From: Isurus oxyrinchus
Taxonomy: Eukaryota
Reading direction: 5' to 3'
DNA length: 64,000 nt
NCBI GenBank assembly: GCA_026770705.1
Contig: JANJGN010000009.1
Coordinates: 35,526,001 to 35,590,000 of the forward strand
Part shown: piece after piece, positions 1 to 64,000 of the stretch
How the letters are laid out: each line of letters begins with the position of its first letter
Position numbering within the stretch: the first letter of the stretch is position 1
Notes under the pieces: generated by a model
What the model saw: the letters and a program-made list of their open reading frames with translations, nothing else
The model's database searches: none
Told to the model about the DNA's origin: nothing
Made by a program: the position numbers and the translations under genes

Positions 1-759
1 GATGTTTACTAGTGTGCCACTGGGATCAGTGCTGGAGCCTCAACTTAATACAATTTATATAAATGACTTTGATGAAGGGACTGAAGGAATTGTTGCTAAA
101 TTTGCTGATGACGCAAAGATTAGTGAAAAAGTCAATTGTGAAGAGGACATAAGAAGGCTACAAAGTGACATAGATAGGTTAGGTGAGTGTCAAAGATCTG
201 GCAAATGGAGTATAGTGTGGGCAAATGTAAAATTGTTCAGTTTGGCAGGAAGACTAAAAAAGAAGCTTATTATCTAACTGGTGAGAAATTGGGGGGCTCT
301 GAGATTCGAGGGATCTGGGTATCCTACTGTATGAATCGCAAGAGGCTAGTATGCAGGTACAGCACATAATTAGGAAAGCTAACAGAATGTTATCATTAAT
401 TGTGAGGGGAGTTGATTACAAAAATAGGAAGGTTATGCTTCAGTTGCACAGGGCTTTGATGAGACTACATCTGGATGTTCTGTACAGTACTGATCTCGTT
501 ATTTAAAGAAAGATGTAACAGCGTTAGAAGCAGTTCTGAGAAGTGTTAGACTAATACCAGGAATGGGTGGGTTGTCTTATGAGTAAAGGCTGGACAGGTT
601 AGGCTTGTATCCACTACAATTTAGTAGAGTAAGAGGTGACTTAATCGAAACCTTTCAGATCGCAGGTATCTTGACAGGGTGGATGTGGAGAGGATGTTTC
701 TTCCTTTGGGAGAATCTAGAACTAGGGGTCACTGTTTAAAAGTAAGGGGTCACCCTTTT
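1..759 (+). mobile_element. CR1-type LINE (family A), RT C-terminal fragment, left part
   Basis: Translates to VPLGSVLEPQL..IYINDFD..KFADDAK..LQSDIDRL, then WQMEYSVGKCKIVQFGRK (CR1 RT motifs) with frameshifts. Breaks at ggggtcaccctttt and resumes at 4751. Confidence 0.9.
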
Positions 760-879
760 ATAAAAATTCATTTACACGATATGGGTTTCGCTGGCTGGGC
801 CAGCATTTATTGCCCATCCCTGGCTGCCCTTGAGAAAGTCGTGGTAAGCTGCCTTCTTCAACTGCTGCAGTCCATGTGT

Positions 880-1220
880 AGATGATGGCGTAGTGGTATT
901 GTCGCTGGACTAGTAATCCAGAGGCTCAGGATAACGCTCTGGGGACCTGGGTTTGAATTTGAATTCAATAAAAGTCTGGAATTAAAAGTCTAATGACGAT
1001 CATGAAACCATTATCGATTGCTGTAAAAACTGATCTGGTTCACTAATGTCCTTTAGGGAAGGAAATCTGCTGTCCTTACCTGGTCTGGCTTACATGTGAC
1101 TCCAGACCCACAGCAATGTGGTTGACCCTTAAAAATGCCATCTGAACAAGGGCAATTAGGGATGGGCAATAATGCTGGCCTAGCTAGTGATGCCCACATC
1201 TCATGAATGAATACAAAAAA
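880..1220 (+). mobile_element. tRNA-derived SINE inserted in the family-B LINE 3' region
   Basis: A-box TGGCGTAGTGG and B-box-like GGGTTTGAAT. Body homologous to copies at 24533 and 34193. Tail agggatgggcaat...cccacatctcatgaatgaat plus A-run. Confidence 0.88.
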
Positions 1221-3492
1221 CACCACAGTACTGTTAGGAAGGGAGTTCCAGGATTTTGAACCAGTGACAGTGAAGGAACACCAATATATTTCCAAGCCAT
1301 GATGGTGAGTAACTTGGAGAGGAACTTCCAGGTGGTGGTGTTCCCGTCTATCTGCTGCCTTTGTCCTTCTAGATGGTAGAGGTTGTGGGTTTGGAAATTG
1401 TTGTCTAAGAAGCCTTGGTGAATTCCTGCAGTGCATCATGTAGATGGTTCACTCTTTTGCTACTGTGCGTCGGTGGTGGGGGAAGTGGATATTTGTGGAT
1501 GTGGTGCTAATCAAGCGGGCTGCATTGCCCTGGATGGTGACAAGCTTCTTGAGTGTTGTGGGAGCTTCATTCATCCACGCAAGTGGGGGGCTAATCCATC
1601 ACACAGCTGACTCGTGCCTTATAGATGGTGGACAGGCTTTGGGGGGGGTCACAAGGTGAGCTAGTCATTGCAAGATTCCTAGCCCCTGACCCGCTTTTGT
1701 AGCCATGGTATTTATACGGCTAGTCCAGTTCAATTTCTGGTCAATGGTAACCCCCAGGATGTTGATAGTGGGGGACGCAGTGATGGTAATGCCATTGAAC
1801 ATCAAGGGATGATGGTTAGATTCTCTCTTGTTAGCGATGGTCATTGCTTGGCAATTGTGTGGTGCGAATGTTACTTGCCATTTGTCATCCCAAGCCTGGA
1901 TATTGTCCAAGTCTTGCTGCATTTGGACATGGGCTGCTTCAGTATCTGAGGAGTAGCAAATGGTGCTGAATTTTGTGCAATCATCAGCGAACATCCCCAC
2001 TTCTGACCACATGATGGAAGGAAAGTTATTGATGAAGCAGCTGAAGGTTGTTGGGCTGAGGACACTACCTTGATGAACTCCTGCAATGTTGTCCAGAGGT
2101 GAGGTGACTGACCAATAACCACAACCATCTTCCTTTGTGATTGGTATGACTCCAACCAGTGGAGAGTTTTCCCCCTGATTTCCATTGATTCTAGTTTTTC
2201 TAGGGCTCTTTGATGCCACACTCAGTCAAATGCGGCCTTGACATCAAAGGCAGTCACTCTCACCTCACCTGGGGAGTTCAGCTCTTTTGTCCATGTTTGA
2301 ACCAAGGCTGTAATGAGGTCAGGAGCTAATGGCGCTGGCGGAACCCAAACAGTGAACACGCTATTGCTAAGCAAGTGTCGCTTGATAGAACTGTTGATGA
2401 CCCCTTCCATTACTTTACTGATGATCAAGAGAAGACTGATGGAGCAGTAATTGGCCGGGTTGGATTTATCCTGCTTTTTGTGCATTGGACGTATGTGGCA
2501 ATTTTCCACATAATCAGGCAGGTGCCAGTGTTATTGCTGTACTGGAACAGCTTAGCTAGGGGTGCGCCAAGTTCCGGAACACAAATCTTCAGTACTACTG
2601 CTGGAATATTGTCAGGGCCCGTAACCTTTGCACTATTCAATGCCTTTAGCCGCTTCTTGATATCATGTGGAGTGAATTGAATTGAAGACTGGCATCTGTG
2701 ATGCTGGGGACCTCTGGAGGAGGCTGAGATGGATCATCCACTCAGCACTTCTGGTTGAAAATTGTAGCAAATACATCAGCCTTATCTTTTGCACTGATGT
2801 GCTGTGCTCCCCATCATTCAGGATGGGGATATTTGTGGAGTTGTTTAATTGTCCACCACCATTCATGACTGGATGTGGCAGGACTGCAGAGCTTAGATCT
2901 GATCTGCTGGTTGTGGGATAACTTAACTCTGTATATCACTTGCTGCTTGTGCTGTTTGGCATGCAAGTAGTCCTGTATTATAGCTTCACCAAGTTGACAT
3001 CTCATTTTTAGGTATGCCTGGTGCTGCTCCTGGCATGCCCTCCTGAACTCTTCATTGAATTAGAGCTGATCCTCTGGCTTCATGGTAATAGTAGAGTTGG
3101 GGATATGCCAGGCCATAAGTTTACAGATTGTGTTCGGGTACAATTCTGCAGCTGCTGATGGCCCACAGCGCCTCATGGATGCCCAGTCTTAAGTTGCTAG
3201 TTGAGTTTGAAATCTATCCCATTTACCATGGTGGTAGTGCTACACAACGCGATGGAGGGTAACCTCAGTGTGAAGGCCGGACTTCTTCTCCGCAATGACT
3301 GTGCGGTAGTCATTCTTACTGATACGGTCATGGACAGATGCATCTGCGGCAGGCAAGTTGGTGAGAATGAGGTCAAGAATGTTTAATCCCTCTTGTTGGT
3401 TCCCTCACCACCTGCTGCAGACTCAATCTAGCAGCTATGTCCTTTAGGACTTGGCCAGTTCGGTCAGTAGTAGTGCTACTGAGCCACTCTTG

Positions 3493-3909
3493 GGCCTGAA
3501 CTTTTAGCTCCGCAGGTGGGCTCGATCGGCGGCCCTGTGACCACCCGGGATGATAAAAATGCTGCCCACATATTATCAATTTTATTTTATTTAACAACGG
3601 AATCCTCTGCCCACCCTTGGATGAGGTTTCATGAAAAATGTAAAGACTGCCTGGCCGATTTGCCCATCCGACAACCTTAAGGTTGGACGGGCGATGAGAA
3701 ATAGAAGACAGTTATGCCATTCATGTACCTAATTGCCCTCTTAATTGTCATCGGATGCGCACAAAAGTTGGAAGTGCACCCACTGACAATATTGTGAAAT
3801 ATCGCGCAAGTGTGCAATGATGTCGGCATGCTCACTCATCGTCATCTCATGTGATTTCATGCCTGATCAGGTAGGGTGCGTGCTCGCCCAACCTATGTAA
3901 ATTCAGCCA
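3493..3909. mobile_element. Harbinger-type MITE (internally deleted member of the ~690-bp family) inserted in the LINE
   Basis: Termini ggcctgaactt / aaattcagcca. TTG duplicated on both sides. Removing it restores gagccactcttggtaatggac. Confidence 0.75.
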
Positions 3910-4750
3910 TTGGTAATGGACATTAAAGTCTCCCACCCAGAGTACATTCTGTGACCCTGCCACCCTCAGTACTTCCTCCAAGTGATGTTCAACATGGAGG
4001 AGCACTGATTCATTAGCTGAGAGAGAGTGGTATGTTGTAATCAGCAGAAGGTTTCCTTGCCCATGTTTGAGCTGGTGCCATGAGACTCCAGAGTTGATGT
4101 TGAGGACTCCCAGGGCAATTCCCTCCCTACTGTATACCACTGTGCTGCCACCTCTGCTGGGTCTGCCCTGCCGATGGGACAGGACCTACCCAGGGATAAT
4201 AATGGCGGTGTCTGGAACGTTATCTGTAAGGAGTATGAAGATAATAGTCATCCATGAGGGTGACTATGTCAGACTGTTGCTGGACTAGTCTACGAGACAG
4301 CTCTCCTGATTTTGGTATTAAACCCCAGGCATTCGTGTGGATGAATTTGCAGGGTCAACAGGGCTGATTGCCATTGTTGTTTCCAGTGCCTAGGTCGATG
4401 TTGAGTGATCCATCCGGTTTCATTCCTTTTTTGTGACTTTGCAGCGGTTTGTTACAACTGAGTGGCTTACTAGGCCATTTCAGGGGCATTTAAGAGTCAA
4501 CCAATTTGCTGTGGGCCTGGAATCATATGTCGGCCAAACCAGGTAAGGACGACAGATTTCCTTCCCTAAAGGACATTAGTGAACCAGATGGGCTTTTACA
4601 ACAATCGACAATGGTTTCATGGTCATCATTAGACTTTTATTCCAGATTTTTAAAAATTATTGAATTCAACCATGGTGGTATCACCCAGGGCATCAACCTG
4701 GGTCTCTGGATTACTAGTCCAGTGACAATTCCACTATGCCATCGCCTCTC

Positions 4751-5005
4751 CAAGACAGAGATGAGAATTTTTTTCTTTCGTGAGCTATGAGTCTTTGGAA
4801 CTCTCTTCCTCAAAAGGCAGTGGAAACAGAGTCTTTGAATATTTTTGAGGCAGAGGTAGATAGATTCTTGATTAACAAGGGGGTGAAAGGTTATCGGGGG
4901 GTAGATAGGAATGTGGGGTTGAGGTTACATTCAGACCAGCCATGATCTTATTGAATGGCAGAGCAGGCTCGAGGGGCTGAGTGGCCAACTCCTGCTCCTA
5001 ATTCA
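4751..5005 (+). mobile_element. CR1-type LINE (family A) 3' end, continuation of 1-759
   Basis: caagacagagatgagaatttttt continues the interrupted sequence. Ends in a CR1-type 3' tail (gaatggcagagcaggctcgaggggctgagtggccaactcctgctcctaattc). Confidence 0.85.
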
Positions 5006-5607
5006 TATTTTTATATATGTGTAAGTAAATGCAGATGCGCAGTTAATTGTGAACATCAGAAGTTGCTGATTGTGATACACCGCTCCCCATAAACTTTGTG
5101 AAAGCAGCATTTTGCCATCTCGCTCTTCATGAATTCTATTGAACAGCATGATGTTCCTGTACCAGCAAGCTAGATATAGAATAAACCTGGCACAGAACAA
5201 AATAATGTGTCCAATTTAGTCTAAGTACACATTTAAATACCGTTACAGGTCTCAATTATTGCCAAACAACCACACTGACACTGAAAATTAACTTAACAAG
5301 TATGGAGGATCATTCCTTTATACTATAATTCTTGTTGGATATTTTTCTCATACCATTCCCAGATGTCCTCTAGCGGGTGCCAAATTATTTGGATCCCAAA
5401 CCTACAACAACTTACAGTGCAAAAAACTCAGAGAAATTAAATTGGCAAAGGCAAGTTCATTCCTTCACCACTTAAGAGTAAATTCTGGATCATTATATTC
5501 CTGAATTGGGAAGGAAGATCTCTGTAAAACTAAAGCAAGTAAGCCATTACATTTTATGTGAAATGGTTGGAACAGGGATTTAATGTCAATTGTGAAGTAT
5601 AATGTAT

Positions 5608-6273
5608 GGGCTAGATTTACCACCCCGCCAATGTTTTTGAAGGTGGGTGGGCATGTTAAATTCAGTGGACACCATGCCTGCCATCTACCTGGCTAAACCG
5701 ACCTGCTACAAATTTATCTGTGGAAATGGAGTTGTCTGGTGATCCATCTACTCTTGGGCCACATGAGGCCCTTAAGTGAGCAATTAATGCCCACTTAAGG
5801 GCCTCATCAGCCACAGCTGGGATTTAACCAGTGGGAGTAGAGGCTCACACCAATCGCTCAGTCCAACAGATTTCCTTGCTTGGGCAGGTGTAAGGCAGGG
5901 GAGGGATCCCTCCTTAATGGGCACCCTAAACCCCTGCCAGTTTGGCCCCAGTGAGACCCCAGACTCACTTGCAATGGTCCTGTGCAGCACACCATCCTTC
6001 AGGCATTACTGCAGTAGTGGCAGAGGCCACTGTTTCTGGTGGCACTGTCAGTACAAGAGAGCTGCTGGCTCTGATTGGCTGGTGGCTCTCTGAAGGGGAC
6101 TTCCTGTTCCTGAAGGGCAGAAGTCCCGCCTCAACCCGATTAATGGCCACCATTCAGCCGTTAGATAGCTGTGGATGAACTAGGAGAATCATTGGTGGGT
6201 TCCCTCCCAAACCCCAGCTAGGGTTTTTTTAGTTAGGGGAGCATGGAATGCAGCACCTTCTTAAATCCAGTCT
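5608..6273. mobile_element. Harbinger-type non-autonomous element (~670 bp)
   Basis: Termini gggctagattta / taaatccagtct with flanks tat/cat. Shares gagctgctggc and ttaagtg/cacttaag motifs with 56992-57657. Confidence 0.6.
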
Positions 6274-6689
6274 CATGTATATGTCAAGGTTTGTAACTAC
6301 CAGTGATGTAAATCATCTTATCCTTGCTTCAGTTTTGCTCCTGTTCTCTCCTGAAGATACTGAATCATTCTGAAAACTGGATTAATCAGTGGTTAACCCT
6401 TGGTACCTTATCCATGTACTCTGAGAGCCTAAATAGTGAATGTCAGCTCATTATGATTTAAAGGGCATATTGTAGCTAAACCAGCTTCAGCCTGTATGAA
6501 TCCAAGTGCACACAGTGGCACACACGAACACCTTCAGCCTTTATGTTTGAATCCAACCTAATTATTGTTGTGGACTCACATTCACACTCAACTCTGAAGT
6601 CCCATAAATTAGAAGTGTCATTCTGAGCTTATTTTATTCTTATTAATTATCAGGATCTGGGTGTCACTGGCAATTTATTGTCCATTTCT

Positions 6690-6842
6690 AAAAGCATAAT
6701 GCCGCAGATGCTGAAAATCTGAATCAAAGACAGAAAACTGTGGAAATACTCAGCAGGTTTGCTGGCGAATGTGGAGAGAGAAATAGAGTTAATGTTTCAT
6801 AGAGAGAGAAATAGAGTTAATGACCTTTGATCTGATGAAAGG
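6690..6842. mobile_element. Penelope-like terminal fragment
   Basis: gcagatgctgaaaatctgaa...actcagcagg...ctgatgaaagg is homologous to the end of the 10805 copy. Confidence 0.6.
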
Positions 6843-7817
6843 TTGGTTTTCTAATACCCACAACACAAGGGTGGCTAATATAGAAAATAGAAATGGCATT
6901 GCCAGAATACTGAGGAATTCTTTCTGAGCTTACAATTAAAGATTGCTGTTGAAGGTAACTATAGAGGGAGCTTTATTCAGAATTCGATATTGATTATACC
7001 TAACGTGGGAGTATTGATACAGACACTATGATCTTAATTTTCATGGGGACGGATAGGAGGTCTCTGGTTTAGCCAAAATGGTGCCACAGCCCTGATTCCA
7101 GAAGGCCCACCGATGAATCCGGCAACTCCCATGGAGACCGGGGGAATGGGGACGGGTCATAATTTTCACAAACATGGTTCTTGGAGATGGCTGCACATCT
7201 GTAAAAGTGCAACTGCCTTCAAACAGATCCTCCTTTCTGTCAACACGACTTGTGGGCTTTACTTGTGTGACTGGTGACAAATATTAGAACATCTGGGGCA
7301 CCTTCTCCCGAGTCAGGCTTCCCGACTCTGTGGTCCTGACCCGGAAGCAAATATCCAAGCCTAATCTCCAAATCTGATAGTCCTCACCATGATGTCACAA
7401 AAAATTAACAGAAAATAAACCTGAAAAATTGGAAAATATCTTGATGATTTCATAGGATTCCCTTGGTTTAATCCTGTACATTTACACAGATACTAGTTTG
7501 GAACCTTCAGCAAAAATATTAATTCAATTCACACAAACCACTTGATGCTTCTTTAACTTGGGGAGTCAAGTTTATATTTCAAGTGGTTCTACATTTAAAG
7601 ATAATCTCTGTAATTCCTGACTCCATGAAACAACCAACCATTTCTACCATCAAAATAAATGGCTTAACTTTTCCTGCTGGAGTGTTTTTGGTTCAATGCA
7701 CTTAAGAATCCGAGTATTGATCACAAAATGCAACCAGATAAAAGAAAGATATGAGTCTGAAGGTTGAAGCAAAAAACAACAACCTTAAGTGTTTACTCAT
7801 CATTTTACCACATCCTT

Positions 7818-8120
7818 GGGAGAAATTTTTACGTTGTCGGGTGGGAGGGCCCAGGAGTGACTGTACAATGGTCCTCCATCCACAATCGGGCATCGACTGT
7901 GATTTCATGCCAGCTGGTCAATTAATGACCAGCCGTCATGAAACACAAGCTGATAACATCAGCGCTGCCTGGGTGGGGTCAGAAGGAGCGCAAGCGCTGA
8001 AGTATGCGCATGCACGTGGGTACGCTCAGTGAAAGCTCTCTGAAGACACAAAGCTACCCCAAGGAACCTAAGATTTTTAACATTGAATATAAAGATGTCA
8101 AAAATAAGGAAAACATAACT
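7818..8120. mobile_element. Partial ~690-bp Harbinger MITE
   Basis: Begins gggagaaatttt. Homologous to the left part of the 9604 copy (atttcatgccagctggtcaattaa, cagcgctgcctgg). Confidence 0.55.
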
Positions 8121-8384
8121 GGTTAAGGCGATACAGAGTTGCTTGCGCTATTCACAAAGATCCCAGATCCTCCTGAGAGGATGCTAAACCCACAGGGAGT
8201 TTGCAAGTTACAATGAAAAATCCCACAGGACGTCTGTGGGCAAACGTCGGTATAATCGGCGGGATTTTCCACACCCTCCCGTGATCTTCCGGACCCGCTG
8301 AAAGTCACTGGACTTCTGGCTGGGGCACCGCCTCACCCACAGCGTGTCCCACCCGCAACAGGGCCGGAAAATCCCGCTGAGGAT

Positions 8385-8520
8385 TGTTGGCCAGTTTACT
8401 AGGAGAATTCTTCCGTCATCTTGTATAGGGCCATGGAATCTTTTATGTCTACTAAACAGGAGACTCAGCTTCACATCTCATCCAAAGAACAGCACCTCCA
8501 GCAATGCAGCACTCATTAAT
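8385..8520 (-). mobile_element. Diverged Deu-domain-like SINE fragment
   Basis: ggaatcttttatgtctac...catctcatccaaagaacagcacctccagcaatgcagcactc resembles the Deu-domain SINE core as I recall it. A similar fragment lies at 49600. Confidence 0.45.
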
Positions 8521-8547
8521 ACTTAAAAACTATTACACTTAAACTTT

Positions 8548-8665
8548 TCCCAGTTCTGATGAAAGGTCACAAAATGTTAACTCTGTTTCTCTATCCACAG
8601 ATGTTGCAAGGCCTACTGAGTGTTACCACAATCTTCTGTTTTTATTTCAGATTTCCAGCAACCAC
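8548..8665. mobile_element. Penelope-like terminal fragment
   Basis: cagttctgatgaaaggtcac...gttaactctgtttctct...cagatttccagca is the reverse complement of the 10805-type end. Confidence 0.6.
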
Positions 8666-8667
8666 AG

Positions 8668-8970
8668 TTTTTTTTTATTCATTGGATGTGGACATTGCTG
8701 GCTAGGCCAGAGTTTATTGCCCATCCCTAATTGCCTTGAGAAGATGGTGGTGAGCTGCCTTTCTGATCTGCTGCAGTCAATGTGGTGTTGGGAAGGTAGT
8801 TCATTCCTTTTTAGACTTTTTAGCAGATTGATACACCTGAGTGGCTTGCTAAGCCATTTCAGAAGGCAGTTAAGAGTCATTGCTGTGGGTCTGGAGTTAC
8901 ATCTCGACCAGATCAGGTAAGGACAGCAGATTTCCTTCCCTAAGGGACATCAGTGAACCAGATTGGGCTT
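8668..8970 (-). mobile_element. Internally deleted derivative of the family-B LINE (SINE-type 5' segment + LINE 3' tail)
   Basis: On the minus strand the SINE body runs into gtatcaatctgctaaaaagtctaaaaaggaatgaa (like the LINE 5' region at ~4420-4455), then jumps to the LINE 3' tail. Confidence 0.75.
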
Positions 8971-9114
8971 GTTAGTACAGTTCTGACATGCCAGTCTAAT
9001 AATATTATGGTGTGCAGTTATGTTATGGCACAAGTGATGGCAAATGCTTAGCTGCTCAAATCCCAGAGAGAAACTTGAAACAACTGCCACAACTGTTTTG
9101 CAATTTGTAAAAGT

Positions 9115-10426
9115 TTCGAGATGCGTGCCTTGAATTCAATAGTAATAAGACCACCAAGTCTTACAGTTATCTTACAAAACTAAATTAAACCTTTATTAAT
9201 AGAAGAAATGATTTTAATTCTACAAATTACTACCATGATAGCTTATAAATACCCTAGTTAATCTAACTTCCAGTTACACCTTTGTTAAGACAACAATAAA
9301 ACATTTAGATTTTAAAAGACCCAGGCAAAGAAACACGATGCCCTGAACAATCCAGTTCAAAGTGAGTTTCCTTAATTTGTAGCCAGCAGCTTGAGGATTA
9401 GATGCTGGAGGCTTAATCACACTGGTTTTAGATCTTAGAATTCTTTCTCTTACACTACACCTTCTCTCCTTTATACATGTTTTCCCCTTTGAATGCAAAT
9501 TCCCATTGTTTCATTATGTCTTTGGACCTTTACCTCTCTAATAATAAAAAAATCTATCATAGTACCAATTTTACCAGTAATCTTTGGGAAAAAAATAAAC
9601 ATTGGGCACAATTTTGCCCATGGCATGCGGGCTTGGCGGGGATGGGCGGGGGTGGTCGGGAAGCGACCGTCGCCTGCGATTGGGCCTGGAAGGCAATTTC
9701 ACACTGGCGGACCAATTAAGGCCCGCCCAGTGTGAAATGCAAGCGGCAGCGCTCAGTGCTGCCTGTGCAGATGGAGGGAGGAGTGTGAGCCAGGCAAACG
9801 CAATCTTCGTGCGTGCGGGTGAGTGTGTGCTACATAATCTCCCTGAGGCAGAGAGTTGTCTCGGGGAAATGAACTGATTTTGGATAAAAAATCAAAGATC
9901 TTAGAAATTTCATGACTCAGTCACATGAGCAGGGACATGTTTTTAATTCAATTTTTAAATTTTACGTGATTTTTATTTTCCTTTAGGAAACCTCATCCCA
10001 CCCATGGATGAGGCATCCTAAAAAATGTAAAGGCCACTTGCCCACCAACCGTTAGTAAATTTCAATTTAATTAACTTTTTAATGGCCTTAATAAGCCTTT
10101 TAATTGTCAGCGGGCAAGCTGCTGACTACAGCACATGCCTACTGAACAAAATATCGCGTGACTGTGTGATGACATCGGTACACTTGCCCAATGTTATCAC
10201 GCATCATTTTATGCTCGGCCAAGTCCCGCATGCATATACCCGCTGAGTGTAGTTTTCTGTTTACTGTTTCTTAACATCTCCTTGCTAGGTAAAACATTGC
10301 ACCCCTCCTTTGAATTCAAGCTAATCTAGTTTATTTAAAATGCAAATGTTCCTTTTACACCTACGTTTACCGACTTAACATTTCAAACCTAGCTTATCTT
10401 CTGTTACATCAAAGCCTTCAGATCAG
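9115..10426 (-). mobile_element. LTR-like repeat fragment interrupted by a MITE, running into the gap
   Basis: AT-rich with a minus-strand AATAAA (ctttatt). Start loosely resembles 60110-60230. Sequence appears to continue across the MITE. Confidence 0.35.
9604..10262. mobile_element. ~690-bp Harbinger-type MITE
   Basis: Left TIR gggcacaatttt and central hairpin aacctcatcc...ggatgagg. Homologous to the 29664, 43757 and 44744 copies in the opposite orientation. Right TIR decayed. Confidence 0.75.
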
Positions 10427-10590
10427 NNNNNNNNNNNNNNNNNNNNNNNNNNNNNNNNNNNNNNNNNNNNNNNNNNNNNNNNNNNNNNNNNNNNNNNNNN
10501 NNNNNNNNNNNNNNNNNNNNNNNNNNNNNNNNNNNNNNNNNNNNNNNNNNNNNNNNNNNNNNNNNNNNNNNNNNNNNNNNNNNNNNNNNN
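10427..10590. other. Assembly gap (N run)
   Basis: 164 consecutive N. Confidence 1.
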
Positions 10591-10804
10591 ATTACTTAAC
10601 AATAAATTCCAATAACATTTGAAATTATGATACCTTCCTGGCAAGTTATGATATTACAATTTTGTAGGAGAACTGTTTTGAAGGTAAACCTTGGACTGAG
10701 TTTAAAGACTGTTTCAAAATGTCCAAACTACCAGACAGAATTGTGAATTTCAGACTGGGTCTCCTCTTCCAAGAGGACAAAAGACAATCCTTAATTATAA
10801 TAAA

Positions 10805-11378
10805 ATCAAAATACTGCGGATGCTGGAAATCCGAAGCAAAAACAAAAATAGCTGGAAAAACTCAGCAGGTTTGACAGCATCTGCGGAGAGGAACCCAGTT
10901 AACGTTTCGAGGTCCAAATGACTCTTCATCAGAACTAAGGAAATAGAGAAATGAGGTGAAATATAAGCTGGTTGAGGGGGGTGGGACAGGTAGAGATGCA
11001 TAGAGGGCCAGTGATAGGTGGAGGCAAACAAGAGATTGCCAAAGATGTCATAGACAAAAGGACAAAGGGATGTTGATGATGCAGATATTATCTAAGGAAT
11101 GTGCTAATGGTGACATTAAGGGTAGAAAGCAGGACAAGCATGTGGCAGATGGCCTTAGTGGGGGTGGAGTTGGGGGAAGGGATCGAAATAGGCTAAAAAA
11201 TGGAGATAATATGATAGATCGAAATAAATTTAAAATTAGGTGGGAAAAGAATTTTTTTTTAAAATATAAAACAATTGGAAAAAGGGGGATCGGAAAGGGG
11301 GTGGGGATGGAGGAGAGAGTTCATGATCTGAAGATGTTGAACTCAATGTTAAGTCCGGAAGTCTGTGCAGTGCCTATA
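10805..11378 (-). mobile_element. Penelope-like element 3' end (GIY-YIG C-terminus and downstream terminal region)
   Basis: Minus strand encodes ...SGLNIEFNIFRS*, the GLN motif typical of Penelope GIY-YIG ends. Second copy at 45830. Confidence 0.7.
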
Positions 11379-11730
11379 ATCCTTAATTATAGTTCACTGT
11401 AGTCATGTCGAGGAGATAATGAAGTTTTTGTTGACACCTAATTGTAAGAATATAAATGTTGCCCTGATCAGAACAAAAGATGAGAACCAGGGATGGGAGA
11501 AGGGCTGAAGTGTGGATGCCTTATATGGAAAGTGACTTGGCATTCTTGTACAGGTCTCATGATAACAGTGGCTATCTTTGCTTAACTGAAAGAAACATTG
11601 AAAAGGACAGGAAGCTGCCTACAATAAAGAGACCCATCTTGAAGAAACTTCAACTCATGGAGAGACAGAGAAAGGCATCTAGAAGCAGCCATGGCTACTG
11701 CTGTAAATAACTGGGCAATTTGAAAGTGTC

Positions 11731-11832
11731 AGTTCTGTTGAAGGGTATGAGGACTCGAAACGTCAACTCTTTTCTTCTCCGCCGATGCTGCCAGACCTGC
11801 TGAGTTTTTCCAGGTAATTCTGTTTTTGTTTT
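11731..11832. mobile_element. Penelope-like terminal fragment
   Basis: agttctgttgaagggtatgaggactcgaaacgtcaac...gacctgctgagtttttccagg is the inverse of 45830-45920. Confidence 0.65.
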
Positions 11833-12289
11833 GAAAGTGCCATGCCTGCAGAACCAGAAGAAAGCAACCTTCACACCTTCCTGTAAACCTGATTTCACAT
11901 GTGAAGCTCATTGTTAAAGCAACCTCCAGCAATACGACAGTCGAAGATATCGCAGCTGCAGAGACAACTCTACAATCTCAAGAACTTCACTTCAGACACA
12001 CATCTCAACTTCAAAACATATCAGGCACTGCACCAAAAATGAACTTAGCTTGATTCATGTTTATAAGTAATGTTTTATCTTCATTTGTAACTATTCTTCT
12101 TGTGTGTACGTGTTAGAACCTTTATCTTTTTTTAAGTCACTTTCAGAGTAATAGTGAAATTCGGAGTGAAATAAAGTAACCTGTTCCCTTGTAAGTAAAA
12201 TGGCTTTGTTGCTGGGTTACTTTTAAATTGAATTACTCACTCCAAGGGTAAAGCATATACATTCACAAACAAAAACATTGTTCTTTTTC

Positions 12290-13705
12290 TTGACCCGCTG
12301 CAGTCCGTGTGGTGTAGGTACACCCATAGTGCTGTTAGGAAGGGAGTTCCAGGATTTTGACCAGGCAACAGTGAAGTAACGGCGATATATTTCCAAGTCA
12401 GGATGACGTGTGACTTGGAATGGAACTTGCAGATGGAGGTGTTCCCATGTGTCTGCTATCCTTGTTTATCTAGGTGGTAGATGTCACAGGTTTAGATGGT
12501 GCTGTCTAAGGAGCCTTGGTGAGGTGCTGCAGTTCATCTTGCAGATGGTACACACTGTTGCCACTGTGCATTGGTGGTGGAGGGAGTGAAAGTTTAAGAT
12601 GGTGGATGGGATGCCAATCAAGAGGGCTGCTTTATCCTGGACGGTGTTGAGTTCTTGAGTGTTGCTGGAGCCGAACTCATCCAGGCAAGTGGACAGCATT
12701 CCATCACACTCCTGACTTGTGCCTTGTAGATGATGGACAAGATTTGGGGAATCAAGAGATGAGCTACTCACCTCAGAATTCCCAGCCTCAGACCTGCTTT
12801 TGTAGCCACAGTATTTATATGGCCGGTCCAGTTCAGTTTCCAGTCAATAGTAACCTCCAGGCTAGTGGCAAATTCCGTGATGGTGATGTAATTGAATGTC
12901 AAGGAGAGATGGTTGGATTTTCTCTTGTTGGAGATGGTCATGGTCTGGCAATTTTGTGGCATGAATGTTACTTGCCAGTTATCAGCCCAAGTCTAAATGT
13001 TGTCCAGGTCATGCTGCAAACGGGAATGGACTTTTTCAGTGTCTGAGTCATCGCAAATGGTGCTGGACATTGTGCAACCATCAGTGAACATTACCACTTC
13101 TGACCTTATGACAGAGGTAATAATAGAGCAATGGAGTAGCTAAAAATGGATGGACCTAGGACAACTTCTGCAGTGATGTCCTAGGATAGAGATGATCGAC
13201 CTCCAACAACCACAACCATCTTCCTTAGTGCTAGGAATGACCCCAACCAGTGGAACTGAGTTTTCCCCCTTATTTCCATTGACTCCAGTTTTGCTTGGGC
13301 TCCTTAATGCCATACTTAGTTAAATGCATCCTTGATGTCAAGAGCAGTCACTATCACCTTACCTCCTGAGTTCAGCTCTTTGATCACCTCTTGAGTTCAG
13401 CTGTTTATTTGGACCAAGGCTTTAATGAGGTCAGGAGCTGAGTGGCCTTGGTGGAACCGAAACTGAGCATCAGTGAGCAGGTTATTGCTGAGTAAGTGCT
13501 GCTTGATGGCAGCTTGCTGATTTTCAAGAGTAGACTAACATGGCGATAATTGGCCAGGTTGGATTTGTCCTGTTTTTTCTGGATAGGACATACTGGCCAA
13601 TTTTCCATATTGCCGGGTAGATGCCAATGTTGCAGTTGTACTGGAACAGCTTGGCTAGGGGCCTGGCTATTTCTAGAGCACAAATCTTCGGTAATATTGC
13701 TGGGA
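12290..13705 (-). mobile_element. Family-B LINE RT fragment
   Basis: KKQDKSNLANY, VTIDWKLNWTGHINTVATKAGLRLGILR. Collinear with 1230-2610. Confidence 0.85.
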
Positions 13706-14271
13706 ATAGTTCACGGGCGACTTTGGGGAAGCATCTTATCAAGTGTCCGTAGCAATATGCTCAAATCCTGTATTGGGACTTATGCCCATTTATTAGAAAC
13801 TCAAGCATGTGCTACCCATGATTTTCAGTCAACCAAAATTAATGGGCCAAAAATTCCTGTTGTGCGCCTCTGGCAGACAAACCTCTGAGCTTGTATGCAA
13901 ATTCATAAAATAACTCTTACTGTCCAAAGTTAAGATAAATTGACCACTTTGAGAAGACCAATTAAAAAAGGCTGTTGATGCTATGAAATTGTTGCCCAGT
14001 GTTGCATTCAGGAGAGGAGGGAAAAAAAGGAGCACAGGGAGAGAGACAATGTAAGAATTTCCAATAATATCTGACAATGATGTCTATTCTACACATACAC
14101 AAGTTGTAATGCAAATATTGAGATATAATGCAAGTGGGTTAAATTTTAATATCAATTGATATGTTGATTCCTTTAATTATATCCTAACTATATTTTAAAA
14201 ATACGGGGAATGATGCTGACAAACCTCCATGAGAAGCAAAATATTTTATGAACTTCAATGTAAAGTAATAC

Positions 14272-14672
14272 CACCTTAAACATTCACTCCCTCCACCACA
14301 GATGCATAGTGGTAGCAATGTGTACCTCTACAAGGCGCACCAAGGCACCTTAGACAGCACCTTCCAAAGCCACAACCTCTACCACTCAAAGGACAAGAGC
14401 AGCAGATGAATGGGAACATCACCACCTGCAAGTTCCCCACCAAGCCACACACCATCCTGACTTAAAACTATATCACCATTCCCTCATTGCCATTGGTTCA
14501 AAATTCTGGAACTCCCTTCCAAACAGCACTGTGGATGTACCTATACCACATGGACTGCAGAGGTTCAAGAAGGCCACTCACCACCAACTTCTCAAGGGCA
14601 ACTAGGGATGGGGAAAAATTGCTGGCCTTGCCAGTGACACTCACGTCTCATGAGCGAATAGATGCAGAAAAA
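14272..14672 (+). mobile_element. Family-B LINE 3' end
   Basis: cattcactccctccaccac...ctggaactcccttccaaacagcactgtgg...caagggcaactagggatggg tail. Confidence 0.85.
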
Positions 14673-15151
14673 TGAATCTATAACAGAAAACCTGTATTTT
14701 TAACATATTAATGATTAAAAGACTTACAAGATGGATTATTCACAGAAAACCAATGGGAGAAAACAGTCAAAAATCACTGCTAGTTGTACAACAAACTGGG
14801 CTTTTAGCACTTAGTCCTAGCAAGACACCAAGCAGATATTGCCATTGCACAACCACCTTTCGTTACGCTGCCCTGCCTATTTTAATCTCACCCACATTGA
14901 CTATCACAAAATTAATTGCAGTAACATTGCCAGGCTCCCTTAATGGCTTTGGAATATAAAGATACTGCACAGTGTAGTACCACACGAAATCAAACTGAAG
15001 ATCCCTAGTCTGTAGCCTCAGTGGGCTTTCACCGCAGGCAGCAAAAGCAACAACAACTTAAGTTTTTGTAGCACCTTTAAAGTAATAAATTGTCCGAAGC
15101 TGTTTCACAGGCATATTAGAAAAACAAAATAAGCCAAGTTAAGAAGACATT

Positions 15152-16426
15152 GGGTGGAATTTTCTGTGCCTGTTGGCATTGGGTGTCATGGCGGGCATGA
15201 GCGGACAATATGGCGGGAAGGCCAAAATCAGTTTCATGACATCACAAAACCAGTTTGCAACCGTCCACTCCGCCTGTCATTGGCGGGCCTCTCCTGCTGC
15301 TGGACGTCGGGAACTTCATTTAAATACATCTGTATATCAGCATAGGCTCGGCTCACCGGAATCATCCCCCTACGCTGGATCATCTGGGCACCACCACACC
15401 GACGTGTTTCGCAACTGATCATAAGTAACATGCATCTGGCGAGCTGCAATTCACTTGGAACTTTGATGCTTGTCTACCCACCTTGCTACGGGCAGCACTC
15501 ACGGTCAGCAGCCCAGGCTTCGCAGGTAGCATGACACCACTTTTAGGGGGGGCTCACGGGCAGGTCTCTACTTATGAGGCCAGACGTAAGGAAGGGGTGG
15601 CTTTTCACGGCTGCAGGACTCGGGCTTGCTTGAGAAGGGGGAGAACTAGCCTCAGACAAGGGAAGAGGCTGCAGGGATAGGGCATTACTGGGGAAGGGAG
15701 GTATCCCAGAGTGTGTGTGGGGGCACATGTTGATCTGTGCAAGTGGCTTCAGGCGGCTGAGGGCTGAGGAAACAGTCTCCAGAGGAGATTAGACCAGATG
15801 AAGATGTGAGGGTGTGTGTGAGAGAGTGAGTGGTGATGTCCCTTGAGCTGGCAGTGAGTGAAATGCCAGTGAATGTCTGATGGGCTTGTGAGTGTGTGAG
15901 TTTACAGTGGCAAGATGGTAACCTTACTCTGGCAGCATGGATGAGATAATTCATCCTCTTTCTGCATTGTATGGCAAACTTCTTCTGTGCATCGTTGGCA
16001 CTGACCACCACTGCCATCGCCTCCCAAGCTGGAGTGGTGATGCAGATGGGTCTCCTGTGACCAGAGTGGGGGTAGAGGATATTGTGGCGGGCTCCAACAG
16101 TGTCCAGAAGGCGTCCAAGGGATGCATCACTGAATCAGGGGGCTGCAGTCTTCTTCCCTTTCGGGGCCATGTCTTCTGTGCAGCAGTCCTGGCCTGGAAG
16201 CGCTGAGAGGTGTGCATGCAGCTGCACTTTAAATATGCCGAGGTGTTGGTGTGGCAGGCGAAACAGAGGTTGCCCGCCAGTGAAATGGCATGTTTCCGCG
16301 AGTGCATGATTACTGACGGGGAATTGGAATGATACGGTATGAAAACCCGCCATTGCCACCAGCGGGTAAAATGTCCTTTATTCCGCCTGCTGCTGTACTT
16401 AGTGCAAATCTGGGACAATTCTGCCC
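15152..16426 (-). mobile_element. 1.27-kb non-autonomous Harbinger element carrying Myb/SANT-like exon 1
   Basis: TIRs gggtggaatt / aattctgccc with perfect ATT TSD (15149-15151, 16427-16429). Empty site reads aagaagacATTaggtcagatgacc. Homologous to 52813-54084. Confidence 0.85.
15928..16170 (-). pseudogene. Myb/SANT-like DNA-binding domain exon (Harbinger ORF), one in-frame stop
   Basis: MAPKGKKTAAP*FSDASLGRLLDTVGARHNILYP...AWEAMAVVVSANDAQKKFAIQCRKRMNYLIHAAR followed by a GTAAGG donor. Confidence 0.75.
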
Positions 16427-16488
16427 ATTAGGTCAGATGACCAAAAGCTTTGTCCTAAAGGCACATTTTAAGGAATTTCTTTTCCTGA

Positions 16489-16899
16489 GACAGCAGAAGT
16501 CTCATCGCCGGAATTGGAAATGAGAGACAATTCGTTTGTCCAGCGGTGGGACCCAAGCACACATTTTTGCTGGCGGTGGTCAATTTAAGTGGCCACTTCT
16601 CAGGCCACCATCCATTTAAAAATGGCAGCTCACCCAAAGAGCTGCCAGCCCAATCAAAGGGCCAGGCAAGGGGACTGCAGTGTTGAACCAGGATGGCGTT
16701 GCCCTGTGCTAGCAGTGGAGAGTTAGTCATTAAAGCTCAACTGGGTTTCCGGCGGCCATCTGAGGTGCCAAATTTCCCAGCCCTGGCAAAACGGCATGGC
16801 CCAGGAAGATGTTGAGAAATCTCCAATGCCTTTTCATGCCTCTTTAGCAGTCTTCCTGCCTCCCAACCTGTCACCAACAGACCCGGAAAATTCTGGGCC
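16489..16899. mobile_element. Diverged Harbinger-type non-autonomous fragment
   Basis: Contains ttaagtggccac and gagctgccagcccaatca motifs as in the 5608/56992 family. Ends ggaaaattctgggcc. Confidence 0.45.
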
Positions 16900-17242
16900 A
16901 AGTGGTAACTGAGTAAAGCTGGAAGAATTACAGACATTCTTAAAAGAATCAACCTGGCTTAAATAAAGTGGAAATTTGTCAGTTGTACTACACAGTATTT
17001 TGCCCAATTTTACTTCTGTGCAAAATCTTATTTGTAAATAAATTCAAAACAGCACTTTAGTCCATATAAGAAGCATTCAGAATCCACAGTTGCATAGCAT
17101 TCTTGGGCTCGGGTGCTAATAAAAATAACTACGTTCCTGCTCCTGATTATTATCATGTGTCGTGCTGGAAAGTGCGTTTGTGGACGTCTGTTGAGGACAG
17201 GGTCAGCTTCAGCTGTAATATTCACCGCAGTCAAAAGCCTCA

Positions 17243-18586
17243 GGGTGGAATCGTCCCAGATTTGCACAAATTGAGGTAGCCATGAAAAAGGATGTTTTAC
17301 CTGCCAGCTGCAACGATGGGTTTTTGTGCCTTATTGTCCCATTCCCAGCCTCAATAATAATGCATTCCTGGGAAACATTTCAGATCACTGGTAGAGCAGA
17401 CTCTGATTTGCTCGCCTCACTGTTACTTCAGGCCGTGGGTAATCCGGGCACCATATTTAAAGGGCGCCCCTGCACAGAGCTAGCTCTCTCAAAGAGATTG
17501 GAAACTGCTGAAAAGTCATGGCTACCAAAGGGGAGAACATATTACCCCCAAATTTAGCAACACCTCCCTCTGGTACCTACTGGATGCAGTGAAGGCCTGT
17601 CTTGAAGTCCTCTACTCCCACTCTGGGTAATGACCAGCAAGAAAGGTCACCAATCCAGCATGGGAGGCAGTGGCAGTGGTGATCAGCGCCAACATCTTGC
17701 AATAGAGGACAGCTACCTAGTGCTGAAAGAGGATGAATGATCTCCTCCATTCCATCAGGCTAAGTCACTCTTCTCATCACTTTCAACTCATACACTCACA
17801 AACCCATCACACAAATCCACAGGGATCTCACTCACTGCCAGTTCAAGGGACATCATCATTCACTCTCTCACATACACCTTGATCTGCCCTGAGGATCGTG
17901 TCCTCATCCCATCCATGGCAACAATCACCAACCACACATACCAAGCATCCTTCTCATCTGACCTCCTGCTTGCACTTTCTCCACCTGTATTCATGCAGAA
18001 CAAGCTGGCACACAACGAAAAGGAGAGGCTGCAAACTGGTGGAGGAATGCCTGACATCAAGGTCCTCACAGACTTTGAAAATAGAGTCATCCAGCTGGGC
18101 CCTTCCTCTGTTGACAGTGAGGTCAGCGGTGCTCAACCAAATGAGGATCCAGCAGTGCAACATTTATCGGACAACTATGCTGTGAATGGGTTCTCCTGCG
18201 CCACAGTGCCCTGCCAAGCACTAATTAGCTCTCCTTGCTTTTGCAGGCACATCTGGGAAGCAGCCGAGGGGGTCCACGACCCAGGTCCTCGATTCAAGAC
18301 CCGAAGACACCTTGGAAGAAGAATCTGATGACATGCTAATTGAAGACCCATCGCAGTGCTCACCTACACTCTCCACCAACGCAGAGGCACACATCTCGGT
18401 GGGACTTAGTTCTAGAATAGCCTTGGGGTCACAGTCTGGTGAGCACATCACACTCTGTGTCCCACAGCAGGCAGTGTCAGGGACTTCCCAGGTGTCCGGT
18501 ATTCGGAGGACTGCTGGAGACCAGAAATCTGCTGAGTCCAGTTCAGGTCGGGCGCGCTCCTTCCCGTGGGACTAAAAATTCTGCCC
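17243..18586 (+). mobile_element. Harbinger element with truncated three-exon Myb-like pseudogene
   Basis: Left end gggtggaatcgtcccagatttgcac matches the 52813 end and the reverse complement of the 16426 end. Right end aaaattctgccc. Confidence 0.8.
17518..18540 (+). pseudogene. Harbinger Myb/SANT-like gene remnant (exons ~17518-17759, 17999-~18140, 18247-~18540)
   Basis: Exon 1 has LLDAVKA..AWEAVAVVISAN..KRMNDLL. Exon 2 follows tcatgcag and reads NKLAHNEKERLQTGGG. Exon 3 follows ttttgcag and includes STNAEAHISVG..RRTAGDQ. Donors mutated, stops present. Confidence 0.72.
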
Positions 18587-19232
18587 AAATTTGAATCTGG
18601 TGCAGATGCACGAAACTAATGCAATTAATGTATCTTCCAAGCACCTGAAGATGTTTTGTGAGCAGACCTTGCAGCGATTTTAAGAAAAACTTCTGCCTGC
18701 TGTACAAGCTGACAGACTGACACCTAAAAATCTACTTACAAAACAATGTTTGAGCTGTTAGAACAATATGACATCTGATTAGATAGAGGCATAATCAACC
18801 ACTTCTGTCCGGTAATCACTCCCGTAACCCCACTGAAGACAGGTTCAGGAGAGTCTGCCTTCATATCCACACTGCAAAATCTTGTCATCTGGGCTGAAAC
18901 CCAAGTACGCAGAGAAAGCTAGAAATTTCATTTAAAAGGTCATGGCAAGGAGGATTACTATGATAAAGAATCCTTCAATCCCAAATCCAGAAGGGATGCA
19001 TCACAGGCCATTACTTGCAGAGTAAATATAATACCCCAATTAAATGAACCCTGCAGGATGCATGTGAAAGGTGCAATGACATTCAGTGAGTTGTAAATGA
19101 AAAATTGGTCTTTTGTAAATGAATGTCCAAAGCCGGACCTCAAAATTGCTATCCATAACAGTAGAACATTTGCTACCGTCCCACCATTCAGAAAAACTGT
19201 CAGAAAATAGAGATGGAGAAAGTTCTCCAGAT

Positions 19233-19301
19233 TCAGATAGCTAAATTTTAGTTAGCCAATCACGATCAGATAGCTAAATTTTAGTTAGCCAATCACGATC
19301 A
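19233..19301. repeat. Perfect 33-bp tandem duplication
   Basis: tcagatagctaaattttagttagccaatcacga x2 plus tca. Confidence 0.95.
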
Positions 19302-19439
19302 AAAAAGTCAGCAAAAAAGGCTTACAGAAATACAAAGAATAGTGTAAATCCTGTAGCCCTGGAGAGCTATTTGAAGCAATAAAGGGATACAAAGAAAGTG
19401 TTAAGTACCAGAAGAAAGGAAGATCAGTCATGGGCAAGT

Positions 19440-22060
19440 TATTATTTGGAATCAGGGGAATAAGCACCAGGGCAAAAATGAAACAATCATAAAGAGTCAG
19501 CATGGCTATGTCATAACTGACTAGCTTAGTTGAATTTTTTGAGGACTTCACTAACATGGTGGATAAAAATGTTGATGGATATTACCTATATGGACTTCCA
19601 GAAGGCATTTGATAAGGTTCTGCACAAGCAATTATTAGCAAAAATAATAATACACAGATTTGAACACAATCTTGGGTTGGAAATTGTTCAGCTAGTAGCA
19701 GAGAGAGAGTAAGGATAAATAATATACTCTGGTGCTTTGTCATAATTGGGCATGAATTTTCACACAGCGAAAATGCCAGCAAAGGCCCTTGACTAGAAGT
19801 CTTGTCCTCGAACCGGGCCTCTGACATTTTCACAAGGTGTGGGAGAATGGCGGTGGGTTATAAATTGCACATCTATGATTCCCGGAGGCAGTTGCACATA
19901 TAAGTCAGCAGCTGCCTCCACACATGATTTTGGTGAGATAGGTGTCTGAAATCCAAAGTGTGCAAATTAGACCTGGGAAGAGCAGGTCTGAACCTTGTGG
20001 GTTCATTTGGGTTGCCAGGGCACCTTTTTGGAGAGGTAAGCTACCCCTTTGGGAGCAGTAAAGACCCCTTGAGGTAGGTCAAGTGCCCTTTGGGATTGTT
20101 AAAAGTTGACATTATTGTATGTAAAAAGTGCATAAACTCATTGGAACTGTCAATGCTGTCAAAGGCCCGTGAAGCTGTGAAAGAACTTTTAAGCTATCAA
20201 AGCGCTGTCAAAGCTGTCAGAGAACTGTAAAAGCTGTAAAAGAACTGTTAAAATGCACTGTAACTGTCGAAGCTCATCGGAACTGTTAAAGCTGTTAAGG
20301 ATTTAACTCTGCTGGGCTTTAATTTTAAAAATGGTGGAATTTTAAAGCGGTCAGTGCCTGCTATTTCACTATGCCTGCTGACTTAAACCTGAGGTTATCA
20401 TTATAGGATTCCTACTAGATGTCTGAATCTACACCTAACATTATCACAGTGAGGTGCATGTTATGTGAATTTGATTGACAGCTCCAAGTGGTCATAGAAT
20501 AGAAATGCTTGTTTTAATAACAGATTAAGTATTTAAATGAAATGCTTGTTTGTAAAAGAAACAAGCTGAAGGAATTTCAATGCATTGATTTTTTTTTAGT
20601 CAATAAGTGTATTTTATTTTACAAAGCGACAACATCAATAGACACATACCTTTATTTTCAGCATGAGGTGTGTCCATGGTGAATACTAGGTCAGGTGGCG
20701 TAGATTTGTAATGGCAAAGGATGGTGACTGGGGAGTGTGGGTTGGCATGTGTTGGCACTAATATCATAGGGGCTATAATGGACCTTGGGAATGACTGGAG
20801 CATGGATTATCATAGGGGGTATGAGGGGCCATGGGGATGGGTAGAGGGGAATAGGGTGGGATTGTGGCATGAGGAGCCATGGGGATGAGTAGAGCAGCAT
20901 AGGGTGGCAGGGAGCCACAGTAGGGGGTGGGTGGGAGCATGAGGTGGCATAGCTTGGCATGGTTGAGAGTGTGTGGGGGGTGATGAAGGGTGAGGGCTGA
21001 TGAACTGTTTTTTTGTTTTAATCATTTTTAAAATAATTTCAGCAAAGTGGCGGAGCAGAGAAGCAGGCCTTCAGAGCAGCCCGCCTCCATGCCTGGCAGC
21101 CTCAGCACTCGCTCCCGGGGAAAGGGGCCTGTCTTCTTATCCAGGCCACACTCTACCTGAAGCCACACACCCTCCCCCTTCCCTGCCCCGAGAATGAAAA
21201 TTTGACCTTCTGAGCCCTTTTCCCAAGTCATTTTGGCAGCACTGGGAAACGTTCCATCTCTGCGCTCCCAACCTGGAAGCAAAATTCTGAGCTTGGTGCC
21301 TCCAGTAATCTGTACCTGGTCCTCAACAGTTCACCATATGTATCAATAACTTGGATATAGGAATAAAGAATGACCAAATCCAAGCTTGCAGATATTACCA
21401 AAATGGGAGGCACAGTTAAGTACTGCAAGTAGATGAAGGAAGAGGTAAATGAATTGACAAAAGAGTGGCAAGTTAACTTCAATGTGCAGAAGTGTGAACC
21501 AGTCCACTTAAATTTCAAGAAAGACAAACCAGTGCATTCTTTAAATAGTGGGAAATAAGGGATAGTGGAGGAGCAAAGAGATTTGGGTGACTATGTACAC
21601 AAATCATTAAAGACCAGTGGAAATGTACTAAAAGCAATTAAAAGGGCTAATGGAATGAAAGCTTTTACCTCAGGGGGATGGGAAAACAAACATACACTTC
21701 AACTGAATCGAGCCTTGGTCAGACCCCATCTAGCATATTGCATTCAGTTGTGGATACCAGACCTCAGGAAGGATATATTGGCCTTGTCATAGGTTACACC
21801 ATAGATTCACCAGAATGATATCAGGCCTTAACCATGAGGATAGGTTGCATTAATTTGGCTTGTATTCCATTGATTTAATTAAGTTATTTCAAATGACAAA
21901 AAGGTTATATCAATAGATAAAGATAATCTTTTTCCTCTGGTGGGGGAGTCCAGAGTAAGATGGCATAACCTTATAATTAGATGCAGGCCACTGAGGCATG
22001 AAGTCAGGAAGCATTTCATCACATAAAAGGGCAGTAAAAATCTAGAACTCATCCCCCTCA
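19440..22060 (+). mobile_element. Diverged CR1 (family A) RT fragment split by a DNA element
   Basis: DITYMDFQKAFDKVLH before the insertion. RDLGDYVHKSLK..KRANGM..LVRPHLAYCIQLW after it. Confidence 0.8.
19748..21292. mobile_element. Harbinger-type non-autonomous element (~1.5 kb) with internal aaagctgtca-like repeats
   Basis: Starts gggcatgaatttt and ends near gcaaaattctgagc. The G-rich ggcatgagggg tract (20680-21000) resembles the right arm of 59323-61159. Confidence 0.55.
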
Positions 22061-22399
22061 TTGCTCACGCAAAAATACTATTTACATGAATACATTGAAT
22101 ACACTGTACAGGGTGATTGCACGATCCCAATATTTCTCCCCGCCCCCACCCTTATTGGATAAATAGGATCATAAAATCACCCCTTTAATGTAAACAAAAC
22201 ATAAATTGTGTTACTAAATCGTGATATAACATCTACAAATGTGCACATCTTTGACAATATGAAGATTATAAAGGTGCAGTTCAATAATTTAGGAGTTTAT
22301 GCTGCATAATTGCAATTCCAGTAGGAAAGTGAATAGTTCTGATCTTAATGTTTATTCTTTTCACATTCACTTCTTTGAATCCTGCACCCACGGTCAAAG

Positions 22400-23370
22400 T
22401 TATAACCTGTATGCATCTACATTGTCCATTCACCTCTGAACTATAAAATTGTGGATCTAATTTTCTCTCAAACCTCTTTTCTCCATTGAAACAACATTTA
22501 GTTCGAAGTCTCTTTTCATAATTCTGAGCCCCAAGCACTGAAAACAGCTTTTTCTCTCCTCTAAGAATCCACTGCAATGCATCAATATAATTTTGAAGGT
22601 AGCATATCCCAAATCTCTCATAATTGTGGCCTAGCCAATGCTTTACATAAGGTTCTGATAATTTGTTCTGACTTACAGTCAAATGCTGTTGAAATCCATC
22701 CTTCAATTTGGTTTGCTTTCTGGACAACAGTTTCACATCAAAATCAAATCCTCTTCTTTTTCAATCTGTGTCAATATACACCTCTCTGTCACGTGAACAT
22801 TTCATATCTCCTGCTCCAATATACATTAGGATGCATTTAAAAATCTATCTGGGATTGTATTGGCCATTCACACAATTGGCTCAGGTTCCTTTAAATTCTA
22901 TTAAACTCTTACACTGATTATCATTAATAAATGTTATATTTTATGATACCCTGCTCCACATCAGCTATAAATAGTATGTAGAGAAATTAGTGCAGAACAG
23001 ACCCTGTGGAACTCCACTTGTCACTTTCCTCAGTCAGAGTTTTTTCCATTTATCATGACCATCTGTTTCCTATTGCCATGTCAGTTTTCAGTCCAGTTCG
23101 CTAATTCTTTAATCTTCTCTATAAGCCCAATGGTGGAACTTTATCAATACCTTCTGAAAACTCAAGTGCTTTATACCCAGAGTATTTACTGTCCACCAAT
23201 TTAGTTACCTCTCTCTACTGAGGATGCCAGCAGATTTGTGAGTCATGAGGAGCTGTTCCCAAATCGATGCTGACTGTCTTCAGGTACACATTGATAGCAA
23301 TCCATAAAATATTCTCGAATATTTTCCCAATTACTGATGTTAGGCTCACTGAATTGGAATCTGACCATAT
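22400..23370 (-). mobile_element. Highly diverged CR1 RT fragment
   Basis: Minus-strand remnants VSLTSVIGKIFE, ggagttccacagggtctg (GVPQG-like) and aaggtattgataaagttccac (FDKVPH-like). Confidence 0.6.
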
Positions 23371-24532
23371 AGTTTCTGCTTCAGCTGTTTTGGAATTCAG
23401 AATTTTCAAAGTCAAACTAGCTCTATTGATGAAGCAATGCTTCCACTGGAATGTGTTTGCATGGCTCAAAACACTCAAGAATTTGCAGCACCCTTTAAAT
23501 GCAGTTTTGTAAACTGCATGCTCCAGCAACCCTGGATGTCCAATTTATAAAGACAGATTGATGACTGAGTACTATACTAGGATAAACTTTGGGGAAGTGA
23601 GTATACATCTGAGTGGTTTTATTGGCATTTTATGTTTGAAGTGAACAACAAACTATCAGAAACAAAAACAAACTATCAAACACTGCTGGTGCAGAATAAA
23701 GCTTGATCAAAACATTGGACGGGGGCACCAAACAGGTGTAAATCTCACATGAAAGGATGGAAATTCATGTCAAGTTTAATTTCAGTAGGTACCATGAGCT
23801 GCCAGAATCTATCACCTCTAGAGGCAGTTTCCCCATTTCAATTTTTTGAATTTCAGCCCCACTTGTCTTGATGTCAGACCCAAGATAAGTCCAAGGGTAG
23901 GGAAATGGGATTGACCTGAGCACCGTTTAATTGGATTGGCAAGAGGGGGTGGAGTGGAAGACTTGCCTTTTTTTGGTGTCATGAGGGCTGCTGAAGAATC
24001 CTGAATGGGGCAGATATCACTTGGGTAAATTTATTTTTGGATATAATCCTTCAAGTTCCATTAGGTCTCTAATGCATATAATTAAGTGTCCTTGGGGGAG
24101 GCTAGGATGCCTGAAAAAAATCTCAGGAATTTAGCTGTGGGACCAACTGGCGCAGATTGGGTGCATGACTATTCAGTTTGCATTGCACCCTTTTATACTT
24201 GAAAACTTTCTACCCCAATGTAGCAATCAAACATTTAAAGGCACACTGCCTTCATAAAAATGTATCAAATTTTGTTGAAGTTTGCCCATACATATATTTG
24301 AGATGCATCTTTGTGTCAATGTTTGTCATTATAGTGAAAATAATGCAGGATTCTTTAATACAGAGACAACAAATCTTAACGTATTTCACTTCAAGAAAAC
24401 TGGTGGACTGCCAAATGAGGAAATGTGCATAGTGCCCAAAATATTCGTCAAAGCACTGTTTTTAAGATGGATCTTAAAAGGAGAGTGGGTTGGAAAGATT
24501 TAGGAAGAGGAATTCTACAGAGTGGGACCTAA

Positions 24533-24888
24533 GGGGAGGTGGTGGCATAGTGGTATTGTTGCTGAACTGGTATTCCAGAAGACCCAGAGTAATGACCTGG
24601 GTTTGAATCCCACCATGGCAGATAGTGGAATTTGAAGTCAATAAAAATCTGGAATTAAAAGTCTAATGATGACCATGAAAACTATTGTTGTAAAAACCCA
24701 TCTGGTTCACTAATGCTCTTTAGGGAAGGAAATCTGCCAGCCTTACCTGATCTGGCCTGCATGTGACTCCAGACCCACAGCAATGTGGTTGACTTTTAAA
24801 TACCCTCTGGGCAAAGGCAATTAGAGATGGGCAATAAATGTTGGCCTAGCCAGCGACACCCACATCCCATGAATGAATTTTAAAAAAA
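24533..24888 (+). mobile_element. Full-length tRNA-derived SINE
   Basis: A-box tggcatagtgg, B-box gggtttgaatccc, conserved body and LINE-B-type tail with A-run. Confidence 0.9.
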
Positions 24889-24889
24889 G

Positions 24890-25460
24890 GTGAGTGAAGG
24901 CATTGCCACCAATGGTGGATAAAAGGAGGGGGGAAGGCATAAGAGGTACAACTCAGAGGAATGGAGGATTTGGTAGTGGGGTGGGTCAGTTGCAGAGTCT
25001 GATTGGGAACAGTGGGATTGTAAAGGGACTTAATCATGTGAATGAGAACAGTAAATTTGAGGAATTTGGACAAGAAACAAATGTATGTCAGCAAAAATAG
25101 GAAGAATGGGTGAGTGAAAATTGATGTGGAATAGGGTATGGACAACCGAGCTTTGGAGGAGCTGATGTAAGTAGATGGTGAAGGTAGACAGACCTGCTGG
25201 GGAACATTAGAATAGTTGGGTCTTGAGGTGAGAAAAGCACATACGAGGATTTCAGGGGTAGGTAGCTAGAGGCAGGGAGGAGGGCAATGTTACAGAGGTG
25301 AGAGTAGTTAGCATTTGTGATAGAGAGGTTAAGAGGTGTAAATTCAGCTTGGGATCAAATAGCCCATAGGAGGTTCTGAGCAGTATGGTTCAGCTAGAAT
25401 CTGTGGCTGGGAGAGCCGTGGACTGTTAGCAAGAGTATGGGATTTATGGTAGGGTATGAA
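24890..25460 (-). mobile_element. Diverged L2-like LINE fragment
   Basis: Purine-rich plus strand typical of antisense L2-type ORF2. Loosely recognisable only. Confidence 0.35.
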
Positions 25461-26189
25461 GTTTATTTTCAGGATCTTACAACAATCTTTGTTAATACAG
25501 CATCATTAATATATTTTAAAAATTCCAAGTCACTTCACAGATGTGATGCATTCTGTTCTCAGTAATATTTCAGTGATGCTTAGGAGTGGAAAAGAGAAAG
25601 GCCACTGGCCTTTGCTTAATAGCTGGTCTTGCTGTCAACCACAATATTTTTTGTTAACTGTAGAGATAGATGCATGATGGTAATTGTGGCTTGCTGCTTT
25701 ATTGAGTCTCTTCAGCTGACAGTGATAGTTCTTGGAAGCTCTATTAACTTAAGCCACAGGCCTCTCAGAGAGGTCCAGACCTTTGATGAATAATGTTGTT
25801 AAATGTAGCTTAGCTATAGAGAATGCTAATGTATAGGTGGCTTTGATGTTCATATTTGTGAAAGTTTATATTATAGCTGCAAATAATACCCATGTGCCAT
25901 GTTTCACTTTTGACCCTGCAGTTCTTTAAATATAAAATCATGTCCACGTTAATCTATTTACTTGCTGGAAATGAGTTTTCCTTTATTCCATCAGTGATAA
26001 ACAATGAGAAATTGTAGCTAGGTTCCTGGGATATTTCAGTGGGTTTATCCAGTCAGTGGCTGAGCTAAACAGACCAGGAAGATTCTTGGTTTGATTCTTT
26101 GATATGTACAGAATTATCTGATCTCAGCCAAGGATGCAATGGGTCACTTGAGCAAAAGTCCCTAGATTGGATTGTCACTCCAGGTTGCT

Positions 26190-26840
26190 GACCCTGATGC
26201 CAGGAGGAATTCTGAATTGGGAACCCGGGAATAGTGGCAGTGGGACCCAGGAAGCAATTCTCGGGAATGTGGCCAATTAAATGGTCACCTGCAGGAACCC
26301 TGTCCAATAAAGGACAGTGGGCAGGCTCCTGAGGCTGGAGGGCCAATAGAAGTAGGAGAAAGAGAGCGCCTCAAGATGGAGGTGCCATTTGAGAAGCATT
26401 TATGAATTTATAAATATAAAAAGACCACAGCTGCCAGGCCATCACTATGGAGGGGTAACCCCTCCACTGGACTACCAGTGGATGCAGTTATGGTCCTATG
26501 GCTATGGTGGGTTCAGGGGTGGGATGGTTTCCTTGCAGGATGGACCGCTGCCACCACACTGCACACCCACTCCAAAATCTCACGCCAGTCTGCCACTGGG
26601 AAGCTGCCTCCACCCCCCCTGTTTTTTGGTATATAGGCCCTTTAGGTAGCCTAATTGGTGACCTATTGCTTCTGGGCAGGTAGCTGTTTCCCTATTACCC
26701 ACCTCCCTGATCCAGCCCGTTCCAAACTGGCTCGAAGGCAAGAACATATTGGCAAATTGGCATGCTGCCAGTTGCAGAAAATTGCTGGCCTGCCCACTTC
26801 CGGTGCCACATCTAATGTAAAATGAAAATTCAACTGCCCT
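26190..26840. mobile_element. Diverged Harbinger-type non-autonomous element
   Basis: ggccaattaa and gggccaat motifs, end gaaaattcaactgccc. Appears to interrupt an old SINE-like sequence. Confidence 0.4.
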
Positions 26841-27637
26841 GAGTCAGACACCCAGGTTGGCAATTCCTCATTTATTCAGGACTTCTGTTGAAAGTTTATA
26901 TATGTGGACATCAAGTGAGGCAGGATCAGACTTGCTGTGAAAATCTTGTTAATGCTCTTCATCCAGAAATGTGGGCTAGATACTGGAGACAACAAATACC
27001 CATAGAACCATATCAAAACATGAAGCTAATCTCTTCAAAAGGGACATTAGGAACTAAAAGCTGGTAAAGAAACTTAAAAAGGAAACAACATTTCAAACTA
27101 TATCTGATTGTTCTGTTGGTGATTAAGATCACTTAAAATGGCTTAAAGCTAAAAACATATCTACAAACCCAATAAAAATGCAGATGCCAGTGTAAAAATT
27201 GCTGAAATGGTGAATGGTGATTCTAAAGTCAAAATAGAATGGTGGTGACAACAGAAAACAAAAATATAAATTATATCAAAAACGTCTGCTAAAGAAAATG
27301 CCAGCTTCAACTGTCTGACAGCATAATTAGAAAACATGCCGCCAAACCATAGATTGCATCTAAAATAATGGTATCATATTTCAGGTTAAAAAGCATAAAG
27401 AGATAGAAGAGATGTAGATTGAAATGAAAAAGTAACCTTTTGCAGTTTTGATTGTGTTAAGAATGAAATCCACAACCTTGGGACACTGTCCCAATGCAGA
27501 CAGAATGGTGTGCCCCGTGCTCAATTTAGCAATGCTTGAACAGCAACATGTTGAAATATTGCAAGTAACTGATGAGTCTGAAAGAGCAAATGACCAACCA
27601 GAGGAACAAACAGCCCCAGGGAGTTCCTCAAGATTTG

Positions 27638-28314
27638 GGGAAGGGCTTTTCGCTTGGCATGCGGGTGTGCACCCGACACACCTTAGCATGACATAGCACG
27701 TGATGACGTTGGGCGAGCTCCCAACATCATCGTGCACTCGTGCGATATTTCGATCGGTAGGCGCACACAAGAGTCTGCAACGCGCCTGCTGACAATTAAG
27801 AGGTCTATTAATGCCATTAATGTGTTAAGTGTGATTTTTTGCTGCCCGTTACGATTGGCAGGTGAGCAAATCAGCCAAACGGCCTTTGGATTTTTGTGGA
27901 AACCTCATCCACAGGTGGGATGAGGTTTCTGATCTTAAAAAACATAAAAACGTTTTGACAGAATTTTTAGAATCTATACGTTCATGTGAGGGAGTCTGGC
28001 ACGTGAACATTTCTTTCCTCATTTCCAAATCTTTATTTCATGGTTTAAAATTCTTCAGCTCCCAGAGGCAGCTCTCTGCTTTTAGGGAGATTTCATTGCG
28101 CGCTCCCCATGCCCACGCAGACTTCAGCGCTTGCCCTCCTCCCGTCTCTGCCCCGGCAGCGCTAAGCCTTTCAGTGCGCATTTCATGATGGTTGGCCATT
28201 ATTTGGCCAGCCAGCGTGAAATGTGGTTGGGGGCTGATTGCGGGTGGCAAGCTGTCTCCTGGCCACTCCTGGGCCCACACACCACGCCTGCCCAACGACT
28301 TCAAAGTCCTGCTC
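27638..28314. mobile_element. ~690-bp Harbinger-type MITE
   Basis: Homologous along its length to 29664-30351, with central gaaacctcatcc..ggatgaggtttc hairpin. TIRs decayed. Confidence 0.8.
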
Positions 28315-28898
28315 CGATGGTGTTGTACCATAGACTAATGCAATGGCAATAAAGTAGCACCACTTTTCTAATTCACTTAATATCTTCAGATTGCCTGAGG
28401 TTGCAGGAAATAAGCAACACTGAATGAAAAGTTGCTGTTGAAGGTTTATAAGTCGTTGCCAGAATGGCTTTACCCTTCACACTCTGCAAGGCCTGCATAC
28501 AACTATACAAACAGGGAGAAGTGGAAGAGCAAGTTGGCTCATTTACCAGCTTATTAGGTTCAATATCCTGCCCACTCCAAGCAGACAACTACGCCATCCA
28601 GCTAAGGTTAATAGCAGCGAGGTAATTCAAAGAGTCATAAAGTTTAGCTGATGCAGTATTTCAGAACTTCACATTTCTGCAGCCGGAGTGCCTCACAGTT
28701 AAGAAAGTTTCTAAACTGATCTTTCTCTTTACCAATACACAGTAAGCCATACTAAGCTAATGTCTTCACTATCACAAAGGAGAGAAGTTTGTCAGGCTCC
28801 ATTTCCAAGTGGTCTTTCCTTTATAATATTAAGATTCATTGTCATGAAAATGTGCTTTATGCCAAATAATGATTTTTAATCCACCGGCGGGAAACATG

Positions 28899-29009
28899 GG
28901 GCAGAATTTTCCAGCCCTGCCCATGGTGGGAATTGATGCAGGTGGTTTGGAAGATTTGGTGAACCAAATAATATCCATTGACTTCGGGTGGGACTGGAAA
29001 ATCCTGGCC
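28899..29009. mobile_element. 111-bp Harbinger-type MITE
   Basis: TIRs gggcagaattttccag / ctggaaaatcctggcc with ATG duplicated on both sides. Confidence 0.75.
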
Positions 29010-29184
29010 ATGAATTGAGTTTTTAAAAGGCAGAGGTCTGAATTTTACATGCTCCGGCGTCCTGTTTCCCATGGTGGGGGGGGGGCACGCAAAATGGGGG
29101 CAGGAGGGAGGTGGCACCAGCCGTGCGAGACAAAGTTGGCGCACATTCTATTATTTTACTTAGATCAGTTTACATATAATAAAT

Positions 29185-29469
29185 TTTGTTTTTATTCATT
29201 CATGGGATGTGGGCATCACTGCCCTTCAGAGGGCATTTAAGTGTCCACCACATTGCTGTAGGTCTGGAGTCACATATCCTTCCCTTTAGTAAACCAGATG
29301 GGTTTTACAACAATGATGTCATTATCATTATCAGACTTTAAATTGAAGATATTTACTGAATTCAAATTTCACCATCTGCCATGGTGGGATTCAAACCTGG
29401 GTCCCTGGAACATTACCCTGAGTTGCTGAAATATTAGTCAGTGACAATACCACTATATCACCGCCACCC
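29185..29469 (-). mobile_element. tRNA-derived SINE with internal deletions
   Basis: Reverse complement of the 24533 copy (ttcatgggatgtgggc ... gggattcaaacc ... caataccactat). Confidence 0.8.
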
Positions 29470-29663
29470 TATTTAACCTCATTCTTTGTTACACTCAAGA
29501 AAACCTATCCTATTGGTTCTTTTCTGATCACAGTGCATAGATGGTTGAAACTCACAAAATTGGCAAGCATATCCTTTTCAATCAAAAAAAACCCAGTTGT
29601 GGTCAAACAAGGAGAGGGCAAAGAGGGGAGCCACTCAAACCCTCCTCACCTAGTTGTAACACT

Positions 29664-30351
29664 GGGCAGAATTCTCTGCTTGGCATGCAGGCGCGCACTC
29701 GACATGCTCGAGCATGAAATAGCGCACGATGATGTTGGGTAAATGTCCTGATGTCATCACGCACTCACGCGATATTTCAGTCGGCGTGTGTGCATGATAA
29801 TCGGCAGTGCGCCAGCTAAGAATTAAGAGGCCTATTAAGGCCATCAAAGTATCTATTAATAGGGATTTTTTGTTGCTCGTCCAACCATACGGTTGGAGGT
29901 TGGTCAAATTGGCCAGGCGGCCTTTGCATTTTTCAGGAAACCACATCCAAGGATGGGATGAGGTTTCCGTAATTAAATTTAAAAAATCTACATGCAAAAT
30001 TTTTATAGCGTCCATGTATAGGTGACTCATTCTGATGTGTGGATATTTTTTTCGGATTTTAAATTCTGGCTTTATTGATTTTAAATTCATCAGCTCCCTA
30101 AGGCAGCTCTCTGCCTTTAGTGAGCTTTCCTTCCACACTCTCCCACACCTGCGCTGAGTTCAGTGCTTGACCTTCTCCTGCCTCCACCCAGGCAGTACTG
30201 AGCCTTTCAGCGCATCTTTCATGCTGGCTGGCTGTTAATTGGCCAGCCATTGTGAAATCTTAGTCGTGGGCTGATCGCAGGTGGTGGCCCGTATCCCAGC
30301 TGCTCCCGGACCCGCCGATTGCGGCCGCCCGCCGACCCGAACATTCTACCC
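29664..30351. mobile_element. ~690-bp Harbinger-type MITE
   Basis: TIRs gggcagaatt / cattctaccc with perfect ACT TSD (29661-63, 30352-54). Confidence 0.88.
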
Positions 30352-32694
30352 ACTGTCTACTTATACACAAAGCTATGTCAGGATCCTGATGGTCTAGTGG
30401 CAAATGCATTACAACCGAGCTATACCAAGAATAGCTCTAGGTTTGATTGCTTGTTATCTGTTGGTTTATGAGATCATAATACATGAAAAAAGCCATTCAA
30501 CCCATTTATCTATCTAACCACTCTAGTATTGAACTGTTCCTGAAATAATTCCAGGTTTTTGTCTCACAGTAGCTGGAAGTTTATTCCACATGTTAATTAC
30601 TCTGTGTGCAGAAGAATTCACTGATATCAGTCCTAACATCTCTAACTATTATCAAGCTGTGTACCTGATTGCCATTTTGATAATTTAACTTAAAAATAAT
30701 TAGATGAAATTTTGTGTTGAGTGGTAGTCAACCTTAATGCCCCATGGGGTTAAATAACACTAGCCAGGGTTTCCATTTCTGATCTGTATTTAACTCTTTG
30801 AAGCCCACTTTGGTCAAATTCTCTGCTCATCTTCACCACTTAAGCCTTCCAATAAAGCATGACCATTTGGATATGTGAAATCAATGCTATGTATTCCAGT
30901 GTGACTGATAGTCTTCAGGAGAGGTGTCAGGAGGTCGAGGTGAATTTGTTCATTCTAATGACTGACCTTCTATACTTTTTTTGCAGCATTTTCTGTTCTA
31001 CAAAAGTATCAGTCTATGTGGTGCTTTATTGGGATGAGCAGTACTTTCACTTTCAGTTCATGGTTCTGTCAAAGGCGATGAGCCTTTTTATTGGAGTTAA
31101 GGCTCCTCTGCTGTGTTATTTGCTGGACACAATGGACTGATTGATGACTGATTTATACAGTATAGGGTGTTTGGGAGGAGAAAATATCATTTTTGCTGCC
31201 GCGTTAAGGGCAACACTGTGTAAATGTTAATATTTTTATTATTTTTGAAAATCCCTACAAAAGTCTTTCAGGCGTTGTCAAATGACTGTAAACAGCCCTA
31301 GACATTTCTTTCATTTACTACCAGGAAATTAATGCAGATCTATTAAAAATGCACTCACACTGTACTTTAATACCACCGCCTGGACTGATCATTATGTTTG
31401 AGCTGTTGTGCAACTGAGTGATTTCAGTGGAATCTGCTTCTCTGAGCACTTTTCCAGTCATCTAATGTTATTAAGACCAACCTTTACTTGGTCCAAATGC
31501 TGACAGTCATTAATGCTGCAATTTGTCATTGAAAATTAGATATGTGTTTATTTTTTGCTGTTACACCCCCCAGTTGTAAGTTGAAGTGGCTCTTAATCAC
31601 TCTGGTGTTAAGCATCATCACTGGTACATTCCACTATGCAAACTTCAAGGTGGCATTAATGCATCACATGCACATTTATCGTTGAAAGAAACTATTACCA
31701 GAAAAATTAAATCCTCCCAGAAGCTAACACCAATTTTAAAACCTAGGCCTTAACTAACAACTGTCCAAAGCTGAGTAATTGCATCCAGTAAAATCTCAAA
31801 TGTTGTTTACATCCAAGTACAATATGTGTGATGGTATAGGTGAAGAAGCATTACTCATGCTCTATGGATAACCAGCCAATCAGTTCTCAAGGGCGTTGTA
31901 ACATTGAAAAGCTCATTGCTAAGTAGTTGCAAATGAATTTTGTAATCATCCACAGGAAAGACCACAGTGGTTGCACAAAATGACCATAAAAGGAATGCAT
32001 CATCAATAGAGTTCAAAAGTTGGGAATTTGATGAATCTCAGGATTATGTGCAGAGGAGAAAGGAGGTGCTGCCTATTGCACTTAAAACTTGTAGTGGTAC
32101 ATGAAAGCTTAAGGCAATGAGTGTTTAAAATTGTTGTTAGTGGTTAATGCAAGTTGGTGTGGAGTAAACAAAACTTAAGAAGTAAAAGTAGATATAAATT
32201 ATCTAGAATAAGGTACAATAGATCAGATTCTTTGTCTGGACTGCAGTATGGGGGAGTTTGTGAACAGTGAGTCTGCCCCTCATGAACACACCTGCTGTAG
32301 ATCTCTCTGTCTCAAATCCCTCCGTTTCAGAGCCATTGGGCTGAAGTGCAATTTGGAGACATTCAGACACAAAAGGTAGGTGGAAAAGTCTCTGGACAGT
32401 TGGCACACGACTTTGGTGACACCCTATAGAGAGATGCAGGATCAGAAAATGGTTGAAGGAATGATAGTGTAAAAAGAACCTAGGTGAGATGGGGAGTAAG
32501 GATCAACAAAAACTGATTCTATCAATAGTTACAAAGTGTTTATTACCTGTAAGGATAAATATAAAGACTAGAAGGGCAGCTGTGGCACCTTCAGGTAGAA
32601 AGCTGTCCAAAGGGGCAAGGAGGAGGATGAGATGTGTAATGTAACAGTTGTAGGTGATTCAATATTAAGGGGACAAATAATATGCTTTATAAGC

Positions 32695-32860
32695 AAAATC
32701 CTGGAACTCCCTTCCTAACAGCACTGTGGGTGTACCTACATCACATGGACTGCAGCAGTTCAAGAAGGCAGCTCACCACCACCTTCTCAAGGGCAACTAG
32801 GGATAGGAAATGTTTGCCCAGCCTGCGAAGCCCACATCTCGTGAATGAATAAAAAAAAAA
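32695..32860 (+). mobile_element. Family-B LINE 3' tail
   Basis: caaaatcctggaactcccttcctaacagcactgtggg...cccacatctcgtgaatgaat plus A-run. Confidence 0.85.
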
Positions 32861-33089
32861 GATTGAGTGTCCTAAATGGTACTTTGTCCATCTGGTACCA
32901 GGATGACAGTCATCTTGAACCAGCTTAAAAGGATTTTGGATGACGATGAGGAGGATCCAGTCATTGCAATCCATTTTGGAACCAACAACATGGGGAAGAC
33001 TGGGCAAGAGATTTGGAGATTGTCAGAAACTAGGAGCTAAATTGAAGAGCAGGTCCTCAAGGGTTATAATCTCTGGATTATTGCCCTGG

Positions 33090-33981
33090 TGTAAGGAACC
33101 TCTTTTTATTTTTCTTGGACTGTGGCTTTAAAATTGGACTGTGGCTTTAAAAACTACAATGACTGCAGTTGAAAGACATGTTCACTGGATAGGATAAGGA
33201 ATATCTACAATGTTGGTATCTGGGCACAGAGAGTGCCACAAAAGATCAGGATGGTACCAGAAAGGAGCCCTGGACTAAGGGGAACTGCCTGTGGACAGCA
33301 TTTTAATTGGTTCCTGACTGGGTGACTAGGTGACTTCCACAAAGAGGAAAGACCTAAAACCTCTCTCTCTCCTGTGTTTGTAAGATTCCAGTAATTCTGC
33401 CATAGTAGCTAGCTGGCTATTCCTCACATCTCTGTAACCTGCATTCTCTGAAAGACCCTTTCAAGAGGAAGAGGCAAAAAAAAAACACAAGTAGAGACAT
33501 TGAAAAGCAAATTTTCAACCCCTGAACCACAGACTGAGAATGCTGGGAGACCACCTTGTATCATCAACAACAAACTGTAAGGAATTTGGAAGACATCAAT
33601 CAAAATCAACCCATCTAATCCTGTACTCAAGATTGGTGCTCCTGAACTGTTTTATCTCGCGCTTAAAATCCATGTTCTGTGTGTCTTACGTGTGTGTGTG
33701 TGTTTGTGTATAGGGTTTTAAGAAGGGGTAAAGTTTAAGTTATAGAGTTAAATGTTAGCAGTTCATATTCCTTTCCTTTGCCACGAGTTAAAAGCAATTT
33801 GTTCAATAAACAGTTATTTATTAAGTTTACAAACCTGGTGCTTGTATTCTGTTAACCTAAATTAAACAGTAAGGTAGAATTGGGGCAATCAGGTGGTTTG
33901 GTCAAACTTTTCACATTTGTCGTGGCTCAGGGAAACAGTGGGGCTTGATATTACAGCACACTATTCCCAGTGAGTCATACA
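33090..33981 (+). mobile_element. Solo LTR-like element
   Basis: TG...CA ends (tgtaagg / gtcataca) and AATAAA near 33805. Interrupts CR1 ORF1. TSD imperfect (ctgg/caag). Confidence 0.6.
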
Positions 33982-34192
33982 CAAGCCACAGGCATATTGG
34001 TGTAAAGATAAGAAGATTAGGGAAATAATGCATTGTTGAAGGAGTGGGGAGAAAAGAGGGATTCCATTGATGAGGCACTATAGCAGAAAGGAACTGGACC
34101 ATTGAGATAGATTACACCTGAGCCATGTTTGGAAAAGAGTCCTAGCAGAAAGGATAAATAGGGCAGTCACATGAATTTTAAACTACTAAATC

Positions 34193-34597
34193 GGGGGAGA
34201 TGATGGCATTGTGTTACTGTCACTGGACTAGAAATCCAGAGGCCCAGGTTAACGCTCTGGGGACATGGGTTCAAGCCCCACCATGGCAGCTGGTGGAACT
34301 TAAATTCAATTAATAAATTTGGAATGTAAAGCTAGTCTTAGTAGTGGGCACCATCACAACTATCAATGATTGTTGTAAAAACCCAACTGATTCACAGATG
34401 TCCTTTAGGGAAGGAAATCTGCTATGTTTACCTGGCCTGGCCTTGATGTGACTTCAGATCCACAGCAATGTGGTTGATTCTTAACTGCCCTCTGAAAAAG
34501 GCTAACAAGCCACTCAGTTCAAGAGTAATTAGGGATGGGAAACAATTGCTGGCCTTGTCAGCGATGCCCACATCCATGAAATAATAAATTTTTAAAA
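34193..34597 (+). mobile_element. Full-length tRNA-derived SINE
   Basis: Decayed A box and B box gggttcaagccc. Junction aagccactcagtt|caagagtaattagggatggg. Confidence 0.9.
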
Positions 34598-34675
34598 ATA
34601 TTGGGGGAGGGCTCAGGTGCAAAAGGTAACATAAATAACAATTCCAAAATAATCAAAAGTGAAGACAGTAGAGCA

Positions 34676-35340
34676 ACTATCAACATCCTGGGAGTTACCA
34701 TTGGCCAGATACCCAACTAGCCAGCCATATAAATGCTGTGGCTAAAAGAGCAGAGGCTGGGAATTGTGCAGTGAGTAGTTCAGCTCCTGACTCCCCAAAG
34801 CCTATCCACCATCTACAAGGTACAAGTCAGGAGTGTGATGGAATACTCTCCACTTGCCTGGATGAGTGCAGCTCCAACAACACTCAAGAAGCTTGACACT
34901 ATTCAGGACAAAGCTTTATTGGTGCCACTTCCATCGCCTTAAGCTTTCACTCCTTCCAGCATCACTACATACCTGCAGCAGTGTGCACCAATTACAACAT
35001 GCACTGCAGCAACTCACCAAGGCTCCTTTGACAGCACATTCCAAACCCACGGCCACTACCACCTGGAAGGACAAGGACAGCAGATGCATGGGAACACCAT
35101 TACCTGCAAATTTCCCTCCAAGTCATACACCATCTTGACCTGGAACTATATTGCCATTCTTGCACTGTTGCGGGGTCAAAATCCTGGGACCCCTTCCCTA
35201 ACAGCACTGTGGGTGTAGCTACACCACATGCAGCAGCTCAAGAAGATGGCTCACCACCACCTCCTCTAGGGTATTTAGGAATGGGCAACAAATTCTGTCC
35301 TAGCCAGTGACACAAGCATTTTGAAAAAGAATGAAAAAAA
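34676..35340 (+). mobile_element. Family-B LINE 3' fragment
   Basis: actatcaacatcctgggagttaccatt (INILGVTI), IYKVQVRSVMEYSPLAWMSAAP, then the 3' tail. Confidence 0.85.
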
Positions 35341-35399
35341 GGCAAAAATATACATTAGACACTGCAAGTAACAAAAAAACTAAAAGATGTAAAGCAATT

Positions 35400-35745
35400 T
35401 TTAAAAATTTGTATATGGGATGTGGGCATCACTGGCCAGGCCAGCATTTCTTACCCATCCCTAGTTACCCTAGTTCAGAGGGAATTTCAGAGTCAACCAC
35501 ATTGCTGTGGGTCTGGAGTCATATGTGGCCAGGCCAGATAAGGACACCAGATTTCCTTCCCTAAAGGGCATTAGTGAATCACGTGGGTTTTTAAAACAAT
35601 CAACAATGGTTTCATGGTCATCGTTAGACTACTAATTCCAGATTTTTATTGAATCTAAATTCCACCATCTGCAGTGTCCCAGGTCCCCAGACATTACCCT
35701 GGGTCTGTTGGATTACTAGCCAGCAACTATGCCATCGCCTCCCCC
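35400..35745 (-). mobile_element. tRNA-derived SINE
   Basis: Reverse complement of the SINE body. Ends actatgccatcgcctcccc. Confidence 0.85.
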
Positions 35746-36388
35746 AGAAGGGAGAAATTAAACACATGTGAATGAAACAATACAACAGACGGACAAGTTA
35801 GGATGTGGGGGTGAAATAAGCATTCTTTATATAAACACAGGAGTAAATGGAACAAAGGGAATGAATTTCAGGTGCAAATTCAACTAGGAGGGTATGCATG
35901 GTAGCTATTACTGAGGCTTAATAATTAAGAATGCAATCACTTCAATGCTAAGAGAAGGTGTAATGAGTGAAAAGCAGACAGTGAAGAATTAGGACACAGA
36001 AATATAATTCAGACCATATTGGCAGTTGTGAATAGGACCCTTGGTAGCAGCTGTGAAGTGGTGGATTGTACAAATACAGAGATTAGACAAACATGCAACA
36101 AAGGCAGTGTGATTTTAATGGGGATCTTAACATTCATACAGTTTGGGATAAGCAGACAAGCACATATCAGAAAGGTAATTATTTTTTTAAGTATGTCCAG
36201 GTTAGTGTCCATGATGTAATAGGGGCCATGCCATATTAGACTTAGAATCAACTTAACACTAACTTCAATGCAATGGAACTATCTACAGTCAGCTGGTCAG
36301 TGGGAGGCATTTAAACAAAAAAGATCCAATTTATACCCCTAAAGGGCAATAGCTCAATTTATCTAAGAAAATAGGCATGGATGACTAA

Positions 36389-37361
36389 TGCCATGCCCAG
36401 TTAAGACATGTCATATTATGAACTTGCAGTCAATACTTTTAAGAATTGGACACAAACAAACTGTTGATGGCTGGTGCAAATCATGTGACTTTTTGGCACT
36501 CGAATTACAGGCAGTATCAAATCTCTGACGAATGCTGAATAAATATGGACATAGGTGAGGGTACCTTACAGGTATTCACACATCTCATTGTTTAAGGATG
36601 GGCCAATAGCTAAAGACTGCCTGTCTCCACATTTCATACTGGACAAAAGGGAAGAGCAAAACTCAATGGCCACTATCAACTTCCCATCATGATGGCCTCC
36701 CCCATCCAAACAACACTGGATGGTAGGGGTGGGAGGGGGGTAATGGTTTGAGGGTGGTGGAGGGGAGTGGGTGGGTTTGTGCTCAGAAGTGTTAACCCAG
36801 CCGTTATGTCATCAAAACTAGGTTCAGGGACTGTATCCCTATTACTCCAGGACTCTGCAGATCCATCAGAAACATCAGTCGTCAGCCAGTCTGAGAACCA
36901 AGTCTTCGTGCATTCAAAGTACTTAATCTGTTCCCATTTCACAGTTCACTTGGGAATGAAATTCCTGGACAAGAAACCTCAAAACCTGCCATGAACCCTT
37001 CACTTTACAAGACCCTCGCTTCAAGTTTATATCATCAGATCCGTTCAAGAAATCATGGGCCTGCCATGTGGGGGACCAGAAATTGTATATCAGGGACTGA
37101 ATTAATTGAAATTTGTAAAAGTACACTATAATTATCTGCATCCAATATTTGTAGGCAAGTGTGTGCATGTGTGAGACCGTGTTTGCGATGTTGTGTTCAT
37201 TTGAGGTATGTGTGAGAATAAATAATCCTCTTCATTTTTAAACCCACAAAAGCTTGCTGCTGAATTATTTAATTGGCATATACACTCCAAAGGTGAGAAA
37301 AACCCATATAAAACATACTGATTATGGAAAGCAAGAGGGCACATACATTCTGTCTGTGACA
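36389..37361 (+). mobile_element. Solo LTR (Gypsy/ERV-like, 4-bp TSD)
   Basis: Ends tgccat...gtgaca (TG..CA, imperfect inverted). CTAA duplicated at 36385-88 and 37362-65. aataaa near 37217. Confidence 0.75.
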
Positions 37362-37669
37362 CTAAATGGGTTAAGAGACAACATAAAACTAAAAGAAAAC
37401 TAAAAGACAAAAATAGAAATAATAGCAAAGATCCTGAAAAATGGAAAAGATACAAAGAATGGCAAAAGGTGTTAAAACAGACAGCTGCTAAAACTGAAGC
37501 TGCATGAATCATAGAAAGTTAGCATGCAGGTAGAGCAAGCAATTAGGAAGGTAAATGGTATGTTTGCTATTGTTACAAAGGAAGTGGAGTTTAATTTTAC
37601 TTTTTCATGTGATGTGGACATTGTAGGCAAGACCAGCATTTGTTGTCCATCCCTAATTTCCCTTGATGA

Positions 37670-40290
37670 CAGGAACATAGGAAATAGGAGAAGGAGTAGG
37701 CCATTTGGCTTGTAGAGCTTACTCCGCCACGCAAACAAATCATGGCTGATCATCTACCTTTTACGTCATTGTTCCGCTATCCGCATATCTCTGGGGGCAA
37801 AATATTTCCGACAGCGTGTGGGGGGGGTGGGAACAGTAGGACCCACATGCCGACACGTAAAATGACGTGGGGTGAAGTCGGATGGAGCTCCTGGCATCAC
37901 CCCCTGTCATTTACATTTTTAGGTCGGCTGGCCTGTCAACGGCCTATTCAGGCCGTTAAGAAACCAATTCAGCTTATTAATGGACCTGCCCGTCCAACCT
38001 TAAGGTTGGCAGGCAGGCCAGGAGCCCAGGCGGGCTTGTGAAAAAACATGAAACCTCATCCACGGGTGGGATGAGGCTTCATGAGGGTTTTTAAATTTTA
38101 ATAAAAAGTTGCAATAAAAGTTATGGATTTGTCCCAACTCATGTGACAAATGGCAAGGAAATTTTTAAACTCCTTTATTAAAAGTTTTAAAACGGAGCCA
38201 ATCTCCCTGAGGCAGCACTTAGATTCAGGGAGATCTGCGCACTCTTTTGCAATCCTGGCTGAGGGAAACTACCCCCCCACCACCCGCACAGGGAGCGTAT
38301 AGCGCTTCCTGGTGGACATCATACTTTAACTGGCCTGCCCACGTAAAATGGTGGCCTACCCCTGACCCTGGCTGCTGATCTGGAGCCTGCCCACTCTCGC
38401 CCGCTCCCACACTTTCCCCCTATGGGGGCAAAATTTTTCCCTTGGTGTCATTAGAATCCAGAAATCTATTGATTTCCGTCTTGAACATACTCAATGGCTG
38501 AGCTTCCACAGCCCTCTGTGGTAGAGAATTCCAAAGGTTCGCCACCCCATGAGTAAAGAAATTCCTCATCTCAATCTTAAATGGCCTTCCCCTTATTCTG
38601 AGACTGTTTCCCCTGGTTCTGGACCCACCAGCCAAGGAAAACATCTGACCTACATGTTACCCTGTTATGCCCTGTAAGAATTTTGTAAGTCAATAAGATC
38701 ACCTCTCATTCTTCGAAACTCTAGAGAATACAGGCCCAGTTTCCTCAATCCTCAATCTCTTCTCAAAAGGCAATTCCGCCATCCCATGGAATAGTCAGTT
38801 GAACCTCCATTGCACTCCCTCTATGGCAAATACATCTTTTTTTAGATAATGAAAGCGAAACTATACAAAATACTCTGATGTGGTCTCACCAAGACTCTAT
38901 ACAATTGCAGCAAGACATCTGTACTCCTGTATTCAAATCCACTTTTGATGAAGGCTAACATAGCATTTGCCTTCCTAATTGCTTGCTGCACTTGCATGCT
39001 AGCCTTAAGTGACTCATGAATAAGGGCACCCAGGTTCCTGTGGACATCAACATTTGCCAACCTGTCACCATTTAAGTTGTTCTATTTTTTCTACCAAAGT
39101 GGATAACTCCACACTTATTGACATCATATTCCTTCTGCCATGTTTTTGCACATTCACTAGGCCTGTCCAAACCCCCTTGAAACCTCCTTGCATGCTCCTG
39201 ACAACTCACATTCCCATCTAGATTTGTGTCATCAGCAAATTTGAAAATATTACATTTGGTTCCCACATCCAAATCATTTATATAGATTGTGAATAGTTGC
39301 GCCCAAGCACTGATCCTTGCAGTACCCCACTAGTAACAGCCTGCCATCCTGAGAATTACCCGTTTATTCCTACTCTCTGCTTGCTGTCTGTTAACCAATT
39401 TTCAATCCATAGCAGTATATTCCTTCAGTCCCATGTGCTTTAATTTTGTTTACTAACCCCCTGTGTGGGACCTTATTGAAAGCCTTCTGAAAATCCAAAT
39501 ATGCCATAACTACTGGTTCTCCTTTATCTATGCGACAAATAACATACTATTTTATTTTCATAAATCCATGTTGACTCTGCCCAATCATATCATTATTTTC
39601 CAAGTGTCCAGTTATCACATCCTTCTTAATAGATTCTAACATTTTCCCTATTACTGTCGTCAAACTAATAGGTCTGTAGTTTTCTCTCTCCCTCCCTTCT
39701 TATATAGTGGGGTTACATTTGCTACTTTTCAGTCTGCAGGAACCTTTCCAGAATCTGTAAAATTTTGAAAGATAACCACCAATGCATCCATTATCTCTAT
39801 AGCCATCTCCCTCAACACTCTGGGATACAGCTCATCTGGTCCAGGGGATTTGTCGATCTTTAATCCAATTAATTTTTTGAATACTACCTCTTTATTAATA
39901 CCAATTTCTTTACGGTCCATAGTTTCACTAGTCCTTTGGTTCCCTAGTATTTCTGGGAGATTTTCTATGCCTTCCACCATGAAGAGACAAATTAATTGTT
40001 TAGTTTCTCTGCCATTTCCCTATTCTCCATTATAAATTCTGCTTTATCCGCCTGTAATGGATGCACACTTGTCCTTACTAATCTTTTCCTTTTCACATTC
40101 CTAAAAAACGCTTTTATGTTACTTGCTAGCTTGCATTCATTTCCTCTTTCCCCTTTTTCAAAATCAGTTTCTTGGTCATCCTTTGCTGGATTCCGAATTG
40201 CTCCCAATCCTCAGGCTTATCACTTTTTCTGGCAACCTTATAGCCCACTTCCTTTGATTTAATGCAATCTTAAACTTCTTCAGTTAGCCA
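37670..40290 (-). mobile_element. CR1 (family A) ORF2 3' half with tail, split by a MITE
   Basis: LKIDKSPGPDELYPRVL, KFADDTNL, KCGVIHFGRKN, LYRVLVRPH, SRTRGNSLRIRG..RNFFT..LWNSLPQ. Confidence 0.9.
37795..38441. mobile_element. ~650-bp Harbinger-type MITE inserted in the CR1 tail
   Basis: Termini gggcaaaat / aaatttttccc, central catgaaacctcatcc..ggatgaggcttcatg hairpin, flanks tgg/ttg. Confidence 0.8.
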
Positions 40291-40379
40291 AGGCGAGAAG
40301 ATGGCAAAGAGCTTGCTCCTTGAAATGCTGCAGTACACCCACAGTGTTGTTAAGAAGGGAGTTCCAGGATTTTGACCCA

Positions 40380-41570
40380 TGTAAGTATAAGAGTAAACAA
40401 ATCTTACTGTATTTATGCAGGACATTAATGAAGCCACACCTGGTGTAGTTTGTGCAGTTTTGGTTTCTTTACCTAAGGAAGAACATATTTGCTCAAGTAA
40501 GAATGCAGTGCAGTTTCTCTGGACTTGTTTTTGGGATGAGAGGATTTTCCAAGAGCAAAGATTGAGTAGAATGGGTCAATATTCTCTGGAGTTAGGAGAA
40601 TGATAGATGATTGAAATGAATGATAGATTATTGAGACACATTAAATTCGTAAGGGGCTTAATGCTAAGAATATGTTTTCCCTAGCTGGGGAATCTAGAAC
40701 ATAGGTGACTGGATTTAATGCAGTCCATTGTGTTGGGAACCATGGTAGCCAGACCCACTTAATCAGATGCTGGCGTCCATCTATCAGGTCGTGACAAAAC
40801 CTGCCCTGATTGAGGAGGGCAGAAGGGGCTTACGTGGGATTCCCAGCTGGCACTAGCGGGATATCAATTAGACTCATTAATGGGCCAATCGACACTCGTT
40901 ATCCCTGAGTCCACCAAAATTTAGTGGTTACTCAGGGATTAAATGGGGGCCACACAGCTTTCCCAAGCCCTTGGTAGGCTGTCCTACAAACCCTGTCGGG
41001 TTTCCCAGTGGCCTTCTGGGGGGGGAAGGTGGCTGTTCCTCACATTCAGGCACATTGTGCCTGATTGAGGGACCCAGCATCTGGCAAGGGGCTGGTTGCT
41101 GAAAGCAAAACTCTTGCTCTTGCCTCTGACCCATCGTCCCCCCTCTCCTGTGACCCCATCTCACGATCAAATCCCATCTTCATTCACCTCTGATTGCCCA
41201 CAGCTTTTGGCAGGTGGGACATCTGACACCTGGGACCCCAATCGTGGGGAAGTATTGACGGTGGCCATTTAAGTGCCTGAAGGGCACTTGATTCTGTCAG
41301 GCCAACCCAACAGAATTGATGGGGGTTTCCCAGCCAGCCCTTCAACTGGGAACCCCTTCAGCCTGACAAAATCCCAGCTGTGGTCACAATTTCAGAATAA
41401 GGGGTCAACTATTGAGGTGAGGAGTAATTTCTTCACTCAAAGAATTCTGGATCTTTGGAATTCACTACATTAAATGGCTGTGGATGCTCAGTTGATGAGT
41501 ATATTCAAAACTCAGATCAATTGATTTGTGGACACTAAGGGAATCAGGGATATGGGGATAGGTTTAGGGA
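40380..41570 (+). mobile_element. CR1 (family A) 3' fragment interrupted by a Harbinger-type element (~40706-41379)
   Basis: YSLE..gggaatctagaac before the insert, ggtcacaatttcagaataagggg..RSNFFTQRILDLWNSL after it. Insert begins gactggatttaat and has a ttaagtgcc motif. Confidence 0.7.
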
Positions 41571-41574
41571 AGCG

Positions 41575-41940
41575 TATTCCCTGGAATTTAGAATGTAAGG
41601 GGTGATTTCCTCTAAGTTTTCAAGGTATTAAGGGCACTTGACTTATATATCATTGACAGACTGGTTGGGGAATCTACAACTGCAAAATCCAAGACTTTCA
41701 AGACTGAAATTAGGAAAAAGTTCTCCACACAAAGGGCGGTAGAAGTTTGGAACTCTCTTTTGCAAACAGCAATTGATGATAGATCAATGGTTAATTTTAA
41801 ATCTTGAGATTTGTAGGTTTTTATTAACCATAGATGTTAATGGATAAGGGGCAAGGTGTTAGCTGAGATATGAGCCATGATCCCACTGAATGGCAGAACA
41901 AGCTCGAGATGCTAAAGGGAGTACTCATGTTCCCAAGTTC
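41575..41940 (+). mobile_element. CR1 3' end fragment
   Basis: ttccctggaatttagaa...ttctccacacaaagggcggtagaagtttggaactc...gaatggcagaacaagctcgag tail. Confidence 0.7.
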
Positions 41941-43756
41941 TGAAAGAACAACACACAGATTGCATTAGGCTATATAAGTTAGAGTGAAGTGCCCAGGCAT
42001 TGTAAAGTGCAGCAGCACCTGAAAAGAGCAAAATCTTATCATGCACTTCTTAAAATGTGATGGATAATTTGCATTTTTGTCAAGATTTTTTATTTTACAA
42101 GTACTATGTGAGTATACATTATGCCAATCCTGCTTAGAAATTGATATTACAGTCTTCGAAATGCATTTATTTAATAGAAATCTGTTTGCTTTGAAATAAT
42201 TGTCTGATTTAATGCTTTTGATGCCAAAGATGAGGATTAAGAAAGGAGATATGCAGTCTGTCGAGATAATAGGATTGACTTTAAGGCTAAGATTAGTGGT
42301 AACCACCTCAAGATGGGGTCAATAGACTGATCCCATCCTTAATGTTGACACTCTACCCACTACACGTAAACAGGGGCCTAGCAATGGGCAGCTGATCTGC
42401 CTGTCTTTTCCAGGTAGCGGACTCTTTTGAATATGCAAATCAGGGCCTAATTAAAGCTAACTGTTATTTTAGGATGGAGCCCATGTTTCGAATTGGTCAA
42501 AGAATGCACTGTGCACTTGTCAAATAGTTTCACTGGGAATGCTGTGGCTCCTCTAGACCCCACATATATAATCTGGGCTGCTGTCGCCCTGGGCTACCTC
42601 CCATCCTGACCTTGACACCAAGCCTGTACTTAGTTTGCCGCCAGTTCAGAGACCCCCCGGCCACATGATAATGAGTCTGTCTGAATTCGGTGAACTACAT
42701 CAGGACAACCATTTGATAGTGTTTGATTAAGACCCAGGCCTTAAACAACTTTATTTTCTTCACTGTCAGAATGGGGAGGTTTGCCAGCATACTCTGCCAG
42801 TCAGTTGCCCAAAAAGGTACTATTAAACCCAATGGGTGGCACTTTCAACTTTGCCAGGGGCATATAATAGGCAAAATCAGACCAGAGCGGATCGGCCTCC
42901 CATTATACATCCTGCTCAACTTTCCCTGAAAGCTTTGAGTTTTTCATTTTGTTAACAATTACTTTCAGCTTGAGCACCGATAAAGTTATTAGTCTGATAT
43001 ATGATGATATCCACACCAAAGGATTGATGACTACGATGTAATGGTCTTAGATGTACAAGAATAATTTCCAGCAGTGAGCATGAGTATAAATAATATGCAG
43101 TAGGGATTACAAGGCAGTCACATCATTGAAAAGTTTCCATGATATCATAAGCTCTGTGCAACTGCTAGGCTTATAACTGTCATATGTAAGATGAGATTGT
43201 TGTTTTGAAATCACTTCCAGAAATCCAAGTATTTCTTCTATATATACTGAAAATTTAGTACAAAATATATTCACTTTTTCCTTAATTTATTTTGCTATCA
43301 GAAGGTGCCCTGCAGTTAGTGAATGATATTCTCCACACTGGAAGATTAATGATTGTGATATAATCACTGAAAGTGATAACTACAGTTAATTACAGGAAAG
43401 TAACTATCAGTTAACATTAGATAAGAATCTTCAGAACAACAGAAGATTGTAAAAACAAACATGTACAGTTGAAGATCAACCTGGCTCCTGCCTTCTTACA
43501 TTCCCCTTCCTTCTAATTATATCTACATGCAACTTTCTCTTTAGCTAATTCAAACTACTTGCTTTATTGGCCTTTCTGGTAATGTACCATTCAATTACCT
43601 TTTGGGTTCAGAAGTTCTGCCCAACTTCTGTTCCTTCTCCCACTTCTGAATTACTAAAACTTCTGACCCTTGATATTTGAACTGTTTATGATTGATGATC
43701 AGCTTTCTCAATTCCATTCATTATTTTGAAAAATTAGCTCAAAGTATCTTTTCCAT

Positions 43757-44451
43757 TGGCAAAATTATTAGCTCGGTGGGCGGGTCCATGCCTGACCTGC
43801 TCAAGTGTACAATGACGTGCGTTAACGTTGGGCGAGTGTCCCGACGTCAACGTGCGGTCGCATGATCTTTTGTTCGGAAGGTGCGTGTCAGAGTCGGCAG
43901 CTTGCCCGCCGACAATTAAAAGGCTTGTTAAGGCCATTAAATTATCAATTAAGTTGAATTTTTTGGTGCCCGTCCAACCTTACGGTTGGCGGGCAGACAA
44001 AAAGGCCAAGCGGCCTTTGCACTTTTTAGCACACCTCATCCGCAGGAGGGATGAGGTTTCCTGAAGCAATTAAGAATAAAATAAGCATTTTAAAACTTAA
44101 TTAATAACACATCCCTGCTCATGTGACAGTCACATGAGGGGACATGTTTCATTACGTTTTTATTTTCTTTATTTTTTTTATATAACTCCTCATCCCCCTG
44201 AGGCAGCTCTGTGCCTCAGGGAGATTATGAAGTGCGCACTCATACGCATGCGCAAAGTTTGTGCTTGCTCCGCACGCATTCCACCACACGCCCCCCCATC
44301 CCCTCCCACAAGCAGCTCTGAGCACTGCTGCTCATGTTTCATGCTGGGTGGGCCTTAATTGGCCCGCCCGTGCGAAATCCCCTTTCCGGCCACGATTGCG
44401 GGTTCCCGACCACCCCCGCGAAGCCTGCTCGACATGGGTGAAATTCTGCCC
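43757..44451. mobile_element. ~690-bp Harbinger-type MITE
   Basis: TIRs tggcaaaatt / aaattctgccc with perfect CAT TSD (43754-56, 44452-54). Confidence 0.85.
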
Positions 44452-44743
44452 CATAAGGAAATGAACGCAACTTCCTTCCCTCCAAACTTAAATTTCCTAG
44501 CCACAGGCATCTAATAAAGTATTATTTACAATTCTGTCAGAATTGCTGTCAAAATCAATCATGACAAGTGTGAAACTCGAGCAGACACCAGCTAACCTGT
44601 GGCCAGGCGTTTGCTACCACTATGACATGTGGTTTCAGGAACCCTAAAACAGGCGCCATCCCTGCAAACAGGGTGTCAGCAGAAATCATCCTACACCAAG
44701 GGCAAGGGACAACTTTATGTGTGGCACTTATGGCAAACATCAC

Positions 44744-45440
44744 GGGAAGAATTTTTGGGTCAGCGAGCGGGGACAGGGCCCACTCGTCAATGTGTAAAAT
44801 TACACGCGGTGACATTGGGCGTCTGTCCCGACATCACCGCACATCATTTAGATTTTCAGTTTGGCGGGCGCGCAGCCGACTTGGCAGTGCGGTCACCAAA
44901 CTGTCAAAGGCCTATTAAGGCCATTTAAATATCAATTAAAACAATAACCTGAGCTGCCCATCCAACTTTAAGTTTGGTGGGCAGGCGAAGAGCCCAGGCG
45001 GCCTTCGCATTTTTCATGAAACCTCATCCACGGGCGGGATGAGGTTTCATGAAGTGTTTATTAAGTAAATGAAGAATTTTCAAACATTTGATAAACATGC
45101 CCTAGCTCGTGTGATGCTGCCACATGAGGGGTCTTGTCTAAATAATTACTTTCTGACTTTAATAAGAACTTACGTTCAAAACTTAATCTCCCTGAGGCAG
45201 TTCCGTGCTTCAGGGATGTTTCTACGCTCTTTTGTGCACATGATTGAAGAGCGCAGGCCCCGACTCAGAGAATCCCCCTCTGCCCGCACAATGAGCACTC
45301 AGCACTTCCGGGTGCGTATCACAGTGGGTGGGCCTTAATTGGGCTGCCCACATAAAATGGTGGCGCGACCCCAATCGGGGTGTCGATCGAGTTTGTGCCC
45401 GCCCTCGCACGGCTCCCCAGACAGCAGGAAATTTCTGCCC
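44744..45440. mobile_element. ~690-bp Harbinger-type MITE
   Basis: TIRs gggaagaattt / aatttctgccc with perfect CAC TSD (44741-43, 45441-43). Perfect 17-bp internal hairpin. Confidence 0.88.
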
Positions 45441-45827
45441 CACCTTTCCAGAATCAGCTGGTTCAGCCATCAAGAGAAGCGCAGCAAAGACCTGAGGCTG
45501 TATTCCCATCAACGCTTGCAGCTGGAAGGGGGCCAACCAACCAACCTGTTTACAATTCTAAATAGAAATTGGTGTTCTGTAAGTAATCCAGAAATCAAAT
45601 GACTGGTTGTGTGCAGTTCAGAAATTATGAATTTTCATGGTCTGCAGCCCATACTTTTGCATTTTTTTTATTCTGGAGGTAATCGCTTACTAGGAATATG
45701 AATTTGGTTTTCTTATAACATATATGTCTCAGCTGCCGGGCAAATCCATGCTTAAATTTCAGAAACCAATTAAAGCTTTTCACACTGATTGTCACTATTT
45801 ATTTAAAAAACACAAATAGACTTAAAT

Positions 45828-46135
45828 ACAAAAACCTGGAAAAACTCAGCAGGTCTGGCAGCATCTGTGGAGAGGAACGCAGTTAACGTTTCGAGTCCCT
45901 ATGACTCTTCAACAGAACTAAATAAAAATAGAAAAGAGGTGAAATATAAGCTGGTTTAAGTTGGGGGGGGGGGGAGGTGCGACAAGTAGAGCTGGATAGA
46001 GGGCCAGTGATAGGTGAAGATAGCCAAAAGATGTCACAGACAAAAGGACAAAGAAGTGTTGAAGGTGTTGATATTATCTAAGGAATGTGCTAATTAAGGG
46101 TGGAAAGCAAGACAAGCAAGGTACAGATAGCCCTT
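45828..46135 (-). mobile_element. Penelope-like terminal fragment
   Basis: Closely similar to 10845-11155. Confidence 0.75.
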
Positions 46136-46797
46136 ATCTCAGTCATGTTGCAGCCAGCGACACCTCAAGTGGATGAAGCAGGCTGACAATACCTGTAGCT
46201 ATTGTCATAGACACTTTAGAACTGTCATTTCAGGAGTGTCATCGGTAACATCCTAAGGACACCTTGAGCATGTGATGTTTATACACTAACTAAGCCCCAT
46301 TATTTAGAAAAGCTGGAGAGAATTGATTTCACTTTGAACCTCAAGTTCATAAAGTTCAGCTTTGAAGTTCAGTGGTAAGATTCTGTAAGCACTTGTAATT
46401 GTTGGTCGGGTGTAACTTGGGACAAATTATGTCATAACCTCATTCCAAACTCAGGTTTTTAAATTTTATGATTCCTAATGTGACTATTTTTTCCACTAGT
46501 TAGGGAGCTGGTGATAGCCAATGAGTGAACAGATGCTCCCAAACATGCCTTCCTGATTAAAATATTCTGCAGATTTTAAAACGTGCAAAATATAAAAATA
46601 TCATTCAATTATAATGGCCTATTTTAAAAATAGCTATAAGTGTCCTGATTAAACGCCCTTCATGGTGAAATATTATGTGTGCATCTTCCTGTTTACATCT
46701 TGTTATTTGTCCCTTAAGGTTTCAGCATCCTTTCAGCAACAAACTGTAGAATAAAATAAAGTTTTCCCAATGCCCTAGAGGTTATTGAAAAGATATT

Positions 46798-47600
46798 GAG
46801 CTGGATTTTCATCATGGAGATTGGTAGCGGAAGTTGGAAAAATTCCTGCTTGGCCCCCACGTCTCGGGAGGAAGTGCCAGCAAACTTGGGATTTACATTT
46901 TTGGGGGGTGGGTGCTACCCGGAATCAGGCCCACCGCCCTGAAAACAGTTCAAAGGCAGCCATAGGGGCTGCTGAAAGTTAAGGCAGGTTGTTTAATGAA
47001 GAACAGTCCTCTAACCCTCACCCTTCACATTCCCTTACCCCACACACTCCCCATGTTCCATCATGTCAACTCATGCTACCTCATGCCCCCACCTACTCCC
47101 CATAGCACTTTGTTGCCCTCCAAGCCAAGCTATATTCCTCCACCCACCCCCTGGCCCTCATACCCTCCATGCTAAGCGTGACACTTCCATGTCTATTCAC
47201 CCACTATACACTCTGTGCAGAACCAACGGACCCTACAGTAACAAAAGGATATGTGAAAAGCTTCGAAAAAAGTCATTCATTCATAACTTTCTATTTTCTT
47301 AAAAAAATCTCTTCAAATTGGAGCCCTATAAAAGTGTCAATCATCCAGACCCTTTAAATTATCGATAGCTGAAACTGTAAGCACTTGACCCTTCTATCTT
47401 GTCTAAATAAACATTGTGCAATTGACAATAGAGCAGAGAACAAAAGCTGTCAATCAAACAATATTTTGCCCCGGGCACAGCTGTTTCAAAAGTCTAATGG
47501 ATGTCTAGGCTCTCAGCTAAGAATGCATAAGGAGGCTAAGTTCAGCAGGGGTCATTGCCAAATAAGGCTAGCGCATTCCACTCTTTAGGTATGTGAAGGG
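46798..47600. mobile_element. Left arm and middle of the fold-back Harbinger-type family
   Basis: Starts gagctggattttcatc. Collinear with 59323-60080 (cattcattcataactttc, ataaaagtgtcaat). Confidence 0.65.
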
Positions 47601-47657
47601 TAGTCACTTTTGACTGGAGTATAAAACTGCAGTTAGGCTTTTAAAAAAAGAGACAGA

Positions 47658-48333
47658 GGACTGGATTTTGCCTTAAAGGATGAGGCCAGTTAGAAGGCTT
47701 GTAAGCTGGCAAATTTGCATTGCATCACCAGTTGCCCACATTCTAATCCGCCTTCCTGCAATTTTTCTAGAGGTGGCTTCTTGGAGAGGACAGACTGTTG
47801 TCTGGTAGCAGCAGACAGGCAGTTAGCCCAATTAATGACCCACTTGGGGCAGCTGAGGATTCCAGGGGAATTTTCCCAGTGTCAGACCAGCACCCTGCCA
47901 AACTCAGATACAGTTTGCAGCTCAAAGGCAGCCTCCCAGTGAAAAGCTATAATGCCTTTGGGGTGTTATCTCACTGTCTCTTGAGGGTGCCACAAAAGTG
48001 AGAAGGCCACATCCTTCCCATGGGACCTCCACATTCTATCCTATACTGCCTTCTATGAGCCCCCATTTTGAGGTGCCTTCATGCTCTCCTACCTGCTTCA
48101 GCATTGCACACCTCTGTCAATGGGGCTGCTGTCATCCAGTGCTGTGGACCCCCACTATTTTGCTTACTGCCTTTGGAACCAGACTGCCATCATTAATTGG
48201 AGGATGAACGCATCGGTGATCTCGTAATTGACCGCTTCCTGGAAGATTCCAACTGTCAGCGCGCCTCTGACCCATGCGTTGTCACGACCCAAAAATACTT
48301 TGGGGTCCCTAAAATGTTGGGAAAATTCAGCCC
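47658..48333. mobile_element. Harbinger-type non-autonomous element (~680 bp)
   Basis: Termini ggactggatttt / gaaaattcagccc, flanks aga/aca. Confidence 0.55.
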
Positions 48334-49599
48334 ACAAATACTAGAGTCATTCTGCCTTTTAGAAGCAGGATATCATAGGTAATTATGTTGTGAGGTACTG
48401 TGGGAAGTTTGAAAAGAGTAAATTGAAGGAAGAGAGATTCATGGACTATAAATCATAATGCAGAGGAATTATTTTGTTTGAGTAAAATGACCAACTGTAT
48501 GCCCTTTACCTTGTATCAATACACATTTGTATATTGTACATATTTAACTTCAAGACTCTGATCATACCAATTACACTATACTTGTCACCTTACTGTGCAA
48601 TAAAGCACCTTTCAATGTTAACCAAACTTTTTTCACCTAGGTTTGATTTACCCCACAATTTCCTCCTCCACTGACAGTATTAGTGTCATGCTGCAGTCCT
48701 GTTTCATTTGTAATGGACGCACCATGGCACCTTATTTGCGTTACCATATTCCATTTGTAAGCCTAGACACTAAACATTAGTGGGCTGTTCGTATTACAAA
48801 GGATCACAATGAAATCGAATTCTAGCCACAAGTGTCCATGCACTTACAAACACAGTCTTCAGAGCAGGGATGTTGAGCCTAATTGTATTGTCCTCATTGT
48901 TATATCTCATCTAGCATTCTTCACGGGTTTAAAAGCAATTCATTATTCAAATTATTAAACTTCAGGAGACCTTATCTCTCTGTAAAATAACTCTGCAGAT
49001 GCATTAGATGACTGCAACCAACTTCAATCTTGTTGATGATAGCAGAGCCTAATTTTGCCTTCAGTTCTTTTCTCTTCCACCTATTCTCTACTCGTGTCTT
49101 TTTTTCCTAAATATTTATTGGCTAATCCATTCCTCATCTTCAGATGATGCTCAGCAGCATCATAATCATTGATTCCTCTAATCCAGCTCAAACGTGTGGT
49201 TCTCCTCACAATGGCAGAATTTTTTTTACCATCCATGCAAACTCTCTTGCCTTGCATTAAAACAATTCTGCTCCTCCCTTAGGTCCTTTTGCCAGTTATC
49301 TTAAATCCGTGTGCTTTCGCTATTGATGCATCCATCAGATTCTCCTTATTTAAGCTATCAAAATCCCTTCGAATTTTGAACACACTTCACACTGAATTAC
49401 ATTTGAAAAGTGCTGATAGTTGATCTTTAGACACAGATGCCAGTAATTCTACACCAGCATTAGGAATTGGAGAAAGAATGTTGGCTAGGGTACAGACAGT
49501 ATATTTTCATCCTTAGTGTTGCAGGTATTCAGAACTCTGTACTAGGAATATAAAAACATATCTGAAGGAGAACTTCCTAATCTTCTCTGAGTAGTGGCA

Positions 49600-49730
49600 A
49601 ATGATCTCTAGAGTCCCTCCGAACGGGCAGATGTAGCCTTAGGTTAACATCACACCTCCAACTATGTAGTACTCCCTGCAGTGAAATGTCAGCCTAATTT
49701 ATGCATCCAAGTGTTTGCCTTGGATTTGAA
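49600..49730 (-). mobile_element. Diverged Deu-domain-like SINE fragment
   Basis: gggcagatgtagcc...cacctccaac...actccctgcagtg...gtcagcct resembles the Deu-SINE core from memory. Confidence 0.4.
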
Positions 49731-50254
49731 GGCACTGTATCATGCCACACCTATTAGCATGCTCTGAATCAATTCAGGTTTAATATAATTCGAGCAGAAT
49801 GGGCCTGTTGTGTACGGTTCAAAACGCTACTTCGGCAAAGCACATATGTAACATCATTAAACTGTCGACAGATCATTTTCAAGTACAATTTATGCTGATT
49901 CTGAGTGACTGGATAACTATACATTATAATCATGTAATCTCCATGGAAATAAAAATAAAAAATGCAATAAATAAACAACAAAGAAAATCTGTGCATGTTA
50001 GTTAAAAAGTAATGAACGAAAATGCAATACAAGGATAATTAGATTGAAGGTAAACTGATCAATAAATCATTTTTGGATTTTGTATTCCTCTATAATGCAA
50101 AACAACTTTGAAAACAGTCAAAATGCTGAATGCATCAACTTGGGGAAGTAGCCGTAATTAGCACGGAAAAGCTAAACAAGTCCTATTTCACACTCATCTC
50201 CATCACTGTGAGATCTGGAAAAGATACAAGGCTTGTCATCTAAAAGATAATCCT

Positions 50255-51915
50255 TTTGTTTTATTCAATCATGGGATGTGGGCTTTGCTGGCTGGGCCAG
50301 CATTTATTGCCCATTCCTAGTTGCCCTTGGGAAGGTGGTGGTGAGCTACCTGCTTGAACTGCTGCAGTCCCTGTGGTGTAGATACACATACTGTGCTGTT
50401 AGTAAGGGTTTGACCAGGATTTTGACCCAACGACAATGAAGGAATGGTGATATATTTCCAAGTCAGGATGGTGAGTGACTTGGAGGGGAACTTCCAGATG
50501 GTGGTGTTCCCATCTATCTGCTGTCCTTGTCCTTCTAGATGTTTGTGGCCGAGGGTTTGGAAGGTGCTGTCTAAGGAGCTTTGGTGAGTTCTTGCCGTGC
50601 ATCTTGTAGATGATGCACACTGCTGATACTATGCTGTTGGAGGGGGTGAATGTTTATGGATTTGGTGCCAATCAAGTGGGCTGCTTTTTCCTGGACAGTG
50701 TCAAGCTTTTTGACTGTTGTGGGCGCCGCACTCATCCAGGCAATTGGGGAGTATTCCATCACACTCCTGACTTGTGCCTTGTAGATGGTGGACAGGTTTT
50801 GGGGAGTCAGGAGGTGAGTTACTCATCACACGATTCCTAGCTTTTGACCTATAGCCACAGTATTTATATGGCTAGTCCAGTTCAGTTTCTGGTCAACGGT
50901 AACCTCGAGGATGTTGATAGTGGGTTATTTAGTGATGGTAATTCCTTTGAACATCAGGAGCAATGGTTGGATTTTCTCTTGTTGGAGATGGTTATTTCCT
51001 GGCACTTGTGTGGTGTGAATGTTACTTGCCACTTGTCAGCCCAAGCCTGGATATTGTCCAGGCCTTGTTGCATTTGGATATGCACTGTTTCATTATCTGA
51101 GGAGTCACGAATGGTGCTGATCATTGTGCAATCATCAGTGAACGTCCCCACTTTTGATTGTTTTTGATTTTGATTGGTTAGCTGTTTTGTCCAGGTTTGA
51201 ACCAAGGCTGTAATGAGGGCAAGAGCTGAGTGGCCGTGGCTGAACACCAAGTGGGCATCAGTGAGCAGGTTACTGCTAAGCAAGTGTCACTTGTTAGGAC
51301 TGTTGATGACCCCTTCCATTACTTTACTAATGATGGAGAGTGGACTGATGGGGTGGCAATTGGCTGAGTTGGATTTGTCCTGCTTTTTGTGTACAGGACA
51401 TACCTGGGCAATTTTCCACATAGCCAGGACGATGCCAGTGTTGTAGCTGTTATGGAACAGCTTGGCTAGGGGCACGGCAAGTTCTGGAGCACATGCCTTC
51501 AGTGCTATAGCCAATATGTCCAGGCCTGGCTGTATTTAGATATGTACTGCTTCATTATCTGAGTAGTCGTGAATGGTGCTGATTATTGCACAATCATCAG
51601 TGAACATCCCCACTTTTGACCTTGTGATGGAAGGAAGGTCATTGATGAAGCAGTGAAGATGGTTTGGCTGAGGACTCTCCCCTGAGGAACTCCTGCAGTG
51701 ATGTCCTGAGCTGAGATGGTTGACCTCCAATGAACATTGTCAGGGCCCATAGCCTTTGCAGTATCCAGTGCCTTCAGCTGTTTCTTGATATCACGTGGAG
51801 TGAATTGAATTGGCTGAAGACTGGCATCTGTGATGCTGGGGACCTCCAGAGGAGGCCAAGATGGATCATCCACTTGGCACTTCTGGCTGAAGATTGTAGC
51901 AAATGCTTCAGCCTT
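50255..51915 (-). mobile_element. Rearranged family-B LINE fragment
   Basis: 3' tail at 50255. The FTDDC motif occurs twice (~51135 and ~51595), separated by the upstream KKQDKSN segment. Confidence 0.85.
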
Positions 51916-52007
51916 CTGTCATTTCCAGCTTCCCTTTCCTCATCAATTTCTTTTTATGCTATTGACACTAATACGATCATTGTAACTTTAAAATTTCCCA
52001 TCTTCAT

Positions 52008-52655
52008 AGGAATGTAAGAACAAGAGCAGGCCATTAAGCCCATCAAGCTTGTTGAGCCGTTCATAACAATCAAAATCACAATCGCAGTTGTTTGGTATCT
52101 TAGCTTCATTTAACCACCTTGGTTCGAAAACCCTTAATACGCTCGCCAAACAAAAAAATCATGTTTGAGATTTTTTTTGTTGCTTTATTCTCAACAGTTT
52201 TTTTGGGGATAAGCTTCTAGGTTTCCATGTGAAGACATTCTTCTTAATATTACCACTCAATGACCTAACTCTAATTTTATGTTAATGTTGCTTGTTCTGG
52301 TTGCCCCCACCAAATAGTTTACTTCTATCTACCCTATCAATATTTTTAAAAATAACATAAACATCTCAATGAGATCATCCTTTAACGTTCTATACTTGAG
52401 GAAATGTAAGCATGGTCTGTTCAATCTGTCCTTTTAATCCCTAACCTTTTTAGCCCCTGTCTCATTCTGGTGAATCTGCGCTGTTCTCCTTCCAGGGTCA
52501 ATATATCTTTCCTGAGATTCAGTGCCAAGAATTGAACACTGCAATCTAGATGAGGTCCAACAAGAGCTTAACATAAAAATAACAGGATTTGTACCAATTT
52601 TGTATTCCAGCCTCTGTGAGATAAAGGCCAACATTCTTTTTTGCCTTTTAAATTA
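52008..52655 (-). mobile_element. Diverged CR1 (family A) 3' end
   Basis: MLAFISQRLEYK, QCSILGT and a CR1-type tail. Confidence 0.7.
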
Positions 52656-52812
52656 TTTTTTGTGCGACATAATATGGATATATGGATCTCTAAATTCCTT
52701 TATTCAGGCCATTTATAAATAGGCTGAAAATCTGAAGCTTTAATACAGATAGTGAGGGACACCATTCCATCACATCCTGCAAATTTGAGACTATACATAC
52801 ATACCACTCTCT

Positions 52813-54084
52813 GGGCGGAATCATCCCAGATTTGCAGTGTGTGTGGTAGTGGGTGGGTATAACAACAAAGCAATGGTAGCTTCTTACGCTGTATCGTCCC
52901 AAACCCGCTGTATTAATTCCCGGGAAACACGCTGTTTCCATGACAGGCAGGTACCGATTCACCCACAAAGTCTTCACCTCGCTGCTTCATCATGCCAGGC
53001 ACCACATTTAAAGCACAGCCACATGCGCACCCTCTCAGTGCTTCCAGCCCAGGACTGCTGCAAATAAGACATGGCCCCAAAAGGCAAGAAGTCTGCAACC
53101 CCAGGTTTAGTTTCATGCCCCTTCAGTGCCTTTTGGGCGTAGTGTAGGCCTGCCATGAAGTCCTCTACCCTCGCTCTGGCTGCAGGAGAGGCAGCAACAT
53201 CACCTCTCTGCCTTGGGAGGCAATAGCGGTGGTGATCAGTGCCAATGCTGCGCAGAAAAGGTTGGTCATCCAATGCAGATAAAGGATGAATGATCTCATC
53301 CATGCTACCAGGATAAGGTAACTGTCTCATCATTCTATACTCACACACTCAAGCCCATCACACGTTCAATGACATCTCACTCACTGCCAGCTCAAGGGAC
53401 ATCGCCACTCACTCTTTCACACACACCCTCACATCTCTATCTGATCTTATCTGCTCTAGAGGCTGCCTCCTCAGCCCTCACCATCTTGAGGCAACTTGTA
53501 CAGATCAACTTGTGCCCCCACACAAATCCTGGGATACCCTCTTCCTCAGTACAGTCCTCACCCTGCAGCCTCTTCCCTTGCCTGAGGCCACTTCTCCCCC
53601 TTCCTCAAACAAGCCCTTGCTCTGCAGCCATACAAAACCACCCCCGCTTTATGGCTGGCCTGGCAGATACAGTCCCCTAAAAGTGATGTGGTGCTGCCTG
53701 CGAAGACTGGTGCTGATGATGACGAGTGCTGTCTGAGCAAGATAGGCAAACAAACCTCAAAGTCCCGAATGAAGTGCAGCTCGCCAGGTGTACGTCACTT
53801 ATATGCAGTTGTGCAACACATCAGCGTGCAATAATGTCGACGTGGTCGTACAACCCAGTGTGGAAGGATGAGTCCAGAGGGCTAGCCTTAAAATGATATG
53901 CATATGTATCACAATGAGGTTCCTGAGGTCCGATGTCAGGTTATATGGCCTGCCATTGAGGGGGTAAGCAGATGCTTGCAAACTGGTTTTACGATGCTGT
54001 GAAGCAGTTTTTGGCCTTCTCGCTATATTGTCCACTTACACTGCCGAGCATGGCCAACGCCTGCAGGCATGGAAAATTCCGCCC
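52813..54084 (+). mobile_element. 1.27-kb non-autonomous Harbinger element with Myb-like exon 1 (second copy)
   Basis: TIRs gggcggaat / aattccgccc, flanks tct/tcc. ATGGCCCCAAAAGGCAAGAAG at 53071. Collinear with 15152-16426 reversed. Confidence 0.85.
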
Positions 54085-56991
54085 TCCATCTCCTACCCAC
54101 TAACCAATTTCCTCCCCTAAATGATACTTAAATTTCACTATGCCAATTCAAGGCACCATTTCCTACTTTAATCCATTCTTTTCCAGGAACTGACAATTTC
54201 AGAACTCCAAACCCCCTCCACTCCCTCCTTCTCCAAAAACCTTGATGCTTTTAGAACTCAAGCTAATCCTTGAACTGCCTGTCTCCTACACTTTTCAGCC
54301 TTGCCAATGTACTGATCTTGGCCTTGCACTTCATAGACAGATTTCTAAATTTAAAGCAGTGGAGAAGCCAACATGCCTCATATGTGGTAATATCATGATT
54401 GAGATATAAAGTCCTTCTCATGAGTGGGATAAAATGCTTGCTTTGCAGTAAACATTTTACTTACATCACAGGTAAAATATACATCTATGAATACAATAAA
54501 ACTTCTTCAAAACTCTCATATAATTGCAGGACTGCTTAGTGCCATTGCAAATTATTATGCCCTACCATAGATTTGCCATTGAGAATAATGTTATATCGCC
54601 TGCTTTCCGGTAGGAAAATAACAATTCTGCACTGGCAAAGGCATGTTTTCAGCTTAGGAAAGAATAAGAGTCTGGAGGCTTGGTGACTGCAATGCTCTGG
54701 AATTACTCAACAGGCTAAACCACTGTTAGTTTCTGAAGTTGACCCAATGAATTATTTATCGCAGCACAAAGCTCATGGAATCTGCAAAAGGACAGGCAGG
54801 AAACAACACTTAAAAGGTTGCCACTTTTACTTTAAAGGAATGCAACCACTTAAAGATAAGTAGTCGCAAATTAAGTAAAAATTGTCATAGCCTTTAAATA
54901 GTCTGCAAATGCTTGACAAGTATATTTCAACATTTGTAATGGCTGGTAAAGGGACAGATACAAAATGCAATTGATGGGTACATTTTGGCTCAAAACTTAA
55001 ATTCCCATGTTTTGTAAAGTGGAAATGCCACTGCATGAAGTGGATGCAAGGACAGTTTGTCCCTGGTGAGATCCCAAATTTATCTTAAAATCCAGGTCTC
55101 ATCGCAACATGCCTTCATGCAGTTGCTGCAGTGGTCACTGATCCTGATGGTGCTGCTAGGACCTGGGAGCTATGAACTATTTGATTGGCCAGCAGTTACT
55201 GGAGGCGGGTTGGCCTCTCAAAAGATGACCCAATGACCCTTAAATGGCTGCAGGGCGAGCAGGCCAAGCAAGAGCCCTTGTGTAAAATTCATCCCATATT
55301 CTTTGTTTCTACACACTCAAAACACATTCCGGGAACCTATATGACACTTTCAAGACATCTTGCCCAATGCATTGCAGTTCAGCTTCCCTGAGTGTGAATA
55401 GCTAGGGTTAGATCTGCGTACAACATCCAGAGGACTTGGGATTATACGTCAAAGTAAATAAAACATCTTAAGAAAGCTGCCTAGTTGGTAGATGTCTAAA
55501 GTATGGATCACAGTTGTTATGTTTCTTCATTTACCCACCTTGGTGCTATAACCCTTAATATTCTTGCCTAACAAAAAAAAAATCATTTTTGAGATGTTTT
55601 TGTTGTTTTAATTTCAACAGCTTTTTTAAGGGATAGGTTTCCAGATATCCACTAATCTTTGTGTGAAAATCTCAAAAATGATCTTTTGTTTTTGTTAGGT
55701 GAAGGTATGAAAGGTTATAGAACCAAGGTAGGTATATGAAGCTAAGATACATAGGAAATGCAAATGTTTGACAAGTATATTTCAACATTTGTAACAGCTT
55801 GTAAAGGTCCATACTTTGGACATCTACCGATTGGGCAGTTTTCTTAAGATGTTCTATTTACTTTGACTTATGGTCCCAGGTAATGTCTGTCAGACTGTTC
55901 TGCATTCCCTATTGGGTCACCCCAAAATCTCAAACAACTCTGAGCTCTTTTGCTGTTTATTATGCATGCACCAAATGGAGAAGGCACATACATTATTGAC
56001 CTTCTCACTTAAGATGAACATCCCTGGGACATATACACACATCTTCCAAAAATAATATTGTGGCAATACAACCTAGCAGTGCAGCAACAATATAATGCTG
56101 CTGTTGTTAATTTATGAGAAAGGAGGTGAAAAGTACATGACAATCCTGATCAATACAGTTGTATGTCAGCTGGTAAGAGGCAGAGACAAAAATTGTTTAC
56201 AATGTGGCCACTGGAAAAAGTAAGAAAAGACAAAAAATGATAAAAATGCCAACGAATGAAGAAAAAGTCAGTATTACAAATGCACTGAAAAAAATACCAA
56301 AGATTATGTGCCCATTCCTTCACCTCTAAGAGGCCCATTACCTACCATATGTAAAAATTGTTAAACTAGCTTTTGGGTGTGTTATGCATGCAAAGTTGCA
56401 TTTGGTCAAACTGCATGTGTTAGCCACAAAATCAAAATAACGGGTAACATAACATAGTTTGTTAATTCCATCCCTTACTGTTTAGAATTGGCAATCTTCT
56501 GTTACACATTTTTAATGGGATTTGGACTATAGTTGGGGAATGAACAGTGACATAATCCACCAGTAACAAGGCCCACAAGTGAATTATATAAAGCATTGTC
56601 TTCCATAATTCATTCAGAAAACAAAGCTCTCTTATATTCAACAGCTCTATGACTCAGTCTATCTGGCTCTTTGTAATTTTGTTCACTCTTTTTTGTCTCT
56701 GAAAATGTATCTAATTTGCTTGTGAACCCATTCATACTATCTGTTTCAGTACATTTCCCTAATAAATTATTCCATCACTCCATTACCTTTTGGAGAAAAT
56801 AAAATTCTTCTGTTCCTTTTTTAGTAGCTTCGATAGTATTAAAACTTTTTGCCACAGTGATACATTTGCCTGTATCAGTTCAGTCAATTCCCTTCAGAGG
56901 CTTCATTCCCAAGAAATGAGAAGGTGAGAGTTGACTGACGGGAGGTATTTTAAACGATGATTGGAATTGATAGTGTAGAAACAAAGAATAT

Positions 56992-57657
56992 GGGCTGAAT
57001 TTTTACACAAGGACGCTACTTGGCCATCTCACCCTGTAGCCATTTAAGGGTCATCATATCCCCTTTTGGGAGGACACGCCGCCTTCCAAGAGCTGCTGGC
57101 CAATCAAATAGCTGGCAGCCCTCTGGTCCCAGCAACACCACTGGAAGCAGTGGCCATTGCTGCAACTGCAGGAGTCCCAAAGAAGACATGTTGCAATGGA
57201 GCCCAGACTTAAGGTAAATTTGGGGTCTCCCCTGGGTACAGTCTTGTAGGCCCCAGTGTGGAGAGTGATAGGGGTGGGGGACTGGGGTGGACAGGACACA
57301 AGGGGAATCCCAGGGGTGGAAAGACCTTGGGGGAGGCCTTTGATGGGTACCTCACCCTGACCCCCCCACCAGTGAAAGTTGCCACACTCCATATTTGGCA
57401 TGGGCCTTGGCCTCGCAGGTAAAATACCAGTGGTGGCAAGAGGAGGCTAATTAATGGCCACTTAAGGTCCTCAATTGGCTGACGAAAGTGCAGGCCTCCC
57501 GATGCCTCCACACCACCAATAAAATTGTGGCAGGTCAGGTGTGCAGGTGCCAGGAACAATATACATGGCATAGCGTCAAATTTTACAGCCACCCCCCCCA
57601 CACCCCCCAACCCGCCACCTGCCAACCTGCCCCCAGCAGAGCTGTAAAATTCAGTCC
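56992..57657. mobile_element. Harbinger-type non-autonomous element (~670 bp)
   Basis: TIRs gggctgaatttt / aaaattcagtcc, flanks tat/cat. Confidence 0.7.
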
Positions 57658-57974
57658 CATGTTTCCACCTGTGGCAAGTCCAAACCGAAGGGTCATATAT
57701 ATAAGACAATTACTAATAAATCCATAAAGATCTCTGGAGAATCAGAGATTGGTTTGAATATGAAACTGCTTAAACACAAAGAGCAGTTAGGCCAAATAGC
57801 ATAGATACTTTTAAGGGCAAGGTGGACAGGTACATGAGGGAGAGAGGAATAGAAGGATATGTAAAAAGGGTAGAAGATAGGATTAGATGAAGAATGGTTG
57901 GAGGAGAATCGTGTGGAGCATAAACACCACCATAGGCCAATTGCCCAAATGGTGATAATGGTGGAAATACATCG

Positions 57975-58170
57975 TAACTCCTTCACTTTCGCTGGGTCAA
58001 AATCCTGGAACTCCCTTCTTAACAGCACTGTGGGTGTACCTACACCACATGGACTGCAGCGGTTCAAGAAGGCAGCTCACCACCATCTTCTCAATGGCAG
58101 CTAGGGATGGGCAATAAATGCTGGCCCAGCCAGCGAAGCTCACATCCCGTGAATGAATTAAAAAATAAAT
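57975..58170 (+). mobile_element. Family-B LINE 3' tail
   Basis: gggtcaaaatcctggaactcccttc...agggatgggcaataaatgctggcc...gtgaatgaatt. Confidence 0.85.
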
Positions 58171-59039
58171 GGTCAATTTCTGTGCAGTAAATTCTATGTA
58201 CTTCTCTATGATTTTGAACAGTTTAACTGGATCATCCCCCAAAAAAGCCAAGTTTCCTAACTCATCCTCTAAAGTTAGAAGCTTTATTCACAAAGTCATC
58301 TTTACTGTTCTCCTGTATAACCTTACAAGGGGGACAATGTCCTTTCTTTGATTATAGATAGACAAAACTGAACTGTTGAGAGAGGGGGCAGGCAAATACC
58401 TTATCTAAATAAGGATGCAATGACTTTTGTTTTTTGCATTCTTGGTAAAAATTTGCTGAGACCTTGCCTCACCAGCAAGGCTGGTTTTCAGCAAGCAGTT
58501 TACAGAAAAATCACTTATTCTTGGCCTGCGATATTCCATGTCTCAGAACAATTTTCTAATAAAACATCTGCTGTTTGTGAGGATTTACTGGTGCCATGAG
58601 GTCTTGTACCATTTTTCTTTCTTTACCTTGCTAATGTGACATGGTTGCTTTGTGAAAACATTGAAGTGTTAGAACTTACTGATTTTGCCTGTGGGTTCAT
58701 TACAATATTTATTTATTTTTTAATGAATATATCAAAGTAGAAAATTAATATCTAGCTCTTGTGGAGGTGAATTAGGGCTTCTTTTTGATTCTGTGCTGTG
58801 TGATCAGATTCCAGATTTCAGCAGCTCTTAGAGAATCCATGAAAATCGAACCAAAACTTAAAAATCTCAGTCAACACTGAATATTTGCCAAACTCATTTG
58901 GATTTCAACTTCGTTCCTTTCAAAAGGCATATGCATATACATATCATCATTGAGAAAGCACGCACCTGAGAAAAGGAGCTTAAAGCTTGATTTCACTCTT
59001 TTGCCCCATCATTTTCTCCCTTATGTTCTGAACATCAGA

Positions 59040-61410
59040 AGATAAGAAATAGAAGAGGAAGCAGACCCTAAGGCCTCATGATCTTGTCTTGCCGTTTAAT
59101 AAGATTAAAGTTGATCTCTGCCCTCAATTCCAATTTCCCAATCCCTATATTCCTTGATTCCCCAGGAGTTCAAAAATCCATCAATCACAGCCTTGAATTT
59201 ACATAATAACTGAACATCCACAGCTCTCTTAGGTACAGAATTTCAAAAATTCACAACCCTTTGAATGAATAAATTTCTCCTTATCTCAGTCTTAAATGAG
59301 TAACCTTTTACCCTGAGGTTATGACCTGGATTTTCATCTTTGAGGTGGGTAGCAGGAGTTGGGAAACTTCCCGGCTTCACGCACTCACCTAGGGAGAACA
59401 TGCCCACAAAGATGTGATCTTCATTGCTGGGAAGTAGGTGCAGGCTGCATTCGGGCCAGCCCAACTAGGAAAGAAGTTGAAGGCAGCCACAGGGGCTGCT
59501 GGGTGCCGAGGTGACTGTTTAAAAGGCCCATCTCAGTGCTGTGGGACTTGGTCCAAGTTGTAATGCAAAAGGTAAGGCCCTCCAGACTCACCCCTCACCC
59601 TGCCACACATACATTCCCCATGCCCCATCAATGCCACCTCATGACCCTCTATGCATGCCTAATAGTCCATCATGTCTTCTTCGCTAAGTTATACCCCTCC
59701 ATCCTCTAATGGTCCTTCATGCCCACTATGCCAATCTATGGCACTTCCATACCCAATGACACAACACAAACTGTTTAATGAACCCTATTATGACATTAGT
59801 ATAAAAATGCTTTTAAAAAAGCCATTCATTCATAACTTTCCACTATATTAAACAAGTCATTTTATTACAATGCCATAAAAGTGTCAATTACCCAGACTCT
59901 TTAAAATATTAATAGCAGAACCTACAAGCATTCTTAATCAAGTGCAAATAAATATTGTGCATTTGGCAGCAGAGATCAGAGAGCCAGAGCTGTCACTCAA
60001 GCAATGTTTTCCATGGGGTTCAGGTGTTTCAACAGACTAATGGATTTCTGGGGTCTTAGGCACAAATGCATAACAATTTTTGGCTGAGAGCCCAGAAATC
60101 TATTAGTCTTGTTATGTAACCTTTTGTTTAAAGTAGATAAACTTTGAAGACCTAGATACCTACTAGGAGAAAAAAGCCACAAGATTTCATAGATTTAAAC
60201 AAAATAAACTTTATTGTACAGAATCAGAAGATTCAAACAATTTATGATATCTGTCTTATAAGCTTACATTCAAATTTAACATGATGTAAATATGAATTAA
60301 CAGGCAAACTATTATTAAACATAACACACTGCACATTAAATGGCAGATGCTACTATACAGATCTCATGGATTTCTCAGCAACCCACCCAGATGTCAGTGG
60401 CCACTATGAGCCACAACATCTCGTTAAAACTCTGTAACCCTCACAAGAGATTCCAACATTTCATTTTTGAAGATGTAGCCTCTAAATTCCTTCAAAAAAT
60501 CACTCCAGCTCGGGCTGCCTCAATGCCTGCTCATCTCCTGATGGTTCAATCTCTTCTCTTAAGACTTGCCTTGTAGTAAAATTATCTTTTTTTCACATAG
60601 TGGAAAGTTATGAATGAATGACATTTTTTAAGCTTTTGTTACACACCCTATTTTCACTATAGGACCCATTGGTTCTATACAGTGTGTAACAGGTCAATGG
60701 GCATGGGAGTGCCACATCTTGGCATAGAGGGCATGAGGGTCCATGCAAGCGGGTGAAGGGGCATAGCTTGGTATAGGGGTATGAGGGGCCACAGGGGGTG
60801 TGTAGAGAGGCATAGTGCATAGGGAACACAAAGACAACCTTTTGAACTTAACTTTCAAAAGTTTCTATCATGCAGACTATTGTTCCTGATACCCCTGAGG
60901 TGCTGTGAACCAAGACTCTTTAAAAAGCTGGTCCAGCTCCATAAAAATTGCAGAGGTCTAGGACATGCTTATCTCCACAATGGAGCTGGCCAAGTTGAGA
61001 TTCAGAGTGCTGCCATGCAACCTGAACCAGCCTGCGCCCTTAAAAGGCCCTGGTGAAAACTGGAAAGAAAAGGAATGAGGTCAGGAATCCCAGAACCAAG
61101 TTATGCCCATCAATTTTAAAGGACTCCCGAATTATCTCAACTCAATGAAAATCCAGGCCTATATCTCTTAGTTCTAGGCCATCCAGGCAGGGTAAACAAC
61201 CTCTCAGCATCTACTTTGTCAAACCTTCAGAATTGTATAAGTTTCAATAAGATCTCCTCTCAATTTTATAAACTCCAGAGATTACAGACCTAATCTCACT
61301 TTTTAGGACAAAAGTCCTTTCAGTCAAGTATATCCTTCCTTGGACGGAGAGACCAAAACTGTCCAAAGTGCTCCAGGCGTGGTCTCACCAAAGCCCTGTA
61401 TAATTGTAGG
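59040..61410 (-). mobile_element. CR1 (family A) 3' fragment split by the fold-back element and truncated by the Harbinger at 61414
   Basis: HNLRVKGYSFKTEIRRNLFIQRVVNF left of the insert. LYRALVRPRLE-like sequence at 61370-61405. Confidence 0.75.
59323..61159. mobile_element. ~1.8-kb fold-back Harbinger-type element with long imperfect inverted arms and an LTR-like internal fragment (~60110-60575)
   Basis: TIRs gacctggattttcat / atgaaaatccaggcc with perfect TAT TSD. cattcattcataactttccactat (~59823) is the reverse complement of atagtggaaagttatgaatgaatg (~60597). Confidence 0.8.
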
Positions 61411-61413
61411 AAG

Positions 61414-64000
61414 GGGTAGAATTTTCTGGCTGGCGGGAGGAGGGGGTGGGGGGAAGAGGTGGAGTGGGAGCGGGCATGGGCCTGATCACCACCTGCGATC
61501 GGGCCTGCGCCATCATTTTACACAGGCGGGCCAATTAAGGCACGCCCAGGGTGAATCGTGGCTCCCGAGGACAGCAGGAGTGGGCGGCCAGCAGCGGGAC
61601 TGCAATACCCGCTGGGTCCAATGGCGACCCGGCAGCCTATTTTAAAAAGTTGCTGCAGCCTTTCAAAGGATGCGAATCATGGCCAGTGGAAGGGCTCCCC
61701 AGAGCGCTGCTGCTGAGCAGGCCAAGCAAGAGGGTAGAGCAGGGGGGGCACTGTGTCCCTCATTTTTCCGATGATTGCCTTGCTGCCCTCCTCGAGGAGG
61801 TGACAGCACAGCGGGAGGTGCTCGTACCCCAGGACGGGAGGAGAAGGCCCCCCTACATGACCAAACGTGCCTGGGAGGAGGTGGTGGAGGTGGTGAGCTC
61901 TCAGGGTGCGGTGCGGTGCATCTGGATCCAGTGTCACAAGGGCCTCAATGACCTGTTGCGCTCAGAAAGGGAGAGTACAATGTTGGCATTGGTCACTTAA
62001 CCCAGCAGGTAGGCTGTCGTCTTCCAGCCCCGCCACCACCACCCCCCACCCACCCACCTCACCAAGTCTGAGTGTAGTGACTGCATTGAACCATTGATGG
62101 CATGTCTCCTTCTCTGGGTGGGCCAGTAGATATTGCCCATGCCAAGGTCACCCTGAGACTGTAGCGAACAGATGACTTCTGCCCCCGCAGCATGCAGTAC
62201 CCTGAGACCCACATTTCTGTTTTGGGGGCAACCTGGAGGAGCTGCATTTAGGTGCAGTGCTGGAACTCCAGGAATTGTCAAAGTCAGGGTGATGACATGC
62301 TGGGAGGGGAGCTTCAAGGTGGCGTGGCACCAATCGATCTGCTGTCCTTTGTAGTCCACGTGCTTGCGCCTCCTTGCTATGGAAGGTTAGACCTTGTGGT
62401 GCCTAATGTGTTGTAGGCAGTATTTGACCAAGGGGGTGGTGGGGGTAAACAGGCCTAGCATCTTTGTGTGCGTGTTCGACAGCAGTGGGGTGAGGAGACA
62501 TTGGAGCCCTGATATCTCCCACCCTGGTCGGGGTGGGCCGTCCACGAAGATAGTCCAGGTACAATTAGCATTAATCAATGCTCTTCTCTCCTTTTCAGGA
62601 GAAGAATGCACATAATGCAGCCGAGCGTGTGAGGACTGGCAGCGGGCCGGCACAGTTAATGATTCTCAGCTGCTTCGAGCAGGGGGCCCAAGATTTAGAG
62701 AGGCGCTATGCGCCCAGGTCCACCGGTGTTGGTGAGGCTGCGGTGCCACGGGCAGGTATGTTTGCCCAGCAGTGAGTTCACCATTGTTCTCCCAACAGCC
62801 ATGGCAGTGCTGGATGTTCAGTGATTGAAGTTTGCAACATGGCTTGACCATTGCTTATGAAAGGATAGTGCATAATGATCCAGGGGCCAGAGATGCACAT
62901 TGACATTGTCGCCGGGTTAACTGATCCAATGTCCTTGTTCTTCCTTTCAGCATCAGCGGAGCAGGGCTGGGAGGAGGAGCAGCAGGGCTACCTTCTCACA
63001 TCTGAGGGCCCAGAAGTCTCACCAGCATCGCACCATCGCTGCGAGGCAGGCACTAACATAGATACTAGCACCTCGGTGGGAATTCGAGCATTGGCTAGTG
63101 TTCTGGGGCACAGTGTTGATGGCACATCACAGCCGCTGGAGGAGCTGGCAGAGACAGAGAGCATCCATGAAGCCAGCAGTCGGAGGACTGCAGAAGACCA
63201 GGCACTTGCTCAGTCGGTGCCTGATGATGTGCCTCTGGAGTCGTCTACGACGTAGCAAGCACAAGAAATACAGCCGGGTATGTGGGAGCATCTGGGGGAG
63301 ATACTTGAGGTTATGCTTGGCTTGGTGCCCATGGTGGAAGAGTCTACACGGACTATCGCCGAAGCAATGAGCCTCATATCCGAGCGCCATGCGTCCTCCA
63401 TGGAGAGAGTGGTGACTCTCTTGGAGAGGCTCCTCCAGGAGGCCCATTAGGGCTTCCTGGAGATGTACTTGGACCAGCAAGTCCTCACATTGGCATTGAC
63501 ATCAGCTGGTCAGTGCCAGTGTGGAGATGGTCTGTCCACCAAGTTTCCCAGCTTGGTGCCCATCCACCCACAATGAGCAGGGAGGTCCAAAGTGACCTCA
63601 TGTTGGCGCAGCAGCTGCCTGTTGTCTCTGCTGGCTCCACTCAGGGCACTACGGATGAGTGCAGTTGCTCCTCCGTCCCCCTGCCAATGACCGTTGCATC
63701 ATGTGAGCCTGCAACGACTGGGGAGATGCCAGCTGTGGAACAGGCAGCTCCTTCCCAGGCAGGGCCAGCACAGGCTCCATGGGCCAGAGGACGCCCACCA
63801 AGGTCATCGAGGCCAACAGGACAGCAGAGTCAGCAGGTTGTCTCAGATGCCACTTCTAGCAAGGGCGCAGCACCAAGATGTAGCTCCTGAAAACGTAAAT
63901 ATAAGACACCTTAGGCACCTCACAGGTTTATCACTGGTGCTTTTGTGTTGGCCTGCAATGAGATCTTTATGAGTTGGTGTGATTTTGAACACCTTTATCA
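61414..64000 (+). mobile_element. Long Harbinger element (runs off the window) encoding a Myb/SANT-like protein
   Basis: Left TIR gggtagaatttt. Terminal ~140 bp resemble the MITE ends. GC-rich, with the Myb-like gene inside. Confidence 0.82.
61678..63913 (+). pseudogene. Three-exon Harbinger Myb/SANT-like gene (exon 1 to 61970; exon 2 62599-62755; exon 3 from 62951), start uncertain
   Basis: PHFSDDCLAALLEEV..AWEEVVEVVSS..CIWIQCHKGLNDLLRSER | EKNAHNAAERVRTGSG.. | ASAEQGW.. Phases 0 and 1 join in frame. Donor 1 is GAGAGT (mutated GTGAGT). Stops in exon 3. Confidence 0.75.

Follow-up and report, generated by a model that had tools for sequence, protein, structure and literature searches.

A Zenon LINE of sharks and rays starts with the tRNA-like head and body of its partner SINEs

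A decayed full-length LINE of Isurus oxyrinchus begins with the same tRNA-like head and SINE body as the free SINEs around it, and the published consensuses of its family in sharks and a ray begin in the same way. The LINE occupies positions 760–4751 on the minus strand of a 64,000-nucleotide stretch of contig JANJGN010000009.1 (hereafter, the window). It was inserted as one unit, and the SINEs of the window are made up of its 5′ and 3′ parts. Overall, the best explanation is probably that elasmobranch Zenon, judged by its sequence, represents a chimeric autonomous retrotransposon. Its tRNA-derived head and SINE body would constitute the 5′ UTR, to be followed by a short linker, one coding region for endonuclease (EN) and reverse transcriptase (RT), a short 3′ UTR, and an A-rich tail. 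The element and its surroundings comprise the following features:

1..759, plus strand: remnant of the host canonical CR1, left half of the insertion site
760..4751, minus strand: Zenon LINE, full-length, decayed, with a SINE-type 5′ end (alignments and published consensus lengths)
760..832, minus strand: 3′ tail common to the LINE and the SINEs, with the last codons, a stop at 822–820, a short 3′ UTR, and an A-rich end
1743..2560, minus strand: reverse transcriptase region, frameshifted (Pfam RVT_1 and ESM Atlas)
3260..4336, minus strand: apurinic-type endonuclease region, broken and interrupted (PF14529/PF03372 below cut-off, GDFN motif, tblastn)
3489..3906, no strand assigned: later, nested insert of another repeat family, ~418 bp (six related stretches elsewhere in the window)
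4337..4455, minus strand: LINE-specific linker, not in free SINEs, K/R-rich (basic) in the EN frame (external protein matches)
4456..4478, minus strand: end of the body, with ATG at 4478–4476, an in-frame TAG as codon 3, then AAGCCACTCAG (SINE breakpoints at both edges)
4479..4669, minus strand: AT-rich spacer and conserved SINE body (alignment; body motif in supplement rows)
4670..4751, minus strand: tRNA-like head with A-box, anticodon-type hairpin, and long extra arm; B-box core deleted
4752..5000, plus strand: remnant of the host canonical CR1, right half of the insertion site
8667..8970, minus strand: second junction copy, with a 5′-truncated body, ~37 nt of LINE linker, and the 3′-terminal ~125 nt of the LINE (deletion type 3)

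On the strength of sequence likeness, the element at 760–4751 is assigned to elasmobranch Zenon, i.e., to CR1-group LINEs without ORF1. It resembles the elasmobranch consensuses in a motif text search and, by eye, over the first 400 nt. After removal of two nested inserts, its length is 3,233 bp; the consensuses of the -1 families of five elasmobranch species measure 3,244–3,314 nt (PMC13343379). The EN-like sequence starts at 4336. This is 415 nt into the element, ~295 nt of them shared with SINEs, and ~120 bp past 4456, so space for an ORF1 is lacking. Thus, the initial annotation, which had proposed a LINE of ~3.2 kb without nested inserts, with EN coding soon after 4456 and no ORF1, is borne out. 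The EN and RT domains follow in that order in a copy broken by stops and frameshifts. For the endonuclease, the Pfam matches (PF14529/PF03372) fall under the cut-off; the region contains a GDFN motif at 3933 and is matched in tblastn by external proteins P0001 and P0008. Pfam RVT_1 is above cut-off on 1668–2225 (E 1.2e-8), and ESM Atlas RVT_1 clusters match the RT region with a score of 0.94. The linker is matched by external proteins P0003, P0005, P0007, P0009, P0011, P0012, and P0014. The poly-A tail of Zenon is represented by A-rich ends at 32850, 58158, 50255, and 8667, and the 3′ end of the candidate itself is T/A-mixed. An ATG at 4423 in the linker lies in the EN frame here (87 nt apart), but it was rejected as a start codon because this spacing is 89 nt in the ray consensus (by eye). 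For lack of conservation, a candidate -1 slippery site in the linker was dismissed, and ribozyme families gave no match within 4300–4900.

The minus-strand head bears the A-box TGGCATAGTGG at 4741–4731, and in the alignment ~11 nt including the B-box core are absent from it, in line with the damage to the B-box noted initially. The B-box is kept in the SINE copies at 24600, 29384, and 34268 (2 mismatches), and the free copies possess, as motifs, the A and B boxes of the head of tRNA-derived SINEs (SINE2). The likeness to tRNA is faint. The Rfam tRNA match to the LINE head is below the gathering score (21.4 bits, E 0.069), as is that to SINE 24536–24620 (16.7 bits over the whole model), and the SINE copies at 29.4k and 34.2k gave no Rfam tRNA match. 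ARAGORN found no tRNAs at default settings, four of six heads at 85% of its score threshold, and the LINE head only at 75%. The conserved body within 4479–4669 is what we take to be a V domain, a name that draws on the table in PMC3747384. Folds of the head and body were no better than those of shuffles (z -0.9 to 1.1), and two-sided change was seen in one of the 26 pairs of the body consensus fold; therefore, no structure is claimed.

The initial claim that the LINE starts with the head and body of free SINEs is confirmed by its first ~295 bp, which are 72–82% identical to them. Specifically, LINE 4751–4456 (minus strand) aligns to SINE 34194–34519 at 71.9% (E 3e-39), to 24533–24805 at 78.6% (E 8e-59), to 35474–35748 at 78.3%, and to 884–1133 at 82.1%. 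The flanks of the LINE rejoin gaplessly at 759|4752 into one older CR1 that aligns across the junction to another CR1 copy (E 1e-11); the frame is open there, and the site reads TTTT|AA. Therefore, the head and the LINE were inserted as a single unit. A second junction copy is at hand in 8667–8970, whose part at 8800–8970 is 81.6% identical to 4419–4595 (E 7e-41). The junction 16-mer occurs exactly at 4453 and 8832, where chance would give a mean of 0.14 matches at ≤2 mismatches. By eye, no clear target-site duplication was found at six insertions. One 5′-complete Zenon copy, that at 760–4751, lies within the window.

The arrangement is family-wide. The tRNA head stands at the start of all seven elasmobranch Zenon consensuses in the PMC13343379 supplement, covering five species, one of them a ray. 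The body motif is carried by seven rows of the searched supplement, all of them elasmobranch Zenon, and ATG-GCC-TAG at the body end recurs in six of the seven consensuses, with all five species represented (by eye). The B-box 10-mers are exact in 6/7 (three GGTTCGAATC and three AGTTCAAATC), and that of the ray has a 2-nt loss. Within the first 400 nt of the remaining three of the ten Zenon rows, the non-elasmobranch ones (hagfish, coelacanth), the head is not present, although the start of the coelacanth consensus is of low confidence, so its absence there is weak. The elasmobranch family is abundant; 2,313 copies were assessed for one of its consensuses (PMC13343379).

External proteins were a further source of comparison. 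For 2 of the 13 testable proteins, the N-terminus mapped upstream of EN, on the SINE body (p = 0.003, the lowest value attainable with 300 shuffles), with a search profile that itself included the junction sequence; the other 11 were non-significant, most of them starting downstream of the junction. P0005 and P0007 start, by eye, at the body-end ATG, are non-significant (p 0.20 and 0.17), and are not taken as support; the N-termini of P0015, P0017, and P0019 are unrelated. A search of longer proteins for the junction peptide gave 0 of 40 candidates, and a GTDB scan by protein for stray host contigs confirmed none of 20 stretches. A GTDB 20-mer match (L001) had no likeness beyond the pattern and was taken as chance.

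The free SINEs of the window are the following:

880..1222, plus strand: short-spacer SINE, nested antisense in the LINE 3′ end
24533..24889, plus strand: short-spacer SINE, breakpoint near LINE 4479 (deletion type 2)
29190..29470, minus strand: SINE with extra deletions in body and tail
34193..34599, plus strand: long-spacer SINE, breakpoint at LINE 4456 (deletion type 1)
35397..35745, minus strand: short-spacer SINE (deletion type 2)

Every SINE of the window consists of a LINE 5′ part and a LINE 3′ part, with a sizeable non-LINE portion in none, and by alignment their 3′ tail is common to the partner LINE, as in SINE2 elements. As had been noted, SINE 34193 joins AAGCCACTCAGTT directly to the LINE tail. 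The sharing of sequence up to 4456, also proposed in the initial annotation, holds for this copy alone of the five head-bearing free SINEs; those at 24533, 35745, 880, and 29470 depart from the LINE 5′ sequence ~22 nt sooner, near 4479. SINE 34193 is also the least similar to the candidate LINE among the near-complete SINEs (74.0% vs. 78.5–82.2% for 24533, 35745, and 880); the partly deleted SINE 29470 shows 73.5%. The spacer of SINE 34193 is longer by 8 nt. By eye, it resembles that of the Squalus consensuses, whereas the short spacer of the candidate LINE and three SINEs resembles those of Carcharodon and Scyliorhinus. Hence, the spacer type of the SINEs appears, by eye, to track the LINE type. 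Consisting of LINE 5′ and 3′ ends only, the SINEs of the window behave like SIDEs, but they fall outside the SIDE definition of the Persaeus type, which lacks a small-RNA head or Pol III promoter, since a head is present.

At least three breakpoints between the LINE 5′ and 3′ parts are found among the SINE-type copies of the window, pointing to repeated internal deletion. It is quite likely that the SINEs of today arose in this way from the Zenon LINE; a single deletion would suffice for a complete SINE because the LINE already carries both promoter and tail. The head itself was likely captured once from an older V-SINE, before the shark/ray split, either by a template switch or by insertion of a 5′-truncated Zenon behind a SINE front end. 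In favor of capture, one can count the diversity of tails associated with V domains, which are ancient and occur with L2, CR1, Nimb, and Zenon tails, the close likeness of elasmobranch Zenons (>84% identical among themselves, and grouping with crustacean elements), and the lack of the head in the first 400 nt of the non-elasmobranch rows. The initial annotation had left a choice between the SINE as a deletion derivative and head capture by the LINE; the evidence fits both in succession, with capture of the V-SINE front end presumably preceding the repeated deletions that would have given the present SINEs.

An unlikely alternative is an old, independent SINE lineage whose head was captured by the LINE, with repeated template switching or gene conversion, not renewed deletion, keeping the heads alike. 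Tail swapping is known in V-SINEs, and the window copies are too few for a tree; still, such a model requires capture exactly at the boundary of SINE body and tail, and the three breakpoints together with the LINE-only linker in the 8667–8970 copy speak against it. Less probable still is the reading, following Kojima's hypothesis, that the V domain, perhaps along with the tRNA head, originated in the 5′ UTR of Zenon/CR1 and that the V-SINEs of animals descend from it. For conserved SINE bodies, PMC5786205 reported that no LINE bearing one in the 5′ UTR was known; elasmobranch Zenon is such a LINE, and bivalve V-SINEs are likewise paired with CR1-Zenon. Against this, the V domain is absent from the first 400 nt of the hagfish and coelacanth Zenon rows, the element derived from the 5′ end of lepidopteran Zenon bears no tRNA or Pol III motif (PMC6740152), a tRNA head on any LINE requires acquisition at some stage, and the MER6 DNA transposon also captured a V-SINE (PMC6887750). 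As for a one-off neighboring of a SINE and a 5′-truncated LINE at 760–4751, such neighbors exist, e.g., SINE 34193–34599 followed after 77 bp by a truncated LINE at 34676; however, that pair keeps the SINE tail and spacer, and the candidate has neither. The check proposed initially, for 5′-complete copies lacking the head, came out in favor of the fused structure: the single insertion site, the second junction copy, and the seven headed consensuses refute chance placement, the probability of which is negligible.

The SINE of the window is, as we assume, very likely HE1, and the 760–4751 LINE very likely HER1, a pair of sharks and rays reportedly described by Ogiwara in 1999 and 2002. As listed in PMC3747384, HE1 is a tRNA-derived V-SINE whose 3′ tail is common with HER1, as here; the pair is given there as tail-sharing, whereas here the LINE 5′ end also equals the whole SINE front end. 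The Zenons of CarCar, ScyCan, RhiTyp, HypSab, and SquAca (Stuart et al. 2026, PMC13343379) belong to the same family as the candidate: their first 400 nt match its head, body, and linker (by eye), and they are likewise ~3.3 kb long, ORF1-less, and A-rich at the tail. In that work, the tRNA head, SINE body, promoter, and partner SINE are unremarked, the consensuses being labeled only LINE/Zenon; its main text has no mention of tRNA, promoter, or polymerase, and its searchable supplement text none of tRNA. In Lepidoptera, a Zenon of ~3.3 kb repeatedly lost internal sequence to give the Persaeus SIDE, which kept the 5′ UTR, ORF end, and 3′ UTR (PMC6740152); it is non-autonomous and devoid of tRNA homology and of a Pol III promoter, whereas deletion in the shark element would yield a SINE with a tRNA head. 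Bipartite SINEs, found only for RTE and Vingi LINEs, include the Bov-tA type, which also combines 5′ and 3′ LINE parts, but there the tRNA head was added after deletion (PMC5786205), while here an autonomous LINE of the CR1 group already carries it. A V-SINE or small-RNA Pol III promoter was likewise acquired by MER6 (PMC6887750) and by the Cassandra, Helenus, and Ajax TRIMs (PMC10886601), although these are short, non-autonomous, and encode no RT, and the MER6 head is lost.

An existing entry of this structure, it was initially held, would remove its novelty. The absence of ORF1 in Zenon (PMC13343379), its deletion derivatives (PMC6740152), and the head-bearing consensus sequences are indeed already published; for the SINE-headed architecture, no remark was found in the literature searched. 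A conserved SINE body in a LINE 5′ UTR makes the origin and function of the body testable in a retrotransposition assay. With a head-bearing LINE, a SINE could also be born in a single step. In repeat libraries, full-length shark Zenon copies will have their 5′ ends misnamed as independent SINEs.

A SINE-headed Zenon breaks the usual split, in which LINEs rely on Pol II and small-RNA heads occur only on SINEs. We lean cautiously toward the A and B boxes of the head enabling Pol III to transcribe the ~3.3 kb RNA in full; this RNA would serve as the reverse-transcription template and possibly as an mRNA translated without a cap or a plain AUG. Counting against the use of Pol III are the short, usually uncapped products that are its norm, the lack of any AUG cleanly opening the EN frame, and the loss of the B-box in the candidate. 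The shortness of Pol III products is given in PMC10886601. On the other side, T4+ runs (Pol III terminators) are depleted on the sense strand of pooled Zenon copies (3 observed vs. 15.1 expected, obs/exp 0.20, p 0.0025, for nine overlapping, non-independent copies), with obs/exp of 1.15 for TT and 0.58 for TTT. The control, the single family CR1, has 13 vs. 14.3 expected. The candidate alone has 2 vs. 6.5 (p 0.037), which is non-significant under a first-order Markov null (2 vs. 4.8, p 0.14), and the SINE copies have 2 vs. 6.1 (p 0.058). In copies other than the candidate, C4+ runs are somewhat low too (0.60, p 0.02). The T4+ depletion is consistent with Pol III transcribing the LINE in full, and falls short of proving it.

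It is a less probable, though tenable, option that the head is fixed in a LINE whose RNA is made by Pol II, with the head or body acting as promoter or the tRNA fold being cut from host read-through transcripts (RNase P-like 5′ processing), and Pol III serving the SINEs only. Pol II would yield a translatable LINE RNA more readily, LINEs are given as Pol II-transcribed in PMC10886601, and other ORF1-less LINE clades set their 5′ ends by ribozyme RNA processing (PMC5786205). However, such a model predicts neither the depletion of sense-strand T4+ runs nor the B-box motifs kept in six of the seven LINE consensuses. For the full Pol III scenario, the chances seem evenly balanced: an autonomous RT-encoding LINE, common to sharks and rays, would be transcribed end to end from a captured tRNA-SINE promoter, with terminators purged from its coding region, translation independent of cap and standard AUG, and a SINE arising via a single deletion; such a LINE would double as a giant protein-coding SINE. 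If true, nature would supply, in a Pol III transcript of 3.3 kb with coding capacity, a system in which to test how Pol III elongates over long distances and how an uncapped RNA is translated. One T run, compared at homologous sites, was specific to its copy.

The LINE at 760-4751 (minus strand) is a member of the elasmobranch Zenon family of the CR1 group, and the tRNA-type SINE front with which it begins is a real, family-wide feature. In the self-comparison of the window, four free SINE copies match its first ~295 bp (4751-4456, minus strand), i.e., a tRNA-like head plus the conserved body, at 72-82%. The remaining parts of this candidate copy are as follows.

Parts of the candidate LINE
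Linker, minus strand: 119 nt between the SINE-shared part and the endonuclease (EN)
From 4336, minus strand: EN region, with Pfam EN matches under the cut-off
3' of EN, minus strand: reverse-transcriptase region (Pfam RVT_1, E 1.2e-8; Atlas RVT_1 clusters)
3489-3906: nested repeat of 418 bp
880-1222: nested SINE, antisense to the candidate

The copy is old, its coding sequence being broken by stops and frameshifts, and measures 3,233 bp once both nested inserts are removed. The nested 3489-3906 repeat interrupts the EN region and is bordered by a short, imperfect duplication; its relatives lie near 9971-10032, 27686-27949, 29875-29986, 37988-38080, 43968-44061, and 44956-45048. The A-box of the candidate is intact, and the B-box damage reported in the initial annotation was confirmed as a deletion of the B-box core. 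Rfam tRNA matches were obtained for two of four separately scanned heads, with scores under the gathering score, and ARAGORN, run at 85% of its threshold, recognized four of six heads. The tRNA fold is thus supported genuinely but weakly in these decayed window copies.

The candidate splits a single older canonical CR1, one half of which lies on each side: with 759 joined to 4752, the sequence aligns to another CR1 copy (E 1e-11), gapless at the junction and with the frame open across it. The insertion site is TTTT|AA and lacks a duplication. Hence, the head and the LINE were inserted together. A second junction is found in the copy at 8667-8970, which matches candidate positions 4595-4419 at 81.6%, continues ~37 nt beyond the SINE boundary into the LINE-only linker, and then jumps to the LINE tail. 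Exact matches to the junction 16-mer lie at 4453 and 8832; allowing up to two mismatches gives four matches vs. 0.14 expected. Among 19 external proteins, 13 had a testable N-terminus; for two of these (P0004 and P0010), the mapping falls in the SINE body directly ahead of EN and is significant (p 0.003), a count biased upward since the search profile held the junction sequence. The other 11 N-termini gave no significant mapping to the SINE body, mostly because those proteins begin in the linker.

Ten Zenon consensuses (Supplementary Table 2 of PMC13343379) were compared over their first 400 nt. All seven from sharks and one ray (five species) begin with the head, body, and junction, which are absent from this stretch in the three hagfish and coelacanth consensuses. 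This comparison is the decisive evidence against chance adjacency. The SINE head proposed initially as the 5' end of the LINE, as opposed to a one-off neighbor, thus stands on the single insertion, the second junction, and the 7/7 elasmobranch consensuses. Chance adjacency does occur at 34599-34676, where 77 bp separate a complete SINE, its tail kept, from a downstream truncated Zenon on the same strand. In the 5' region of the hagfish EptBur_Zenon-2, two short stretches bear, by eye, a faint likeness to parts of the SINE body, with their order reversed, probably by chance.

We take the window SINE to be, very likely, HE1 (a V-SINE). HE1 is tabulated with the partner HER1 for sharks and rays (PMC3747384). 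According to PMC13343379, Zenon lacks ORF1 and carries a poly-A tail, and its elasmobranch members, >84% identical to one another, cluster with crustacean elements and have yet to enter repeat repositories; the compact structure has, therefore, been described before. The words tRNA, promoter, and polymerase do not occur in the main text of that paper or of its bioRxiv preprint. The SINE-headed Zenon sequence has already been published, but its architecture appears to have gone unremarked. No LINE with a tRNA-SINE head was described in the titles and abstracts searched (subscription journals, Repbase, and Dfam were outside the scope).

Each SINE in the window is a fusion of sequence from the LINE 5' part with sequence from the LINE 3' part and contains hardly anything else, if at all, and the common SINE/LINE tail starts three codons ahead of the ORF stop. 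The breakpoints in the LINE are of three kinds.

SINE breakpoints in the LINE
4456: SINE 34193 (SINEs are named by start coordinate)
Near 4479, directly before the body-end ATG: SINEs 24533, 35745, and 880; 29470 is similar, with an extra loss
4419: copy 8667-8970, a single copy that may reflect one isolated deletion and not a family

By eye, SINE 34193 has a longer spacer, like the published Squalus consensuses; in the candidate and three SINEs the spacer is short, as in the Carcharodon and Scyliorhinus consensuses. This pattern of breakpoints and spacers would be expected if internal deletions repeatedly turned contemporary LINE subfamilies into SINEs. The same pattern of repeated internal deletion is reported for Persaeus, a lepidopteran Zenon derivative, which, unlike the tRNA-headed window SINEs, is described without a tRNA head or Pol III promoter (PMC6740152). 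An isolated tail-only copy of ~75 bp (37593-37666, minus strand) starts exactly where the SINE tails do.

As to the origin of the head, V domains have been traced in published accounts to the Radiata-Bilateria split and pair with several different LINE tails, whereas the elasmobranch Zenon seems to have arrived more recently, and Zenons outside elasmobranchs are head-less in the lepidopteran Persaeus work and in the first 400 nt of the hagfish and coelacanth consensuses. The head was, therefore, probably captured from the front end of an older V-SINE, and a V domain native to Zenon is unlikely. Kojima (PMC5786205) lists SINE bodies holding 5' parts of RTE and Vingi only, and conserved bodies without a LINE source; hence, either origin would be new information.

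Transcription of the entire element by Pol III would be expected to select against sense-strand runs of at least four T (T4+), which act as vertebrate Pol III terminators. In nine pooled stretches (7,626 nt, sense strand), T4+ numbered 3 vs. 15.1 expected under base shuffling (p 0.0025), with TT normal (1.15), TTT intermediate (0.58), and A4+ normal; the candidate alone had 2 vs. 6.5 (p 0.037). Under a first-order Markov null, the pooled depletion held (3 vs. 11.0, p 0.005); that of the candidate alone was not significant (p 0.14). The canonical CR1 control showed 13 T4+ vs. 14.3 expected in 3,619 nt of the window, drawn from five of six decayed fragments (1-759 + 4752-5000, 38438-40300, 19300-19700, 22700-23400, 41386-41562, 59138-59311). 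Since there is overlap among the nine copies, the non-candidate copies are somewhat low in C4+ as well, and the control family was canonical CR1 rather than a head-less Zenon, the depletion is support, not proof, for Pol III transcription of the whole LINE. The main rival, LINE RNA supplied by Pol II transcription or by processing of read-through RNA, is possible but the less favored.

Translation on uncapped RNA, for which the R2 element is an analogue, could proceed by read-through, re-initiation, or non-AUG initiation. In the published consensuses, read by eye, all five species have a TAG at codon 3 after the body-end ATG; the frame of this ATG is stop-free after TAG through the basic linker in three of them, visibly into EN in the ray, and one base short in the other two. 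In the ray consensus, the conserved linker ATG lies outside the EN frame.

Six further Zenon fragments (12287-13708, 14270-14660, 32694-32860, 34676-35313, 40333-40379, 57962-58168) are all 5'-truncated or internal, none reaching the EN region. The copy at 50255-51915 (minus strand) differs from the candidate in block order and contains ~100 bp twice (51055-51157, 51517-51619). The window also harbors a 164-N assembly gap (10427-10590), a 1.1-kb repeat in two copies on opposite strands (75%; 15152-16237 and 53003-54084), and, at 55434-55881, short inverted repeats in a cluster.
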